In this document: positions 1-32,000 of the stretch, in pieces | How the letters are laid out: the number at the start of each line of letters is the position of its first letter | How positions within the stretch are numbered: the stretch's first letter is position 1 | Assembly (NCBI GenBank): GCA_964529175.1 | Contig: CAZGVO010000006.1 | Span: 73,308 to 105,307 of the forward strand | Direction of reading: 5' to 3' | DNA from: an uncultured Bifidobacterium sp. | Lineage (GTDB): Bacteria > Bacteroidota > Bacteroidia > UKL13-3 | DNA length: 32,000 nt | The notes under the pieces: model-generated | Told to the model about the DNA's origin: nothing | Seen by the model: only the letters and a program-made list of their open reading frames with translations | Databases searched by the model: none | Program-made: the position numbers and the translations under genes

Positions 1-2736
1 AGTGTGTCGGCTGCTACAAGTTATTGGACTGGGGCAAATGGAACAGGTTCACAATTAACATCACTTTCTATTAGCGATTTATATTTAAACATAGGAAGTA
101 ATGTAAGCACTTCGGGTGATTTTACGCTTTCAAATGGTTCTAAGTTTATAGTTAACAACGGGGGTAACTTAACTATTGCAAGTGGGAATATAATTTCAGG
201 TACAATAGATGTAGAAAATGGCGGTACTTTAACTTTAAATAGTACATCTATTCCAACTTTAGGCACACTAGGTAGCACTAGTACTATAATATTTGGTGCA
301 AATGGCGCGCAAGCAGTTACTACCAAAAATTATGGTAACTTAACCCTTAGTGGAGGTAATACCAAAACCATAAGTGGAGCTGCTGCGGTGAGCGGAGCTT
401 TAACTATTAATGGTACTGTATTAGCTTTGGGAAGCAACAATTTAACTCCAACCACTTTAACTTTAGACGGTTTAGGAACTAAAAATGATTCATGGGGTTC
501 TACAGCTGGTTCAGCTAATTATAAAAATGTATCTTATTTTGGTGCTACTGGCACAGGAACAGTAACTCCTAGTAGCAATACTGCTGCAACAGCAAGTTTT
601 AGTAATATTGCTACAAGCCAAAGTATTAATTATGGAACAGCTACTGTTTCATTAAGTGGTAAAGTTGCATCTGGCTCTATTTATCCTACTAATGGTGAAA
701 CAGTATCAGTAACCATTAATGGAGTAGCACAAACTACTACCACCACCAGTGGAGATGGTTCATTCTCTATCAATTATACTACTAGCACTTTACCAGTTTC
801 TGCATCACCTTACACCATTACTTATGCTTATACAGGTTCTGCAAATGGTTTTTTAAAGGCAGCAAGCAATGAAACAAGCACAGCTTTAACCGTAAATGCA
901 GCTACTAACAACTGGGTAGGTGGAACAGGCAATTGGAGCAGTACAAGTAATTGGAGCTTAAGCAGATTACCTTCTGCCCTAAACGATAATATTGTTATTA
1001 ACAGCGGAACCCCTACTATGGATGCAGACTATATAGTTGGTGCTGGAAGAACATTGACCATTAGTGGTACAGGTAGCTTGGTAATTAATGCTGGTAAATC
1101 AATTACCATTGATGGAACAGCAGATTTTGGTGGTAAATCAGTTACGCTTAAATCAACTGCTGTTGCTTCTGGCTCAATTGGAAAAATAACAGGAACTTTA
1201 ACAGGTGCTACCAATGTAACAGTTGAACGTTTTATAACTGGTCAATCAATTAGAGGTAGATGGAGATTTTTATCTAGCCCTGTTCAAGGCCAAACAGTAG
1301 CCAATTGGATGAACAGTTTTTATGTAACTGGTCCTGGCGATAGCATAGCTGCTAATGCAGTTAATGGCTCTACTTTAGGAACTACCAATACCAATGGTTT
1401 TAATACCAATTATGCTAATATTTTATATCCATCATCTACCATGTCTTCGGATGTTAGAAGTGTTAAAACTACTTCAATTAGAGTGTATGACGAAACAGTA
1501 ACTACTGGAGGAATTGATGGCGGTTGGGGTAATATAACTACAGCTACTACGCTAGATGCTGGCAAAGGATTTAGAGCCTATATTAGAGGAGATAAAAATG
1601 CAGTAAATTCAGCCCAAACGCAATTAGGAACTAGTGCCAATGGCAATATACAAGGAAGTGTAAATATTACCTTGACAGGAACTCCTAACCAAGGCGAGGT
1701 AAATGCCAACCCTACCTTTACCAGTTCAGGAACATTGGCAAACGATGGTTGGAATTTATTAGGAAATCCTTACCCATGTTCGTACGATTTTGTGGCTCAC
1801 AGAAATGCAGGTAGTTCAGTATTTAGTAATATAGACCCAACTGTATATGTTTATAGTGGAGTAACAGGTGGTTATGTAAGTTTTAATGCATTATCAAACA
1901 CCAACTTAAATTTAGATAATGGTATTATTCCGGCAGGTGCAGGTTTCTTTGTTAAAGCCAATGCCGCTAATCCAGTGTTTAAATTTCAAGAAGCATATAA
2001 AACTACCAATAACCATGTAGGTACTGGTGTGCATAAAACAGCTAAAACCGATGAGTTTGGAATTAAATATTATAAAGATTCTACTGAAAGCGATTATATA
2101 GTAGTTAAACCTTACCAAGGTGCTACTATGAATGCTGAAAATTTAGATATTATAAAAGTGCAAAACGATAATTTAAACTTATCGGCTTATGGTGCAGATT
2201 CTATATTATTAAGTGCAAGTTTAATACCACCAGTAATAGAGGAAACAAGAGTAAAATTAAATGTAGAAGCTACTGCAATAGGCACTTATAATTTTGATTT
2301 TAAAAACATGGATAATTTCCAAAGCGATATTACAGTTCATTTATTTGATAGATATACCAACAAAACCATTGATGTTAGAAAAAATACTAAGTACACTTTT
2401 AGTATGGGGCCGGGTACCAATCAGTGGGGTAAAAACCGTTTTGAGTTAATTTTAAATATGGATAAAACAGGAATAAATGAGTTTAATGTATTAAACAAAA
2501 CCCAAATGTTGGTTTACCCTAACCCTGCTACCGATGTGTTAAACATTGATATTAGCAATAGCAGTTTCAAAAACTCAGAAATAGTGGTTTATAATATTTC
2601 GGGAACCGAAGTAATAAAAACCAATATGGCTAGCAATAGTGTACAATTGAACATTGAAACATTAAGCGCAGGAGTGTATTTTGTAAAAGTAAGTAACCAA
2701 AATGGTTTTAATAAAACAGTAAAATTTGTAAAATAG
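1..2736 (+). CDS. Large secreted cell-surface repeat protein, 5'-truncated by the window edge, with a T9SS (Por) type-A C-terminal sorting domain
   Basis: The frame is open from nt 1, so the GTG at 4 is only an ORF-caller start. Composition is Thr/Ser/Gly/Asn-rich beta-strand repeats. The last ~80 aa (MLVYPNPATDVLNIDI...GVYFVKVSNQNGFNKTVKFVK) fit the Bacteroidota T9SS CTD pattern. The last ~500 aa are clearly paralogous to the C-terminus of 4768..10788 (VERFxxG..RWRFLSSPVQ, GWNLLGNPYPC, NQWGKNRFELILN). Confidence 0.85.
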   Translation, partial: SVSAATSYWTGANGTGSQLTSLSISDLYLNIGSNVSTSGDFTLSNGSKFIVNNGGNLTIASGNIISGTIDVENGGTLTLNSTSIPTLGTLGSTSTIIFGANGAQAVTTKNYGNLTLSGGNTKTISGAAAVSGALTINGTVLALGSNNLTPTTLTLDGLGTKNDSWGSTAGSANYKNVSYFGATGTGTVTPSSNTAATASFSNIATSQSINYGTATVSLSGKVASGSIYPTNGETVSVTINGVAQTTTTTSGDGSFSINYTTSTLPVSASPYTITYAYTGSANGFLKAASNETSTALTVNAATNNWVGGTGNWSSTSNWSLSRLPSALNDNIVINSGTPTMDADYIVGAGRTLTISGTGSLVINAGKSITIDGTADFGGKSVTLKSTAVASGSIGKITGTLTGATNVTVERFITGQSIRGRWRFLSSPVQGQTVANWMNSFYVTGPGDSIAANAVNGSTLGTTNTNGFNTNYANILYPSSTMSSDVRSVKTTSIRVYDETVTTGGIDGGWGNITTATTLDAGKGFRAYIRGDKNAVNSAQTQLGTSANGNIQGSVNITLTGTPNQGEVNANPTFTSSGTLANDGWNLLGNPYPCSYDFVAHRNAGSSVFSNIDPTVYVYSGVTGGYVSFNALSNTNLNLDNGIIPAGAGFFVKANAANPVFKFQEAYKTTNNHVGTGVHKTAKTDEFGIKYYKDSTESDYIVVKPYQGATMNAENLDIIKVQNDNLNLSAYGADSILLSASLIPPVIEETRVKLNVEATAIGTYNFDFKNMDNFQSDITVHLFDRYTNKTIDVRKNTKYTFSMGPGTNQWGKNRFELILNMDKTGINEFNVLNKTQMLVYPNPATDVLNIDISNSSFKNSEIVVYNISGTEVIKTNMASNSVQLNIETLSAGVYFVKVSNQNGFNKTVKFVK

Positions 2737-2805
2737 ACGAAGTGGTCGTTGAGCGGAGCCGAAACGCACACTTCGTCTGAAAGCTTTCGGACTTTGCTCA
2801 GTGTC
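2735..2805. repeat. Intergenic GC-richer hairpin element (REP-like), member of a dispersed family
   Basis: Perfect 10-bp inverted repeat AGACGAAGTG (2735-2744) / CACTTCGTCT (2769-2778) around a 24-nt loop GTCGTTGAGCGGAGCCGAAACGCA. It is followed by the palindrome GAAAGCTTTC (2779-2788) and GCTCAGTGTC (2796-2805). The same motifs recur at 13354-13408, 15128-15178, 16183-16199 and 27016-27069. Confidence 0.6.
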
Positions 2806-2830
2806 TATTAACCATTAACTAATCAACAAG

Positions 2831-3019
2831 ATGAAAAATATAACAAAAATAATAATGGCAGTAGCCATAGTAGTAGCAGTAAGTTTTGCAGCTAATGCAC
2901 AACCAGGCAGTGGTTCTGGAGGATTTGATGATGAACCGCAAGATGTGCCAGTAGATGGAGGAATAGTACTACTAGCAGCAGCGGGAGCTGCCTATGGGTA
3001 TAAAAAATTGAAAAAGTAA
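2831..3019 (+). CDS. 62-aa mini-protein: Sec signal peptide, Gly-rich linker and a PEP-CTERM/GlyGly-CTERM-like tail (DEPQDVPVDGG, hydrophobic stretch, KKLKK); copy A
   Basis: MKNITKIIMAVAIVVAVSFAANA|QPGSGSGGFDDEPQDVPVDGGIVLLAAAGAAYGYKKLKK. A paralog at 10881..11069 differs in the tail only by synonymous changes. A strong terminator follows directly (3037-3071). Confidence 0.8.
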   Translation: MKNITKIIMAVAIVVAVSFAANAQPGSGSGGFDDEPQDVPVDGGIVLLAAAGAAYGYKKLKK

Positions 3020-3036
3020 ATTTCCTTAAAACAATG

Positions 3037-3071
3037 AGAGGCTATCTTTTAATTAAGATAGCCTCTTTTTT
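3037..3071 (+). terminator. Rho-independent terminator closing the adhesin/mini-protein unit A
   Basis: Perfect 12-bp stem AGAGGCTATCTT (3037-3048) / AAGATAGCCTCT (3055-3066), followed by a T run. Confidence 0.85.
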
Positions 3072-3208
3072 ATGCCAATTATGTAGGTTATTTTTTATTT
3101 GTAGTTATAACACATTAAAGCTTATAAACTTAACTGTTATACTATTGTAAACACTACGTTTTTTGAGGGTTTCAGCATAATATTGCCCCATAATTTAGTA
3201 AATTACAC

Positions 3209-3454
3209 ATGTTACAAATAAAATACCTGTTCTTTTTTCTTGGAAGTTTTGCCATAGTATTTGTCAGTATTAATATTTTAAGAAAATTTACTAGTAAAAG
3301 GCAGTGTCCTTATTGCGGTAGTGCAACCGATTTAGAAAGAATAAAAAGTGCTTCTATTTTTAAATTAATACCTGCTATAAATGCCAAACACTTTGTTTGT
3401 TATAAATGTAATAGAAAGCATTACAGAATAGGTTCATCAGATTTAGATAAATAG
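3209..3454 (+). CDS. Small membrane-anchored zinc-ribbon protein (hypothetical)
   Basis: An N-terminal hydrophobic helix (LFFFLGSFAIVFVSINIL) is followed by two CxxC pairs (CPYC ... CYKC). I recognise no family. Confidence 0.4.
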   Translation: MLQIKYLFFFLGSFAIVFVSINILRKFTSKRQCPYCGSATDLERIKSASIFKLIPAINAKHFVCYKCNRKHYRIGSSDLDK

Positions 3455-3724
3455 TTTAATCAATTTTTTTGATTCTATAACAGTTCCAAATAAGGAGCAT
3501 AGGTTTTTTCGGGCATTGGTAATTAATATTTAGCAAATAAAAGCAATCGTTATGCTTTGAGTTTCTTCTTCCACTTTTCTCCAAATTATAGGCTAATACT
3601 GTTTTTTCTGCTTTTTTTGTAGAAAAACCATCACACTCACAAAAGTTTAGTAGCTAATTAACACCAAACAAGCATTTGTTTGCAAGGATTAGATTTTTAG
3701 GCAATTACAAATTTTGGCATATTG

Positions 3725-3740
3725 TTGCACATATGTGCAA
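3725..3740. promoter_or_regulatory. Perfect 16-bp palindrome TTGCACATATGTGCAA; candidate dimeric DNA-binding-protein site
   Basis: Read directly from the sequence. It lies 15 nt upstream of the 42-bp repeat array. Confidence 0.3.
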
Positions 3741-3754
3741 TGTATATAATAATG

Positions 3755-4006
3755 TCGTTTTAGTCGTTGCATCATGATGTAATCAATAATTCGGGTTCGT
3801 TTTAGTCGTTACATGATGATGTAATCAATAATTCGAGTTCGTTTTAGTCATTGCATGATTATGTAATTAATAATTCGGGTTCGTTTTAGTCGTTACATGA
3901 TGATGTAATCAATAATTCGGGTTCGTTTTAGCCATTACATGATGATGTAATTAATAAATCGATACTATTTTAGCTATTACATCAATTTGCAATTGATTTT
4001 ACACCT
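3755..4006. repeat. Tandem array of ~6 copies of a 42-bp unit, each carrying an internal palindrome
   Basis: Units start at 3755, 3797, 3839, 3881, 3923 and 3965, an exact 42-nt period. The consensus is TCGTTTTAGTCGTTACATGATGATGTAATCAATAATTCGGGT, with an internal TTACAT-GATG-ATGTAA inverted repeat. The last unit is degenerate. Confidence 0.9.
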
Positions 4007-4767
4007 TTTGGTAAGAACAGCAGCTTGTTTTAATTTTATAGAAAGTAAATTGATAGCAATAAAAGGAAGTTTTAAAAGGACAGCAGTTCATTTTATACCT
4101 ATGGAAATTGATATGATAATAATAGTAAGTAACTTTACACGTATAGCAGTTGATTTTTTGTCTTTATAAACTAATTTAATACTTATAGAATTTAGTTTTA
4201 CCTCAATAAAAGCTGATTTAACAATGCTATTAACCTAGTTGACAAATAAAAGTTGATTTATCATATTTACCTAAAACTATTTCTGCTTGCTTTTACATTT
4301 TCTCTTCCTTTTAAATCTTCAAATAGAGCAGGCATAATTGCATTTAGTATGTTTTAAATAGTTTCCTCAGCATCATTAACTTTTTTGCCACATTAGCGTC
4401 CTGTGTAATTCATGTTTTTGTTCAGCTAGTTTTAAAATTTTTAAGTTTATGGATATAATTTATTAAAAATAGTGTGTTGTATTAGCCGTAAAACTTTTTG
4501 CTTAAGTATTGGTTTTTAATTAAAACCATAAGCTTTTAGCAAAAAAGCCTAAAATGAATTGTAAAATTTTTTGAATTTGAGGTAATTAAAGTACTACATA
4601 GTTAAAAATTAATGCTACTTAATACAAAAAAACAGCCATTGGTAAAAAAAACAGTAAAAAAACAGGCAGAAAAATGACATTTAATTATTCATTAACATTT
4701 AAAACACACAAATATTTTTATTTTGCCTTCTTGAAATAAATTGAAAATAAACTAAACGGAAATATAT

Positions 4768-7700
4768 ATGATAACTAATGTTTTACAATTAAAAAACCAG
4801 CCTCCCACGCAAGGCAGAACTAGTATTTTTAAATACCTAAGCCTTTTGGCTATGGTACTATTTTTCGGATTGAACGGGGTGAAGGGGCAAACGTATAGCC
4901 AAATTACAACCTTAGTAGGGTTAGTTGATGGGGATTATTTGATAGTAGGAGATGGGGCTACTAATGATGGAATAATGTTGAACACTGTTGATGCAACACC
5001 CTATATTAACCGCACGACTGTAACTAACCCTGGTTCTTCAATAACAAGCGGTTTTACTTCGGCCAATGTTTTTCAGATAACAGTGGTCTCAGGTGATATT
5101 ACTATATACAACTCATCAGTTGGGTATGTTTCTTGGGGGCGTACTGGAAATACTGGAAATACTGCTAATTTTTTTAGTGGTACGGTTGCAAATTCTGAAA
5201 GATGGACTCCAACAGTTAGTAGCGGATTGTGGACATTGACTAATGTAGGAACAACCGCTAGAAGTTTACAGTGGAACAATTCTAACCCCCGATTTGCATG
5301 TTATACTAGCACACAAGTTAGGTTGAAACTTTATAAATTAGCCACTACAGCCCCACTTGCCCCAACAATTGGAACAATAACCCCAGGTAATCAACAATTA
5401 TCTGTAGCTTTTACAGCTGGTAGTGATGGCGGTTCTGCTATAACAACTTATAAATATTCAACAGACGGAGGAGCCACTTTTTTAACAAGACAAACTGGTA
5501 CAACTGCCTCTCCAATTATTATTACTACTTTATCATCAGATGGAACTACCCCACTTACAAATGGTGCAAGTTATAATGTTCAAATTAGAGCTGTTAATGC
5601 TATAGGAGATGGAACTGCTACCGCAAGCACGGCAGCTACTCCGTATACTACACCAAGTGCGCCTACTATAAATAGTGTAACCGCAGGAAACACGCAATTA
5701 TCGGTAGATTTTACTGCCAATGCTACAGGTGGTTCGGCTATTACTAATTACCAGTATTCAACAGACGGTGGCGCTACTTTTTTAAACCGACAAACAGGTA
5801 CAACTGGCAGTCCTATTGTAATTACAACTTTATCATCTAATGGTTCAACATCTTTAACAAATGGAGTAACATATGATGTACAAATAAAAGCTGTAAATGC
5901 TGCTGGAGCTGGCACAGCTTCTTCAACTGTGCAAGGAACTCCTGTGGCTCCTGTATCACCTACTTTAACTGTGTTGGGTTCATTAAGTGCTGTTAATACT
6001 ACTTACGGAACTGCTAGCGCTAGTCCCACAAGTTTTACAGTTAGTGGAGCTTCATTAACCAACGATATTGTAATTACTCCACCATCGGGTTTTGAGGTTT
6101 CAACTTCAATAGGTAGCGGTTACACAACAAGTTTAACATTAACTCAGAGTGGTGGAAGTGTAAGCACTACCACTGTTTATTTGCGTTTAGCTGCCACTAC
6201 TGGTTTTGGTACTTATAGTGGCAATATTGATGTAACAAGCACAGGTGCTGTTACTCAATCAGTAGCAACAGCAAGCAGTAGTGTAGCTAAAAAAGCATTA
6301 ACAATAACTGGAATAACAGTTGATAATAAAATTTATGATGGAACCACAACAGCTACTACTTCTGGCACAGCTGTGTATAGTGGGTTAGTAAATAGTGAAT
6401 CATTCACTGTTACTGATATAGTATCATTTGCTTTTGCAACCGCTTCAGTAGGTAATGGTAAAACCATTAACCAAACCGGAACATATACAGCGCCCTCGGT
6501 TAATTATTCAATAAGCCAGCCAACATTAACAGCTAATATTACAACAGCAACACCTCCAACTATTACACCTGCTTTAGGTACAACAGTTGATGGTTCATTT
6601 AACGTAACTTTTGTTGATGATGCTTTATGGCGTTCAGGCATTACAGGTATAACAGTTGGAGGAACAACATTAACTGCTGGTTATACTGTTTCTTCTGGCC
6701 AAATCGCTTTTAATCCAGCTGCATCAGTTCCTACTGGTTTATTACAAACGGCAGGTTCTAAAACAATTGTAGTTTCCTCAACAGGATATAGTAGCAATAC
6801 TTTTACACAAGCTATTGGAGTTGGAGCAACTACAAAATTAACTAATAACACAGCTCCTGCAGCCCCTGCCACCAATGGAGTGGTTTTAGCAACTCAGCCA
6901 AAGGTAAATATTACTGACCAATATGGTAATATTATTACAACTGATAATTCAACTGTAGTAACTGTAGCTGCCACGCAAGGTACTTGGACATTAGGGGGAA
7001 CTTTAACTGCAACTGCTGTAAATGGAGTAGCCTCATTTAGTGGGTTAACTGCTACAAGTGCTACAGCTATTACTGGTGCAAGTTTAGATTATACAGCTAC
7101 AGGTCTAGCCGGTTTTACATCTGCTACATTTAATATTCCTGCACCAGCACCAGCAAACGATTTGTGTGCAAGCGCAATTACATTAACTGTTGGCGCAGGT
7201 TCAACTGGTGGTAGTATGGATGGAGCAACCATGTCAAGTCCTTTTAACGATGATAATGATGTTTGGTTTAAATTTACAGCCACTTGTACTGGAACAGCAA
7301 CGGTTACTATTAGCACAACCAGTCAAGATATAGATTTAACGGCTTGGAGTACTTCGTGCCCTGCTGCCACTACTGGTAATATCGGAACAGGAGGAGGTAC
7401 TTCTTCTTTAACAACCGAAACACTAACAATTTCTGCAACTCAGGGAACAACTTATTTTGTTCGTGTTATTCATTATGCTGCTACTTCAGGTTCGGTTGCT
7501 GGTAGTTTTAACATTGCAGTTACTTCTTCAGTAAATTCTACTTTAGCTTTGGCTAATACAGGAACTCCAGCTGCAGGAAATATTTCAAATGGAACATCAA
7601 ATGTTACTTTATTTGGATTTAGCTTAACACCTTCGGCATGTAATAATATTAGCATTTCATCAGTTAGTATTACCACAGCAGGAACAGCAACAAGTTCAGA

Positions 7701-10700
7701 TTTATCAAATTTTAGATTATTATATGACGCAAATAGCAATGGAACTGCCGATGCCGGTGAAATTTCTTCACCAATTGGAACGGTAGCTAGTTTGTCAAAT
7801 CCTTTAGTTTTTTCTAGCTTAGCAGGTCAATCTTTTTCACCCTCTACTGTCAGAAGATACTTATTGATTGCCGATGTGGCTGCAAGCCCTACAGATGGTG
7901 TGACTTTTACTGGTTCATTATCAAATACAAATGTAACCTCAACAGCTACAGCAAGTTCCTCTGCAACTGGTAATGCACAAACTGTTATTATTCCAACTGT
8001 TCCTTTAGTTCCTACAATAAATTCAATAACTGGTGGTACAAATCAATTAAGTGTTGCTTTTACAGCAGGTGCTAATGGTGGAGCAAGCATTACTACTTAT
8101 AAATATTCAACAGATGGTGGAGCAACATTTAGAACAAGAGCTTCGGGATCTACTGCTTCTCCTTTAGTAATTACAACACTTTCATCTGATGGAACCACCC
8201 CATTAGTCAACGGAGTTACTTACGATGTACAAATTAGAGCAGTTAATTCGGTAGGAGATGGCGTTGCAAGCTCAACAACACAAGGTACACCAGTGCTGAC
8301 AAATACAACTGCAAAATTATGGAATTCTGCTGCTGGATCAGCATGGCTTACTTCAGGTAATTGGAACGGTGGTTTACCATCAAGCACTGAAGTTGCTCAG
8401 TTTGGTGGAAACCCAACCCCCGGCACAAGCGTTAATATTAATGGTGGTACAACAGCAATTTCGGCTATTGAGGTAACCAATTCAAGAATATTGAATTTGA
8501 CAATAGGCAATAATTCTGGTGGCGCAACTAATGGCACTCTAACCTTGAATGGAGGAGTTGTGAATAGTATAGAAAATATTATTATTAGAAATAATAGTGC
8601 TAATTTATTAACCTTACAAAATACTGGTTCTTCTGGAAGTGGTTCAAATACAATGAGTTTGGCTCTAGGAAACTCAACTAACAATATAATTAGTATTGAA
8701 GGTAATGGAGGTATTACTATTTCTTCTATAATTTCTGGTAGTTCAAGAAATTTAACTAAAATTGGCGCTGGTGCAGGTGTTTTAACATTAACTGGTGCAA
8801 ATACTTACTCAGGTATAACAACTGTATCAGCGGGTACTTTGCGCTTAAATAGGTCAGGAGGAACAACTATTCCTAATACAAACAATGTGGTTATAGATGG
8901 AGGAACTTTACAAGTAAGTAGTAATCAAACATTAAACGATTTAACATTAACAAGCGGCACTTTAATTATTGATGCAGGTGTAACTTTAACTATAAATGGT
9001 ACTATTACTAGAACTTCGGGTGTAATTAGAGGTTCTTCTACATCAAATTTGGTTATAACAGGTACATCAGGAACAATAGCTTTCGACCAAACAACACCAG
9101 GCACTACTAATTTACTTAGAAACTTAACCATTAGTGGTTCTGGTACAACTACATTAGGTAATGCATTAAACATAGTTGGTGGTTCGAGCGCAGGTATAGT
9201 AACAGTAGGAAGTGGTGCAACATTAGCAGCAGGAAATAACTTAACTTTAAAATCAGATGCAAACGGAACAGGTTCAATTGCTTCAAACAATAGTGGCTTA
9301 ACTTATATTACCGGTAACGTAACTGTAGAACGTTTTGTAAGTGGTGCAGGAAGAAGATGGAGATTTTTATCATCACCTGTTCAATCAGCAACTGTGGCTA
9401 ATTGGATGACATATTTTTACGTAACAGGTCCTGGCGATGGGGTAACTCTTGGAGTGCCAATGTCGACAGGCTGGCATGCCTCTAAAGCAAATATTGATTT
9501 TCCAAATAGTACTTTTGGTTCAGATCCAAGAAGTGTAAAAACCACTTCTATTAGAACTTACAATGAATCAGCAAGTGGTAATAATACCAATATTAATGCT
9601 GGTTGGGAAAATTTATCTGGTACAAATCAGGCTTTAACTCCTGGTCAAGGTTTTAGAGTATTTGTGAGAGGCGCAATAGGCACAACTGGTCAATTGGATG
9701 GTTCAGTAACTTCGCAGTCTTCAGTAATTTTAGCTTTAACAGGAGCAGTTAACCAAGGCGATGTTTCACCAACGATTACTAATAATACACAAGGTTGGAA
9801 TTTAATAGGAAATCCATATCCATGTGCTTATAATTTAAAAGCACAGTACGATGCAGCTCAAACTTCGAACATGAACAATATTGATGTAAATTATTACGTG
9901 TTTGACCCCAATACAAATGGCTATAAAGGGTATAATCCTGCAGCAAGTTCTGGCGCAGGTGCTGGAACGTTAACAAGTGGTATTATACCTTCTGGTACAG
10001 CATTTTTTATCCAAGCAACAGGCACACCAACTTTTGTTTTTAAAGAAACATTTAAAACCACTTCGGCACCTATTGCATTACACAAAAGTGCTTCAAATAG
10101 CGAATTCAGTATTAAATATTTTAAAGATTCAGCGGAAAGTGATGAGTACATTTTAAGCATGATGGGTACAGCTACTTTAAATAAAGATAGATATGATATT
10201 AGTAAATTAAGAAACGACAATTTAAATTTATCAAGCTATGGTGAAGATACATTACAGCTCATGTTATCGTCAATTCCTTTAGTAGATGGCGAAACACGCA
10301 TTAAATTAAATGTAGAAGCAACTCAAGTTGGAACCTACAAATTTGAGTTTAAAAACATAGAAAACTTTGATGCAGGAGTAAGTGTAAGTTTACTAGATAA
10401 ATACACCAATAAAACTACAAGTATAAAAGCCAATACGGTTTACAGTTTTGAAATGGGAGCAGGCGAAAACCAATGGGGTAAAAACCGCTTTGAATTGATA
10501 TTAAATGGAAAAGCTACAGGTGTAAATAATACCAATGCTGCAGAACAAGTAGCACAAATGTTGGTTTACCCAAATCCAGCAACAGATGTGTTAAACATTG
10601 ATATTAACAATGCTAACTTCAAAAACTCAGAGATTGTAATTTATAATATTTCAGGTACAGAAGTGTTAAGAAGCAATATGGCAAGCAACAGTGCTCAATT

Positions 10701-10788
10701 AAATATTGAAACATTAAGTGCAGGAGTATATTTTGTAAAAGTAAGCAACCAAAATGGCTTTAATAAAACAGTAAAATTTGTAAAATAG
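4768..10788 (+). CDS. Giant (2006 aa) T9SS-sorted mosaic adhesin-like protein: signal peptide, 3 FN3 modules, YDG domain, PPC-like domain, autotransporter-associated beta-strand (PATR) repeat, conserved pre-CTD region and T9SS CTD
   Basis: Signal peptide: FKYLSLLAMVLFFGLNGVKGQ. FN3-like modules of about 100 aa (..QLSVAFTAG.DGGS.ITTYKYSTDGGATF..........YDVQIRAVN..G.G) lie at about nt 5350-5645, 5645-5945 and 8000-8290. YDG motif: KALTITGITVDNKIYDGTT (about 6289-6350). PATR-like motif: LTKIGAGAGVLTLTGANTYSGITTVSAGTLRL (about 8751-8850). C-terminus: MLVYPNPATDVLNIDI...GVYFVKVSNQNGFNKTVKFVK. Confidence 0.92.
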   Translation: MITNVLQLKNQPPTQGRTSIFKYLSLLAMVLFFGLNGVKGQTYSQITTLVGLVDGDYLIVGDGATNDGIMLNTVDATPYINRTTVTNPGSSITSGFTSANVFQITVVSGDITIYNSSVGYVSWGRTGNTGNTANFFSGTVANSERWTPTVSSGLWTLTNVGTTARSLQWNNSNPRFACYTSTQVRLKLYKLATTAPLAPTIGTITPGNQQLSVAFTAGSDGGSAITTYKYSTDGGATFLTRQTGTTASPIIITTLSSDGTTPLTNGASYNVQIRAVNAIGDGTATASTAATPYTTPSAPTINSVTAGNTQLSVDFTANATGGSAITNYQYSTDGGATFLNRQTGTTGSPIVITTLSSNGSTSLTNGVTYDVQIKAVNAAGAGTASSTVQGTPVAPVSPTLTVLGSLSAVNTTYGTASASPTSFTVSGASLTNDIVITPPSGFEVSTSIGSGYTTSLTLTQSGGSVSTTTVYLRLAATTGFGTYSGNIDVTSTGAVTQSVATASSSVAKKALTITGITVDNKIYDGTTTATTSGTAVYSGLVNSESFTVTDIVSFAFATASVGNGKTINQTGTYTAPSVNYSISQPTLTANITTATPPTITPALGTTVDGSFNVTFVDDALWRSGITGITVGGTTLTAGYTVSSGQIAFNPAASVPTGLLQTAGSKTIVVSSTGYSSNTFTQAIGVGATTKLTNNTAPAAPATNGVVLATQPKVNITDQYGNIITTDNSTVVTVAATQGTWTLGGTLTATAVNGVASFSGLTATSATAITGASLDYTATGLAGFTSATFNIPAPAPANDLCASAITLTVGAGSTGGSMDGATMSSPFNDDNDVWFKFTATCTGTATVTISTTSQDIDLTAWSTSCPAATTGNIGTGGGTSSLTTETLTISATQGTTYFVRVIHYAATSGSVAGSFNIAVTSSVNSTLALANTGTPAAGNISNGTSNVTLFGFSLTPSACNNISISSVSITTAGTATSSDLSNFRLLYDANSNGTADAGEISSPIGTVASLSNPLVFSSLAGQSFSPSTVRRYLLIADVAASPTDGVTFTGSLSNTNVTSTATASSSATGNAQTVIIPTVPLVPTINSITGGTNQLSVAFTAGANGGASITTYKYSTDGGATFRTRASGSTASPLVITTLSSDGTTPLVNGVTYDVQIRAVNSVGDGVASSTTQGTPVLTNTTAKLWNSAAGSAWLTSGNWNGGLPSSTEVAQFGGNPTPGTSVNINGGTTAISAIEVTNSRILNLTIGNNSGGATNGTLTLNGGVVNSIENIIIRNNSANLLTLQNTGSSGSGSNTMSLALGNSTNNIISIEGNGGITISSIISGSSRNLTKIGAGAGVLTLTGANTYSGITTVSAGTLRLNRSGGTTIPNTNNVVIDGGTLQVSSNQTLNDLTLTSGTLIIDAGVTLTINGTITRTSGVIRGSSTSNLVITGTSGTIAFDQTTPGTTNLLRNLTISGSGTTTLGNALNIVGGSSAGIVTVGSGATLAAGNNLTLKSDANGTGSIASNNSGLTYITGNVTVERFVSGAGRRWRFLSSPVQSATVANWMTYFYVTGPGDGVTLGVPMSTGWHASKANIDFPNSTFGSDPRSVKTTSIRTYNESASGNNTNINAGWENLSGTNQALTPGQGFRVFVRGAIGTTGQLDGSVTSQSSVILALTGAVNQGDVSPTITNNTQGWNLIGNPYPCAYNLKAQYDAAQTSNMNNIDVNYYVFDPNTNGYKGYNPAASSGAGAGTLTSGIIPSGTAFFIQATGTPTFVFKETFKTTSAPIALHKSASNSEFSIKYFKDSAESDEYILSMMGTATLNKDRYDISKLRNDNLNLSSYGEDTLQLMLSSIPLVDGETRIKLNVEATQVGTYKFEFKNIENFDAGVSVSLLDKYTNKTTSIKANTVYSFEMGAGENQWGKNRFELILNGKATGVNNTNAAEQVAQMLVYPNPATDVLNIDINNANFKNSEIVIYNISGTEVLRSNMASNSAQLNIETLSAGVYFVKVSNQNGFNKTVKFVK

Positions 10789-10800
10789 ATAATAGTAAAT

Positions 10801-10840
10801 AGACCATGGACCATAGAAAGAAAAATATGGTCTATGGTTT
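10801..10840 (+). terminator. Stable hairpin between the giant gene and mini-protein B; possible partial terminator or attenuator
   Basis: 14-bp stem AGACCATGGACCAT / ATGGTCTATGGTTT (two G-U pairs) with a 12-nt A-rich loop. Only a short T stretch follows. Confidence 0.4.
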
Positions 10841-10880
10841 ACTTAATTAATAGACTAACTAAATTAACAAAACAAAGAAA

Positions 10881-11069
10881 ATGAAAAAGACAGTAAAATA
10901 TATAATGGTATTAGCTATAGCAACAGCAATTAGTTTTGCAGCACAAGCACAACCAGGCAGTGGAGGCGGAGGATTTGATGATGAACCACAAGATGTACCT
11001 GTAGATGGAGGCATAGTATTATTAGCAGCAGCAGGAGCTGCTTATGGTTACAAAAAATTGAAAAAATAG
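10881..11069 (+). CDS. 62-aa mini-protein, copy B (signal peptide plus PEP-CTERM/GlyGly-CTERM-like tail)
   Basis: MKKTVKYIMVLAIATAISFAAQA|QPGSGGGGFDDEPQDVPVDGGIVLLAAAGAAYGYKKLKK. Codons 30-62 are identical in protein to copy A but carry 11 synonymous nucleotide differences. Confidence 0.8.
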   Translation: MKKTVKYIMVLAIATAISFAAQAQPGSGGGGFDDEPQDVPVDGGIVLLAAAGAAYGYKKLKK

Positions 11070-11185
11070 TATTTGTAAAACCAAAGTTATATTTTAGGTA
11101 ATAATGATTGTTATTAATTTATATTTACAAACAATTATGTTAATTTGTAGAACTTGATTGAGCAATCATTGTTACCATAAGTATA

Positions 11186-11782
11186 ATGAAATTTTTAACT
11201 AAGCAGAGCAATATTTTATCTTTAGCGATACCCAAAATATCGTTAGGGCTTAAGAACCTATCAGTATCTACGCTGATGTTGGGTTTGCTGCTTGCATTCA
11301 CTCAATTGGTTAAGTTTATTGTACTTTTAGTACAAGAATATATCCAACTGAACGATCAATATGGTTTTGAGCAAGAAACCATTTCACGAACCTCTCAGTA
11401 TTACGTTTATAACTATATTAAGAACACGCGTAGACTAGAATCCAGTCACGAACTTACCACTACCGCTCAACAGCTGAGCGAGCAAATGTCGGAGCAAAAA
11501 TTGGTGTTCTTGGTTTTAGGTGTTTTATCAATAATAGGTTTTGTAATTCTTTATTTTGCTTTAGATTACCTAATTGATTTTACTAGAAGATATAGACCTT
11601 GGAGTATTTTGGTTCTTTTAATCGCATTCACAATCAGTGTAATTTATATTGAATTTATTGATTTACGTAGCAGTGGAAATGGATATGCATTTATGTTTAC
11701 TACATTAATCAGCATCATTACAGGTATTGTGCTTATAGGCTATTCCCTTATTTTTCCAAATTACACCAAACAAGTTGATTAA
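11186..11782 (+). CDS. Hypothetical multi-pass membrane protein
   Basis: About 4 hydrophobic segments. No recognisable family. The start codon is uncertain. Confidence 0.45.
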   Translation: MKFLTKQSNILSLAIPKISLGLKNLSVSTLMLGLLLAFTQLVKFIVLLVQEYIQLNDQYGFEQETISRTSQYYVYNYIKNTRRLESSHELTTTAQQLSEQMSEQKLVFLVLGVLSIIGFVILYFALDYLIDFTRRYRPWSILVLLIAFTISVIYIEFIDLRSSGNGYAFMFTTLISIITGIVLIGYSLIFPNYTKQVD

Positions 11783-11786
11783 CAAT

Positions 11787-12506
11787 TTAGTCAACCATTA
11801 AAATATCAGCAGGTGCCAATAAATTTTCTCCTCTAAAACTAAGGAGTATTTGTGCTACGGTTACCACATCTTTTTGGCAATAATTTTTAATTCTTTCTAG
11901 GTTATTTTCTTGCCAATACACTTTCCAAACTTGGCTTCCGTCTATATCGTCTTTTGGCGTTTCTATATTAAACAAAGCTGCCAATAGATCTAAAGAAGTA
12001 TAGCTTTTATAATCACCAAATTTCCATAGCTCCATGGTATCTAAATGTTTTACTTCCCAAGGTTTTTTGCCTTCTGTTTTTAAACTTTCGGGCATTTTAA
12101 TTTTATTCACCACACACCTTCTTGATATGTAAGGAAAATCGAATTCTTTGCCATTATGCGCGCACAGTAAATGGTCGCGTTCGTTAAAATGGCGGGTAAG
12201 CATTTTGCAGAAATTGGAAAGTAATTCACCTTCATTGTGGCTGTAAAACGATTTAACCCTAAATTGATAACCATCACCTTTTACAAAATAACCCACCGAT
12301 ATGCATACAATTTTGCCAAACTCGGCATAAATACCTGAGCGAGGATAAAGTTCTTCGGTAGTTTGTAAACTGTCTTTTTTTATAGTGGCTGCTTTCTTTT
12401 CCCAAAGGTCTTTCCAACGTTCAGGCAAATGTTCGTAAGCAGCAAATTGTGGCACAGTTTCAATATCTAAAACAAGTATTTTGGTTAAATCGGTTTGTTC
12501 AAGCAT
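11787..12506 (-). CDS. 3'-5' exonuclease related to the PolB exonuclease domain (DnaQ-like fold)
   Basis: The N-terminal ILVLDIETVP Exo-I type motif and a length of about 240 aa are typical of the predicted PolB-exo-like family (PF10108-type). Acidic motifs lie further along (HNGKEFDFPY, QKDV). Confidence 0.7.
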   Translation of the reverse strand: MLEQTDLTKILVLDIETVPQFAAYEHLPERWKDLWEKKAATIKKDSLQTTEELYPRSGIYAEFGKIVCISVGYFVKGDGYQFRVKSFYSHNEGELLSNFCKMLTRHFNERDHLLCAHNGKEFDFPYISRRCVVNKIKMPESLKTEGKKPWEVKHLDTMELWKFGDYKSYTSLDLLAALFNIETPKDDIDGSQVWKVYWQENNLERIKNYCQKDVVTVAQILLSFRGENLLAPADILMVD

Positions 12507-12557
12507 GGTAATAATTTTAAGTAAAACGAAAATATAAAAACCCTGCCATAAAAAACG

Positions 12558-13319
12558 TTAAATTTTAAGTTTCTTAAAATCGGCCCTTATTTTTTTCAAT
12601 TGTTCTTTGTCGTGAAGGCTAATTTTTTCGGTGGCTGAAGCAAACGCCACACTACTTATTTGGGGTGCATTTTTGTATAAAAATTGCAATAATTCGTTTG
12701 GAAAACGCAAACCAAATTCGCGCAATAACCAACCAATTGCTTTTTGCACAAAATATTCTTTATCGTTTACAAGAGGGTTAATTAATTGAATGAAATCTGT
12801 TTCATTCAACATGAATTTTTTGTTTTTTAAATGGTAAACAAGAGGCACTAATGATGTGCGTCTCTCCCATAAGTTTGGGCTTTTATTCAGTGTTTTTAAG
12901 TCGTTATAAATGGCTAATTCATCATACATCATATTTCGGCCAATAATGCTTGATAAAAAATCGCTATGTGCCCAGTTATCTATTTTAGGTAAAAAACTTT
13001 TAGCCGTTTCGTGTGCTAATAAACCTTTGTTCTTTTTACTAAAAACGGTTAAGTACATTAAACTAAGGTACATTATTTCGTAGCAGTTACTTTGGTTCCA
13101 AAGTTGGGTGTATAGCTCCATTTGGGCCGCCATTGGTTCATTGCTAAAAGTAAAGCCTTTTTTAAAAATGGCTTGAACTGTTGGATTTTTTAAGGCATAA
13201 AAATGGTATTGGGTGCCAATATAATTTTGCAAATTAGCAATGCCTGAAGGTTTTTCATTTAAGCTATGTTGCCCAAGTTTGGTTTGAATTTCAGCTAAAG
13301 CGTTTTCGTAATTTATCAT
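12558..13319 (-). CDS. DNA alkylation repair protein (AlkD-like HEAT-repeat family)
   Basis: Motifs NWAHSDFL, LWERRTSLVPLV and DKEYFVQKAIGWLLREFG match the conserved C-terminal pattern of the DNA_alkylation family. Confidence 0.7.
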   Translation of the reverse strand: MINYENALAEIQTKLGQHSLNEKPSGIANLQNYIGTQYHFYALKNPTVQAIFKKGFTFSNEPMAAQMELYTQLWNQSNCYEIMYLSLMYLTVFSKKNKGLLAHETAKSFLPKIDNWAHSDFLSSIIGRNMMYDELAIYNDLKTLNKSPNLWERRTSLVPLVYHLKNKKFMLNETDFIQLINPLVNDKEYFVQKAIGWLLREFGLRFPNELLQFLYKNAPQISSVAFASATEKISLHDKEQLKKIRADFKKLKI

Positions 13320-13353
13320 TCAATGTCTATTAGTTAATGGAAATACATTTCGT

Positions 13354-13408
13354 CCGAAAGCTTTCTGTATTCGCTCAATGTTCGCGGCCGTTGAGCGAAG
13401 TCGAAACG
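13354..13408. repeat. Intergenic hairpin element of the same dispersed family
   Basis: CCGAAAGCTTTC (13354-13365); TCGCTCAATG (13371-13380) inverted against CGTTGAGCGAAGTCGAAACG (13389-13408). The latter matches 20 of 24 positions of the loop of element 2735-2805. Confidence 0.6.
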
Positions 13409-13438
13409 AATAAAAAGCCTTACCAAATCATATATTTA

Positions 13439-13894
13439 TTATGAACTTTTGTAAGCGTATTTTATAATAAAAATTCCAAATAGCAGAAGTATAAAACAGG
13501 CAAACAACTCTATTTTTATACTAAAATCTCTCTCTGTTTCGAGTAAGGAATTATTTGGAAATGAAGGATGAAAATAAATGGGTATATAATCTCCAAGTTT
13601 ATAATTATTGCAAAATGAATCCCAAACTCTCTTAGTTATTATTTTGTTATTTAATTTAAAACTGGCATACATTTTTCTGCTTCCACAATTATCTGGCATT
13701 TCAGTAATTGTAGCATTTACTATTGTGCCATTTTCACATACATATAAATTAATAAGTTCTTCTGGAATAAATAAAAATAAAACAACTGCGGTCCAAATAA
13801 TGCCTGCATTTCTAACAAATTTATTCGATTTATCAATATGGTTAAATCGAATAAAAAAGTTTTTTAGCCAAATGGGTTTAGTAATCTTTATCAC
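13439..13894 (-). CDS. Hypothetical membrane protein (TM, small beta-rich domain, TM)
   Basis: Two hydrophobic segments flank a domain of about 80 aa. The architecture resembles DUF3592-type proteins, but that assignment is weak. Confidence 0.45.
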   Translation of the reverse strand: MIKITKPIWLKNFFIRFNHIDKSNKFVRNAGIIWTAVVLFLFIPEELINLYVCENGTIVNATITEMPDNCGSRKMYASFKLNNKIITKRVWDSFCNNYKLGDYIPIYFHPSFPNNSLLETERDFSIKIELFACFILLLFGIFIIKYAYKSS

Positions 13895-13907
13895 TAAAAT
13901 GGTTTAT

Positions 13908-14663
13908 TTACCAATCGCCACCAGCACCGCCACCACCAAAGCTTCCGCCACCAAATCCACCAAAACCACTATCGCCTCCGCCTCCAGAACCACCACGACC
14001 AGAAAATCCGCCATTGGCCAATGTTCCCCAAAGCAATGCTTCGGCTATTCCGCCACCACCACCGCCTCTCCGTCCACCTTTGCCTCCCCTTAAAAATACT
14101 GCAATTAATACAATGGCAATAATAATGATTAAGCCCCAAGGCATTTTTTCTTTATTGGCTTTTCTATCGTTGGTAAAACCTTCGCCAGCTAGGGTTTTAA
14201 TAATAGCGTCAGTAGCTTCGTTAAAGCCATTATAATAAGCTTGTTGCTTAAAATTAGGTTTTAAAATTCCATCAATAACGCGTTTGGAAATGGCATCTGT
14301 CATGGCTCCTTCCAATCCGTAACCAACCTGAATACGCATTTTACGTTCAGCTAAAGCTACATAAATAAGCAAACCATTTTTTTTGTCTTTTTCGCCTATT
14401 CCCCAGCTTTGTGCTAGTTTTTGCGAGTATCCAAAAGCATCATCACCTTCTAGCGATTGTTCAATTACAATAACTATTTGGGTTGATGTTTGCTTGAAAT
14501 ATGTATATAATTTTTGTTCCAATGCCGCTTTTTCATCTGCTTGCAAAGCACCTGCATAATCGTTTACAAAAGTAGGAGGGTTGGGTAATGGAGGAGTTTC
14601 TTTGGCAAATAACTGTGTAAACAGTAAACATAAACTAAAAACCAGTGCTAATTTATGCTTCAT
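13908..14663 (-). CDS. TPM-domain protein (YgcG-like) with signal peptide, TM segment and Gly-rich C-terminal tail
   Basis: FVNDYAGALQADEKAALEQKLYTYFKQTSTQIVIVI is the typical TPM (PF04536) N-terminal motif. I prefer the ATG at 14663 (MKHKLALVF...) to the TTG at 14675 given by the track. That ATG overlaps the upstream stop (ATGAAGCATAA). Confidence 0.85.
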   Translation of the reverse strand: MKHKLALVFSLCLLFTQLFAKETPPLPNPPTFVNDYAGALQADEKAALEQKLYTYFKQTSTQIVIVIEQSLEGDDAFGYSQKLAQSWGIGEKDKKNGLLIYVALAERKMRIQVGYGLEGAMTDAISKRVIDGILKPNFKQQAYYNGFNEATDAIIKTLAGEGFTNDRKANKEKMPWGLIIIIAIVLIAVFLRGGKGGRRGGGGGGIAEALLWGTLANGGFSGRGGSGGGGDSGFGGFGGGSFGGGGAGGDW

Positions 14664-15099
14664 GGGTACCTCCAAACGAAATATCGTTGCTTAACTCATT
14701 TACATCATTGCTTTGGTAAGGAAAATGTTCCTTGAGTCTTTGTCCTGCTTTTTCAATAGCTAAGCAAAGGCCTTCAGTAAACTGGCCTTTGGCAAAATGA
14801 GTTTTCATTAATTCTTTTTCTTCATTCCAAAAAGCATCAGTTACTTTTAGGTGTATGCCACTATCGCCAAGTATGGCAAATTTTTTATCTAAATAGGCTA
14901 GGTAAAACAAAACACCATTTTTTAGTTCCGTTTGGTGCATATTAAGCTCTTCAAATACTTGTTTGGCGCGCTCCATCACATCTTGCTTGCAATGAGGTTC
15001 TATATGTACACGTATTTCGCCCGAAGTATTTAACTCGGCATTTTGAATGGCCGTAACTATGCTTTCTTGCTGGCGTTTACTAAAAAATTGTTCTGACAT
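14653..15099 (-). CDS. Cytoplasmic TPM-domain protein (second TPM gene of the LemA operon)
   Basis: FSKRQQESIVTAIQNAELNTSGEIRVHIE... together with conserved LemA-TPM-TPM synteny. Confidence 0.8.
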   Translation of the reverse strand: MSEQFFSKRQQESIVTAIQNAELNTSGEIRVHIEPHCKQDVMERAKQVFEELNMHQTELKNGVLFYLAYLDKKFAILGDSGIHLKVTDAFWNEEKELMKTHFAKGQFTEGLCLAIEKAGQRLKEHFPYQSNDVNELSNDISFGGTHEA

Positions 15100-15127
15100 G
15101 TTTGTTGGTTAAACCTATTTTTAAAAG

Positions 15128-15178
15128 CACTTCGATAGGCTCAGTGTCCGTATTAGGGTCACTGAGCTTGCCGAAGTG
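15128..15178. repeat. Nested-hairpin intergenic element between lemA and the TPM genes
   Basis: CACTTCG (15128-15134) pairs with CGAAGTG (15172-15178). GCTCAGTG (15139-15146) pairs with CACTGAGC (15160-15167). It shares CACTTCG and GCTCAGTGTC with element 2735-2805. Confidence 0.6.
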
Positions 15179-15196
15179 TAATAATTGAATTACTAA

Positions 15197-15787
15197 TTAA
15201 AACTTAACTTCTGGTGCTTTTTCGGCAGCAGCGTCAGCTTCAAAAAATCCTTTTTTATCAAAACCAAACATACCACTGTAAATTACTTGTGGGAATTTTT
15301 TGATATAAGTATTGTAATCAGTAACAGCATCGTTAAAGTTATCTCTTTCTACTTTAATGCGGTTTTCTGTTCCTTCTATTTGGCTTTGTAACTCGCTAAA
15401 GTTTTGAGTAGCTCTTAACTGAGGATATTGCTCTGATACTACCATTAAGCGGCCTAAAGCTTGGCTTAACTCGCCTTGAGCACCTTGAAATTTCTTAATA
15501 TTTTCAGGTGTTAACTTGTTAGGATCTACTTGAATAGAGCTAGCTTTTGCTCTTGCCTCAATTACATCGGTTAAGGTTTTTTGTTCAAAATTAGCTGCAC
15601 CTTTAACAGTAGCTACTAAATTTGGAATTAAATCTAACCTACGTTGGTAAGCACTTTGAACCTTGGCCCAAGCACCTTCGGTTGCTGTTTGTTTCGAAAC
15701 CATATTATTATAACTTGAACATCCGTTCATTAATAATAAAACAATTCCGCCAAGCACTGCTAATAAAATAATCGTTCCTTTTTTCAT
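15197..15787 (-). CDS. lemA: LemA family protein
   Basis: N-terminal TM/lipobox-like segment (LLMNGCSS). The conserved LemA core VQSAYQRRLDLIPNLV...RATQNF..LQ..L.GTENRI...R..FN is present. Confidence 0.9.
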   Translation of the reverse strand: MKKGTIILLAVLGGIVLLLMNGCSSYNNMVSKQTATEGAWAKVQSAYQRRLDLIPNLVATVKGAANFEQKTLTDVIEARAKASSIQVDPNKLTPENIKKFQGAQGELSQALGRLMVVSEQYPQLRATQNFSELQSQIEGTENRIKVERDNFNDAVTDYNTYIKKFPQVIYSGMFGFDKKGFFEADAAAEKAPEVKF

Positions 15788-15969
15788 TGTTGTTTATTTA
15801 AAAAATATAGTTGGCAATATACAAAATAACAACCAAGTTAAAATACTGACATAACTACCGATTTTTTAAAGATTTTGAATTTTGGATGTTGTCTCGACTA
15901 ATCGGGATTGAATTATTCTTTATTATTGTTGGAAATTTGAAAATAAGAGAGCGGAAGAGTATATTTTGC

Positions 15970-16245
15970 TTTGGCTAAAGCCAATTTTATTGCATTTTTC
16001 TTTTAACCCCCAGATAAATCTGTGGGCAATTCATCATTTGTTTTAACATCATTAAGGAATGATGAATTGCCACATGGCTTCAGCTTGTGGGAATAGAAAT
16101 GCAATTTCTCTTAACCCCAGATAAATCTAGGGTCAATTCATCGTTTGTTTCAACACCATTATCTAAAGATGAATTGCCACATGTTCCGAAAGCTTTCGCA
16201 TTAGCTTGTGGAATTGTAAGAATTAATCAATAGAAATGGGTTTCA
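15970..16245 (+). repeat. Two tandem ~120-bp multi-hairpin REP-like units (A: 15970-16089; B: ~16094-16245) upstream of the Y1 transposase
   Basis: Unit A contains TTGGCTAAAGCCAA, CCCCAGATAAATCTGTGGG, a perfect 14-bp inverted repeat GGCAATTCATCATT (16024-16037) / AATGATGAATTGCC (16057-16070), and CCACA...TGTGG. Unit B is a diverged copy. A third copy lies downstream of the gene. Confidence 0.85.
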
Positions 16246-16310
16246 ATTTATTTTGTATTTATAAATTAGTTGTAATTTTTTAAATTCGTTAGAATAAATA
16301 TTTTAATCAA

Positions 16311-16772
16311 ATGCCATTCATTAAAGTTTATATACATTTTGTTTGGAGTACTAAAAACAGAATTCCTTTTTTAAATAATAAAGAATTAAGAGTCAAGGTT
16401 TGGAATCACATAAAGGAAAATGCAAGAGAAAAAGGTATTTTTATTGATTTTATTAGCGGCTATTCCGACCATTGTCATTGTTTGATTTCATTAGGTTCCG
16501 ACCAAACCATTCAAAAAACAATTCAATTAATTAAAGGAGAATCATCTTTTTGGATTAACAAAGAAAATCTGATTGATGAGTCTGTTTTAAACAAATATGA
16601 TTCAAAATTTGAATGGCAAGATGAATATTTTGCTGTGTCTGTTTCTGAATCAATGTTAGATAAGGTCAGGAATTATATTAAGAACCAAGAGATTCACCAT
16701 CAAAACAAATTATTTCAAGAAGAATATGATGAATTTCTCTTAAAATATAATTTTCAAAAATTCAATGACTAA
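16311..16772 (+). CDS. IS200/IS605-family Y1 (HUH) transposase, RAYT-like (REP-associated tyrosine transposase)
   Basis: 153 aa. YIHFVWSTKNR opening, HUH motif DHCHCLI, and a catalytic-Tyr region FEWQDEYFAVSV. No tnpB follows, and REP-like hairpin units flank both sides. Confidence 0.85.
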   Translation: MPFIKVYIHFVWSTKNRIPFLNNKELRVKVWNHIKENAREKGIFIDFISGYSDHCHCLISLGSDQTIQKTIQLIKGESSFWINKENLIDESVLNKYDSKFEWQDEYFAVSVSESMLDKVRNYIKNQEIHHQNKLFQEEYDEFLLKYNFQKFND

Positions 16773-16777
16773 TTCTT

Positions 16778-16975
16778 TTGGCTAAAGCCAATTATATTGC
16801 ATTTTTCCTTTAACCCCAGATAAATCTGGGGGCAATTCATCATTTGTTTCAACACCATTAATGAATAATGAATTGCAGCATAGCTTTAGCCTGTGGATTT
16901 GTAAGAATCAATGAATAGAAATGGGTTTCAACCCATTTAATAAAAAAAGGCAATTATGGAATTGGCTTAAGCCAA
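16778..16975 (+). repeat. Third REP-like unit (C: 16778-~16935) plus an isolated head palindrome TTGGCTTAAGCCAA (16962-16975)
   Basis: Unit C aligns with unit A over about 120 nt with few mismatches and starts 6 nt after the transposase stop. It contains the 7-bp stem CCCCAGA-TAAA-TCTGGGG. It is in the same (direct) orientation as units A and B. Confidence 0.85.
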
Positions 16976-17035
16976 AGTTGGAATTTTGATTGATAGTCTT
17001 TAATGCAAGCAATGCTTTAGAGGAACTTTTTATTG

Positions 17036-17671
17036 CTATATCGACAGAGAAATTAGTAGTGAAATTCCACTCATTAATGCAGTAAAATAAACAAATTTTC
17101 TGATGTCATTTAAATCTCTACTTTCCTTTAAAATTATTTTTCTAAAATGTTTGGAAACTATAGTTAAAATTGAACTTGCCAAAAGCAATCCAAGGGCGCA
17201 ATTTACACCTGCACCAAGTGGAAAAACTTTTGATTTAGGATTTAACACGAACGGAATAATATCATACAGAAAAAGTAAATTCCACACAAGGCCAAAAATA
17301 ATTGCTACAGCTTTTTTCATAGGAAAGGAGCCTTCATTTTGTTTTTTTAAAATATCATTGACATTATAATTTTGAGGTGTGCTTTTATTTTCTAAAAAAC
17401 CTGTTCTTTCAATTTCTTCAATTACTAAAGCTGGATTTTTAAATGTCCAAAAAATAACCTTAGCATTGTAATTTTTAACACTATGATTTATTTTTATTCC
17501 GTTACTTTCTGGTTGTAATGAAATTATATCTTTAGATTGAAATATTAAATTACCAATAATAGATGCATTTATTGTCAAAACCTCTTTGTCCACATATAAA
17601 TCAGCAAAAGGGTAAGTTGCATTTGCAAACCCAATTCTTGCACCACCAGTTAAAGCATAATGTTCTTTCAT
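17036..17671 (-). CDS. Hypothetical protein: ~110-aa N-terminal soluble domain plus 3 predicted TM helices
   Basis: Long ORF with clear hydrophobic segments (AVAIIFGLVWNLLFLY, ALGLLLASSILTIV, FVYFTALMSGISLLISL). No family recognised. Confidence 0.5.
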   Translation of the reverse strand: MKEHYALTGGARIGFANATYPFADLYVDKEVLTINASIIGNLIFQSKDIISLQPESNGIKINHSVKNYNAKVIFWTFKNPALVIEEIERTGFLENKSTPQNYNVNDILKKQNEGSFPMKKAVAIIFGLVWNLLFLYDIIPFVLNPKSKVFPLGAGVNCALGLLLASSILTIVSKHFRKIILKESRDLNDIRKFVYFTALMSGISLLISLSI

Positions 17672-17790
17672 TTTGTCAAATATATCAATTATACCAATGT
17701 AGAGAGGCTTAATTAAACGTCTCTACGGTAGTCAACAACCTAGATTTCATTTTATTTTTTCAAAAATTCCCTTTTAAAGTTCCTAAATGC

Positions 17791-17798
17791 TACTTTTG
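17791..17798 (+). promoter_or_regulatory. Candidate Bacteroidota -7 promoter box (TAnnTTTG) for lysS
   Basis: TACTTTTG is a perfect match to TAnnTTTG, 40 nt upstream of the lysS ATG. No clean -33 TTG was noted. Confidence 0.35.
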
Positions 17799-17837
17799 CG
17801 TTCTTTTTTATAAAAATAGCATCAATAAAAAGCATTT

Positions 17838-19556
17838 ATGAGCAATCAATTAAGCGAACAAGAATTATTACGCAGACAAAAACTTAACGATATGCGCCAA
17901 TTGGGTATTGACCCTTTTCCGGCTGCATTGTTTCCTATTTCTCACACCTCGGTAGAAGCAGCTAGCAAGTATAGCGCAAACCAGGAAAGTGAAGAAATGA
18001 AACAGGTTACTTTTGCTGGCCGTATTATGAGTGTACGCGATATGGGTAAAGCGTGTTTTGTATTATTGCAAGATAGTGTAGGCAAATTACAAGTTTATGT
18101 GCGCAGAGATGATATTTGCCCTGACGAAGACAAAACTTTATACGATACCGTTTTTAAAAAATTAATTGATATTGGCGATATTATTGGCGTAACAGGTTAT
18201 ATGTTTACTACCAAAACAGGCGAAATTTCATTGCATGCCAAAACTTTGGTGGTATTGAGCAAATCAATTAAACCATTGCCAATAGTAAAGGAAAAAGATG
18301 GCGAAACCTTTGATGCAGTTACCGATCCTGAGTTTCGTTACCGTCAGCGTTATGCCGATTTAATTGTTAATCCGCATGTAAAAGATACTTTTTACAAGCG
18401 CAGTGTAATGGTAAAAACCATTCGCGATTTTTTAAATAACCATGGTGCTTTAGAAGTTGATACACCAGTTTTACAAAATATTCCTGGTGGCGCTGCTGCA
18501 AGGCCTTTTACTACGCACCATAATGCATTAGATGTTCCTTTTTATTTGCGAATTGCAAATGAATTATATTTAAAAAGATTAATAGTGGGTGGTTTTGATT
18601 TTGTGTATGAATTTAGTCGTAATTTCCGTAACGAGGGAATGGACAGAACACACAATCCAGAGTTTACCGTATTAGAGTTTTATGTAGCTTATAAAGATTA
18701 TAATTGGATGATGGATTTTACAGAGCAATTATTAGAAAAAGTTGCTTTAGAAATGCATGGAACTACCGATATAACTGTAGGCGATAAAACCATCAGCTTT
18801 AAAGCACCATTCAAGCGTTTGCCTATTTACGATGCCATAAAACAGTTTACAGGCTTTGATGTAAGCAATATGGACGAAGACCAATTACGTGAAGTTTGTA
18901 AAGAATTAGGTATTCCAACAGCGCCAAGTATGGGCAAAGGTAAATTGGTAGATGAAATTTTTGGAGAAAAATGCGAAGGCAATTTTATTGAACCAACTTT
19001 TATAACCGATTATCCAGTGGAATTAAGTCCTTTAACCAAAAAACACCGCACCAAAGAAGGTTTGGTAGAGCGTTTTGAATTAATGATAAATGGAAAAGAA
19101 GTAGCTAATGCTTATTCTGAATTAAACGACCCAATTGACCAACGTGAGCGCTTTGAAGAACAAGTAAAATTAATGGAACGTGGCGATGATGAAGCCATGT
19201 TTATTGACCACGATTTTTTACGTGCTTTGGAGTATGGAATGCCACCTACAGCAGGTATTGGTATTGGAATTGATAGATTGGCCATGTTATTAACCAACCA
19301 ACATTCTATTCAAGATGTGTTGTTTTTCCCTCAAATGCGTCCGGAGAAAAAACAATTGGATTTAACAGCAGAAGAGAAACAAATTTTAGAAATTTTGAAA
19401 CCAAATATCAGTATGCCTTTGGCCGATTTGAAACAAGCAGTTTCGCACTTAAGTGGCAAGCAATGGGATAAAGCCATGAAAGGTTTAGCTGGCCATGGTT
19501 TAACAAAAGTGGAACTGAACGGAGAATATAAAACTGTAAATTATATTGGGCAATAA
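17838..19556 (+). CDS. lysS: Lysine--tRNA ligase, class II (long Bacteroidota form with C-terminal extension)
   Basis: The OB-fold N-domain and the class II motifs are present (FRNEGMDRTHNPEFTVLEFY, GIGIGIDRLAML). Confidence 0.95.
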   Translation: MSNQLSEQELLRRQKLNDMRQLGIDPFPAALFPISHTSVEAASKYSANQESEEMKQVTFAGRIMSVRDMGKACFVLLQDSVGKLQVYVRRDDICPDEDKTLYDTVFKKLIDIGDIIGVTGYMFTTKTGEISLHAKTLVVLSKSIKPLPIVKEKDGETFDAVTDPEFRYRQRYADLIVNPHVKDTFYKRSVMVKTIRDFLNNHGALEVDTPVLQNIPGGAAARPFTTHHNALDVPFYLRIANELYLKRLIVGGFDFVYEFSRNFRNEGMDRTHNPEFTVLEFYVAYKDYNWMMDFTEQLLEKVALEMHGTTDITVGDKTISFKAPFKRLPIYDAIKQFTGFDVSNMDEDQLREVCKELGIPTAPSMGKGKLVDEIFGEKCEGNFIEPTFITDYPVELSPLTKKHRTKEGLVERFELMINGKEVANAYSELNDPIDQRERFEEQVKLMERGDDEAMFIDHDFLRALEYGMPPTAGIGIGIDRLAMLLTNQHSIQDVLFFPQMRPEKKQLDLTAEEKQILEILKPNISMPLADLKQAVSHLSGKQWDKAMKGLAGHGLTKVELNGEYKTVNYIGQ

Positions 19557-19574
19557 TTTTTATTTAAACCCAAC

Positions 19575-19605
19575 AAAAAAGCCTCGAAATTTCGAGGCTT
19601 TTTTG
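19575..19605. terminator. Bidirectional rho-independent terminator shared by convergent lysS and icd
   Basis: Perfect palindrome GCCTCGAAATTTCGAGGC (19581-19598), flanked by an A run upstream and a T run downstream. Confidence 0.88.
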
Positions 19606-19637
19606 TGTTTTAAAAGTATTTGATATTTAAGTACTTA

Positions 19638-20864
19638 CTAAGCTAATTTAGCTTTTAAGTTAGTATCAATTGCATCTAAAAAGTCTTGTGTATTTAGGTA
19701 ATGTTCGCCTAAATTAACTTTATTTCCATGAATACAAACGGCTAAATCTTTAGTCATTTTGCCACTTTCAACAGTTTCAATACAAACAGCTTCTAATGCA
19801 TGACAGAAATTAATTAACTCTTGGTTGCCATCTAATTTACCTCTAAATTCTAATCCACGAGTCCAAGCAAAAATACTTGCAATTGGGTTAGTACTTGTTG
19901 ATTTGCCAGCTTGGTGGTCGCGGAAGTGACGTGTTACAGTTCCGTGAGCTGCTTCTGCTTCCATTACTTTTCCATCAGGTGTAATTAAAGTTGAAGTCAT
20001 TAAACCTAATGAACCAAAACCTTGTGCTACTGTATCGCTTTGAACATCACCATCGTAGTTTTTACAAGCCCATACAAAATTTCCATTCCATTTTAAAGCA
20101 GATGCTACCATATCATCAATTAAACGATGTTCGTAAACAATTCCAGCTTCTACAAATTTTGCTTTGTAATCTGCTTGATAAATTTCTTCAAAAATATCTT
20201 TAAATCTACCATCGTATTTTTTCAAAATGGTGTTTTTGGTAGAAAGGTATAAAGGCCATTTTTTGCTCAAGGCTTGGTTAAAACATGCATGCGCAAAACC
20301 ACGAATACTTTCATCGGTATTATACATAGCCATTGCTACACCATCGCCTTTGAAGTTATAAACTTCAAATTCTTGAACAGTTCCATCTTCGCCTTCAAAC
20401 TTCACGGTTAGTTTTCCTTTTCCTTTGGTTACAAAATCGGTAGCACGGTATTGATCGCCAAAAGCATGGCGGCCAATGCAAATAGGCGCAGTCCAATTTG
20501 GAACCAAACGAGGTACATTTTTACATACAATTGGTTCGCGAAAAACAGTTCCATCTAAAATATTACGTATGGTGCCGTTAGGGCTTTTCCACATTTGTTT
20601 TAAGTTAAACTCCTTTACACGTTGTTCGTCAGGTGTAATAGTAGCACACTTAATACCAACGCCATATTTTTTAATTGCTTCTGCAGCATCAATGGTTACT
20701 TGGTCGTTAGTTTCGTCTCTATATTCCATGCCTAAATCGTAGTATTTTATATCTAAATCTAGGTAAGGTAAAATCAATTTATCTTTAATAAATTTCCAGA
20801 TAATGCGAGTCATTTCATCACCATCTAATTCAACCACCGGGTTGGCAACTTTTATTTTTGTCAT
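19638..20864 (-). CDS. icd: NADP-dependent isocitrate dehydrogenase, homodimeric type II (eukaryote-like, ~408 aa)
   Basis: [22 protein letters not shown]....YDLG...[40 protein letters not shown] is diagnostic. Confidence 0.95.
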
Positions 20865-20921
20865 ATTTTTATGAGTAAATTATAAATTTAAGGGCGAAAA
20901 TAAATAGTTTTACTAAGCAAC

Positions 20922-20929
20922 CAAATGTA
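20922..20929 (-). promoter_or_regulatory. Candidate -7 promoter box for icd
   Basis: The minus strand reads TACATTTG, a perfect TAnnTTTG, 58 nt upstream of the icd ATG. Confidence 0.35.
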
Positions 20930-21054
20930 TAATTAACTGTTTTATATTATTTTTCTTAGCAACACCCATAATATTTCATTTTTAGAATTATTGAATAAAT
21001 GGCTTAGATTGATTACAAAAAATTCAACCTTTAAAAGCAAAGAATTCAATCAAT

Positions 21055-21082
21055 TCAAAAATCAAAAATCAAAAATCAAAAA
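21055..21082. repeat. Heptanucleotide microsatellite (TCAAAAA)x4
   Basis: Four perfect copies read directly, in the divergent icd/pdhA intergenic region. They are followed by the direct repeat AGCTGATTAT x2 (21088-21097 and 21099-21108). Confidence 0.9.
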
Positions 21083-21168
21083 TTTGGAGCTGATTATCAG
21101 CTGATTATTTTAATAGAATACCTTTTTAACTTAGTTATTTTTTCGTTTTTTTGCATTCCTTTTAAATT

Positions 21169-22158
21169 ATGACAAGCTTTACAAAAGAAACTTACATGCG
21201 TTGGTTTGAGCAGATGATGCTTATGCGCAGATTTGAAGAGAAAACTGCTCAACTTTATGGGCAACAAAAAATAAAGGGCTTTTGCCATTTATATATTGGC
21301 CAAGAAGCTGTTGTGGCTGGAACTATGAGTGCTTTAAATAGTGATGATAGAATTATTACTGCTTACCGCGATCATGCTCATGCATTGGCTTGTGGTATTT
21401 CGGCTAATGCTGTTATGGCAGAGCTTTATGGTAAAGTTACAGGTTGCTCAAAAGGAAAAGGTGGTTCTATGCACATGTTTAGCAAAGAGCATAACTTTTT
21501 TGGCGGACATGGTATTGTTGGAGGTCAAATTCCGTTAGGTGCAGGAATTGCTTTTGCCGATATGTACAGAGGTGGAAAACAAGTAACTGTGTGTTATATG
21601 GGCGATGGTGCTGTACGTCAAGGTGCATTACACGAAGCTTTTAACATGGCTATGCTTTGGAAAATTCCAGTAATTTTTGTTTGCGAAAACAATGGTTATG
21701 CTATGGGAACTTCTGTGGAACGTACTACCAACCAAATGGATATTTATAAAATTGGTTTAGCTTACGATATGCCTTGCAAAGAGGTAGATGGTATGCAAGC
21801 TGAAACTGTTCATGAGGCAATTGCTGAGGCAGCCGAAAGAGCTAGAAAAGGCGATGGACCAACATTTTTAGAAATTAGAACTTACCGTTACCGTGGTCAC
21901 TCTATGAGCGATCCTGCTAAATATAGAACCAAAGAAGAAGTAGAAGAGTACAAAATGCGTGATCCTTTGGAAAGAGTAAGAAAAACAATTTTAGATAATA
22001 AATGGGCTACCGAAGCAGAATTAGAAGCTGCTGAAGAAAAAATAATGGCTGAAGTTTTAGCATCGGTTGAGTTTAGCGAAAACTCTCCTTATCCTGAAGG
22101 TTCAGCTTTATGGGAGGATGTTTATTCAGAGCCAAACTATCCATTTATTACCGAATAA
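21169..22158 (+). CDS. pdhA: Pyruvate dehydrogenase E1 component, alpha subunit
   Basis: M.LMRRFEEK...LY....I.GFCHLY.GQEAV and the TPP-binding motif YMGDGAVRQGALHEAFNMAMLWKIPVIFVCENNGYAMGT. Confidence 0.92.
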   Translation: MTSFTKETYMRWFEQMMLMRRFEEKTAQLYGQQKIKGFCHLYIGQEAVVAGTMSALNSDDRIITAYRDHAHALACGISANAVMAELYGKVTGCSKGKGGSMHMFSKEHNFFGGHGIVGGQIPLGAGIAFADMYRGGKQVTVCYMGDGAVRQGALHEAFNMAMLWKIPVIFVCENNGYAMGTSVERTTNQMDIYKIGLAYDMPCKEVDGMQAETVHEAIAEAAERARKGDGPTFLEIRTYRYRGHSMSDPAKYRTKEEVEEYKMRDPLERVRKTILDNKWATEAELEAAEEKIMAEVLASVEFSENSPYPEGSALWEDVYSEPNYPFITE

Positions 22159-22202
22159 AATTAGATTATTTAATTAAAGAACTTATAAAATAACAAAAGG
22201 AA

Positions 22203-22901
22203 ATGTCAGAAAAACACAACGAGAAGGGTTTAGATTTAGATGCAACACTTATGGAAACTACCCATAAGGTAGAGGATTTTTACCATAAGAATAGAAAAAA
22301 CATTTTAACTGCTTTAGGTGTGATTGTAGTAGCAGTAGTGGGTTACTGGAGTTTTACTAAATTTTACTTAGAAGGTAAAGAGAAAGATGCTCAAGTAGCA
22401 ATTTTCCCTGCGCAAGCTTGGTTTGAGGTTGATTCATTTAACTTAGCACTAAATGGTGATGGCAAAGGTAAACTAGGTTTTATAGAAATAGCTAACGAAT
22501 TTGGCATGACTAAAACGGGTAATTTAGCACATTATTATGCAGGAGTTTGCTATATGCAAAAAGGTGAATTTGCTAATGCTATTGAGCAATTAGAAGACTT
22601 TAGCACTGACAATAAATTAATTGGCCCATTGGCAGTTGGTTTATTAGGAGATGCTTATAGCGAAACAAACGACTTTGATAAAGCAGTTAAAAACTATGCT
22701 AAAGCAGCTAACATGAGTAAAAATAAATTAACAGCTCCTATTTTTTTAAAGAAAGCTGGTTTTATTTACGAAGAGCAAAAAGATTGGGGTAATGCTTTAA
22801 GTATGTACGAAAAAATTAAAAACGACTATCCCGATGCTACCGAAGCAAGCGATATTGATAAATTTATTGCTCGCGCACAAGCAGCAAAAGACTCTAAATA
22901 A
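22203..22901 (+). CDS. Membrane-anchored tetratricopeptide-repeat protein
   Basis: An N-terminal TM helix (ILTALGVIVVAVVGYW) followed by TPR-like helices (AHYYAGVCYMQKGEFANAIEQL, LGDAYSETNDFDKAVKNY, ALSMYEKIKNDYP). Confidence 0.7.
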   Translation: MSEKHNEKGLDLDATLMETTHKVEDFYHKNRKNILTALGVIVVAVVGYWSFTKFYLEGKEKDAQVAIFPAQAWFEVDSFNLALNGDGKGKLGFIEIANEFGMTKTGNLAHYYAGVCYMQKGEFANAIEQLEDFSTDNKLIGPLAVGLLGDAYSETNDFDKAVKNYAKAANMSKNKLTAPIFLKKAGFIYEEQKDWGNALSMYEKIKNDYPDATEASDIDKFIARAQAAKDSK

Positions 22902-22921
22902 TTAATAAACAAAATAGTAAG

Positions 22922-22953
22922 AAACCATCCAGTTAATAATGGATGGTTTTTTT
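22922..22953 (+). terminator. Rho-independent terminator after the TPR gene
   Basis: Stem AAACCATCCA / TGGATGGTTT with an 8-nt loop and a T run. Confidence 0.75.
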
Positions 22954-22972
22954 ATTTATAAACAAAAATAAA

Positions 22973-23467
22973 ATGGCAACTAAATTAAAGAACTTATCAG
23001 ACACTAACTTAGAGGATAGTAAAGCTTTTACTAAAACTAAAATTAGTTTAGTAGTAGCAGAGTGGAATAGCGAAATTACTTTTGCGCTTCGCGATGGGGC
23101 AATTGAGTTTTTAACTAAAATGGGTGTAAAGGAAAAAAACATTTTAATTAGCTATGTACCAGGCGCATACGAATTGGCTTTTGGAGCTCAATTAGTAGCT
23201 GAAAAAACCAAATGTGATTCTATTATTACCATTGGTTGCATCATTAAAGGCGATACTCCTCACTTTGATTTTATTAGCGATGCTTGTGCAAACGGAATTA
23301 TGCAAGTAGGTTTAAGCTACGGCTTACCTGTTATATTTGGTGTTTTAACCACCAACGATTTAAAGCAAGCGCAAGAACGTAGTGGAGGAAAACATGGAAA
23401 CAAAGGCATTGAAGCCGCAGAAACTGCTTTAAAAATGATTGCTTTACAAACACAATTAAGTAAATAA
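22973..23467 (+). CDS. ribH: 6,7-dimethyl-8-ribityllumazine synthase
   Basis: VVAEWNSEIT, PGAYELA, GVLTT..L.QA.ER.GGKHGNKG.EAA..ALKM. The start is placed at the ATG at 22973 (MATKLKNL), because the track's 22943 start lies inside the upstream terminator hairpin. Confidence 0.92.
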   Translation: MATKLKNLSDTNLEDSKAFTKTKISLVVAEWNSEITFALRDGAIEFLTKMGVKEKNILISYVPGAYELAFGAQLVAEKTKCDSIITIGCIIKGDTPHFDFISDACANGIMQVGLSYGLPVIFGVLTTNDLKQAQERSGGKHGNKGIEAAETALKMIALQTQLSK

Positions 23468-23471
23468 AACC

Positions 23472-23555
23472 ATGGGAATATTTTTTTATATATTGATATT
23501 TTCAATAGGAGTAGGAATGGTCTTTTTATTTAAGAAATATTCGAAAAAAGACTGA
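23472..23555 (+). CDS. Candidate 27-aa single-TM micro-protein (MGIFFYILIFSIGVGMVFLFKKYSKKD)
   Basis: The ATG lies 4 nt after the ribH stop. It has a hydrophobic core and a basic C-terminus. It sits between ribH and the only terminator of the unit (23577-23612). It was missed by the track because it is under 60 aa. Confidence 0.3.
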   Translation: MGIFFYILIFSIGVGMVFLFKKYSKKD

Positions 23556-23576
23556 TTGAAATAACAGCGAATTGTA

Positions 23577-23612
23577 AAAGCCATTGAGAAAATTAATCTC
23601 AATGGCTTTTTG
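23577..23612 (+). terminator. Rho-independent terminator of the ribH unit
   Basis: Stem AAAGCCATTGAGA / TCTCAATGGCTTT followed by a T run. Confidence 0.82.
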
Positions 23613-23653
23613 TTTAATAAATAATTAAATATATTCGACTAAAATTTTATTTC

Positions 23654-26404
23654 ATGAAAAAGTTTGTCCAGTTTTTGTTCCTAATTTTGGTAATTGCAAT
23701 TAATGCTAATGCCAGCAATATCAATAAACCTATATCTTCGCAATACGGTTTTATAGAAAACAAAGGACAAATAATTGATCAAAATAACAATCCAAACCCT
23801 AGTGTTTTGTACTTGTATAATGGCAATGGATTACGTGTGCAATTGCGAAAAGAAGGTTTTAGTTATGAAGTAATAAATACCATAAAAACGCCTAAAACCA
23901 TCATAGATAAAGTGCCTCATGGTAAGTTTGCTTCTCAAGTAGATTCGTTTGATATAACCTACCAAACACACAGAGTGGATATAAACTTTAAAGATGGAAA
24001 CAAAAATGCAGCACTAAAACCTTACCAACCTGCAAACGATTTTATAAACTACTACACCACAGGAACAAGTGAAGCAGGAGTAACCAATGTGCATCATTTT
24101 CAAAAAGTAGTGTACGAAAATGTGTATCCAAATATTGATATAGAATTTGTGTTGAACGATGCAGCTAACAAAGGGAAATTTAAATACAATTTTATAGTGA
24201 AACCCAATGGGAATTTGGCTGATATAAAACTAGCATTTTTAGGTGCAAACAGCACCAGTTTAAACCAAGCGGGTAATATATTAATAGAAACAACTTATGG
24301 AAACATAGAAGAAAATATTCCGTTAAGTTATGTTATAAATAATAACAATTCTCACAGCACCATCAAAGCTAATTTTACAGCACTTGACAATAATACTTAT
24401 GGTATAATAGCCGAAAACTATAACCATAACCAAACATTGGTAATAGACCCAACCAATTGGACTACTTATTACGGAGGGTCTAGTGTTGATTTTGGCTCAG
24501 GAATAGCAACGGATGCAACTGGTAATATATTAATAACAGGAAGCACAGGCACATTAGGACAGTCTGGCTCAACTAATGCAATAGCAACTGCTGGAGCACA
24601 CCAAACAACAATGGGTGGTGGTTCTGATGCTTTTATAGCCAAGTTTAATACAAATGGAATTATTCAGTGGGCTACTTATTATGGGGGGAGTGGTGATGAT
24701 TACGGTGATGGAATAGCAACAGATATCAATGGAAATGTAATAATAACAGGAGAAACTAGATCAAGCAATGCTATAGCAACTGTTGGAGCACACCAAACGG
24801 TATTTGGTAGCAGTATTTCAAGCAGTGATGCTTTTATAGCTAAGTTTGATAGCAGTGGAGTAAGACAATGGGCTACTTATTATGGAGGGAGTAATAATGA
24901 TAAAGGAAGTGGTATTGCAACAGATGCCAGTGGGAATATAATAATAACAGGGACAACTTCATCAACAAATGCTATAGTCACCGTTGGAGCGCACCAAACA
25001 ACTTTGGGGGGAGTTCCAGGATTTAATGGAGATGCTTTTGTTGTGAAGTTCAATAGCAATGGCGTAAGGCAATGGGCTACTTATTATGGAGGGAGTAATT
25101 CTGATGAAGGAAACGGAATAACAATAGATGTTGGAGGAAATATTTTAATAACAGGGTCAACTTTTTCACTAAATGCAATAGCAACTGTTGGAGCATACCA
25201 AACAGTGCTTGGTAGCAGCAGTAGCATGGGCGTTTATGATGCTTTTATAGCCAAGTTCAATAGTAATGGCGTAAGGCAATGGGCTACTTATTATGGAGGA
25301 AGTGATAATGAATTAGGAAATGGAATAGCAGCAGATGCCAATGGGAATGTTATTATTACAGGTCAAACAAGATCAAGCAATGCCATAGCAACTGTTGGAG
25401 CACACCAAACGGTATTTGGTAGCAGTAGTTCAAGCAATGATGCTTTTATAGCCAAGTTTAGTAGCAATGGATTAATGCAATGGGCTACTTATTATGGAGG
25501 GAGTCTTGAGGATAATGGAAGAGGAGTAATAACGGATGCCAATGGGAATGTACTGATAATTGGATTTACTAAATCAAGCAATGCAATAGCAACGATTGGT
25601 TCACGTCAATCAATATATGGCGGAGGAAATTATGATGCTTTTATAGTCAAGTTTGATACTAATGGCGTAAGGCAATGGGCTACTTATTATGGTGGGAGTT
25701 TTGAAGATAATGGAAGAGGAATAACAAAAGATGCCAATGAGAATATTATAATAACAGGATGGACTGCATCAACTAATGCCATAGCATCAATTGGTGCATA
25801 CCAAACATCTTTCGGTGGGGGCTTTGATGCGTTCATTGCTAAATTCAATTCCAACGGAACTTTACCAATAAAACTCATTTCATTTAATGCAACTTTAGTA
25901 AACGAAAAAGTAAATTGTATTTGGGAAACAGCATCAGAAATTAACAATGATTATTTTACCGTAGAAAGAAGCAAGGATGGCAATGGTTTTGAAGCTGTTG
26001 GAAATATAAAAGGACAAGGAAATTCAAACAGCAATATTCGTTACAGTTACACTGATAATAATCCTTTTAGAGGCATTAGTTACTACCGTTTAAAGCAAAC
26101 AGATTTTGATGGAAAATACACTTATAGCGAAATAAAAAAGGTAGGATTGGATAAAGAATTGGCGTCTAAAATTTCATTGTATTATGAAAATAATAATCCA
26201 ATAATTTCAATCAGCTCATTGGTTGAAAACAAAGTTGCTATTGAACTTATTAACTTGAACGGGATAAAGTTATTTACCAATGAACAGCCAATAATTAAAG
26301 GTGAAAATACTTTTGCTATTGATGGAAATATAACTCCAGGTTTGTATTTATTAAAAGTACAAATGGAAAATGAAGTGAAGTATTTTAAAGTTTGGATGAG
26401 GTAG
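23654..26404 (+). CDS. T9SS-sorted protein with a seven-repeat SBBP beta-propeller
   Basis: Signal peptide present. There are seven ~65-aa repeats W[AT]TYYGGS..D.G.GIA.D..GN..ITG.T.S.NAIAT.GA.Q......DAFI.KF...G (nt ~24458-25865). The C-terminal tail ...GLYLLKVQMENEVKYFKVWMR fits a T9SS CTD. Confidence 0.85.
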   Translation: MKKFVQFLFLILVIAINANASNINKPISSQYGFIENKGQIIDQNNNPNPSVLYLYNGNGLRVQLRKEGFSYEVINTIKTPKTIIDKVPHGKFASQVDSFDITYQTHRVDINFKDGNKNAALKPYQPANDFINYYTTGTSEAGVTNVHHFQKVVYENVYPNIDIEFVLNDAANKGKFKYNFIVKPNGNLADIKLAFLGANSTSLNQAGNILIETTYGNIEENIPLSYVINNNNSHSTIKANFTALDNNTYGIIAENYNHNQTLVIDPTNWTTYYGGSSVDFGSGIATDATGNILITGSTGTLGQSGSTNAIATAGAHQTTMGGGSDAFIAKFNTNGIIQWATYYGGSGDDYGDGIATDINGNVIITGETRSSNAIATVGAHQTVFGSSISSSDAFIAKFDSSGVRQWATYYGGSNNDKGSGIATDASGNIIITGTTSSTNAIVTVGAHQTTLGGVPGFNGDAFVVKFNSNGVRQWATYYGGSNSDEGNGITIDVGGNILITGSTFSLNAIATVGAYQTVLGSSSSMGVYDAFIAKFNSNGVRQWATYYGGSDNELGNGIAADANGNVIITGQTRSSNAIATVGAHQTVFGSSSSSNDAFIAKFSSNGLMQWATYYGGSLEDNGRGVITDANGNVLIIGFTKSSNAIATIGSRQSIYGGGNYDAFIVKFDTNGVRQWATYYGGSFEDNGRGITKDANENIIITGWTASTNAIASIGAYQTSFGGGFDAFIAKFNSNGTLPIKLISFNATLVNEKVNCIWETASEINNDYFTVERSKDGNGFEAVGNIKGQGNSNSNIRYSYTDNNPFRGISYYRLKQTDFDGKYTYSEIKKVGLDKELASKISLYYENNNPIISISSLVENKVAIELINLNGIKLFTNEQPIIKGENTFAIDGNITPGLYLLKVQMENEVKYFKVWMR

Positions 26405-26521
26405 AAAACGCCAAAGATTTATTCAAACACGAGGTCTGTTCGGAATTATCACTAAAAATAATACCAATCTTTTAACCTCAAAAGCTTTCTATATTTAAAT
26501 TGACCTTATATTTGTTTTGCA

Positions 26522-26998
26522 ATGAGTGAAATTGAAATATATAAATCTGCTGACGATGCAATTGAACTTCAAGTAAGTTTTGATGATGAAACTGTGTGGC
26601 TGTCGCAAAAACAAATGGCTAATTTATTCGGTAGAAATAGGGTTGCAATTACTCAACATATAGGAAATATTTTTAAGGAGGAAGAGTTGAATGAAAAAGT
26701 GGTGTGTAAGGATTTCTTACATACCACTCAACATGGTGCAATAACCGGAAAAACACAAGAAAAACCCATTAAATATTATAATCTTGATGTAATCATCTCA
26801 GTAGGTTACAGAGTGAAATCAAAGCAAGGCACTCAATTCCGACAATGGGCAACCCAACGTTTGAAAGACTACTTGGTGCAAGGATATGCAATAAATGAAA
26901 AACGGTTAAAAGAAGCCAACAGTAAATTACAAGATTTACAAAAAGCCATTACTTTAGCTGTGAAAGCGGGAAATAAAACAACATATTCATATTCTTAA
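26522..26998 (+). CDS. RhuM-family protein, N-terminal portion only (likely truncated remnant)
   Basis: IEIY...D..IELQV.FDDETVWL.Q.QMA.LFGR.R..IT.HI.NIF.E.EL.....C..F.........K.....YYNLDVIISVGYRVKS..GTQFR.WATQRLKDYLVQGYAINEKRL is the conserved RhuM N-terminal region. From memory, family members are roughly twice this length. Confidence 0.65.
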   Translation: MSEIEIYKSADDAIELQVSFDDETVWLSQKQMANLFGRNRVAITQHIGNIFKEEELNEKVVCKDFLHTTQHGAITGKTQEKPIKYYNLDVIISVGYRVKSKQGTQFRQWATQRLKDYLVQGYAINEKRLKEANSKLQDLQKAITLAVKAGNKTTYSYS

Positions 26999-27015
26999 TT
27001 CTTCAAGTTATAGCG

Positions 27016-27069
27016 AACGAAGTGAAGCAATCTCATTTTCTGTTAGTTTAAAAATTGCTTCACTTCGTT
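27016..27069. repeat. Perfect 16-bp-stem hairpin (terminator-like), related to the dispersed CGAAGTG elements
   Basis: AACGAAGTGAAGCAAT (27016-27031) / ATTGCTTCACTTCGTT (27054-27069) with a 22-nt loop. It starts 18 nt after the RhuM-fragment stop. Confidence 0.7.
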
Positions 27070-27273
27070 AACAACAACAAAGCTATATTTTCAGAAATTA
27101 TTGAATTATGTAAAAGGACTAATGAAAATATTTATTCATTAAGAGTAAAAAGAATGCTAAGCATAATGCTTAAAAAACTTTCCCAAAAATCAATCGTATA
27201 TTTTGTTAAACAAGTATGCTTAAATGTGAGCAAAGCTTAGCATAAGGCTTTGTGGTAAAAAAAGTTTAGGCAT

Positions 27274-27281
27274 TAATTTTG
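27274..27281 (+). promoter_or_regulatory. Candidate -7 box (TAATTTTG), with a TTG 21 nt upstream, for the glucosaminidase gene
   Basis: Perfect TAnnTTTG, 26 nt before the ATG at 27307. A TTG at 27250-27252 gives -33-like spacing. Confidence 0.4.
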
Positions 27282-27306
27282 TCGATTACGAATTTTATTG
27301 ATTGAT

Positions 27307-28941
27307 ATGAGGTATATTTTTAATATATTATTGTGTTTTTGGGGTTTAGCGGCCTTGGCACAAGATGAGGTAAAACCAAAGTTAACTGTAGAACAATACA
27401 TTGAAAAGTATTCGGCTTTGGCAGTAGAGGAAATGTACCGCAGTCATATTCCGGCAAGTATTACTTTGGCGCAAGGTATTTTAGAAAGTGGTAATGGAAA
27501 CAGCCGTTTGGCTACTCAAGCCAATAACCATTTTGGAATAAAATGTAAGGCTAGTTGGACTGGTCAAACCATGTATGAAGATGATGATGCTCCACAAGAA
27601 TGTTTTAGAAAATACGATGCTGCCATTGATAGTTACCGCGATCATTCTGATTTTTTGATGAACAATAAGCGCTATGCTTTTTTATTTGATTTAGATAGTA
27701 AAGACTACAAAGGCTGGGCTTACGGACTTAAAAAAGCTGGTTATGCTACCAATCCTCAGTACCCTGAATTGCTGATTACTTTTATTGAAAAACACGGTTT
27801 GCATAAGTACGATGAAATAAAAAGAAGCGAAGAGGAAGAAAAAGAGCAAGCCGAGGAAAAAGCCCAAATAGTAAAAACTTATGGCAAAGAAATAATGATT
27901 AATGGAGTGCCCGCCATTACTGCCAAAGCCAACGAAAGTTTTGCTCAAATTGCTCTAAATTACGATATTAAAGTTTATCAGTTGTATAAATACAACGATT
28001 TACAAAAAGACGATGAGTGCCACGAAGGAGATACGATTTTTTTGAAAAACAAAAAAAATAAGGCAGAAATAGAAACTTGTATTTTTGGTAAAGGCGATAA
28101 TACCCATAAAATTTCTCAACGTTATGCCGTTAAATTAGAGAAAATACTTTCTCGAAATAACTTGGTTTTAAATCAACAACCTGCTGTTGGTCAAGTAATT
28201 TACTTAAACAGTAAACGTGCTGATAATATAGTAATTGCGGATACTGCCATTCAACGCGATTCGGTAGAAATAGTAAAAACTGAAACTGCACCTAATGTAA
28301 TTAAGGTAGATACTATAGTAATGAACGAAACCGTTTATGAAGACCCAAAAAAGAATATTGAAACCATGTTTCCGGTTAATGAAAATACATTAAGTTATTT
28401 TGATACGTTAGAAGAAAAAAAATCGGAATTATCGTTTTTTCATACGGTGCAGGCAGGCGAAACTTTATATAGCATTGCCAAAAAATACAATGTAAAAGTG
28501 GATGCGTTGCAATTTTTGAACGCCATGAAAAACAACAATATTGAAGTTGGACAAAAGTTAATTATTAACCCAAATTTACCAAGTGCCGATACCAAAGAAC
28601 CTCAACCTGTTCCTGGTTACCACATTGTTCGTCATGGTGAAACTTTATTTGCTATTTCAAAAATGTATAATATTTCAGTTTCTGACTTGAAAGCAATTAA
28701 TACTTTGATTAACAACGATATAAAAATAGACCAAAGGTTAATAATTGTGCCTGTAAAAACCACTTCTGGAGGTGAGGTAAAAACACCAACAGGCAGTGCA
28801 GATGCATTTTATTATACTATTGAAAAGGGCGAAACGTTATTTGGTATAGGCCGAAAATTCAATGTTTCGATGACTGATTTAAGAAAACTGAATACTCATT
28901 TAAACCAAGCAAAAGCAGGCGAAAAAATTAGAATCAGGTAA
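27307..28941 (+). CDS. Secreted peptidoglycan hydrolase: GH73 N-acetylglucosaminidase domain plus multiple LysM repeats
   Basis: Signal peptide MRYIFNILLCFWGLAALAQ. Glucosaminidase motif ITLAQGILESGNGNSRLA..ANN.FGIK. At least three clear LysM units (H.V..GETL..I...YN....L...N). I prefer the ATG at 27307 to the TTG at 27298. Confidence 0.85.
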   Translation: MRYIFNILLCFWGLAALAQDEVKPKLTVEQYIEKYSALAVEEMYRSHIPASITLAQGILESGNGNSRLATQANNHFGIKCKASWTGQTMYEDDDAPQECFRKYDAAIDSYRDHSDFLMNNKRYAFLFDLDSKDYKGWAYGLKKAGYATNPQYPELLITFIEKHGLHKYDEIKRSEEEEKEQAEEKAQIVKTYGKEIMINGVPAITAKANESFAQIALNYDIKVYQLYKYNDLQKDDECHEGDTIFLKNKKNKAEIETCIFGKGDNTHKISQRYAVKLEKILSRNNLVLNQQPAVGQVIYLNSKRADNIVIADTAIQRDSVEIVKTETAPNVIKVDTIVMNETVYEDPKKNIETMFPVNENTLSYFDTLEEKKSELSFFHTVQAGETLYSIAKKYNVKVDALQFLNAMKNNNIEVGQKLIINPNLPSADTKEPQPVPGYHIVRHGETLFAISKMYNISVSDLKAINTLINNDIKIDQRLIIVPVKTTSGGEVKTPTGSADAFYYTIEKGETLFGIGRKFNVSMTDLRKLNTHLNQAKAGEKIRIR

Positions 28942-29034
28942 AAAATTAAATATTTAGGTGCTTTGCAACTAATTTTACTTTGCTTAAATCAATCAAATCA
29001 TTATCATTGTAATTATTATTAAACTTATTCAATA

Positions 29035-29736
29035 ATGAAAAAAATATACTTTTCAGTAATTAGTACGTTATTATTTTTAGGAGCACAAGCTCAAATATCG
29101 TACGGTTTTGACTATAAAGAAAACTACGAAAGTTTTACCAATAAAGATGCAGGTTCTGCTATAACAATTGCATTGTATAATGCTAACCAAGATAGCACCA
29201 CGCGCCCTTACTCAGCTATTTTATCGGTAATTGACAATACAACAAAACCTAGTCTAAACGCAATTAATAAAACACATTTTGATATGCCTGCTCAGCAAAA
29301 AGTTGAGTTTTTACCTGGCCAAAAAGGGTATAGAAATATCATTAATGTACCAATTAATCCAATTGCCGACCCTGTATTTTGGGGACAAAGAGTTTTTGAA
29401 TTAAATTTAGGAACTTTAGAAGGTTTTGCAGTGGGTAATTTAGTTAATGGGCACGAGTATTTTACTGTAGTAATTGATTACGATGGTAGTAAAATTGGTG
29501 TTCCAAGAGTAAATAAAACCATGTTTACTATTTACCCTAACCCAAGTTCAAATAATATTTACGTTACTGGGGTTGAGTGCCAAAGTATTCAAATTTTAGA
29601 TTTAATGGGTAAAGTTGTTTTAGACCAAAATTTACCAAGTAATCAAATTAGTATTGAAACATTGCCAGCTGGTATTTATGTTTTAAATGCCATGAGCGAT
29701 AAAGGATTGGTTACTCAAAAAATTGTTAAACAATAA
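29035..29736 (+). CDS. Small secreted protein with T9SS C-terminal sorting domain
   Basis: Signal peptide (LLFLGAQAQ). C-terminus FTIYPNPSSNNIYV...LPAGIYVLNAMSDKGLVTQKIVKQ. Confidence 0.7.
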   Translation: MKKIYFSVISTLLFLGAQAQISYGFDYKENYESFTNKDAGSAITIALYNANQDSTTRPYSAILSVIDNTTKPSLNAINKTHFDMPAQQKVEFLPGQKGYRNIINVPINPIADPVFWGQRVFELNLGTLEGFAVGNLVNGHEYFTVVIDYDGSKIGVPRVNKTMFTIYPNPSSNNIYVTGVECQSIQILDLMGKVVLDQNLPSNQISIETLPAGIYVLNAMSDKGLVTQKIVKQ

Positions 29737-29754
29737 TTGATAAAAAAATATTGA

Positions 29755-29787
29755 AAAGCCGAAGTTTTTAAAACTTCGGCTTTTTTT
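29755..29787 (+). terminator. Rho-independent terminator
   Basis: AAGCCGAAGTTT / AAACTTCGGCTT stem followed by T7. Confidence 0.88.
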
Positions 29788-29824
29788 ATGTTCGTTACTT
29801 CATAAATAGATTTATTTTTACCAC

Positions 29825-31621
29825 ATGCAACAACCTTGGTTTATAATTGATTTTGATAGCACTTTTACGCAAGTAGAAGCTATGGAAGAATTGGCTGCCA
29901 TTAGCTTAAAAAACGACCCTGAAAAAGAAGCAATTATTGAGCAAATAAAACATTTAACTGATTTGGCTATGGATGGAAAAATGCCATTTAACAAATCGTT
30001 AAAAGCTCGAATTGCACTGCTTTCGGCTAAAAAATACCATTTAAACATGTTGGTAAATAAGCTGCGCAAAAAGGTGTCGCCATCGTTTGCTCGTAACAAG
30101 GAGTTTTTTAAAAAATACCAAGGGAGGGTTTTAATTGTGTCAGGTGGTTTTAAAGAATTCATTGCGCCCGTTGTTAAAAGTTTTTTTATAGATGAAGATT
30201 GCATTTATGCCAATACATTTATTTACGATAAAAAAAATAATATAATTGGTTCTGACGAAGAAAATCCTTTGGCACAAGAAGGTGGCAAAGTAAAATTGTT
30301 AAAGCAATTAAAGTTAAAAGGGCAGGTTATAGCCATTGGCGATGGTTACACCGATTACCAAATGCGTGAAAGCGGAATGGCTGAACAATTTTTTGCTTTT
30401 ACCGAAAATATAGCGCGTGAACGTGTATTAGCCAAAGCAGATTATATAGCTCCAAGCTTAGATGAAATTTTATATAAAATGAAATTGCCAATGGCACTTT
30501 CGTACCCTAAAAGCCGTATCAATGCAGTACTTTTGGGAAAAGAAACTTTTGCTGCTGAACCTTATTTTAAATTAGAAGGATATAATGTTATCAAACGCGA
30601 AACTTTAACCAATAAAGCATTAACTGATTTGAAAAATGCTTCAATCATTGTTTCATCATTAAAGCAAGAAATAACTGATTTAAATAATTTCCCTAAACTA
30701 ATAAGTTTGGCTGTTTGGGGCAATAATAATAAGCAGTTTAATGCATCTATTGCACAGCAAAGGGCAGTGCCTATTTTTAGTTCACCTTTTGCTAATACCC
30801 GCAGCGTAGTTGAATTGGGTTTAGGTTTTATGTTTCAATTATCGAGGCAAACCAATACCGAATTGCGAGGCAAAAAAATTGGAATAATTGGTTATGGAAA
30901 TGCGGGCAGTTTAATGGGTGTGTTAGCTCAAAATTTGGGAATGGATGTGCTTTATTTTGATGAAAAAGACCGCGCACCATTAGGCAATGCAATTGCGTGT
31001 AAATCGGTAACTGATTTGCTCAAAAAATCTAATTATGTGGTGCTACTTCAAAGTAAAAATACTGGAACTATTTTGGCAGAAAAAGAGTTAAAGCAAATGC
31101 AACCGAATGCGTGTTTAATTAACTTAAGTTACGATGATTCTGTTGAGGTACAAGCCGCGTTGAAATTGGTTCAGCAAAAAAAATTATTTGGCTTTGCGAT
31201 GGATTTTCAGCAAGAAGAAAATTATTTGAAACTTAAGCAAAACAGCCAAATTATTGCCACGCTTAATCAAAGAAATAATACCTTAGAAACACAACAAAAC
31301 ATTGCCAGTTTTACTAGCGAAAAAATTATTCAATACATTAATACGGGTAATATAAGTAGTAGTTTAAACTTCCCTGATATTCAATTACCCGCCTTGCAGG
31401 GCTCGCATCGTTTTATTCATATTCATAAAAATAAACCTGGTTTGTTAGCTAAAATAAATGCTGTTTTGGCCAAACATAAAATAAATATTACAGGTCAATA
31501 TTTAAAAACCAACGAAACTTTAGGTTATGTAATTACTGATGTTTCTAAAAAGTATGATAATGAAGTAATTAGTGAGTTAAAGAAAATTGAAGCAACCCTA
31601 AAATTTAGGGTGATTTATTAG
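29825..31621 (+). CDS. Fusion protein: HAD phosphoserine-phosphatase-like domain, SerA-like 2-hydroxyacid dehydrogenase domain (apparently degenerate active site) and ACT domain
   Basis: The HAD motifs are intact (DFDST, VSGGF, GDGYTDYQM). The SerA-like region is present (PFANTRSVVEL, LRGKKIGIIGYGNAG). The ACT region RFIHIHKNKPGLLAKINAVLAKHKINITGQYLKTNETLGYVITDV is close to E. coli SerA RLMHIHENRPGVLTALNKIFAEQGVNIAAQYLQTSAQMGYVVIDI. Confidence 0.85.
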   Translation: MQQPWFIIDFDSTFTQVEAMEELAAISLKNDPEKEAIIEQIKHLTDLAMDGKMPFNKSLKARIALLSAKKYHLNMLVNKLRKKVSPSFARNKEFFKKYQGRVLIVSGGFKEFIAPVVKSFFIDEDCIYANTFIYDKKNNIIGSDEENPLAQEGGKVKLLKQLKLKGQVIAIGDGYTDYQMRESGMAEQFFAFTENIARERVLAKADYIAPSLDEILYKMKLPMALSYPKSRINAVLLGKETFAAEPYFKLEGYNVIKRETLTNKALTDLKNASIIVSSLKQEITDLNNFPKLISLAVWGNNNKQFNASIAQQRAVPIFSSPFANTRSVVELGLGFMFQLSRQTNTELRGKKIGIIGYGNAGSLMGVLAQNLGMDVLYFDEKDRAPLGNAIACKSVTDLLKKSNYVVLLQSKNTGTILAEKELKQMQPNACLINLSYDDSVEVQAALKLVQQKKLFGFAMDFQQEENYLKLKQNSQIIATLNQRNNTLETQQNIASFTSEKIIQYINTGNISSSLNFPDIQLPALQGSHRFIHIHKNKPGLLAKINAVLAKHKINITGQYLKTNETLGYVITDVSKKYDNEVISELKKIEATLKFRVIY

Positions 31622-31732
31622 TGTAAATTAAAGTTTACGCAATATTTTATACTAAAAAACTTATTATTGCCTTTGTTCTTTTTTAAACCTAAAAACAATA
31701 GTAAAACTCTACTCCATATTTTAAATTTATTA

Positions 31733-32000
31733 ATGCAAAAATTCTTTTGTTTTTTACTCCTTGCTTTGGGGGTTACTATTACAGTAAAAGCTCAAAACGA
31801 TAAGGCAATTATTAGTGGTACAGTTAAGGATAGCATGGGGCAATTGGCCGAAGGTGTTACTGTTTCGGTAATAGGCCAAAAAAATACTGTGGTTACCAAT
31901 GAAGATGGTTTTTATAAAATATTGGTAGATGGTAATAAAGGAGTAGATTTAAAGTTTATTTACTTTGGGCAAAAAGGTCAAACATTTAGTATACCTGCAT
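31733..32000 (+). CDS. TonB-dependent receptor-like outer membrane protein, N-terminal part (3'-truncated by the window edge)
   Basis: My own translation is MQKFFCFLLLALGVTITVKAQNDKAIISGTVKDSMGQLAEGVTVSVIGQKNTVVTNEDGFYKILV.... That is a signal peptide followed by a carboxypeptidase-regulatory-like (CarbopepD_reg) domain, typical of Bacteroidota TonB-dependent receptors. The frame is open to the window end. Confidence 0.7.
   Translation, partial: MQKFFCFLLLALGVTITVKAQNDKAIISGTVKDSMGQLAEGVTVSVIGQKNTVVTNEDGFYKILVDGNKGVDLKFIYFGQKGQTFSIPA

Follow-up and report, generated by a model that had tools for sequence, protein, structure and literature searches.

Giant T9SS adhesin genes paired with genes for mini-proteins that carry a predicted exosortase-type sorting tag in Bacteroidota

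Organization of the locus

Two copies of a gene pair, in which an adhesin gene is followed by a gene for a very small protein (here, mini-protein), were identified by ORF calling and alignment within 11 kb of the window, the 32-kb stretch of DNA that was analysed (Table 1). A preliminary description had proposed a duplicated two-gene module. This is borne out by adhesin C-termini that are 51% identical and mini-proteins that share 51 of 62 residues (82%), and the gene and spacer coordinates given there all hold on re-checking. The coding DNA flanking the two spacers is 80-86% identical between modules A and B, although the spacers themselves are not alignable with each other.

The strong terminator previously placed after mini A was confirmed as a 13-bp stem followed by a T run. 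Of the sequence said to be shared just upstream of the mini-protein genes, TAACTAA does precede both ATGs, whereas AACAAG in module A is AACAAAG in module B. The motif TAnnTTTG is absent from both spacers and from the 330 nt at the 3' end of each adhesin gene. Its absence from the spacers had been read as a sign of co-transcription; it says little, because the motif is equally lacking in the 1.3 kb that precede adhesin B.

Also encoded in the window is a 198-aa membrane protein, possibly an accessory gene of module B. Homologues were found directly 3' of a mini-protein gene in three other loci (L005, L013 and L023), and no Pfam or NCBIfam family was matched. Its identification as an exosortase was rejected, as hhalign comparison with the exosortase of locus L085 gave a probability of 0.2 and the protein lacks conserved Cys/His.

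Table 1. Features of the two modules in the 32-kb window.
Feature	Position	Strand	Details
Adhesin A	1..2736	+	ORF; 911 aa visible, 5' end cut by window edge
A2 of adhesin A	1114..2478	+	Alignment; local HMM match E=4e-195
CTD of adhesin A	2512..2733	+	TIGR04183, residues 838-911
Spacer A	2737..2830		94 nt
Hairpin, spacer A	~2741..2809	+	Long, imperfect; MFE -28.1 kcal/mol, z -2.5
Mini A	2831..3019	+	62 aa; NF046080 match
Intrinsic-terminator-like hairpin closing module A	3036..3073	+	13-bp stem 3036-3067, 5 GC pairs, TTTTTT; z -5.3
Adhesin B	4768..10788	+	ORF, Pfam/NCBIfam hits; 2006 aa; N to C: signal peptide, fn3, YDG, Shr-like HID, PATR repeats, A2 + CTD
A2 of adhesin B	9166..10530	+	Alignment of A2
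CTD of adhesin B	10564..10785	+	TIGR04183, residues 1933-2006
Spacer B	10789..10880		92 nt
Hairpin, spacer B	10800..10841	+	16-bp stem; MFE -23.1 kcal/mol, z -6.2
Mini B	10881..11069	+	62 aa; architecture as mini A; NF046080 match
198-aa membrane protein	11186..11782	+	Four hydrophobic segments by inspection

Mini-proteins

Both mini-proteins match PID-CTERM (NCBIfam NF046080) over residues 39-62 of 62, with 42.3 bits for mini A and 42.5 bits for mini B (cutoff 26). A protein identical to mini B (P0001) carries PF28310. Mini A consists of a signal peptide (residues 1-23, with cleavage predicted between ANA and QPG, i.e., A-x-A before Q-P-G), an acidic, Gly/Pro-rich stub of 15 residues (24-38; QPGSGGGGFDDEPQD) and the PID-CTERM signal (39-62), which comprises a VPVDGG motif, one transmembrane helix and a KKLKK tail. 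The 127 close homologues have lengths of 56-97 aa, and PF28310 is present in every one. A wider search (E<=0.001) recovered 867 cluster representatives; 145 of the best 150 are <=101 aa and most of these 150 align from signal peptide to tail.

Between minis A and B, the 39 codons of the mature and sorting part show 12 synonymous differences and one non-synonymous difference; for the 23 codons of the signal peptide, the numbers are 2 and 10. The stub and tag are under strong purifying selection. Given the match to a curated family and the synonymous bias of the differences, the mini-protein ORFs are real genes. The preliminary description had correctly treated them as real and conserved, but their PID-CTERM/exosortase-type nature (NF046080, above cutoff) had gone unrecognised. 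Judged by its predicted architecture, the mini-protein is a signal peptide plus an exosortase-type sorting tag, and not a known T9SS component. Our literature search found no paper mentioning PID-CTERM, XrtX or XrtY, and no earlier description of PID-CTERM members as nearly all mini-proteins placed behind one class of T9SS gene.

Adhesins

Adhesins A and B end in a T9SS type-A CTD (TIGR04183, 56.8 bits, cutoff 23); PF18962 was also matched in adhesin A by Pfam. Residues 350-911 of adhesin A align with residues 1451-2006 of adhesin B (301/587 identical, 51%, E=1e-168), and the shared block of ~560 C-terminal residues comprises the CTD and a beta-rich pre-CTD region of ~455 aa, here termed A2. 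No alignment was found between the two N-terminal regions, in agreement with the earlier statement that the passengers differ and the C-termini are kept. The related idea of a constant C-terminal block bearing variable passengers is supported by homologues of A2 + CTD that range from ~450 to >3400 aa. A2 sits immediately before the CTD in every homologue.

There is no Pfam or NCBIfam model for A2. A Pfam scan of the region in adhesin B found no family, and only PF18962 or unrelated N-terminal domains were found in 48 A2 homologues. The C-terminal 540 aa of adhesin B were modelled with AlphaFold2 (pLDDT 81.8), and the model is nearly all beta. Its CTD resembles the solved T9SS CTDs 8qb1 and 8glk (target-normalised TM-score, TMt, 0.76-0.80); the CTD aside, comparison with PDB structures gave no informative match.

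Pairing across Bacteroidota

Among 81 A2 genes collected by searching with A2 only, 37 have a mini-protein gene directly downstream, versus 0 of 10 CTD genes without A2. Every mini-like ORF in the surveyed A2/CTD loci for which upstream sequence is visible follows an A2 gene. The preliminary description had asked whether the conserved C-terminal region always brings a mini-protein gene. It does not, and the association is strongly clade-specific: mini-protein status is shared by 72 of 89 nearest neighbours in a clustering by A2 similarity (expected 44 +/- 5.7), a value reached in none of 2000 permutations. A mini-protein gene is present in 9/10 and 9/11 members of the two A2 subclades that are closest to the adhesins of the window. 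Since 44 of the 81 A2 proteins have no downstream mini-protein, A2 can function without an adjacent one.

In the window's clade, all nine traced mini-protein genes abut an A2 + CTD gene or lie 100-200 nt downstream of one, and 10 of 11 independently traced mini-protein genes lie behind a T9SS gene. One PID-CTERM mini-protein (P0207, locus L180) stands alone, without a T9SS gene directly upstream. The order of adhesin then mini-protein recurs in Bacteroidia MAGs, Cytophagales, Chitinophagaceae, Hymenobacter and Cytophaga, with the genes abutting or overlapping, as they do in most lineages. Of 42 homologous adhesin-mini pairs, 31 have an intergenic distance of -7 to +46 nt, and several overlap by 1-7 nt. 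Judged by this gene order, which is kept in several orders of Bacteroidota, the pair is a conserved unit and no local accident; co-transcription, as had been suggested from the window, is most likely.

Exosortase linkage

In Cytophagales, the adhesin-mini pair is located inside an xrtF exosortase operon. Two loci (L058 and L047) encode, in order, xrtF (131-136 bits, cutoff 90), the XrtF-associated protein, an aminotransferase, the A2 adhesin, the mini-protein and a dehydratase. At five more loci from genomes, the A2 gene is preceded by xrtF and the partner gene of xrtF. An independent set of metagenome loci was sampled by means of XrtF; among the 12 that extend far enough downstream, 10 carry an A2 gene followed by a mini-protein gene. 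An exosortase gene comes after the mini-protein gene in Cytophaga aurantiaca, and the order at locus L085 is adhesin, mini-protein, exosortase-family protein (TIGR04178, 39 bits, cutoff 23; PF09721) and a VanZ-like protein. The exosortase linked to the pair in Cytophaga is XrtY-like. The motif of the mini-protein tracks the class of exosortase, with DPDVPITG[IL]E found with XrtF and P[VIL]DGG elsewhere; none of the XrtF-linked mini-proteins reaches an NCBIfam cutoff. Also present in xrtF operons are aminotransferase, dehydratase, acetyltransferase and phosphoglycosyl-transferase genes, which resemble those of a bacillosamine-type (4-amino sugar) or legionaminic-acid pathway.

No exosortase gene, XrtX and xrtF included, was identified in the 32-kb window, and none within 10 kb of the other PID-type pairs except at L085. 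Thus, we infer the enzyme-substrate link in the window's genome from family naming and analogy. In F. johnsoniae, deletion of xrtF or Fjoh_1449 causes the same biofilm and zorb defects as porU and porZ deletions do (PMC10936215), and according to a preprint (bioRxiv 10.1101/2024.12.02.626408) the targets of XrtF are not known.

Proposed role of the mini-protein

We suggest, with a probability of roughly 0.6, that an exosortase processes the mini-protein into an anchored peptide, which acts together with the A2 module of the adhesin. Anchoring is proposed by analogy with the PEP-CTERM/exosortase, PGF-CTERM/archaeosortase and GlyGly-CTERM/rhombosortase systems. In this reading, the first gene encodes a giant T9SS-exported surface protein that runs from a Sec signal peptide through a variable passenger and A2 to a type-A CTD, and the second a 62-aa pre-protein with a Sec signal peptide, the 15-residue stub and the PID-CTERM signal. 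After Sec export, the C-terminal helix may hold the mini-protein in the inner membrane, where a small exosortase encoded elsewhere in the genome would cut it at the PVDGG motif; XrtX is a candidate solely because its accession (NF046081) adjoins that of PID_CTERM (NF046080). The enzyme would then hand over the acidic stub to an acceptor. Because xrtF operons hold genes like those of a bacillosamine-type pathway, this acceptor is probably an amine on a lipid or glycan. Most speculatively, the anchored tiny peptide may serve as a surface retention or docking partner for A2 of the neighbouring adhesin, which would explain why, among T9SS proteins, only those with A2 have a mini-protein. The pairing is kept in many Bacteroidota, in some of them inside exosortase operons, and provides a starting point for testing how adhesins are attached to the cell surface in this phylum.

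We consider it unlikely that the mini-protein is instead a dedicated T9SS accessory that stays unprocessed in the membrane and, with no exosortase, directly helps its neighbour to be exported, cleaved at the CTD or anchored, much as the PorP/SprF-like partners encoded beside type-B CTD cargo would. The order of T9SS gene then mini-protein gene is strict and on the same strand, PID-type pairs (L085 excepted) have no exosortase nearby, and the T9SS attachment mutants of F. johnsoniae share a phenotype with the small gene Fjoh_0651 (PMC10936215), all of which would suit such a role. It fits poorly with a C-terminus that scores above the cutoff for a curated exosortase-type sorting signal, and with the shared operons of Cytophagales and Cytophaga, where motif class follows exosortase class. 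The CTDs here are, moreover, type A, which is not known to need a private partner.

Quite improbable, in our view, is the converse arrangement, in which the adhesin serves the peptide: an exosortase would join the stub covalently to A2, or A2 would bind it in the periplasm, and the T9SS would take the peptide through the outer membrane. Exosortase products have no known outer-membrane route (PMC7468200), and this problem would be solved if the arrangement were real. The link of mini-proteins to A2-bearing cargo only and the invariable position of A2 directly before the CTD are compatible with it, but A2 paralogues without a mini-protein are common (44/81).

It is very doubtful that the structured spacers are the functional core, as an attenuator, riboswitch or processing site controlling translation of the mini-protein. 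A stable and different hairpin had been noted in each spacer, and both were confirmed as significant; for spacer B, none of 200 shuffles was equally stable. In the window's clade, each of the nine spacers with a length of 92-204 nt has a hairpin, the window's two included (z -1.9 to -11.3). However, the sequences of spacers A and B are unrelated, neither hairpin matched Rfam or was called by terminator prediction, and most lineages have no spacer at all, so that a structured spacer is a feature of the clade rather than a fixed part of the module. The arms of hairpin A have a second copy in another intergenic region (13345-13410) and belong to a dispersed palindromic repeat, as expected of a REP-like (repetitive extragenic palindrome) mobile repeat. 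Within the preferred reading of an anchored peptide, a hairpin placed immediately behind the adhesin stop codon in this clade may tune the relative expression of the pair. Such a hairpin could also end part of the transcripts, a point that counts against this reading.

Neutral local tandem duplication of functionally uncoupled genes, suggested by two copies in 11 kb with 3' ends that are 80-86% identical in DNA, is hardly credible given the same order in the five groups listed above and the many synonymous differences between the two mini-protein genes, which suggest an old duplication, yet a nearly invariant mature part.

Comparison with known systems

A close match is PID-CTERM itself (NF046080, PF28310), with both mini-proteins above cutoff and showing the C-terminal motif, helix and basic tail behind an N-terminal signal peptide. 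Its tie to XrtX consists only of adjoining accessions and names (XrtX, NF046081; XrtX-associated membrane protein, NF046082). The system of XrtF (TIGR04128) and the exosortase F system-associated protein (TIGR04127) of F. johnsoniae involves an enzyme family that shares operons with A2-mini pairs in Cytophagales and metagenomes, and its mutants resemble T9SS attachment mutants (PMC10936215). It differs in that the window's mini-proteins are of PID type rather than PITG[IL]E, and xrtF is lacking from the window.

T9SS cargo with a type-B CTD may have an adjacent PorP/SprF-like gene (e.g., sprB-sprF), whose product is thought to be needed for secretion or anchoring. The likeness lies in a large T9SS surface-protein gene followed by a dedicated small partner gene; here, however, the CTD is type A (TIGR04183) and the small gene encodes a 62-aa exosortase-type substrate instead of an outer-membrane beta-barrel.

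In P. gingivalis, the PorU transpeptidase removes the C-terminal signal and joins cargo to a glycolipid amine of A-LPS (PMC4560394, PMC7468200). Amino-sugar pathway genes are involved there, and aminotransferase, dehydratase and other such genes occur in xrtF operons, but the latter are of bacillosamine/legionaminic-acid type, not Wbp/Vim. No evidence connects the mini-protein itself with PorU, and its stub has no obvious free amine: the mature stub contains no lysine, and the Q-rule of Bacteroidota (PMC5837995) makes cyclisation of the N-terminal Gln likely. This argues against the stub as amine acceptor for the T9SS sortase.

Two other systems are precedents for replacing a C-terminal helix with a lipid-type anchor. 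Archaeosortase A does so for PGF-CTERM proteins. Rhombosortase does so for GlyGly-CTERM proteins (PMC7468200). Both differ in enzyme family and motif, and their substrates are full-size proteins rather than mini-proteins.

PEP-CTERM/exosortase A (EpsH), found in exopolysaccharide-producing Gram-negative bacteria, has in common with the proposed system a tripartite C-terminal signal (motif, transmembrane helix and basic cluster), an inner-membrane Cys-type sorting enzyme, nearby polysaccharide-biosynthesis genes and cargo that is often of low complexity and rich in Gly/Ser/Thr. Unlike PEP-CTERM proteins, the mini-proteins have P-[VIL]-D-G-G or P-I-T-G-[IL]-E in place of P-E-P, their candidate enzymes are short forms of ~170-200 aa (XrtF, XrtX and XrtY), the cargo is a stub of ~15 residues, and the gene for the substrate is coupled to one for T9SS cargo.

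Two adhesin and mini-protein gene pairs

The window encodes two giant proteins with a C-terminal T9SS sorting domain (CTD), adhesins A and B, each followed by a gene for a 62-aa protein (mini A and mini B; coordinates are listed in the table). The duplicated gene order reported in the preliminary description is thus borne out, as two same-strand pairs. Residues 350-911 of adhesin A and 1451-2006 of adhesin B form a shared C-terminal block (301/587 identities, 51%, E=1e-168), and pairwise protein alignment found no alignable sequence N-terminal of it. The mini-proteins are identical at 51 of 62 positions, and the coding DNA flanking the spacers between adhesin stop and mini start is 80-86% identical. 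The earlier proposal of a conserved export or anchoring cassette carrying variable passengers was partly right: the cassette and passenger idea stands, the identity of the mini-proteins was missed, and the spacers were given too much weight.

Features of the window and of homologous loci (L-numbers, from genomes and metagenomes); A2 is the conserved region that precedes the CTD
Feature	Sequence	Position	Strand	Description
Adhesin A	Window	1..2736	+	ORF; 5' end truncated at window edge
Mini A	Window	2831..3019	+	62-codon ORF
Adhesin B	Window	4768..10788	+	ORF, 2006 aa
Mini B	Window	10881..11069	+	62-codon ORF
Protein of ~190 aa	Window	11186-11782		Four hydrophobic segments (by inspection), no known family
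Protein of ~190 aa	L005	10357-10917		As above
Protein of ~190 aa	L013	2013-2591		As above
Protein of ~190 aa	L023	6732-7343		As above
Exosortase locus	L085, Cytophaga aurantiaca DSM 3654	3789-8090		Compact; gene order A2 adhesin, PID-like mini (66 aa), exosortase-family protein (198 aa), VanZ-like
xrtF operon	L058, Dawidia cretensis	371-8876		With A2 adhesin and mini
xrtF operon	L047, Flammeovirgaceae MAG	221-9314		With A2 adhesin and mini
xrtF operon	L154	3182-11348		With A2 adhesin and mini
xrtF operons	L104, L113, L127, L135, L147			With A2 adhesin and mini
xrtF operons, further loci	L152, L159, L167, L168, L170, L178			With A2 adhesin and mini

The adhesins and their shared C-terminal block

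Both adhesins match TIGR04183 (56.8 bits, cutoff 23) and PF18962 (~57 bits, cutoff 27) at the C-terminus, and the CTD in the adhesin B model resembles the solved CTDs 8qb1 and 8glk (TMt 0.76-0.80). The CTD is of type A; the sole other CTD match, to type C, is below cutoff. With this class and a downstream product of 62 aa, the pairs do not match type-B CTD cargo followed by a PorP/SprF-like outer-membrane partner. Adhesin B has a plausible signal peptide (residues ~20-40, ...GVKG/QTY) and, besides the CTD, profile matches (Pfam/NCBIfam) to fn3, YDG, Shr-like HID and PATR repeats; for adhesin A the window does not reach the N-terminus. Genes for T9SS machinery were not identified within the 32-kb window. 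Two further CTD proteins are encoded there (23654-26404 and 29035-29736), which implies a working T9SS. The first of these has DUF7948 and SBBP beta-propeller repeats and is encoded by six tandem DNA repeats of ~200 nt each; no mini is present 3' of its gene.

The shared block consists of the CTD and a preceding region of ~455 aa, which we call A2. No Pfam or NCBIfam model matches A2. The Pfam release behind the precomputed matches of 48 database homologues is new enough to contain PF28310, and it places no domain over A2 either. AlphaFold2 models the C-terminal 540 aa of adhesin B with confidence (pLDDT 81.8) and as nearly all beta. Comparison of the A2 model with the PDB (Foldseek) gave just generic beta-sandwich matches (TMq ~0.12), true counterparts being found for the CTD alone.

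Mini-proteins built from signal peptide, stub and sorting tag

The mini-proteins are matched by NF046080, the PID-CTERM protein-sorting domain, with 42.3 (mini A) and 42.5 bits (mini B) against a curated cutoff of 26. The match covers residues 39-62 of 62, i.e., their extreme C-terminus, where VPVDGG is followed by a hydrophobic helix, IVLLAAAGAAYGY, and a basic cluster, KKLKK. By inspection, the N-terminus is a Sec signal peptide, with a basic n-region, a hydrophobic core and A-x-A/Q. Between signal peptide and tag is the stub QPGSG(S/G)GGFDDEPQD. A-Q-P-G is invariant across 48 aligned homologues; within the window's clade, little or no variation is seen in A-Q-P-G (predicted cleavage site), F-D-D-E-P (stub) or P-x-D-G-G (tag). 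Identical and near-identical database proteins are annotated PF28310. Exact look-ups found no entry for mini A in the protein collection and no record of adhesin B. The sorting tag is an already curated family, and hence no new kind of element.

The two mini ORFs are real genes. Over stub and tag, they differ by 12 synonymous codon changes and one non-synonymous change; in the signal peptide, 10 changes are non-synonymous and 2 synonymous. Searching 5.8 billion proteins returned 127 matches, all of 56-97 aa and all with PF28310. When 1.84 billion cluster representatives were searched with a profile, 867 clusters were retrieved at E<=0.001. Among the best 150 of these, 145 are <=101 aa and most align from the signal peptide through the basic tail; thus, the mini-protein is the family's usual form rather than a truncation. 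A literature search for PID-CTERM, XrtX and XrtY found no relevant paper. Genes of ~60 aa of this type are readily overlooked by annotation or left "hypothetical".

Variants of this arrangement were also seen. Directly 3' of the A2 gene, loci L026, L029, L031, L033, L036, L068 and L071 encode acidic proteins of low complexity (168-206 aa) with a PID-CTERM-like tag at the C-terminus, and these replace the mini. Behind the acidic protein, L029 and L068 additionally encode a mini of 58 aa. In the database protein P0202 (409 aa), the start of A2 (RWRFLSS...YVTGPGDG) leads directly into a stub and PID-CTERM tail. This is either a natural deletion fusing adhesin and mini or an assembly artefact.

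Spacers and transcription

In homologous loci the two genes are usually close: the adhesin stop codon and the mini start codon are -7 to +46 nt apart in 31 of 42 pairs, several of which overlap (1-7 nt). This spacing makes co-transcription the default expectation, with translation probably coupled as well, and co-transcription of adhesin and mini, suggested earlier for the window, is probable. The absence of TAnnTTTG (the Bacteroidetes -7 promoter motif) from both spacers, also reported earlier, was confirmed; it is not diagnostic because the motif is also missing upstream of adhesin B.

The spacers of the window (94 nt in pair A, 92 nt in pair B) are not alignable with each other. Spacer A contains a long imperfect hairpin (~2741-2809, z -2.5) and spacer B a 16-bp hairpin (10800-10841, z -6.2). 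Nine spacers in the window's clade (the window's two included) are 92-204 nt long, and all nine have hairpins (z -1.9 to -11.3) that begin a few bases past the adhesin stop and differ in sequence. Intrinsic terminators, with a GC-rich stem and T run, were considered and rejected, as there is no terminator call within either spacer; a canonical terminator is present behind mini A (3036-3067). Rfam at gathering score gave no matches in the window, spacers included. With hairpins that differ in sequence and have neither an Rfam match nor a terminator call, the structured spacer was over-weighted as a feature of the module. Two arm modules of the spacer A hairpin (2745-2805) recur, in swapped order, in the intergenic region 13345-13410 and form a dispersed palindromic repeat. 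We read the spacer hairpins as REP-like (repetitive extragenic palindrome) insertions that lie outside the conserved design; they may adjust relative mRNA stability.

Other repeats were noted in the window. A further strong intergenic hairpin occurs at 27007-27078 (z -4.1). Upstream of adhesin B, an AT-rich gap of 1.3 kb contains a 42-nt tandem repeat (3755-3961; 4.9 copies, 90% match) with the palindrome TTACAT...ATGTAA in each unit; this repeat could be a regulator-binding array. Also present is a gene for an IS200/IS605-type Y1 transposase (16311-16772; NF033573, 62.8 bits) with a sub-threshold match to REP-associated tyrosine transposase. Three copies of a ~95-nt repeat surround it (15996-16090, 16103-16197 and 16802-16896, in the region 15996-16938).

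Pairing of minis with A2 adhesins across Bacteroidota

Each of the nine minis traced in the window's clade immediately follows a same-strand gene for a Por_Secre_tail protein. These proteins range from 453 to >3400 aa, and each has a full A2 just N-terminal of its CTD. Two more divergent PID-CTERM minis were traced. One, on a short contig, is behind a CTD-type tail. The other (P0207; L180, 6720-6896) stands alone between two opposite-strand housekeeping genes, and the closest T9SS gene is at a distance of 3 kb and in the opposite orientation. On account of this mini we reject the idea that all minis are preceded by an A2 gene.

A scan from the A2 side (A2 alignment with CTD excluded, one genome per GTDB species) returned 80 loci, from Bacteroidia MAGs, Cytophagales, Chitinophagaceae, Hymenobacter and Cytophaga. 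A mini with signal peptide and sorting tag comes immediately after 37 of the 81 A2 genes with enough downstream DNA, and after none of 10 non-A2 CTD genes of the same loci. Every mini-like ORF with visible upstream sequence in these loci is behind an A2 gene. The dependence of the mini on an A2 adhesin is nearly complete.

Presence or absence of the mini follows A2 relatedness. In the matrix of A2 identities, nearest neighbours agree in mini status in 72 of 89 cases (44.2 +/- 5.7 expected), a value attained in 0/2000 permutations. The two subclades closest to the window's proteins have a mini in 9/10 and 9/11 cases, and other subclades lack it throughout. We read these mini-less subclades as likely paralogous lineages. 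The preliminary description had the C-terminal block travelling with a mini, and had named homologues that lack the gene as often as not as the finding that would count against it. The regularity was overstated: it is seen in the window's own lineage, and for A2 as a whole the gene is indeed missing that often.

Directly after mini B is the gene for a 198-aa membrane protein, with homologues in the same place in L005, L013 and L023. As the missing exosortase it was rejected: it has no Pfam or NCBIfam match and no conserved Cys/His, and hhalign against a genuine exosortase gave a probability of 0.2.

Exosortase genes beside A2 adhesins

No gene for an exosortase or its partner membrane protein was identified in the 32-kb window. 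Minis of the PID type (tag with P-x-D-G-G) have no exosortase nearby, with the exception of the PID-like mini of L085. Exosortase and partner genes do adjoin the substrate gene in related loci (L085, L039, L041, L047, L058, L060, L077 and L078) and in 11 metagenome loci. The exosortase-family protein of L085 matches TIGR04178 (39.3 bits, cutoff 23) and PF09721, and is closest to XrtY, below the XrtY cutoff.

The operons of Dawidia cretensis (L058) and the Flammeovirgaceae MAG (L047) encode, in order, XrtF (131-136 bits, cutoff 90), an XrtF-associated membrane protein (TIGR04127), a LegC/PseC-type aminotransferase, the A2 adhesin, a mini with the tag DPDVPITG[IL]E, and a membrane-bound PseB/CapD-type dehydratase. 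In five additional genome loci, an A2 gene is preceded by xrtF and the gene for its partner. In an independent metagenome sample, with contigs drawn by XrtF alone (four XrtF query sequences), 10 of 12 loci with >=9 kb downstream have an A2 gene starting 0.6-2.2 kb past xrtF. In these ten, the PITG[IL]E mini lies between a 4-nt overlap and 12 nt after the A2 gene, and a thirteenth, shorter locus has the identical arrangement.

The minis of the xrtF operons are 58-72 aa, with a signal peptide, a Pro/Gly/Asp stub and the DPDVPITG[IL]E tag, and directly follow an A2-type adhesin. All score below every NCBIfam cutoff, the best being PID_CTERM with 13-18 bits (cutoff 26). We regard them as a candidate XrtF substrate class. 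Also encoded in L154 are a small polyprenyl-phosphate glycosylphosphotransferase and a NeuD/PglB-type acetyltransferase. In our reading, these enzymes, together with the aminotransferase and the L058 dehydratase, resemble a bacillosamine-type amino-sugar pathway.

In F. johnsoniae, deletion of xrtF or of its partner Fjoh_1449 causes loss of biofilm and zorbs, as does deletion of porU or porZ, which encode T9SS attachment components (PMC10936215). The same phenotype results from deletion of a small hypothetical gene, Fjoh_0651, which was complemented with a 434-bp fragment that included the promoter (PMC10936215). Fjoh_0651 might be a mini-protein of the signal peptide and tag kind. The substrates of XrtF are stated as not known (PMC10936215; preprint 10.1101/2024.12.02.626408).

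A possible relay between exosortase and T9SS

Exosortases have been proposed to cut near their motif, leaving the helix in the inner membrane, and to attach the C-terminus so created to an unidentified compound that may be a sugar modified with an amino acid (PMC7468200). For the pairs, the analysis establishes what both genes encode, selection on stub and tag, the conserved order of the two genes and the operon linkage to exosortases in other lineages; the steps that follow are inferred. In the mechanism we consider most likely, by analogy, Sec would export the mini, and its C-terminal helix would then hold it in the membrane. An exosortase encoded elsewhere in this genome would cut at PVDGG, and the short acidic stub would be passed to an envelope acceptor. 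XrtX is suggested as the cognate exosortase by one circumstance, the adjoining NCBIfam accessions NF046080-NF046082. Lysine is absent from the stub, and cyclisation of the stub's N-terminal Gln is probable (PMC5837995), so that the peptide would probably read pGlu-PGSGGGGFDDEPQD(VP..). For these reasons we disfavor the stub as a simple amine acceptor for PorU. In the most speculative step, the processed mini would be a surface partner of the adhesin's A2 module, which would explain why only A2-bearing cargo is paired with a mini. The lack of an exosortase near PID-type loci, the many A2 paralogues without a mini and the one orphan mini weaken this mechanism.

More broadly, the minis may be the missing substrates of the short Bacteroidota exosortases, joined to a glycolipid after processing and fixing A2-bearing type-A CTD adhesins, in a relay of exosortase and T9SS. 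We consider this doubtful as a whole, with a probability of roughly 0.2. In this scheme XrtF would be paired with the DPDVPITG[IL]E class of minis, XrtX and XrtY with the PID class. The acceptor would be an envelope glycolipid bearing an amino sugar, on which the joined minis form a surface site for A2 adhesins; two distinct sorting systems, exosortase and then T9SS, would thus anchor one adhesin.

In summary, the curated tag family was known beforehand. We did not find earlier descriptions of tag-only proteins coupled near-exclusively to one T9SS cargo class, or of tag-only minis placed within xrtF operons. These two features bear directly on two open questions. The first concerns the targets of the short Bacteroidota exosortases, among them XrtF, which F. 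johnsoniae requires to form biofilms and colonise surfaces. Here the minis offer a widely conserved candidate substrate that is almost entirely signal peptide and sorting tag, and T9SS proteins with one unmodelled 455-aa module offer a candidate client. Candidate enzyme, substrate and client occur within one operon in culturable Dawidia, Chryseolinea and Cytophaga aurantiaca. The second concerns how T9SS type-A cargo is retained at the cell surface beyond the A-LPS paradigm of Porphyromonas.

Follow-up and report, generated by a model that had tools for sequence, protein, structure and literature searches.

The gene at 2831..3019 encodes, judging from its sequence, a typical PID-CTERM protein (NF046080, PF28310). 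The window, the whole 32-kb stretch of DNA that was analysed, contains two adhesin–mini-protein cassettes in tandem, and the mini-protein is the distal member of each. Among related loci, the mini gene is located almost always directly behind a gene for T9SS cargo. Therefore, the mini-protein and the upstream T9SS surface protein probably work together. The mini-protein make-up of the family and its near-constant T9SS type-A neighbour appear to be new; the curators of the family may have either recorded.

Translation of 2831..3019 (+ strand) gives the sequence MKNITKIIMAVAIVVAVSFAANAQPGSGSGGFDDEPQDVPVDGGIVLLAAAGAAYGYKKLKK. The N-terminus, residues 1–23 (2831..2899, +), is a predicted signal peptide with n-, h- and c-regions recognizable by eye, and the residues A-N-A precede Q24. 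The cleavage site was also placed by eye, based on the −3/−1 rule and the habit of Bacteroidota of having Gln at position +1. The signal peptide is followed by a Gly/Ser plus acidic linker (residues 24–38, 2900..2944, +), in which QPGSGSGG (24–31) precedes FDDEPQD (32–38). The PID-CTERM tail (residues 39–62, 2945..3016, +) is composed of VPVDGG (39–44), the 13-residue hydrophobic stretch IVLLAAAGAAYGY (45–57), and KKLKK (58–62). The first-pass annotation had described a 62-residue ORF with a signal peptide, linker, acidic patch, and tail, and the translation contains each of these features where it had placed them. A protein database look-up returned no record of the exact sequence of this copy.

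The NCBIfam model NF046080 “PID-CTERM protein-sorting domain” matches residues 39–62 with 42.3 bits and an E-value of 4.5e-11, the cutoff of the model being 26 bits. The match covers profile positions 1–24 of 25 and is located at the extreme C-terminus of the 62-residue product, behind the N-terminal signal peptide. The tail fits the model end to end, and the mini-protein shows no difference from the family at the level of sequence. The corresponding Pfam family, PF28310 (PID_CTERM), is recorded on all listed homologs but one, and a 92%-identical protein bears the PID-CTERM name at NCBI already. The Pfam search of the mini-protein without PF28310 gave a single weak match, to DUF4148, in the signal peptide. 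The first-pass annotation did not recognize the mini-protein as belonging to a described family; however, the family had already been curated under the two accessions given above. The interpretation of the C-terminal tail as a module of the sorting-signal type is upheld, since NCBI curators model it as such in NF046080. In contrast, the suggested affiliation to PEP-CTERM or GlyGly-CTERM has to be abandoned. Neither PEP-CTERM (TIGR02595), nor GlyGly-CTERM (TIGR03501), nor any other CTERM model of NCBIfam matched the mini-protein at E ≤ 10, because NF046080 was the sole model reported at this threshold. The motif of the mini-protein is V-P-V-D-G-G, without P-E-P. The T9SS type-A CTD (TIGR04183/PF18962) gave no match on the mini-protein itself, and the domain is present on the upstream neighbours. 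A literature search for “PID-CTERM” found the term in no searchable paper, and we know of no sorting enzyme or function for the family. A match of the homologs to a described sorting family with a known partner had been named in advance as evidence against the original proposal; the described sorting-domain family was found, whereas no known partner was identified.

The gene at 2831..3019 is genuine and evolves under purifying selection. A second copy of the mini gene is located at 10881..11069 (+) and encodes the 62-residue protein MKKTVKYIMVLAIATAISFAAQAQPGSGGGGFDDEPQDVPVDGGIVLLAAAGAAYGYKKLKK, which is identical to database protein P0026. The two copies differ by ten synonymous and no non-synonymous changes (29 mature-region codons). 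The pN/pS ratio calculated from 25 distinct homologous sequences is approximately 0.2, with pS near saturation. The first protein search identified 161 close relatives of the mini-protein, and those listed are 56–97 residues long. The open frame is not a product of chance, because it has more than 160 close homologs, its paralogs have accumulated synonymous changes only, and its pN/pS is approximately 0.2. The short length might point to a random reading frame or an erroneous gene call, but more than 1400 clusters of homologs, the restriction of paralog substitutions to synonymous sites, and a curated model in two libraries make this explanation next to impossible, and we consider it ruled out by the pattern of conservation.

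A profile search of 1.84 billion representative sequences identified 1404 clusters (50% identity) at E ≤ 1e-3. Among the best 150 of these 1404 clusters, all but three representatives are 40–118 residues long, the exceptions having 409, 207, and 195 residues; larger PID-CTERM proteins may rank lower. Among the members listed, the PID-CTERM family consists essentially of mini-proteins, mostly of about 60–90 residues. The observation of the first-pass annotation that the mini-protein has essentially no passenger domain was correct, and it extends to nearly all of the best 150 of the 1404 clusters. Since the missing passenger is the rule among listed members, it is no peculiarity of the product of 2831..3019. 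PID tails on large passengers were looked for and set aside, as only three of the 150 best representatives exceed 120 residues and two of these are of low complexity. The 409-residue exception, P0165, is a singleton from a 2-kb Logan contig, in which a PID-CTERM tail directly follows an adhesin-like repeat region (..RWRFLSS..FYVTGPGDG). The tail of P0165 takes the place of the usual C-terminal ~600 residues and CTD, which may reflect a natural fusion, a natural deletion, or chimeric assembly.

When 107 diverse members were aligned, a common plan of the family emerged. A Sec signal peptide, which usually ends in small-x-small followed by Gln, is connected by a short linker to the tail module. 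The module consists of the invariant P-[IVL]-D-G-G motif, the ..LLxAAGxxYG. stretch, and a Lys/Arg-rich tail. The linker is approximately 12–20 residues long and contains 19% Pro, 14% Asp, 12% Gly, and 1% basic residues. In 99 of 104 diverse members, exactly 13 residues separate the GG of the motif from the first Lys or Arg. Such a constant length would be expected of a site that an enzyme or partner recognizes more than of a plain membrane anchor.

The neighbour upstream of mini copy 1 is a large surface protein gene, the 3′ part of which occupies 4..2736 (+). The product, adhesin 1, has at least 910 residues, is cut by the edge of the window, and ends in a T9SS type-A CTD (residues 837–910) matching both Por_Secre_tail (Pfam) and TIGR04183 with 56.8 bits. 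Adhesin 2 (4768..10788, +) is 2006 residues long and includes fn3, YDG, Shr-like HID, PATR repeats, and a T9SS type-A CTD. The adhesin genes are separated from their mini genes by 94 nt (copy 1) and 92 nt (copy 2). The last ~140 codons of the two adhesins share approximately 90% DNA identity, and the same level of identity extends over the CTD and mini coding parts of the two cassettes, which are divergent in the spacer and passenger.

Downstream of mini copy 2, the gene at 11186..11782 (+) encodes an uncharacterised 198-residue protein with four hydrophobic segments and without a Pfam or NCBIfam match. Homologs of this protein with 186–204 residues follow one mini per genome in the window clade (L002, L006, L010, L018, L022, L026), and the protein may or may not be part of the mini system. 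We set it aside as a candidate processing enzyme, because it lacks conserved Cys and His residues, belongs to no matched family, and occurs behind just one of the minis of a genome, in a single clade. The region between the two cassettes contains an 81-residue ORF with weak zinc-ribbon matches (3209..3454) and, ahead of adhesin 2, approximately 1.3 kb that lack any ORF of notable size (3455..4767). A search for an invertible promoter upstream of adhesin 2 found merely weak AT-rich inverted repeats, and Rfam gave no match in the window. The ORF at 26522..26998 encodes a 158-residue protein of the RhuM virulence-protein family (93.8 bits), and upstream of it is a gene for a 916-residue SBBP-repeat protein with a weak CTD and no mini gene behind it.

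The arrangement seen in the window recurs in related genomes. We gathered 129 related loci from public assemblies and counted 131 mini genes in total, 105 of which have a same-strand upstream ORF within 600 nt and constitute the informative set; most of the others are at contig ends. The upstream gene is CTD-positive according to a local HMM in 103 of the 105 cases, a number that overstates the independent events, since many cassettes are related by duplication. The base rate among other ORFs of at least 150 residues in the same loci is 32 of 522 (6%). Por_Secre_tail was detected on 22 of 22 distinct upstream neighbours in the window clade and on 51 of 53 in a second clade, which originates from metagenomes. 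The linkage also holds for distant minis with ~40–50% identity and spans several orders; it is found in MAGs and isolates labelled Chitinophaga/Chitinophagaceae, Daejeonella, and Bernardetiaceae. Daejeonella belongs to Sphingobacteriaceae. The cultured strain Daejeonella oryzae DSM 19973 has the cassette as well (NZ_AUHA01000002.1, about 1.373–1.380 Mb); its mini gene and the end of the gene for a 977-residue CTD protein overlap, and another CTD adhesin gene follows. Individual genomes harbour many minis, for example at least ten on the Ga0247739 contigs. The first-pass annotation had treated the pairing with a T9SS adhesin as more than an accident, and the repetition of the cassette within the window, together with the informative relatives, bears this out. 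Although shared ancestry inflates these numbers, the spread of the linkage over many clades suggests that selection has favoured the arrangement.

The upstream proteins range from 453 to 2679 residues, yet their C-termini are near-identical. At least two types of module precede the CTD: 62 of the 103 linked proteins have the NRFEL-type and the rest the NNYYRIK-type. A separate CTD subtype for linked cargo was considered and rejected, since the NRFEL-type motif is enriched (62 of 103 versus 2 of 31) but not universal. The near-identical ends of proteins so different in length, and the DNA identity that covers the CTD and mini and is lost in the passenger and spacer, would also be expected if the mini had a general envelope role without functional coupling to the adhesin, and if the 3′ end of the CTD gene and the mini duplicated and recombined as one cassette. 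Stand-alone minis in housekeeping contexts agree with such hitch-hiking. Nevertheless, the linkage is maintained across mini clades with less than 45% identity, at least two types of pre-CTD module, and several taxa. Neutral hitch-hiking would be expected to decay over such a distance, and we therefore regard this explanation as quite unlikely.

Minis without an adhesin were found in two contexts (L033, L038–L041; L125–L128). At one conserved locus, a stand-alone mini adjoins genes for a PagL-like outer-membrane protein and a polyprenyl synthase and has no CTD neighbour. At the other CTD-free locus, two tandem minis are located behind a Peptidase_S46 gene. A Peptidase_S46 gene is also present at L129, 1.3 kb from the mini gene. 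The existence of stand-alone minis shows that the function of the mini-protein is not strictly dependent on a cis-linked adhesin.

The gap between the adhesin and mini genes is at most 35 nt in 31 of 93 pairs, and three pairs overlap, which suggests co-transcription. In the window, the operon-like layout and a terminator after mini copy 1 likewise suggest that adhesin and mini are co-transcribed. The hairpin at 3036..3067 (+), identified by a terminator scan, has a 13-bp stem followed by TTTTTT and folds with −20 kcal/mol (z −6.1); it is intrinsic-terminator-like and closes the first adhesin–mini unit. The spacers themselves are structured. The spacer between adhesin 1 and mini 1 contains a copy of a REP-like repeat at 2738..2812 (+; fold −28.1 kcal/mol, z −2.6). 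The repeat is approximately 75 nt long and hairpin-forming, and a related copy at 13338..13412 shares the motifs CGTTGAGCGnAGnCGAAACG and TTCGTCnGAAAGCTTTC with it. An IS200/REP-associated tyrosine transposase-like (RAYT-like) gene is located near the repeat (16311..16772), and the repeat and the transposase-like gene together look like a REP/RAYT-type system. Between adhesin 2 and mini 2 there is a perfect 16-bp hairpin (10800..10841, +; fold −22.7 kcal/mol, z −6.7). Among the spacers longer than 40 nt, 47 of 60 fold far better than shuffled sequences, with a median z of −5.8. Some of the structures are very large, with −107 kcal/mol in a spacer of 334 nt and −117 kcal/mol in one of 269 nt, for example; structured spacers include those of L036 (9667..10000), L013 (8603..8871), and L006 (9797..10000). 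The spacer hairpins could be terminators or attenuators, which would weaken the case for co-transcription. They may be generic intergenic elements that are not part of the mini system, because the one in the first cassette belongs to a dispersed REP-like repeat.

Based on the anatomy of the family and its gene neighbourhood, a mechanism can be proposed. The mini-protein may be a Sec-exported, passenger-less substrate of a sorting enzyme encoded at an unlinked site, made together with the adhesin and acting as an accessory or anchor; we favour this reading tentatively and give it somewhat less than an even chance. The Sec machinery would export the mini-protein, and the signal peptide would be removed. 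The short C-terminal stretch would hold the mini-protein transiently in the inner membrane, its basic tail lying in the cytoplasm. A dedicated sorting enzyme of the membrane, the gene of which is located at another place in the genome, would then recognize the PIDGG/hydrophobic module; among the enzymes of Bacteroidota, exosortase XrtF is the obvious candidate. The enzyme might cleave at the motif and hand the short acidic peptide over to an acceptor, either a lipid or a glycan. The peptide would be a consumed accessory, anchor, or escort for this class of T9SS cargo rather than a specificity factor. Each adhesin has its own mini, although the mature peptides are near-identical, those of the two minis in the window being one residue apart. 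The peptide is thus probably needed in step with the adhesin, and a near-identical copy for each paralog indicates dosage coupling rather than specificity.

The same features could belong to a protein that is never processed. The mini-protein would then remain a single-pass inner-membrane protein of ~38 residues, the helix of which packs on a PorL/PorM-type motor or Sec, while its stub escorts or primes the adhesin. The membrane segment is the most conserved part of the protein and has small-xxx-small spacing (AAGxxYG) typical of helix–helix packing, the periplasmic stub is acidic and without basic residues, and the linked CTDs have ends rich in Lys (such as KTVKFVK). The lack of a linked sorting enzyme and the gene-for-gene pairing would also suit a stoichiometric partner. 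However, a stretch of 13 hydrophobic residues is too short to form a stable helix across the bilayer, and stand-alone copies have no adhesin to escort. Moreover, an invariant motif such as P-x-D-G-G at the edge of the membrane is a hallmark of cleaved sorting signals, and the curators filed the tail as a sorting signal for this reason. We consider an unprocessed partner unlikely, and the 13-residue stretch with P-x-D-G-G at its outer edge, resembling that of cleaved signals, speaks for the mini-protein as a processed substrate.

The PID-CTERM proteins can be compared with several known systems. They resemble the PEP-CTERM/exosortase system in their three-part tail (Pro motif, short hydrophobic stretch, basic cluster) behind a Sec signal peptide, in the many paralogs per genome, and in the low-complexity acidic linker before the motif. 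Unlike PEP-CTERM proteins, they have P-[IVL]-D-G-G instead of P-E-P, a shorter hydrophobic stretch of 13 residues, and no passenger, and their genes adjoin those of T9SS cargo rather than an exopolysaccharide locus. With the GlyGly-CTERM/rhombosortase system they share a Gly-Gly pair where the hydrophobic stretch begins, and a basic tail behind it. GlyGly-CTERM proteins are numerous, and the gene of their processing enzyme is located away from theirs; we propose that the same layout may apply to PID-CTERM. GlyGly-CTERM occurs in Proteobacteria on T2SS cargo with real passenger domains, and its processing to a phospholipid-linked product was shown in Vibrio cholerae. In contrast, TIGR03501 does not match the mini-protein, and the window encodes no rhombosortase. 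The order of genes has a parallel in T9SS type-B CTD cargo with a PorP/SprF-like gene directly downstream, such as sprB–sprF of Flavobacterium johnsoniae. In both arrangements, a small accessory gene comes after the T9SS cargo gene, and each cargo paralog has one of its own. However, the cargo of the minis has a type-A CTD, and the downstream product is a sorting-tail peptide of ~38 residues and not an outer-membrane β-barrel.

No gene for a sorting enzyme was found near the minis. The 32-kb window encodes no exosortase, rhombosortase, or CPBP/CAAX-type protease, and specific searches of the window for exosortase XrtF (TIGR04128) and rhombosortase (TIGR03902) were negative. The multi-TM ORFs of loci L001–L124, ten of which were scored against NCBIfam, included no sorting enzyme, and the screened 10-kb flanks of ~130 related loci contained no exosortase or rhombosortase gene. 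A rhomboid gene is located 6.6 kb from the cassette in L010, a close relative of the window. We set its product aside as a candidate enzyme, because it scores 58.3 bits, below the rhombosortase cutoff of 84, and because its position is not conserved, with other genes occupying the place in the window. The region of L010 between LemA and lysS (15940..18368) contains a 166-residue ORF and the gene of a 516-residue rhomboid-family protein, and the corresponding place in the window (16311..17671) and in L002 contains an IS200-like transposase gene and a 211-residue ORF on the opposite strand.

The same rhomboid gene could be cited for a different kind of processing, in which a GlyGly-type signal would be cut by a rhombosortase-like protease of the rhomboid family and the acidic peptide left on a phospholipid head group. 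The invariant D-G-G right at the start of the hydrophobic stretch is like the GlyGly motif, and rhombosortase was reported to cut at GG and add a glycerophosphoethanolamine-containing moiety (PMC7468200). However, the tail has no GlyGly-CTERM match, the score of the L010 rhomboid of 58 bits compares with a cutoff of 84, the gene is absent from the same place in the window, and no rhomboid recurs among the neighbours of minis. We regard processing of this kind as very unlikely.

For the favoured reading of the mini-protein as a sorting substrate, exosortases offer a precedent. According to the proposal, they cut close to PEP, and the C-terminus created by the cut is attached to an acceptor of unknown nature (PMC7468200). 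In F. johnsoniae, deletions of xrtF and of its partner Fjoh_1449 result in the same pattern of phenotypes as deletions of porU and porZ (PMC10936215). The substrates of XrtF were stated to be unknown and expected to differ from PEP-CTERM (PMC10936215), so that the remark of the first-pass annotation that substrates of such Bacteroidota enzymes are not established was still valid in 2024. By analogy, the F. johnsoniae phenotypes hint at a link between T9SS and an exosortase. The same pattern of phenotypes is caused by the deletion of Fjoh_0651 (FJOH_RS03415 of F. johnsoniae UW101), a very small hypothetical gene, which is complemented by a 434-bp fragment (PMC10936215, Tables 1, 2 and S2). The C-terminus of Fjoh_0651, as deduced from a published primer, is ..VIYRNKIKKASI and has a basic tail (PMC10936215). 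A search with eight N-terminal and 12 C-terminal primer-derived residues found no database protein with those words. Judging from these primer-derived ends, Fjoh_0651 could be a related mini-protein. We speculate that the PID-CTERM minis might be the substrates of XrtF, and that the processed acidic peptide, or its product linked to a lipid or glycan, would be required for attaching or handling type-A T9SS adhesins at the cell surface; we hold this extended proposal to be doubtful.

If the minis were substrates of XrtF, the exosortase and T9SS sorting pathways would be coupled mechanistically, which would explain why F. johnsoniae xrtF mutants behave like mutants of porU and porZ, which belong to the attachment complex. 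The PID-CTERM minis are concrete candidate substrates for this orphan exosortase of Bacteroidota. Since the type strain Daejeonella oryzae DSM 19973, which is available in culture, has the cassette, the proposal can be tested genetically and by mass spectrometry. The neighbourhood of T9SS type-A cargo genes and the passenger-less peptides of fixed length provide the first functional context for the PID-CTERM family. To our knowledge, the attachment of T9SS adhesins is settled for Porphyromonas-type A-LPS anchoring only. The mini-proteins may represent a missing component in the surface attachment of T9SS adhesins in environmental Bacteroidota.

Follow-up and report, generated by a model that had tools for sequence, protein, structure and literature searches.

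Gene organization of the locus

The window, by which we mean the whole 32-kb stretch of DNA analyzed, contains two genes of 62 codons, here called mini genes A and B. Each lies downstream of a gene for a surface protein with a type-A C-terminal domain (CTD) of type IX secretion (T9SS). These upstream proteins are referred to as cargos A and B. Coordinates of all features are listed in Table 1. The stop-to-start gap is 94 nt between cargo A and mini gene A and 92 nt between cargo B and mini gene B. The exact protein of copy B is present in a public protein collection (P0001). The exact protein of copy A gave no match in the 15-billion-protein collection in which copy B, from the same contig, was found. 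Because of this absence, copy A was probably never called as a gene in the source annotation.

Table 1. Features of the two cargo–mini gene units and their surroundings, in window positions.
Feature	Position	Strand	Remarks
Cargo A	4..2736	+	Paralogue of cargo B; 5' end cut by window edge
Cargo A module	about 1051..2511	+	
Cargo A T9SS type-A CTD	2512..2733	+	
RNA hairpin, cargo A–mini A spacer	2741..2809	+	-28.1 kcal/mol, z = -2.4
Mini gene, copy A	2831..3019	+	62 aa plus TAA stop; tail as copy B from residue 30 on
Copy A PID-CTERM domain, residues 39-62	2945..3016	+	NCBIfam NF046080, 42.3 bits, cutoff 26
Intrinsic-terminator-like hairpin and T-run	3036..3067	+	17 nt past stop of mini gene A
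Cargo B	4768..10788	+	2006-aa surface protein; fn3, YDG, Shr-like and PATR repeats (Pfam, NCBIfam), then module and CTD
Cargo B unannotated module	about 8908..10563	+	By homology
Cargo B T9SS type-A CTD	10564..10785	+	
RNA hairpin, cargo B–mini B spacer	10800..10841	+	-23.1 kcal/mol, z = -6.5; TAGACCATAG...CTATGGTCTATGG motif family
Mini gene, copy B	10881..11069	+	62 aa plus TAG stop; MKKTVKYIMVLAIATAISFAAQA then QPGSGGGGFDDEPQDVPVDGGIVLLAAAGAAYGYKKLKK; listed ORF and codon comparison
Copy B signal peptide, codons 1-23	10881..10949	+	Lys-rich n-region, hydrophobic core, A-Q-A; by inspection
Copy B mature segment, codons 24-39, QPGSGGGGFDDEPQDV	10950..10997	+	Short, acidic, Gly-rich; sole 'passenger'
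Copy B PID-CTERM domain, residues 39-62	10995..11066	+	NCBIfam NF046080, 42.5 bits, cutoff 26
Copy B motif P-V-D-G-G	10998..11012	+	
Copy B hydrophobic helix IVLLAAAGAAYGY	11013..11051	+	13 residues
Copy B basic cluster KKLKK	11052..11066	+	Stop codon next
Predicted four-helix membrane protein, 198 aa	11186..11782	+	Downstream of copy B; no Cys, no family match

The tails of the two mini-proteins differ only at synonymous sites

The initial annotation had reported 11 synonymous and no non-synonymous differences between the two genes in codons 30-62, different stop codons, and about 10 replacements in codons 3-22. A codon-by-codon recount reproduced the list of tail differences exactly. The 11 differences were single-base changes at codons 36, 39, 40, 44, 47, 48, 51, 54, 56, 57, and 62, all synonymous, and no replacement was found. 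The stop codons were TAA in copy A and TAG in copy B. Codons 3-22 carried exactly 10 replacements (codons 3, 4, 5, 7, 10, 11, 14, 15, 17, and 22) and 2 synonymous changes. Between the two ranges, codon 28 had a synonymous change, and codon 29 encoded Ser in copy A and Gly in copy B.

Nei–Gojobori counts for the tail (codons 30-62) were dN = 0 (0 of 75.3 sites) and dS = 0.725 (11 of 23.7 sites). For the signal-peptide core (codons 3-22), dN and dS were 0.41 and 0.30, respectively. From the fraction of synonymous sites, the binomial probability that all 11 random tail substitutions would be silent was about 1.5e-7, and none of 200,000 simulated substitution sets gave an all-synonymous tail. Fisher's exact test of head versus tail gave p = 8.7e-5. 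Among 160 subfamily gene pairs with similar synonymous divergence, the median was 6 amino-acid differences in the same 33 codons, and only one other pair had a tail with zero differences. A requirement that both copies suit one and the same enzyme or partner within a cell would explain why the tails are perfectly identical.

The synonymous-only pattern, together with 127 small homologues and 1285 representative clusters (50% identity), bore out the proposal that these tiny ORFs are genes. Both 62-residue genes are real and strongly selected.

Constraint in the close subfamily

Selection was then tested, as the initial annotation had asked, on aligned codons from 31 distinct close-subfamily genes. 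The ratio dN/dS for codons 30-62 was 0.13 across these relatives and 0 within the window, indicating strong purifying selection on the tail, as had been claimed from the window pair. Among the 31 relatives, dN/dS was 0.60 for the signal-peptide core, 0.12 for codons 21-31, 0.056 for FDDEPQDV (codons 32-39), 0.062 for PVDGG (codons 40-44), 0.156 for the helix (codons 45-58), and 0.14 for KKLKK (codons 59-62). The tightest constraint fell on A-Q-P-G and F-D-D-E-P-x-D-V-P-x-D-G-G-I, with the membrane helix and KKLKK looser.

Residues A23, Q24, P25, G26, F32, D34, E35, P36, D38, V39, P40, D42, G43, G44, I45, L48, and G56 were invariant in the 31 relatives. Each was written by several codons except F32, which was TTT throughout. 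The constraint also reached upstream of the curated domain described below, to A23-Q24-P25-G26 and F32-D-D-E-P36, and helix residues were partly exchangeable between genomes.

Two of the earlier points called for refinement. DVPVDGG and KKLKK had both been proposed for a check of invariance. DVP[VIL]DGG was indeed fixed, whereas KKLKK varied: only K58 and K59 were nearly fixed, and many relatives had longer basic tails. The signal peptide had been said to diverge freely. It did diverge between the two copies, with its 10 replacements, but a family dN/dS of 0.6 shows that it is not entirely free.

The tail matches the curated PID-CTERM domain

The domain matched by both tails is the NCBIfam family PID-CTERM (Table 1). 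All 127 homologues (127/127), 56-97 aa in length, carried PF28310 (PID_CTERM) in precomputed annotation, and some NCBI records bear that name. A scan with a local copy of Pfam gave no match for either mini-protein. The C-terminal layout is tripartite: the motif P-[IVL]-D-G-G is followed by a hydrophobic helix and then by a basic cluster, an arrangement shared by 56 relatives. An N-terminal Sec signal peptide was recognized by inspection. Signal peptidase I is predicted, from the sequence, to cut after A-x-A and before the invariant Gln24. Such a cut fits the Q-rule described for signal peptidase I substrates in Bacteroidetes (PMC5837995). The mature stretch between the two signals is acidic and Gly-rich and has about 16-20 residues.

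Across 57 loci, 56 mini genes were found, with products of 47-97 aa. A profile searched exhaustively against 1.84 billion representatives returned 1285 clusters, and 143 of the best 150 were at most 100 aa long, with a bias towards small proteins since the search profile spans the signal peptide. Neither window copy contains Cys, so the Cys at +1 of a bacterial lipobox is absent and a lipoprotein reading is ruled out.

The tail is a curated PID-CTERM sorting tag, the presumed target of exosortase X (XrtX). Because the sorting-signal family is already curated, the feature is not new in kind. We found no paper on PID-CTERM, XrtX, or PF28310, and no experiment on PID-CTERM or XrtX; the family is curated but, as far as we found, apparently unpublished.

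Two distant PID-CTERM proteins (P0376 and P0381, 131-138 aa) have an in-frame, zinc-ribbon-like N-terminal extension (CxxC...CxxC) before a signal-peptide-like segment. In the window, an 81-aa ORF downstream of copy A (3209..3454) has a hydrophobic N-terminus and a CxxC...CxxC motif.

The mini genes are paired and duplicated with a T9SS cargo

Cargos A and B were 51% identical over their 587 C-terminal residues. Both matched Por_Secre_tail (TIGR04183/PF18962) with 56.8-57 bits, against cutoffs of 23 and 27. At the DNA level, positions 2062-3018 aligned with 10111-11068, and the alignment ended at the stop codon of the mini gene. Because the duplication ends there, the duplicated unit, which the initial annotation had not noted, consists of the cargo tail, the spacer, and the mini gene.

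The pairing was then counted for those mini genes in related loci whose upstream sequence extended over 1500 nt or more. An upstream protein with both the module (about 550 aa) and Por_Secre_tail was present for 25 of 25 close mini genes and for 12 of the 20 distant genes. In nearly all cases, 50-270 nt separated the mini gene from a T9SS type-A cargo upstream, and Pfam confirmed Por_Secre_tail in 14 of 15 distant upstream proteins. Eight distant loci had no module cargo; XrtX lay downstream of the mini gene in six of them, and neither partner was found in L040 and L051. Full trios in the order cargo, mini gene, and XrtX were found in L041, L047, and L059. The pairing persisted at mini-protein identities of 33-50% and module identities of 23-29%, in several Bacteroidota families.

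As internal controls, the window has two further T9SS cargos, at 23654..26404 and 29035..29736. They have no module, and no mini gene follows them. In the reverse direction, a mini gene followed one of the three distant module homologues checked, indicating that the association is not reciprocal.

The cargo module matched no Pfam or NCBIfam family. Its AlphaFold model had a pLDDT of 85.4 and no neighbor in the PDB (best E = 0.16, TM at most 0.13). The sole BFVD match was an unannotated homologue mislabelled 'hemin binding protein'. The CTDs of the mini-linked cargos (L005-L037 and the window) form a distinct subtype of unusually high conservation that ends in NGFNKTVKFVK. Their mean pairwise identity was 66%, versus 48% for the adjoining module, and they were only 18-40% identical to the CTDs of the two other T9SS cargos in the window.

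Two single cases, both from metagenome assemblies, bear on the dependence between the two genes. In MAG Jr-23apr18-60, a mini gene with no T9SS cargo upstream (L035, 10019..10192) has decayed: its Gln24 codon is TAA and its motif reads LVDGG. The same MAG retains four intact cargo-linked copies. In a 2-kb Logan contig (SRR22752035; L066, 193..1422), a 409-aa protein (P0314) combines an Ice_binding domain and a beta-helix with the first portion of the module; after FYVTGPGDG it passes directly into SDGFGDDPQDAPVDGG... and a PID-CTERM tail. Its module part is 48% identical to residues 1378-1558 of cargo B. P0314 is either a natural fusion of cargo and mini gene or a deletion product. The decay of the orphan and the fusion are hints of functional dependence between mini gene and cargo.

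The coupling of the mini gene with T9SS is reported in no paper that we found. Its co-duplication with a specific T9SS surface protein hints at a link between two bacterial protein-sorting systems.

Arrays of PTL_trimer (PF26696), some with Peptidase_S74, were often seen after the cargo–mini pair (L005, L006, L010, L016, L019, L020, L022, L025, L027, L053, L063, and L064). In L064, the array lay directly after the cargo. These arrays resemble fiber proteins, and the window has none.

Hairpins and repeats in the spacers

Both spacers in the window can fold into strong RNA hairpins (Table 1). A strong spacer hairpin was found in 24 of 34 related loci, with a median z of -4.7 (spacers of L005-L037). 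Many of these hairpins are formed by a common motif, TAGACCATAG...CTATGGTCTATGG, whose first letters are the TAG stop of the cargo. Others have the palindrome GTCATTGCGAGG..GATTGCTTCG, which resembles a REP or MITE element.

At 16311..16772, the plus strand encodes an IS200/IS605-type Y1 transposase (NF033573, 62.8 bits) that also matches REP-associated tyrosine transposases, though less well. A relationship between this transposase and the palindromic spacer repeats is possible. Between mini gene A and cargo B lie 1.7 kb of non-coding DNA, with a tandem array (3755..3961) of 4.9 copies of a 42-bp unit (90% matches); every unit includes the near-palindrome TTACATGATGATGTAA.

Exosortase X is encoded beside the mini gene in distant loci

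ORF clustering of the related loci revealed a protein of about 175 aa directly 3' of the mini gene in nine loci (L039, L041, L043, L047, L048, L049, L055, L059, and L061). Six of the nine proteins were scanned against NCBIfam. The best match of all six was NF046081 (exosortase X); three passed its cutoff of 170 bits (200, 181, and 178 bits), and the other three scored 115-123 bits. All six passed the generic exosortase/archaeosortase signature. Cys, Arg, and His residues were invariant in the XrtX proteins adjacent to mini genes. Several of these loci also encode polysaccharide export functions, namely a Wzc-like tyrosine kinase, a Wza-like protein, UpxY, and an ABC-2 transporter.

PID-CTERM is presumed to be the XrtX sorting signal, given the consecutive accessions (NF046080 and NF046081) and the adjacency of the genes. 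The suggestion that the tail is a recognition motif thus gained support: it matches a curated sorting domain whose presumed enzyme is encoded next to it in related loci.

No exosortase was detected in the 32-kb window by NCBIfam and Pfam scans of all ORFs of at least 100 aa. A home-made HMM run on every ORF of at least 90 aa in the 57 loci found no XrtX outside the nine adjacent cases. An exosortase lay beside none of 32 close-subfamily mini genes (0/32). Among the best 120 of 537 XrtX homologues, none was on a contig known to bear a close-subfamily mini gene.

The 198-aa membrane protein found 3' of copy B recurs after the mini gene in six loci, with homologues at the same position in L007, L012, L029, L032, and L034. 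We do not consider it the sorting enzyme, as it occurs in only six loci and has no Cys, no conserved His, and no family match. Its place in the system is uncertain.

Proposed model and alternative explanations

We propose that the mini-protein is a precursor made of a Sec signal peptide, an acidic Gly-rich stretch, and a PID-CTERM signal, that it is processed by XrtX, and that it acts with the upstream T9SS cargo. We regard this model as a whole as reasonably probable. The precursor would be exported by Sec and cut after A-x-A, exposing Gln24, as its sequence and the Bacteroidetes Q-rule suggest. The C-terminal helix would serve as its inner-membrane anchor and leave KKLKK on the cytoplasmic side. 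Exosortase X, a membrane cysteine transpeptidase, would then recognize P-[VIL]-D-G-G on the membrane's outer face, remove the helix, and transfer the peptide of about 18 residues to an envelope acceptor. Family membership, gene adjacency in related genomes, and the analogy with rhombosortase and archaeosortase A point to this step. The product would cooperate with the upstream T9SS type-A cargo, most plausibly as a tether or adaptor; the association of the two is genetic, and the type of interaction is our inference.

In Flavobacterium johnsoniae, deletion of xrtF, which encodes a related exosortase, or of its partner gene gave the same phenotype pattern as deletion of porU or porZ (PMC10936215). 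The substrates of XrtF are unknown (PMC10936215). The phenotypes independently suggest that Bacteroidota exosortases and T9SS surface attachment are connected.

A more specific version of the model is a two-ended adaptor. XrtX would join the C-terminus of the peptide (P-x-D) to a lipid or polysaccharide anchor. The conserved Gly-rich N-terminal part (QPGS-GGGG/TTGG-FDDEP) would be bound by the upstream cargo or would act as the acceptor when PorU removes the cargo CTD. We consider this version speculative and rather improbable. If it were true, a peptide tether of the adhesin family's own would replace A-LPS. Type IX secretion and exosortase sorting would then be directly connected at the molecular level for the first time, and the role of XrtF-type enzymes in Bacteroidota might become apparent.

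The main rival to the XrtX-processed precursor is that the mini-protein stays uncleaved. Once its signal peptide is removed, it would be a single-pass inner-membrane accessory of about 39 residues, dedicated to the upstream T9SS cargo as an escort, a retention factor, or a regulator. The lack of an exosortase in the window and in every close-subfamily locus fits this reading, as do the conservation of the helix and K58-K59 themselves and the fact that the pairing and co-duplication with the cargo hold without an adjacent XrtX. However, the strongest constraint lies on P-x-D-G-G and the preceding residues and not on the helix, and the score of the tail exceeds the cutoff of a curated model for sorting signals by a wide margin. 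In addition, distant members with the same tail sit directly beside XrtX, three of them in cargo–mini–XrtX trios. On balance, we think an uncleaved accessory unlikely, though it deserves to be kept in mind.

The mini gene might also encode a secreted signaling or RiPP-like peptide unrelated to its T9SS neighbor, with the adjacency being inherited synteny. It is a very small precursor with a conserved core, and the close-subfamily loci come from related freshwater Bacteroidota, so part of the synteny could be inherited. This is very improbable, as the pairing holds in several Bacteroidota families at the low mini-protein (33-50%) and module (23-29%) identities given above and survives duplication within genomes. 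A RiPP in particular was rejected: the window mini-proteins have no Cys and no Ser or Thr pattern typical of RiPP cores, and no peptide-modifying enzymes recur in the neighborhoods.

Recent duplication or gene conversion, instead of selection on the protein, deserves hardly any weight as the cause of the identical tails: both copies do lie in one genome inside a duplicated segment, but the count of synonymous sites refutes it, because 11 synonymous differences in 33 codons (dS 0.73) exclude recent homogenization of the tail, the spacer and signal peptide are strongly diverged, and a third gene from another genome (L032) has the same tail at pS 0.39-0.63.

Significance

To our knowledge, no substrates or products of Bacteroidota exosortases are known. 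A sortase substrate with almost no passenger, genetically tied to one family of T9SS surface proteins, gives a testable route to what these enzymes make. The same cassette is a route to how Bacteroidota other than Porphyromonas tether T9SS cargo, and to the role of the 550-aa module. What the initial annotation flagged is a sorting signal under purifying selection, with a signature of textbook quality; its context is what could matter. The added value is the conserved cargo–mini(–XrtX) cassette, which opens the function of Bacteroidota exosortases to experiment. Ferruginibacter sp. SUN002 (L056), an isolate, has a cargo–mini pair beside a polysaccharide export locus and is a possible experimental system.

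Comparison with known systems

The closest known system is PID-CTERM/exosortase X (NF046080, NF046081; PF28310). The mini-proteins share with it a tail above the cutoff, the same architecture, and XrtX beside the mini gene in related loci. A difference is that the window has no XrtX. The subfamily also has an extra invariant AQPG...FDDEPxDV upstream of the modelled domain, and its link is in every case to T9SS cargo, not to XrtX.

The PEP-CTERM/exosortase A (EpsH) system was described by Haft 2006 and Haft 2012, as cited in PMC7468200. Similar to that system, there is a tripartite C-terminal signal and a polytopic membrane enzyme with conserved Cys, Arg, and His, and distant mini loci have polysaccharide export neighbors (Wzc-like, Wza-like, and UpxY). 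Linkage to an exopolysaccharide locus, which is characteristic of PEP-CTERM, is absent in the window and present at several distant loci. Unlike PEP-CTERM, the mini motif is P-[IVL]-D-G-G and not P-E-P, and no PEP-CTERM model matched. The mini substrates are almost all without a passenger domain (143 of the best 150 representatives at most 100 aa, from the same size-biased search), and the mini genes are found in Bacteroidota, coupled to T9SS cargo. The mini family thus differs from other exosortase signals in its motif, its near absence of a passenger, and its coupling to T9SS cargo.

In GlyGly-CTERM/rhombosortase and PGF-CTERM/archaeosortase A, the logic is analogous: the enzyme removes a C-terminal helix and links the newly formed end to a lipid-type moiety. 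For rhombosortase, the attached group contains glycerophosphoethanolamine, according to the summary in PMC7468200. Rhombosortase belongs to an unrelated enzyme family. The substrates known for both systems are enzymes of full size or S-layer proteins, whereas the mini product would be a peptide of about 18 residues.

T9SS cargo with a type-B CTD can have a dedicated downstream PorP/SprF-like gene, as in sprB–sprF. The arrangement resembles the one described here, with a cargo gene followed by a small cargo-specific partner gene, and with the pair duplicated together. The differences are that the mini-linked cargo has a CTD of type A (TIGR04183), not type B, and that the mini partner is a sortase-signal peptide of 62 aa with a single helix, whereas PorP/SprF-like partners are outer-membrane beta-barrels of about 300 aa.

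The last comparison is with PorU sortase and A-LPS attachment (PMC7468200). Under our proposal, the likeness would be that transpeptidation onto an acceptor in the envelope anchors T9SS cargo at the surface. The linking-sugar pathway has been paralleled with exosortase-associated genes (PMC7468200). That the mini-peptide itself could be the acceptor for PorU is only a possibility, if the most interesting one.
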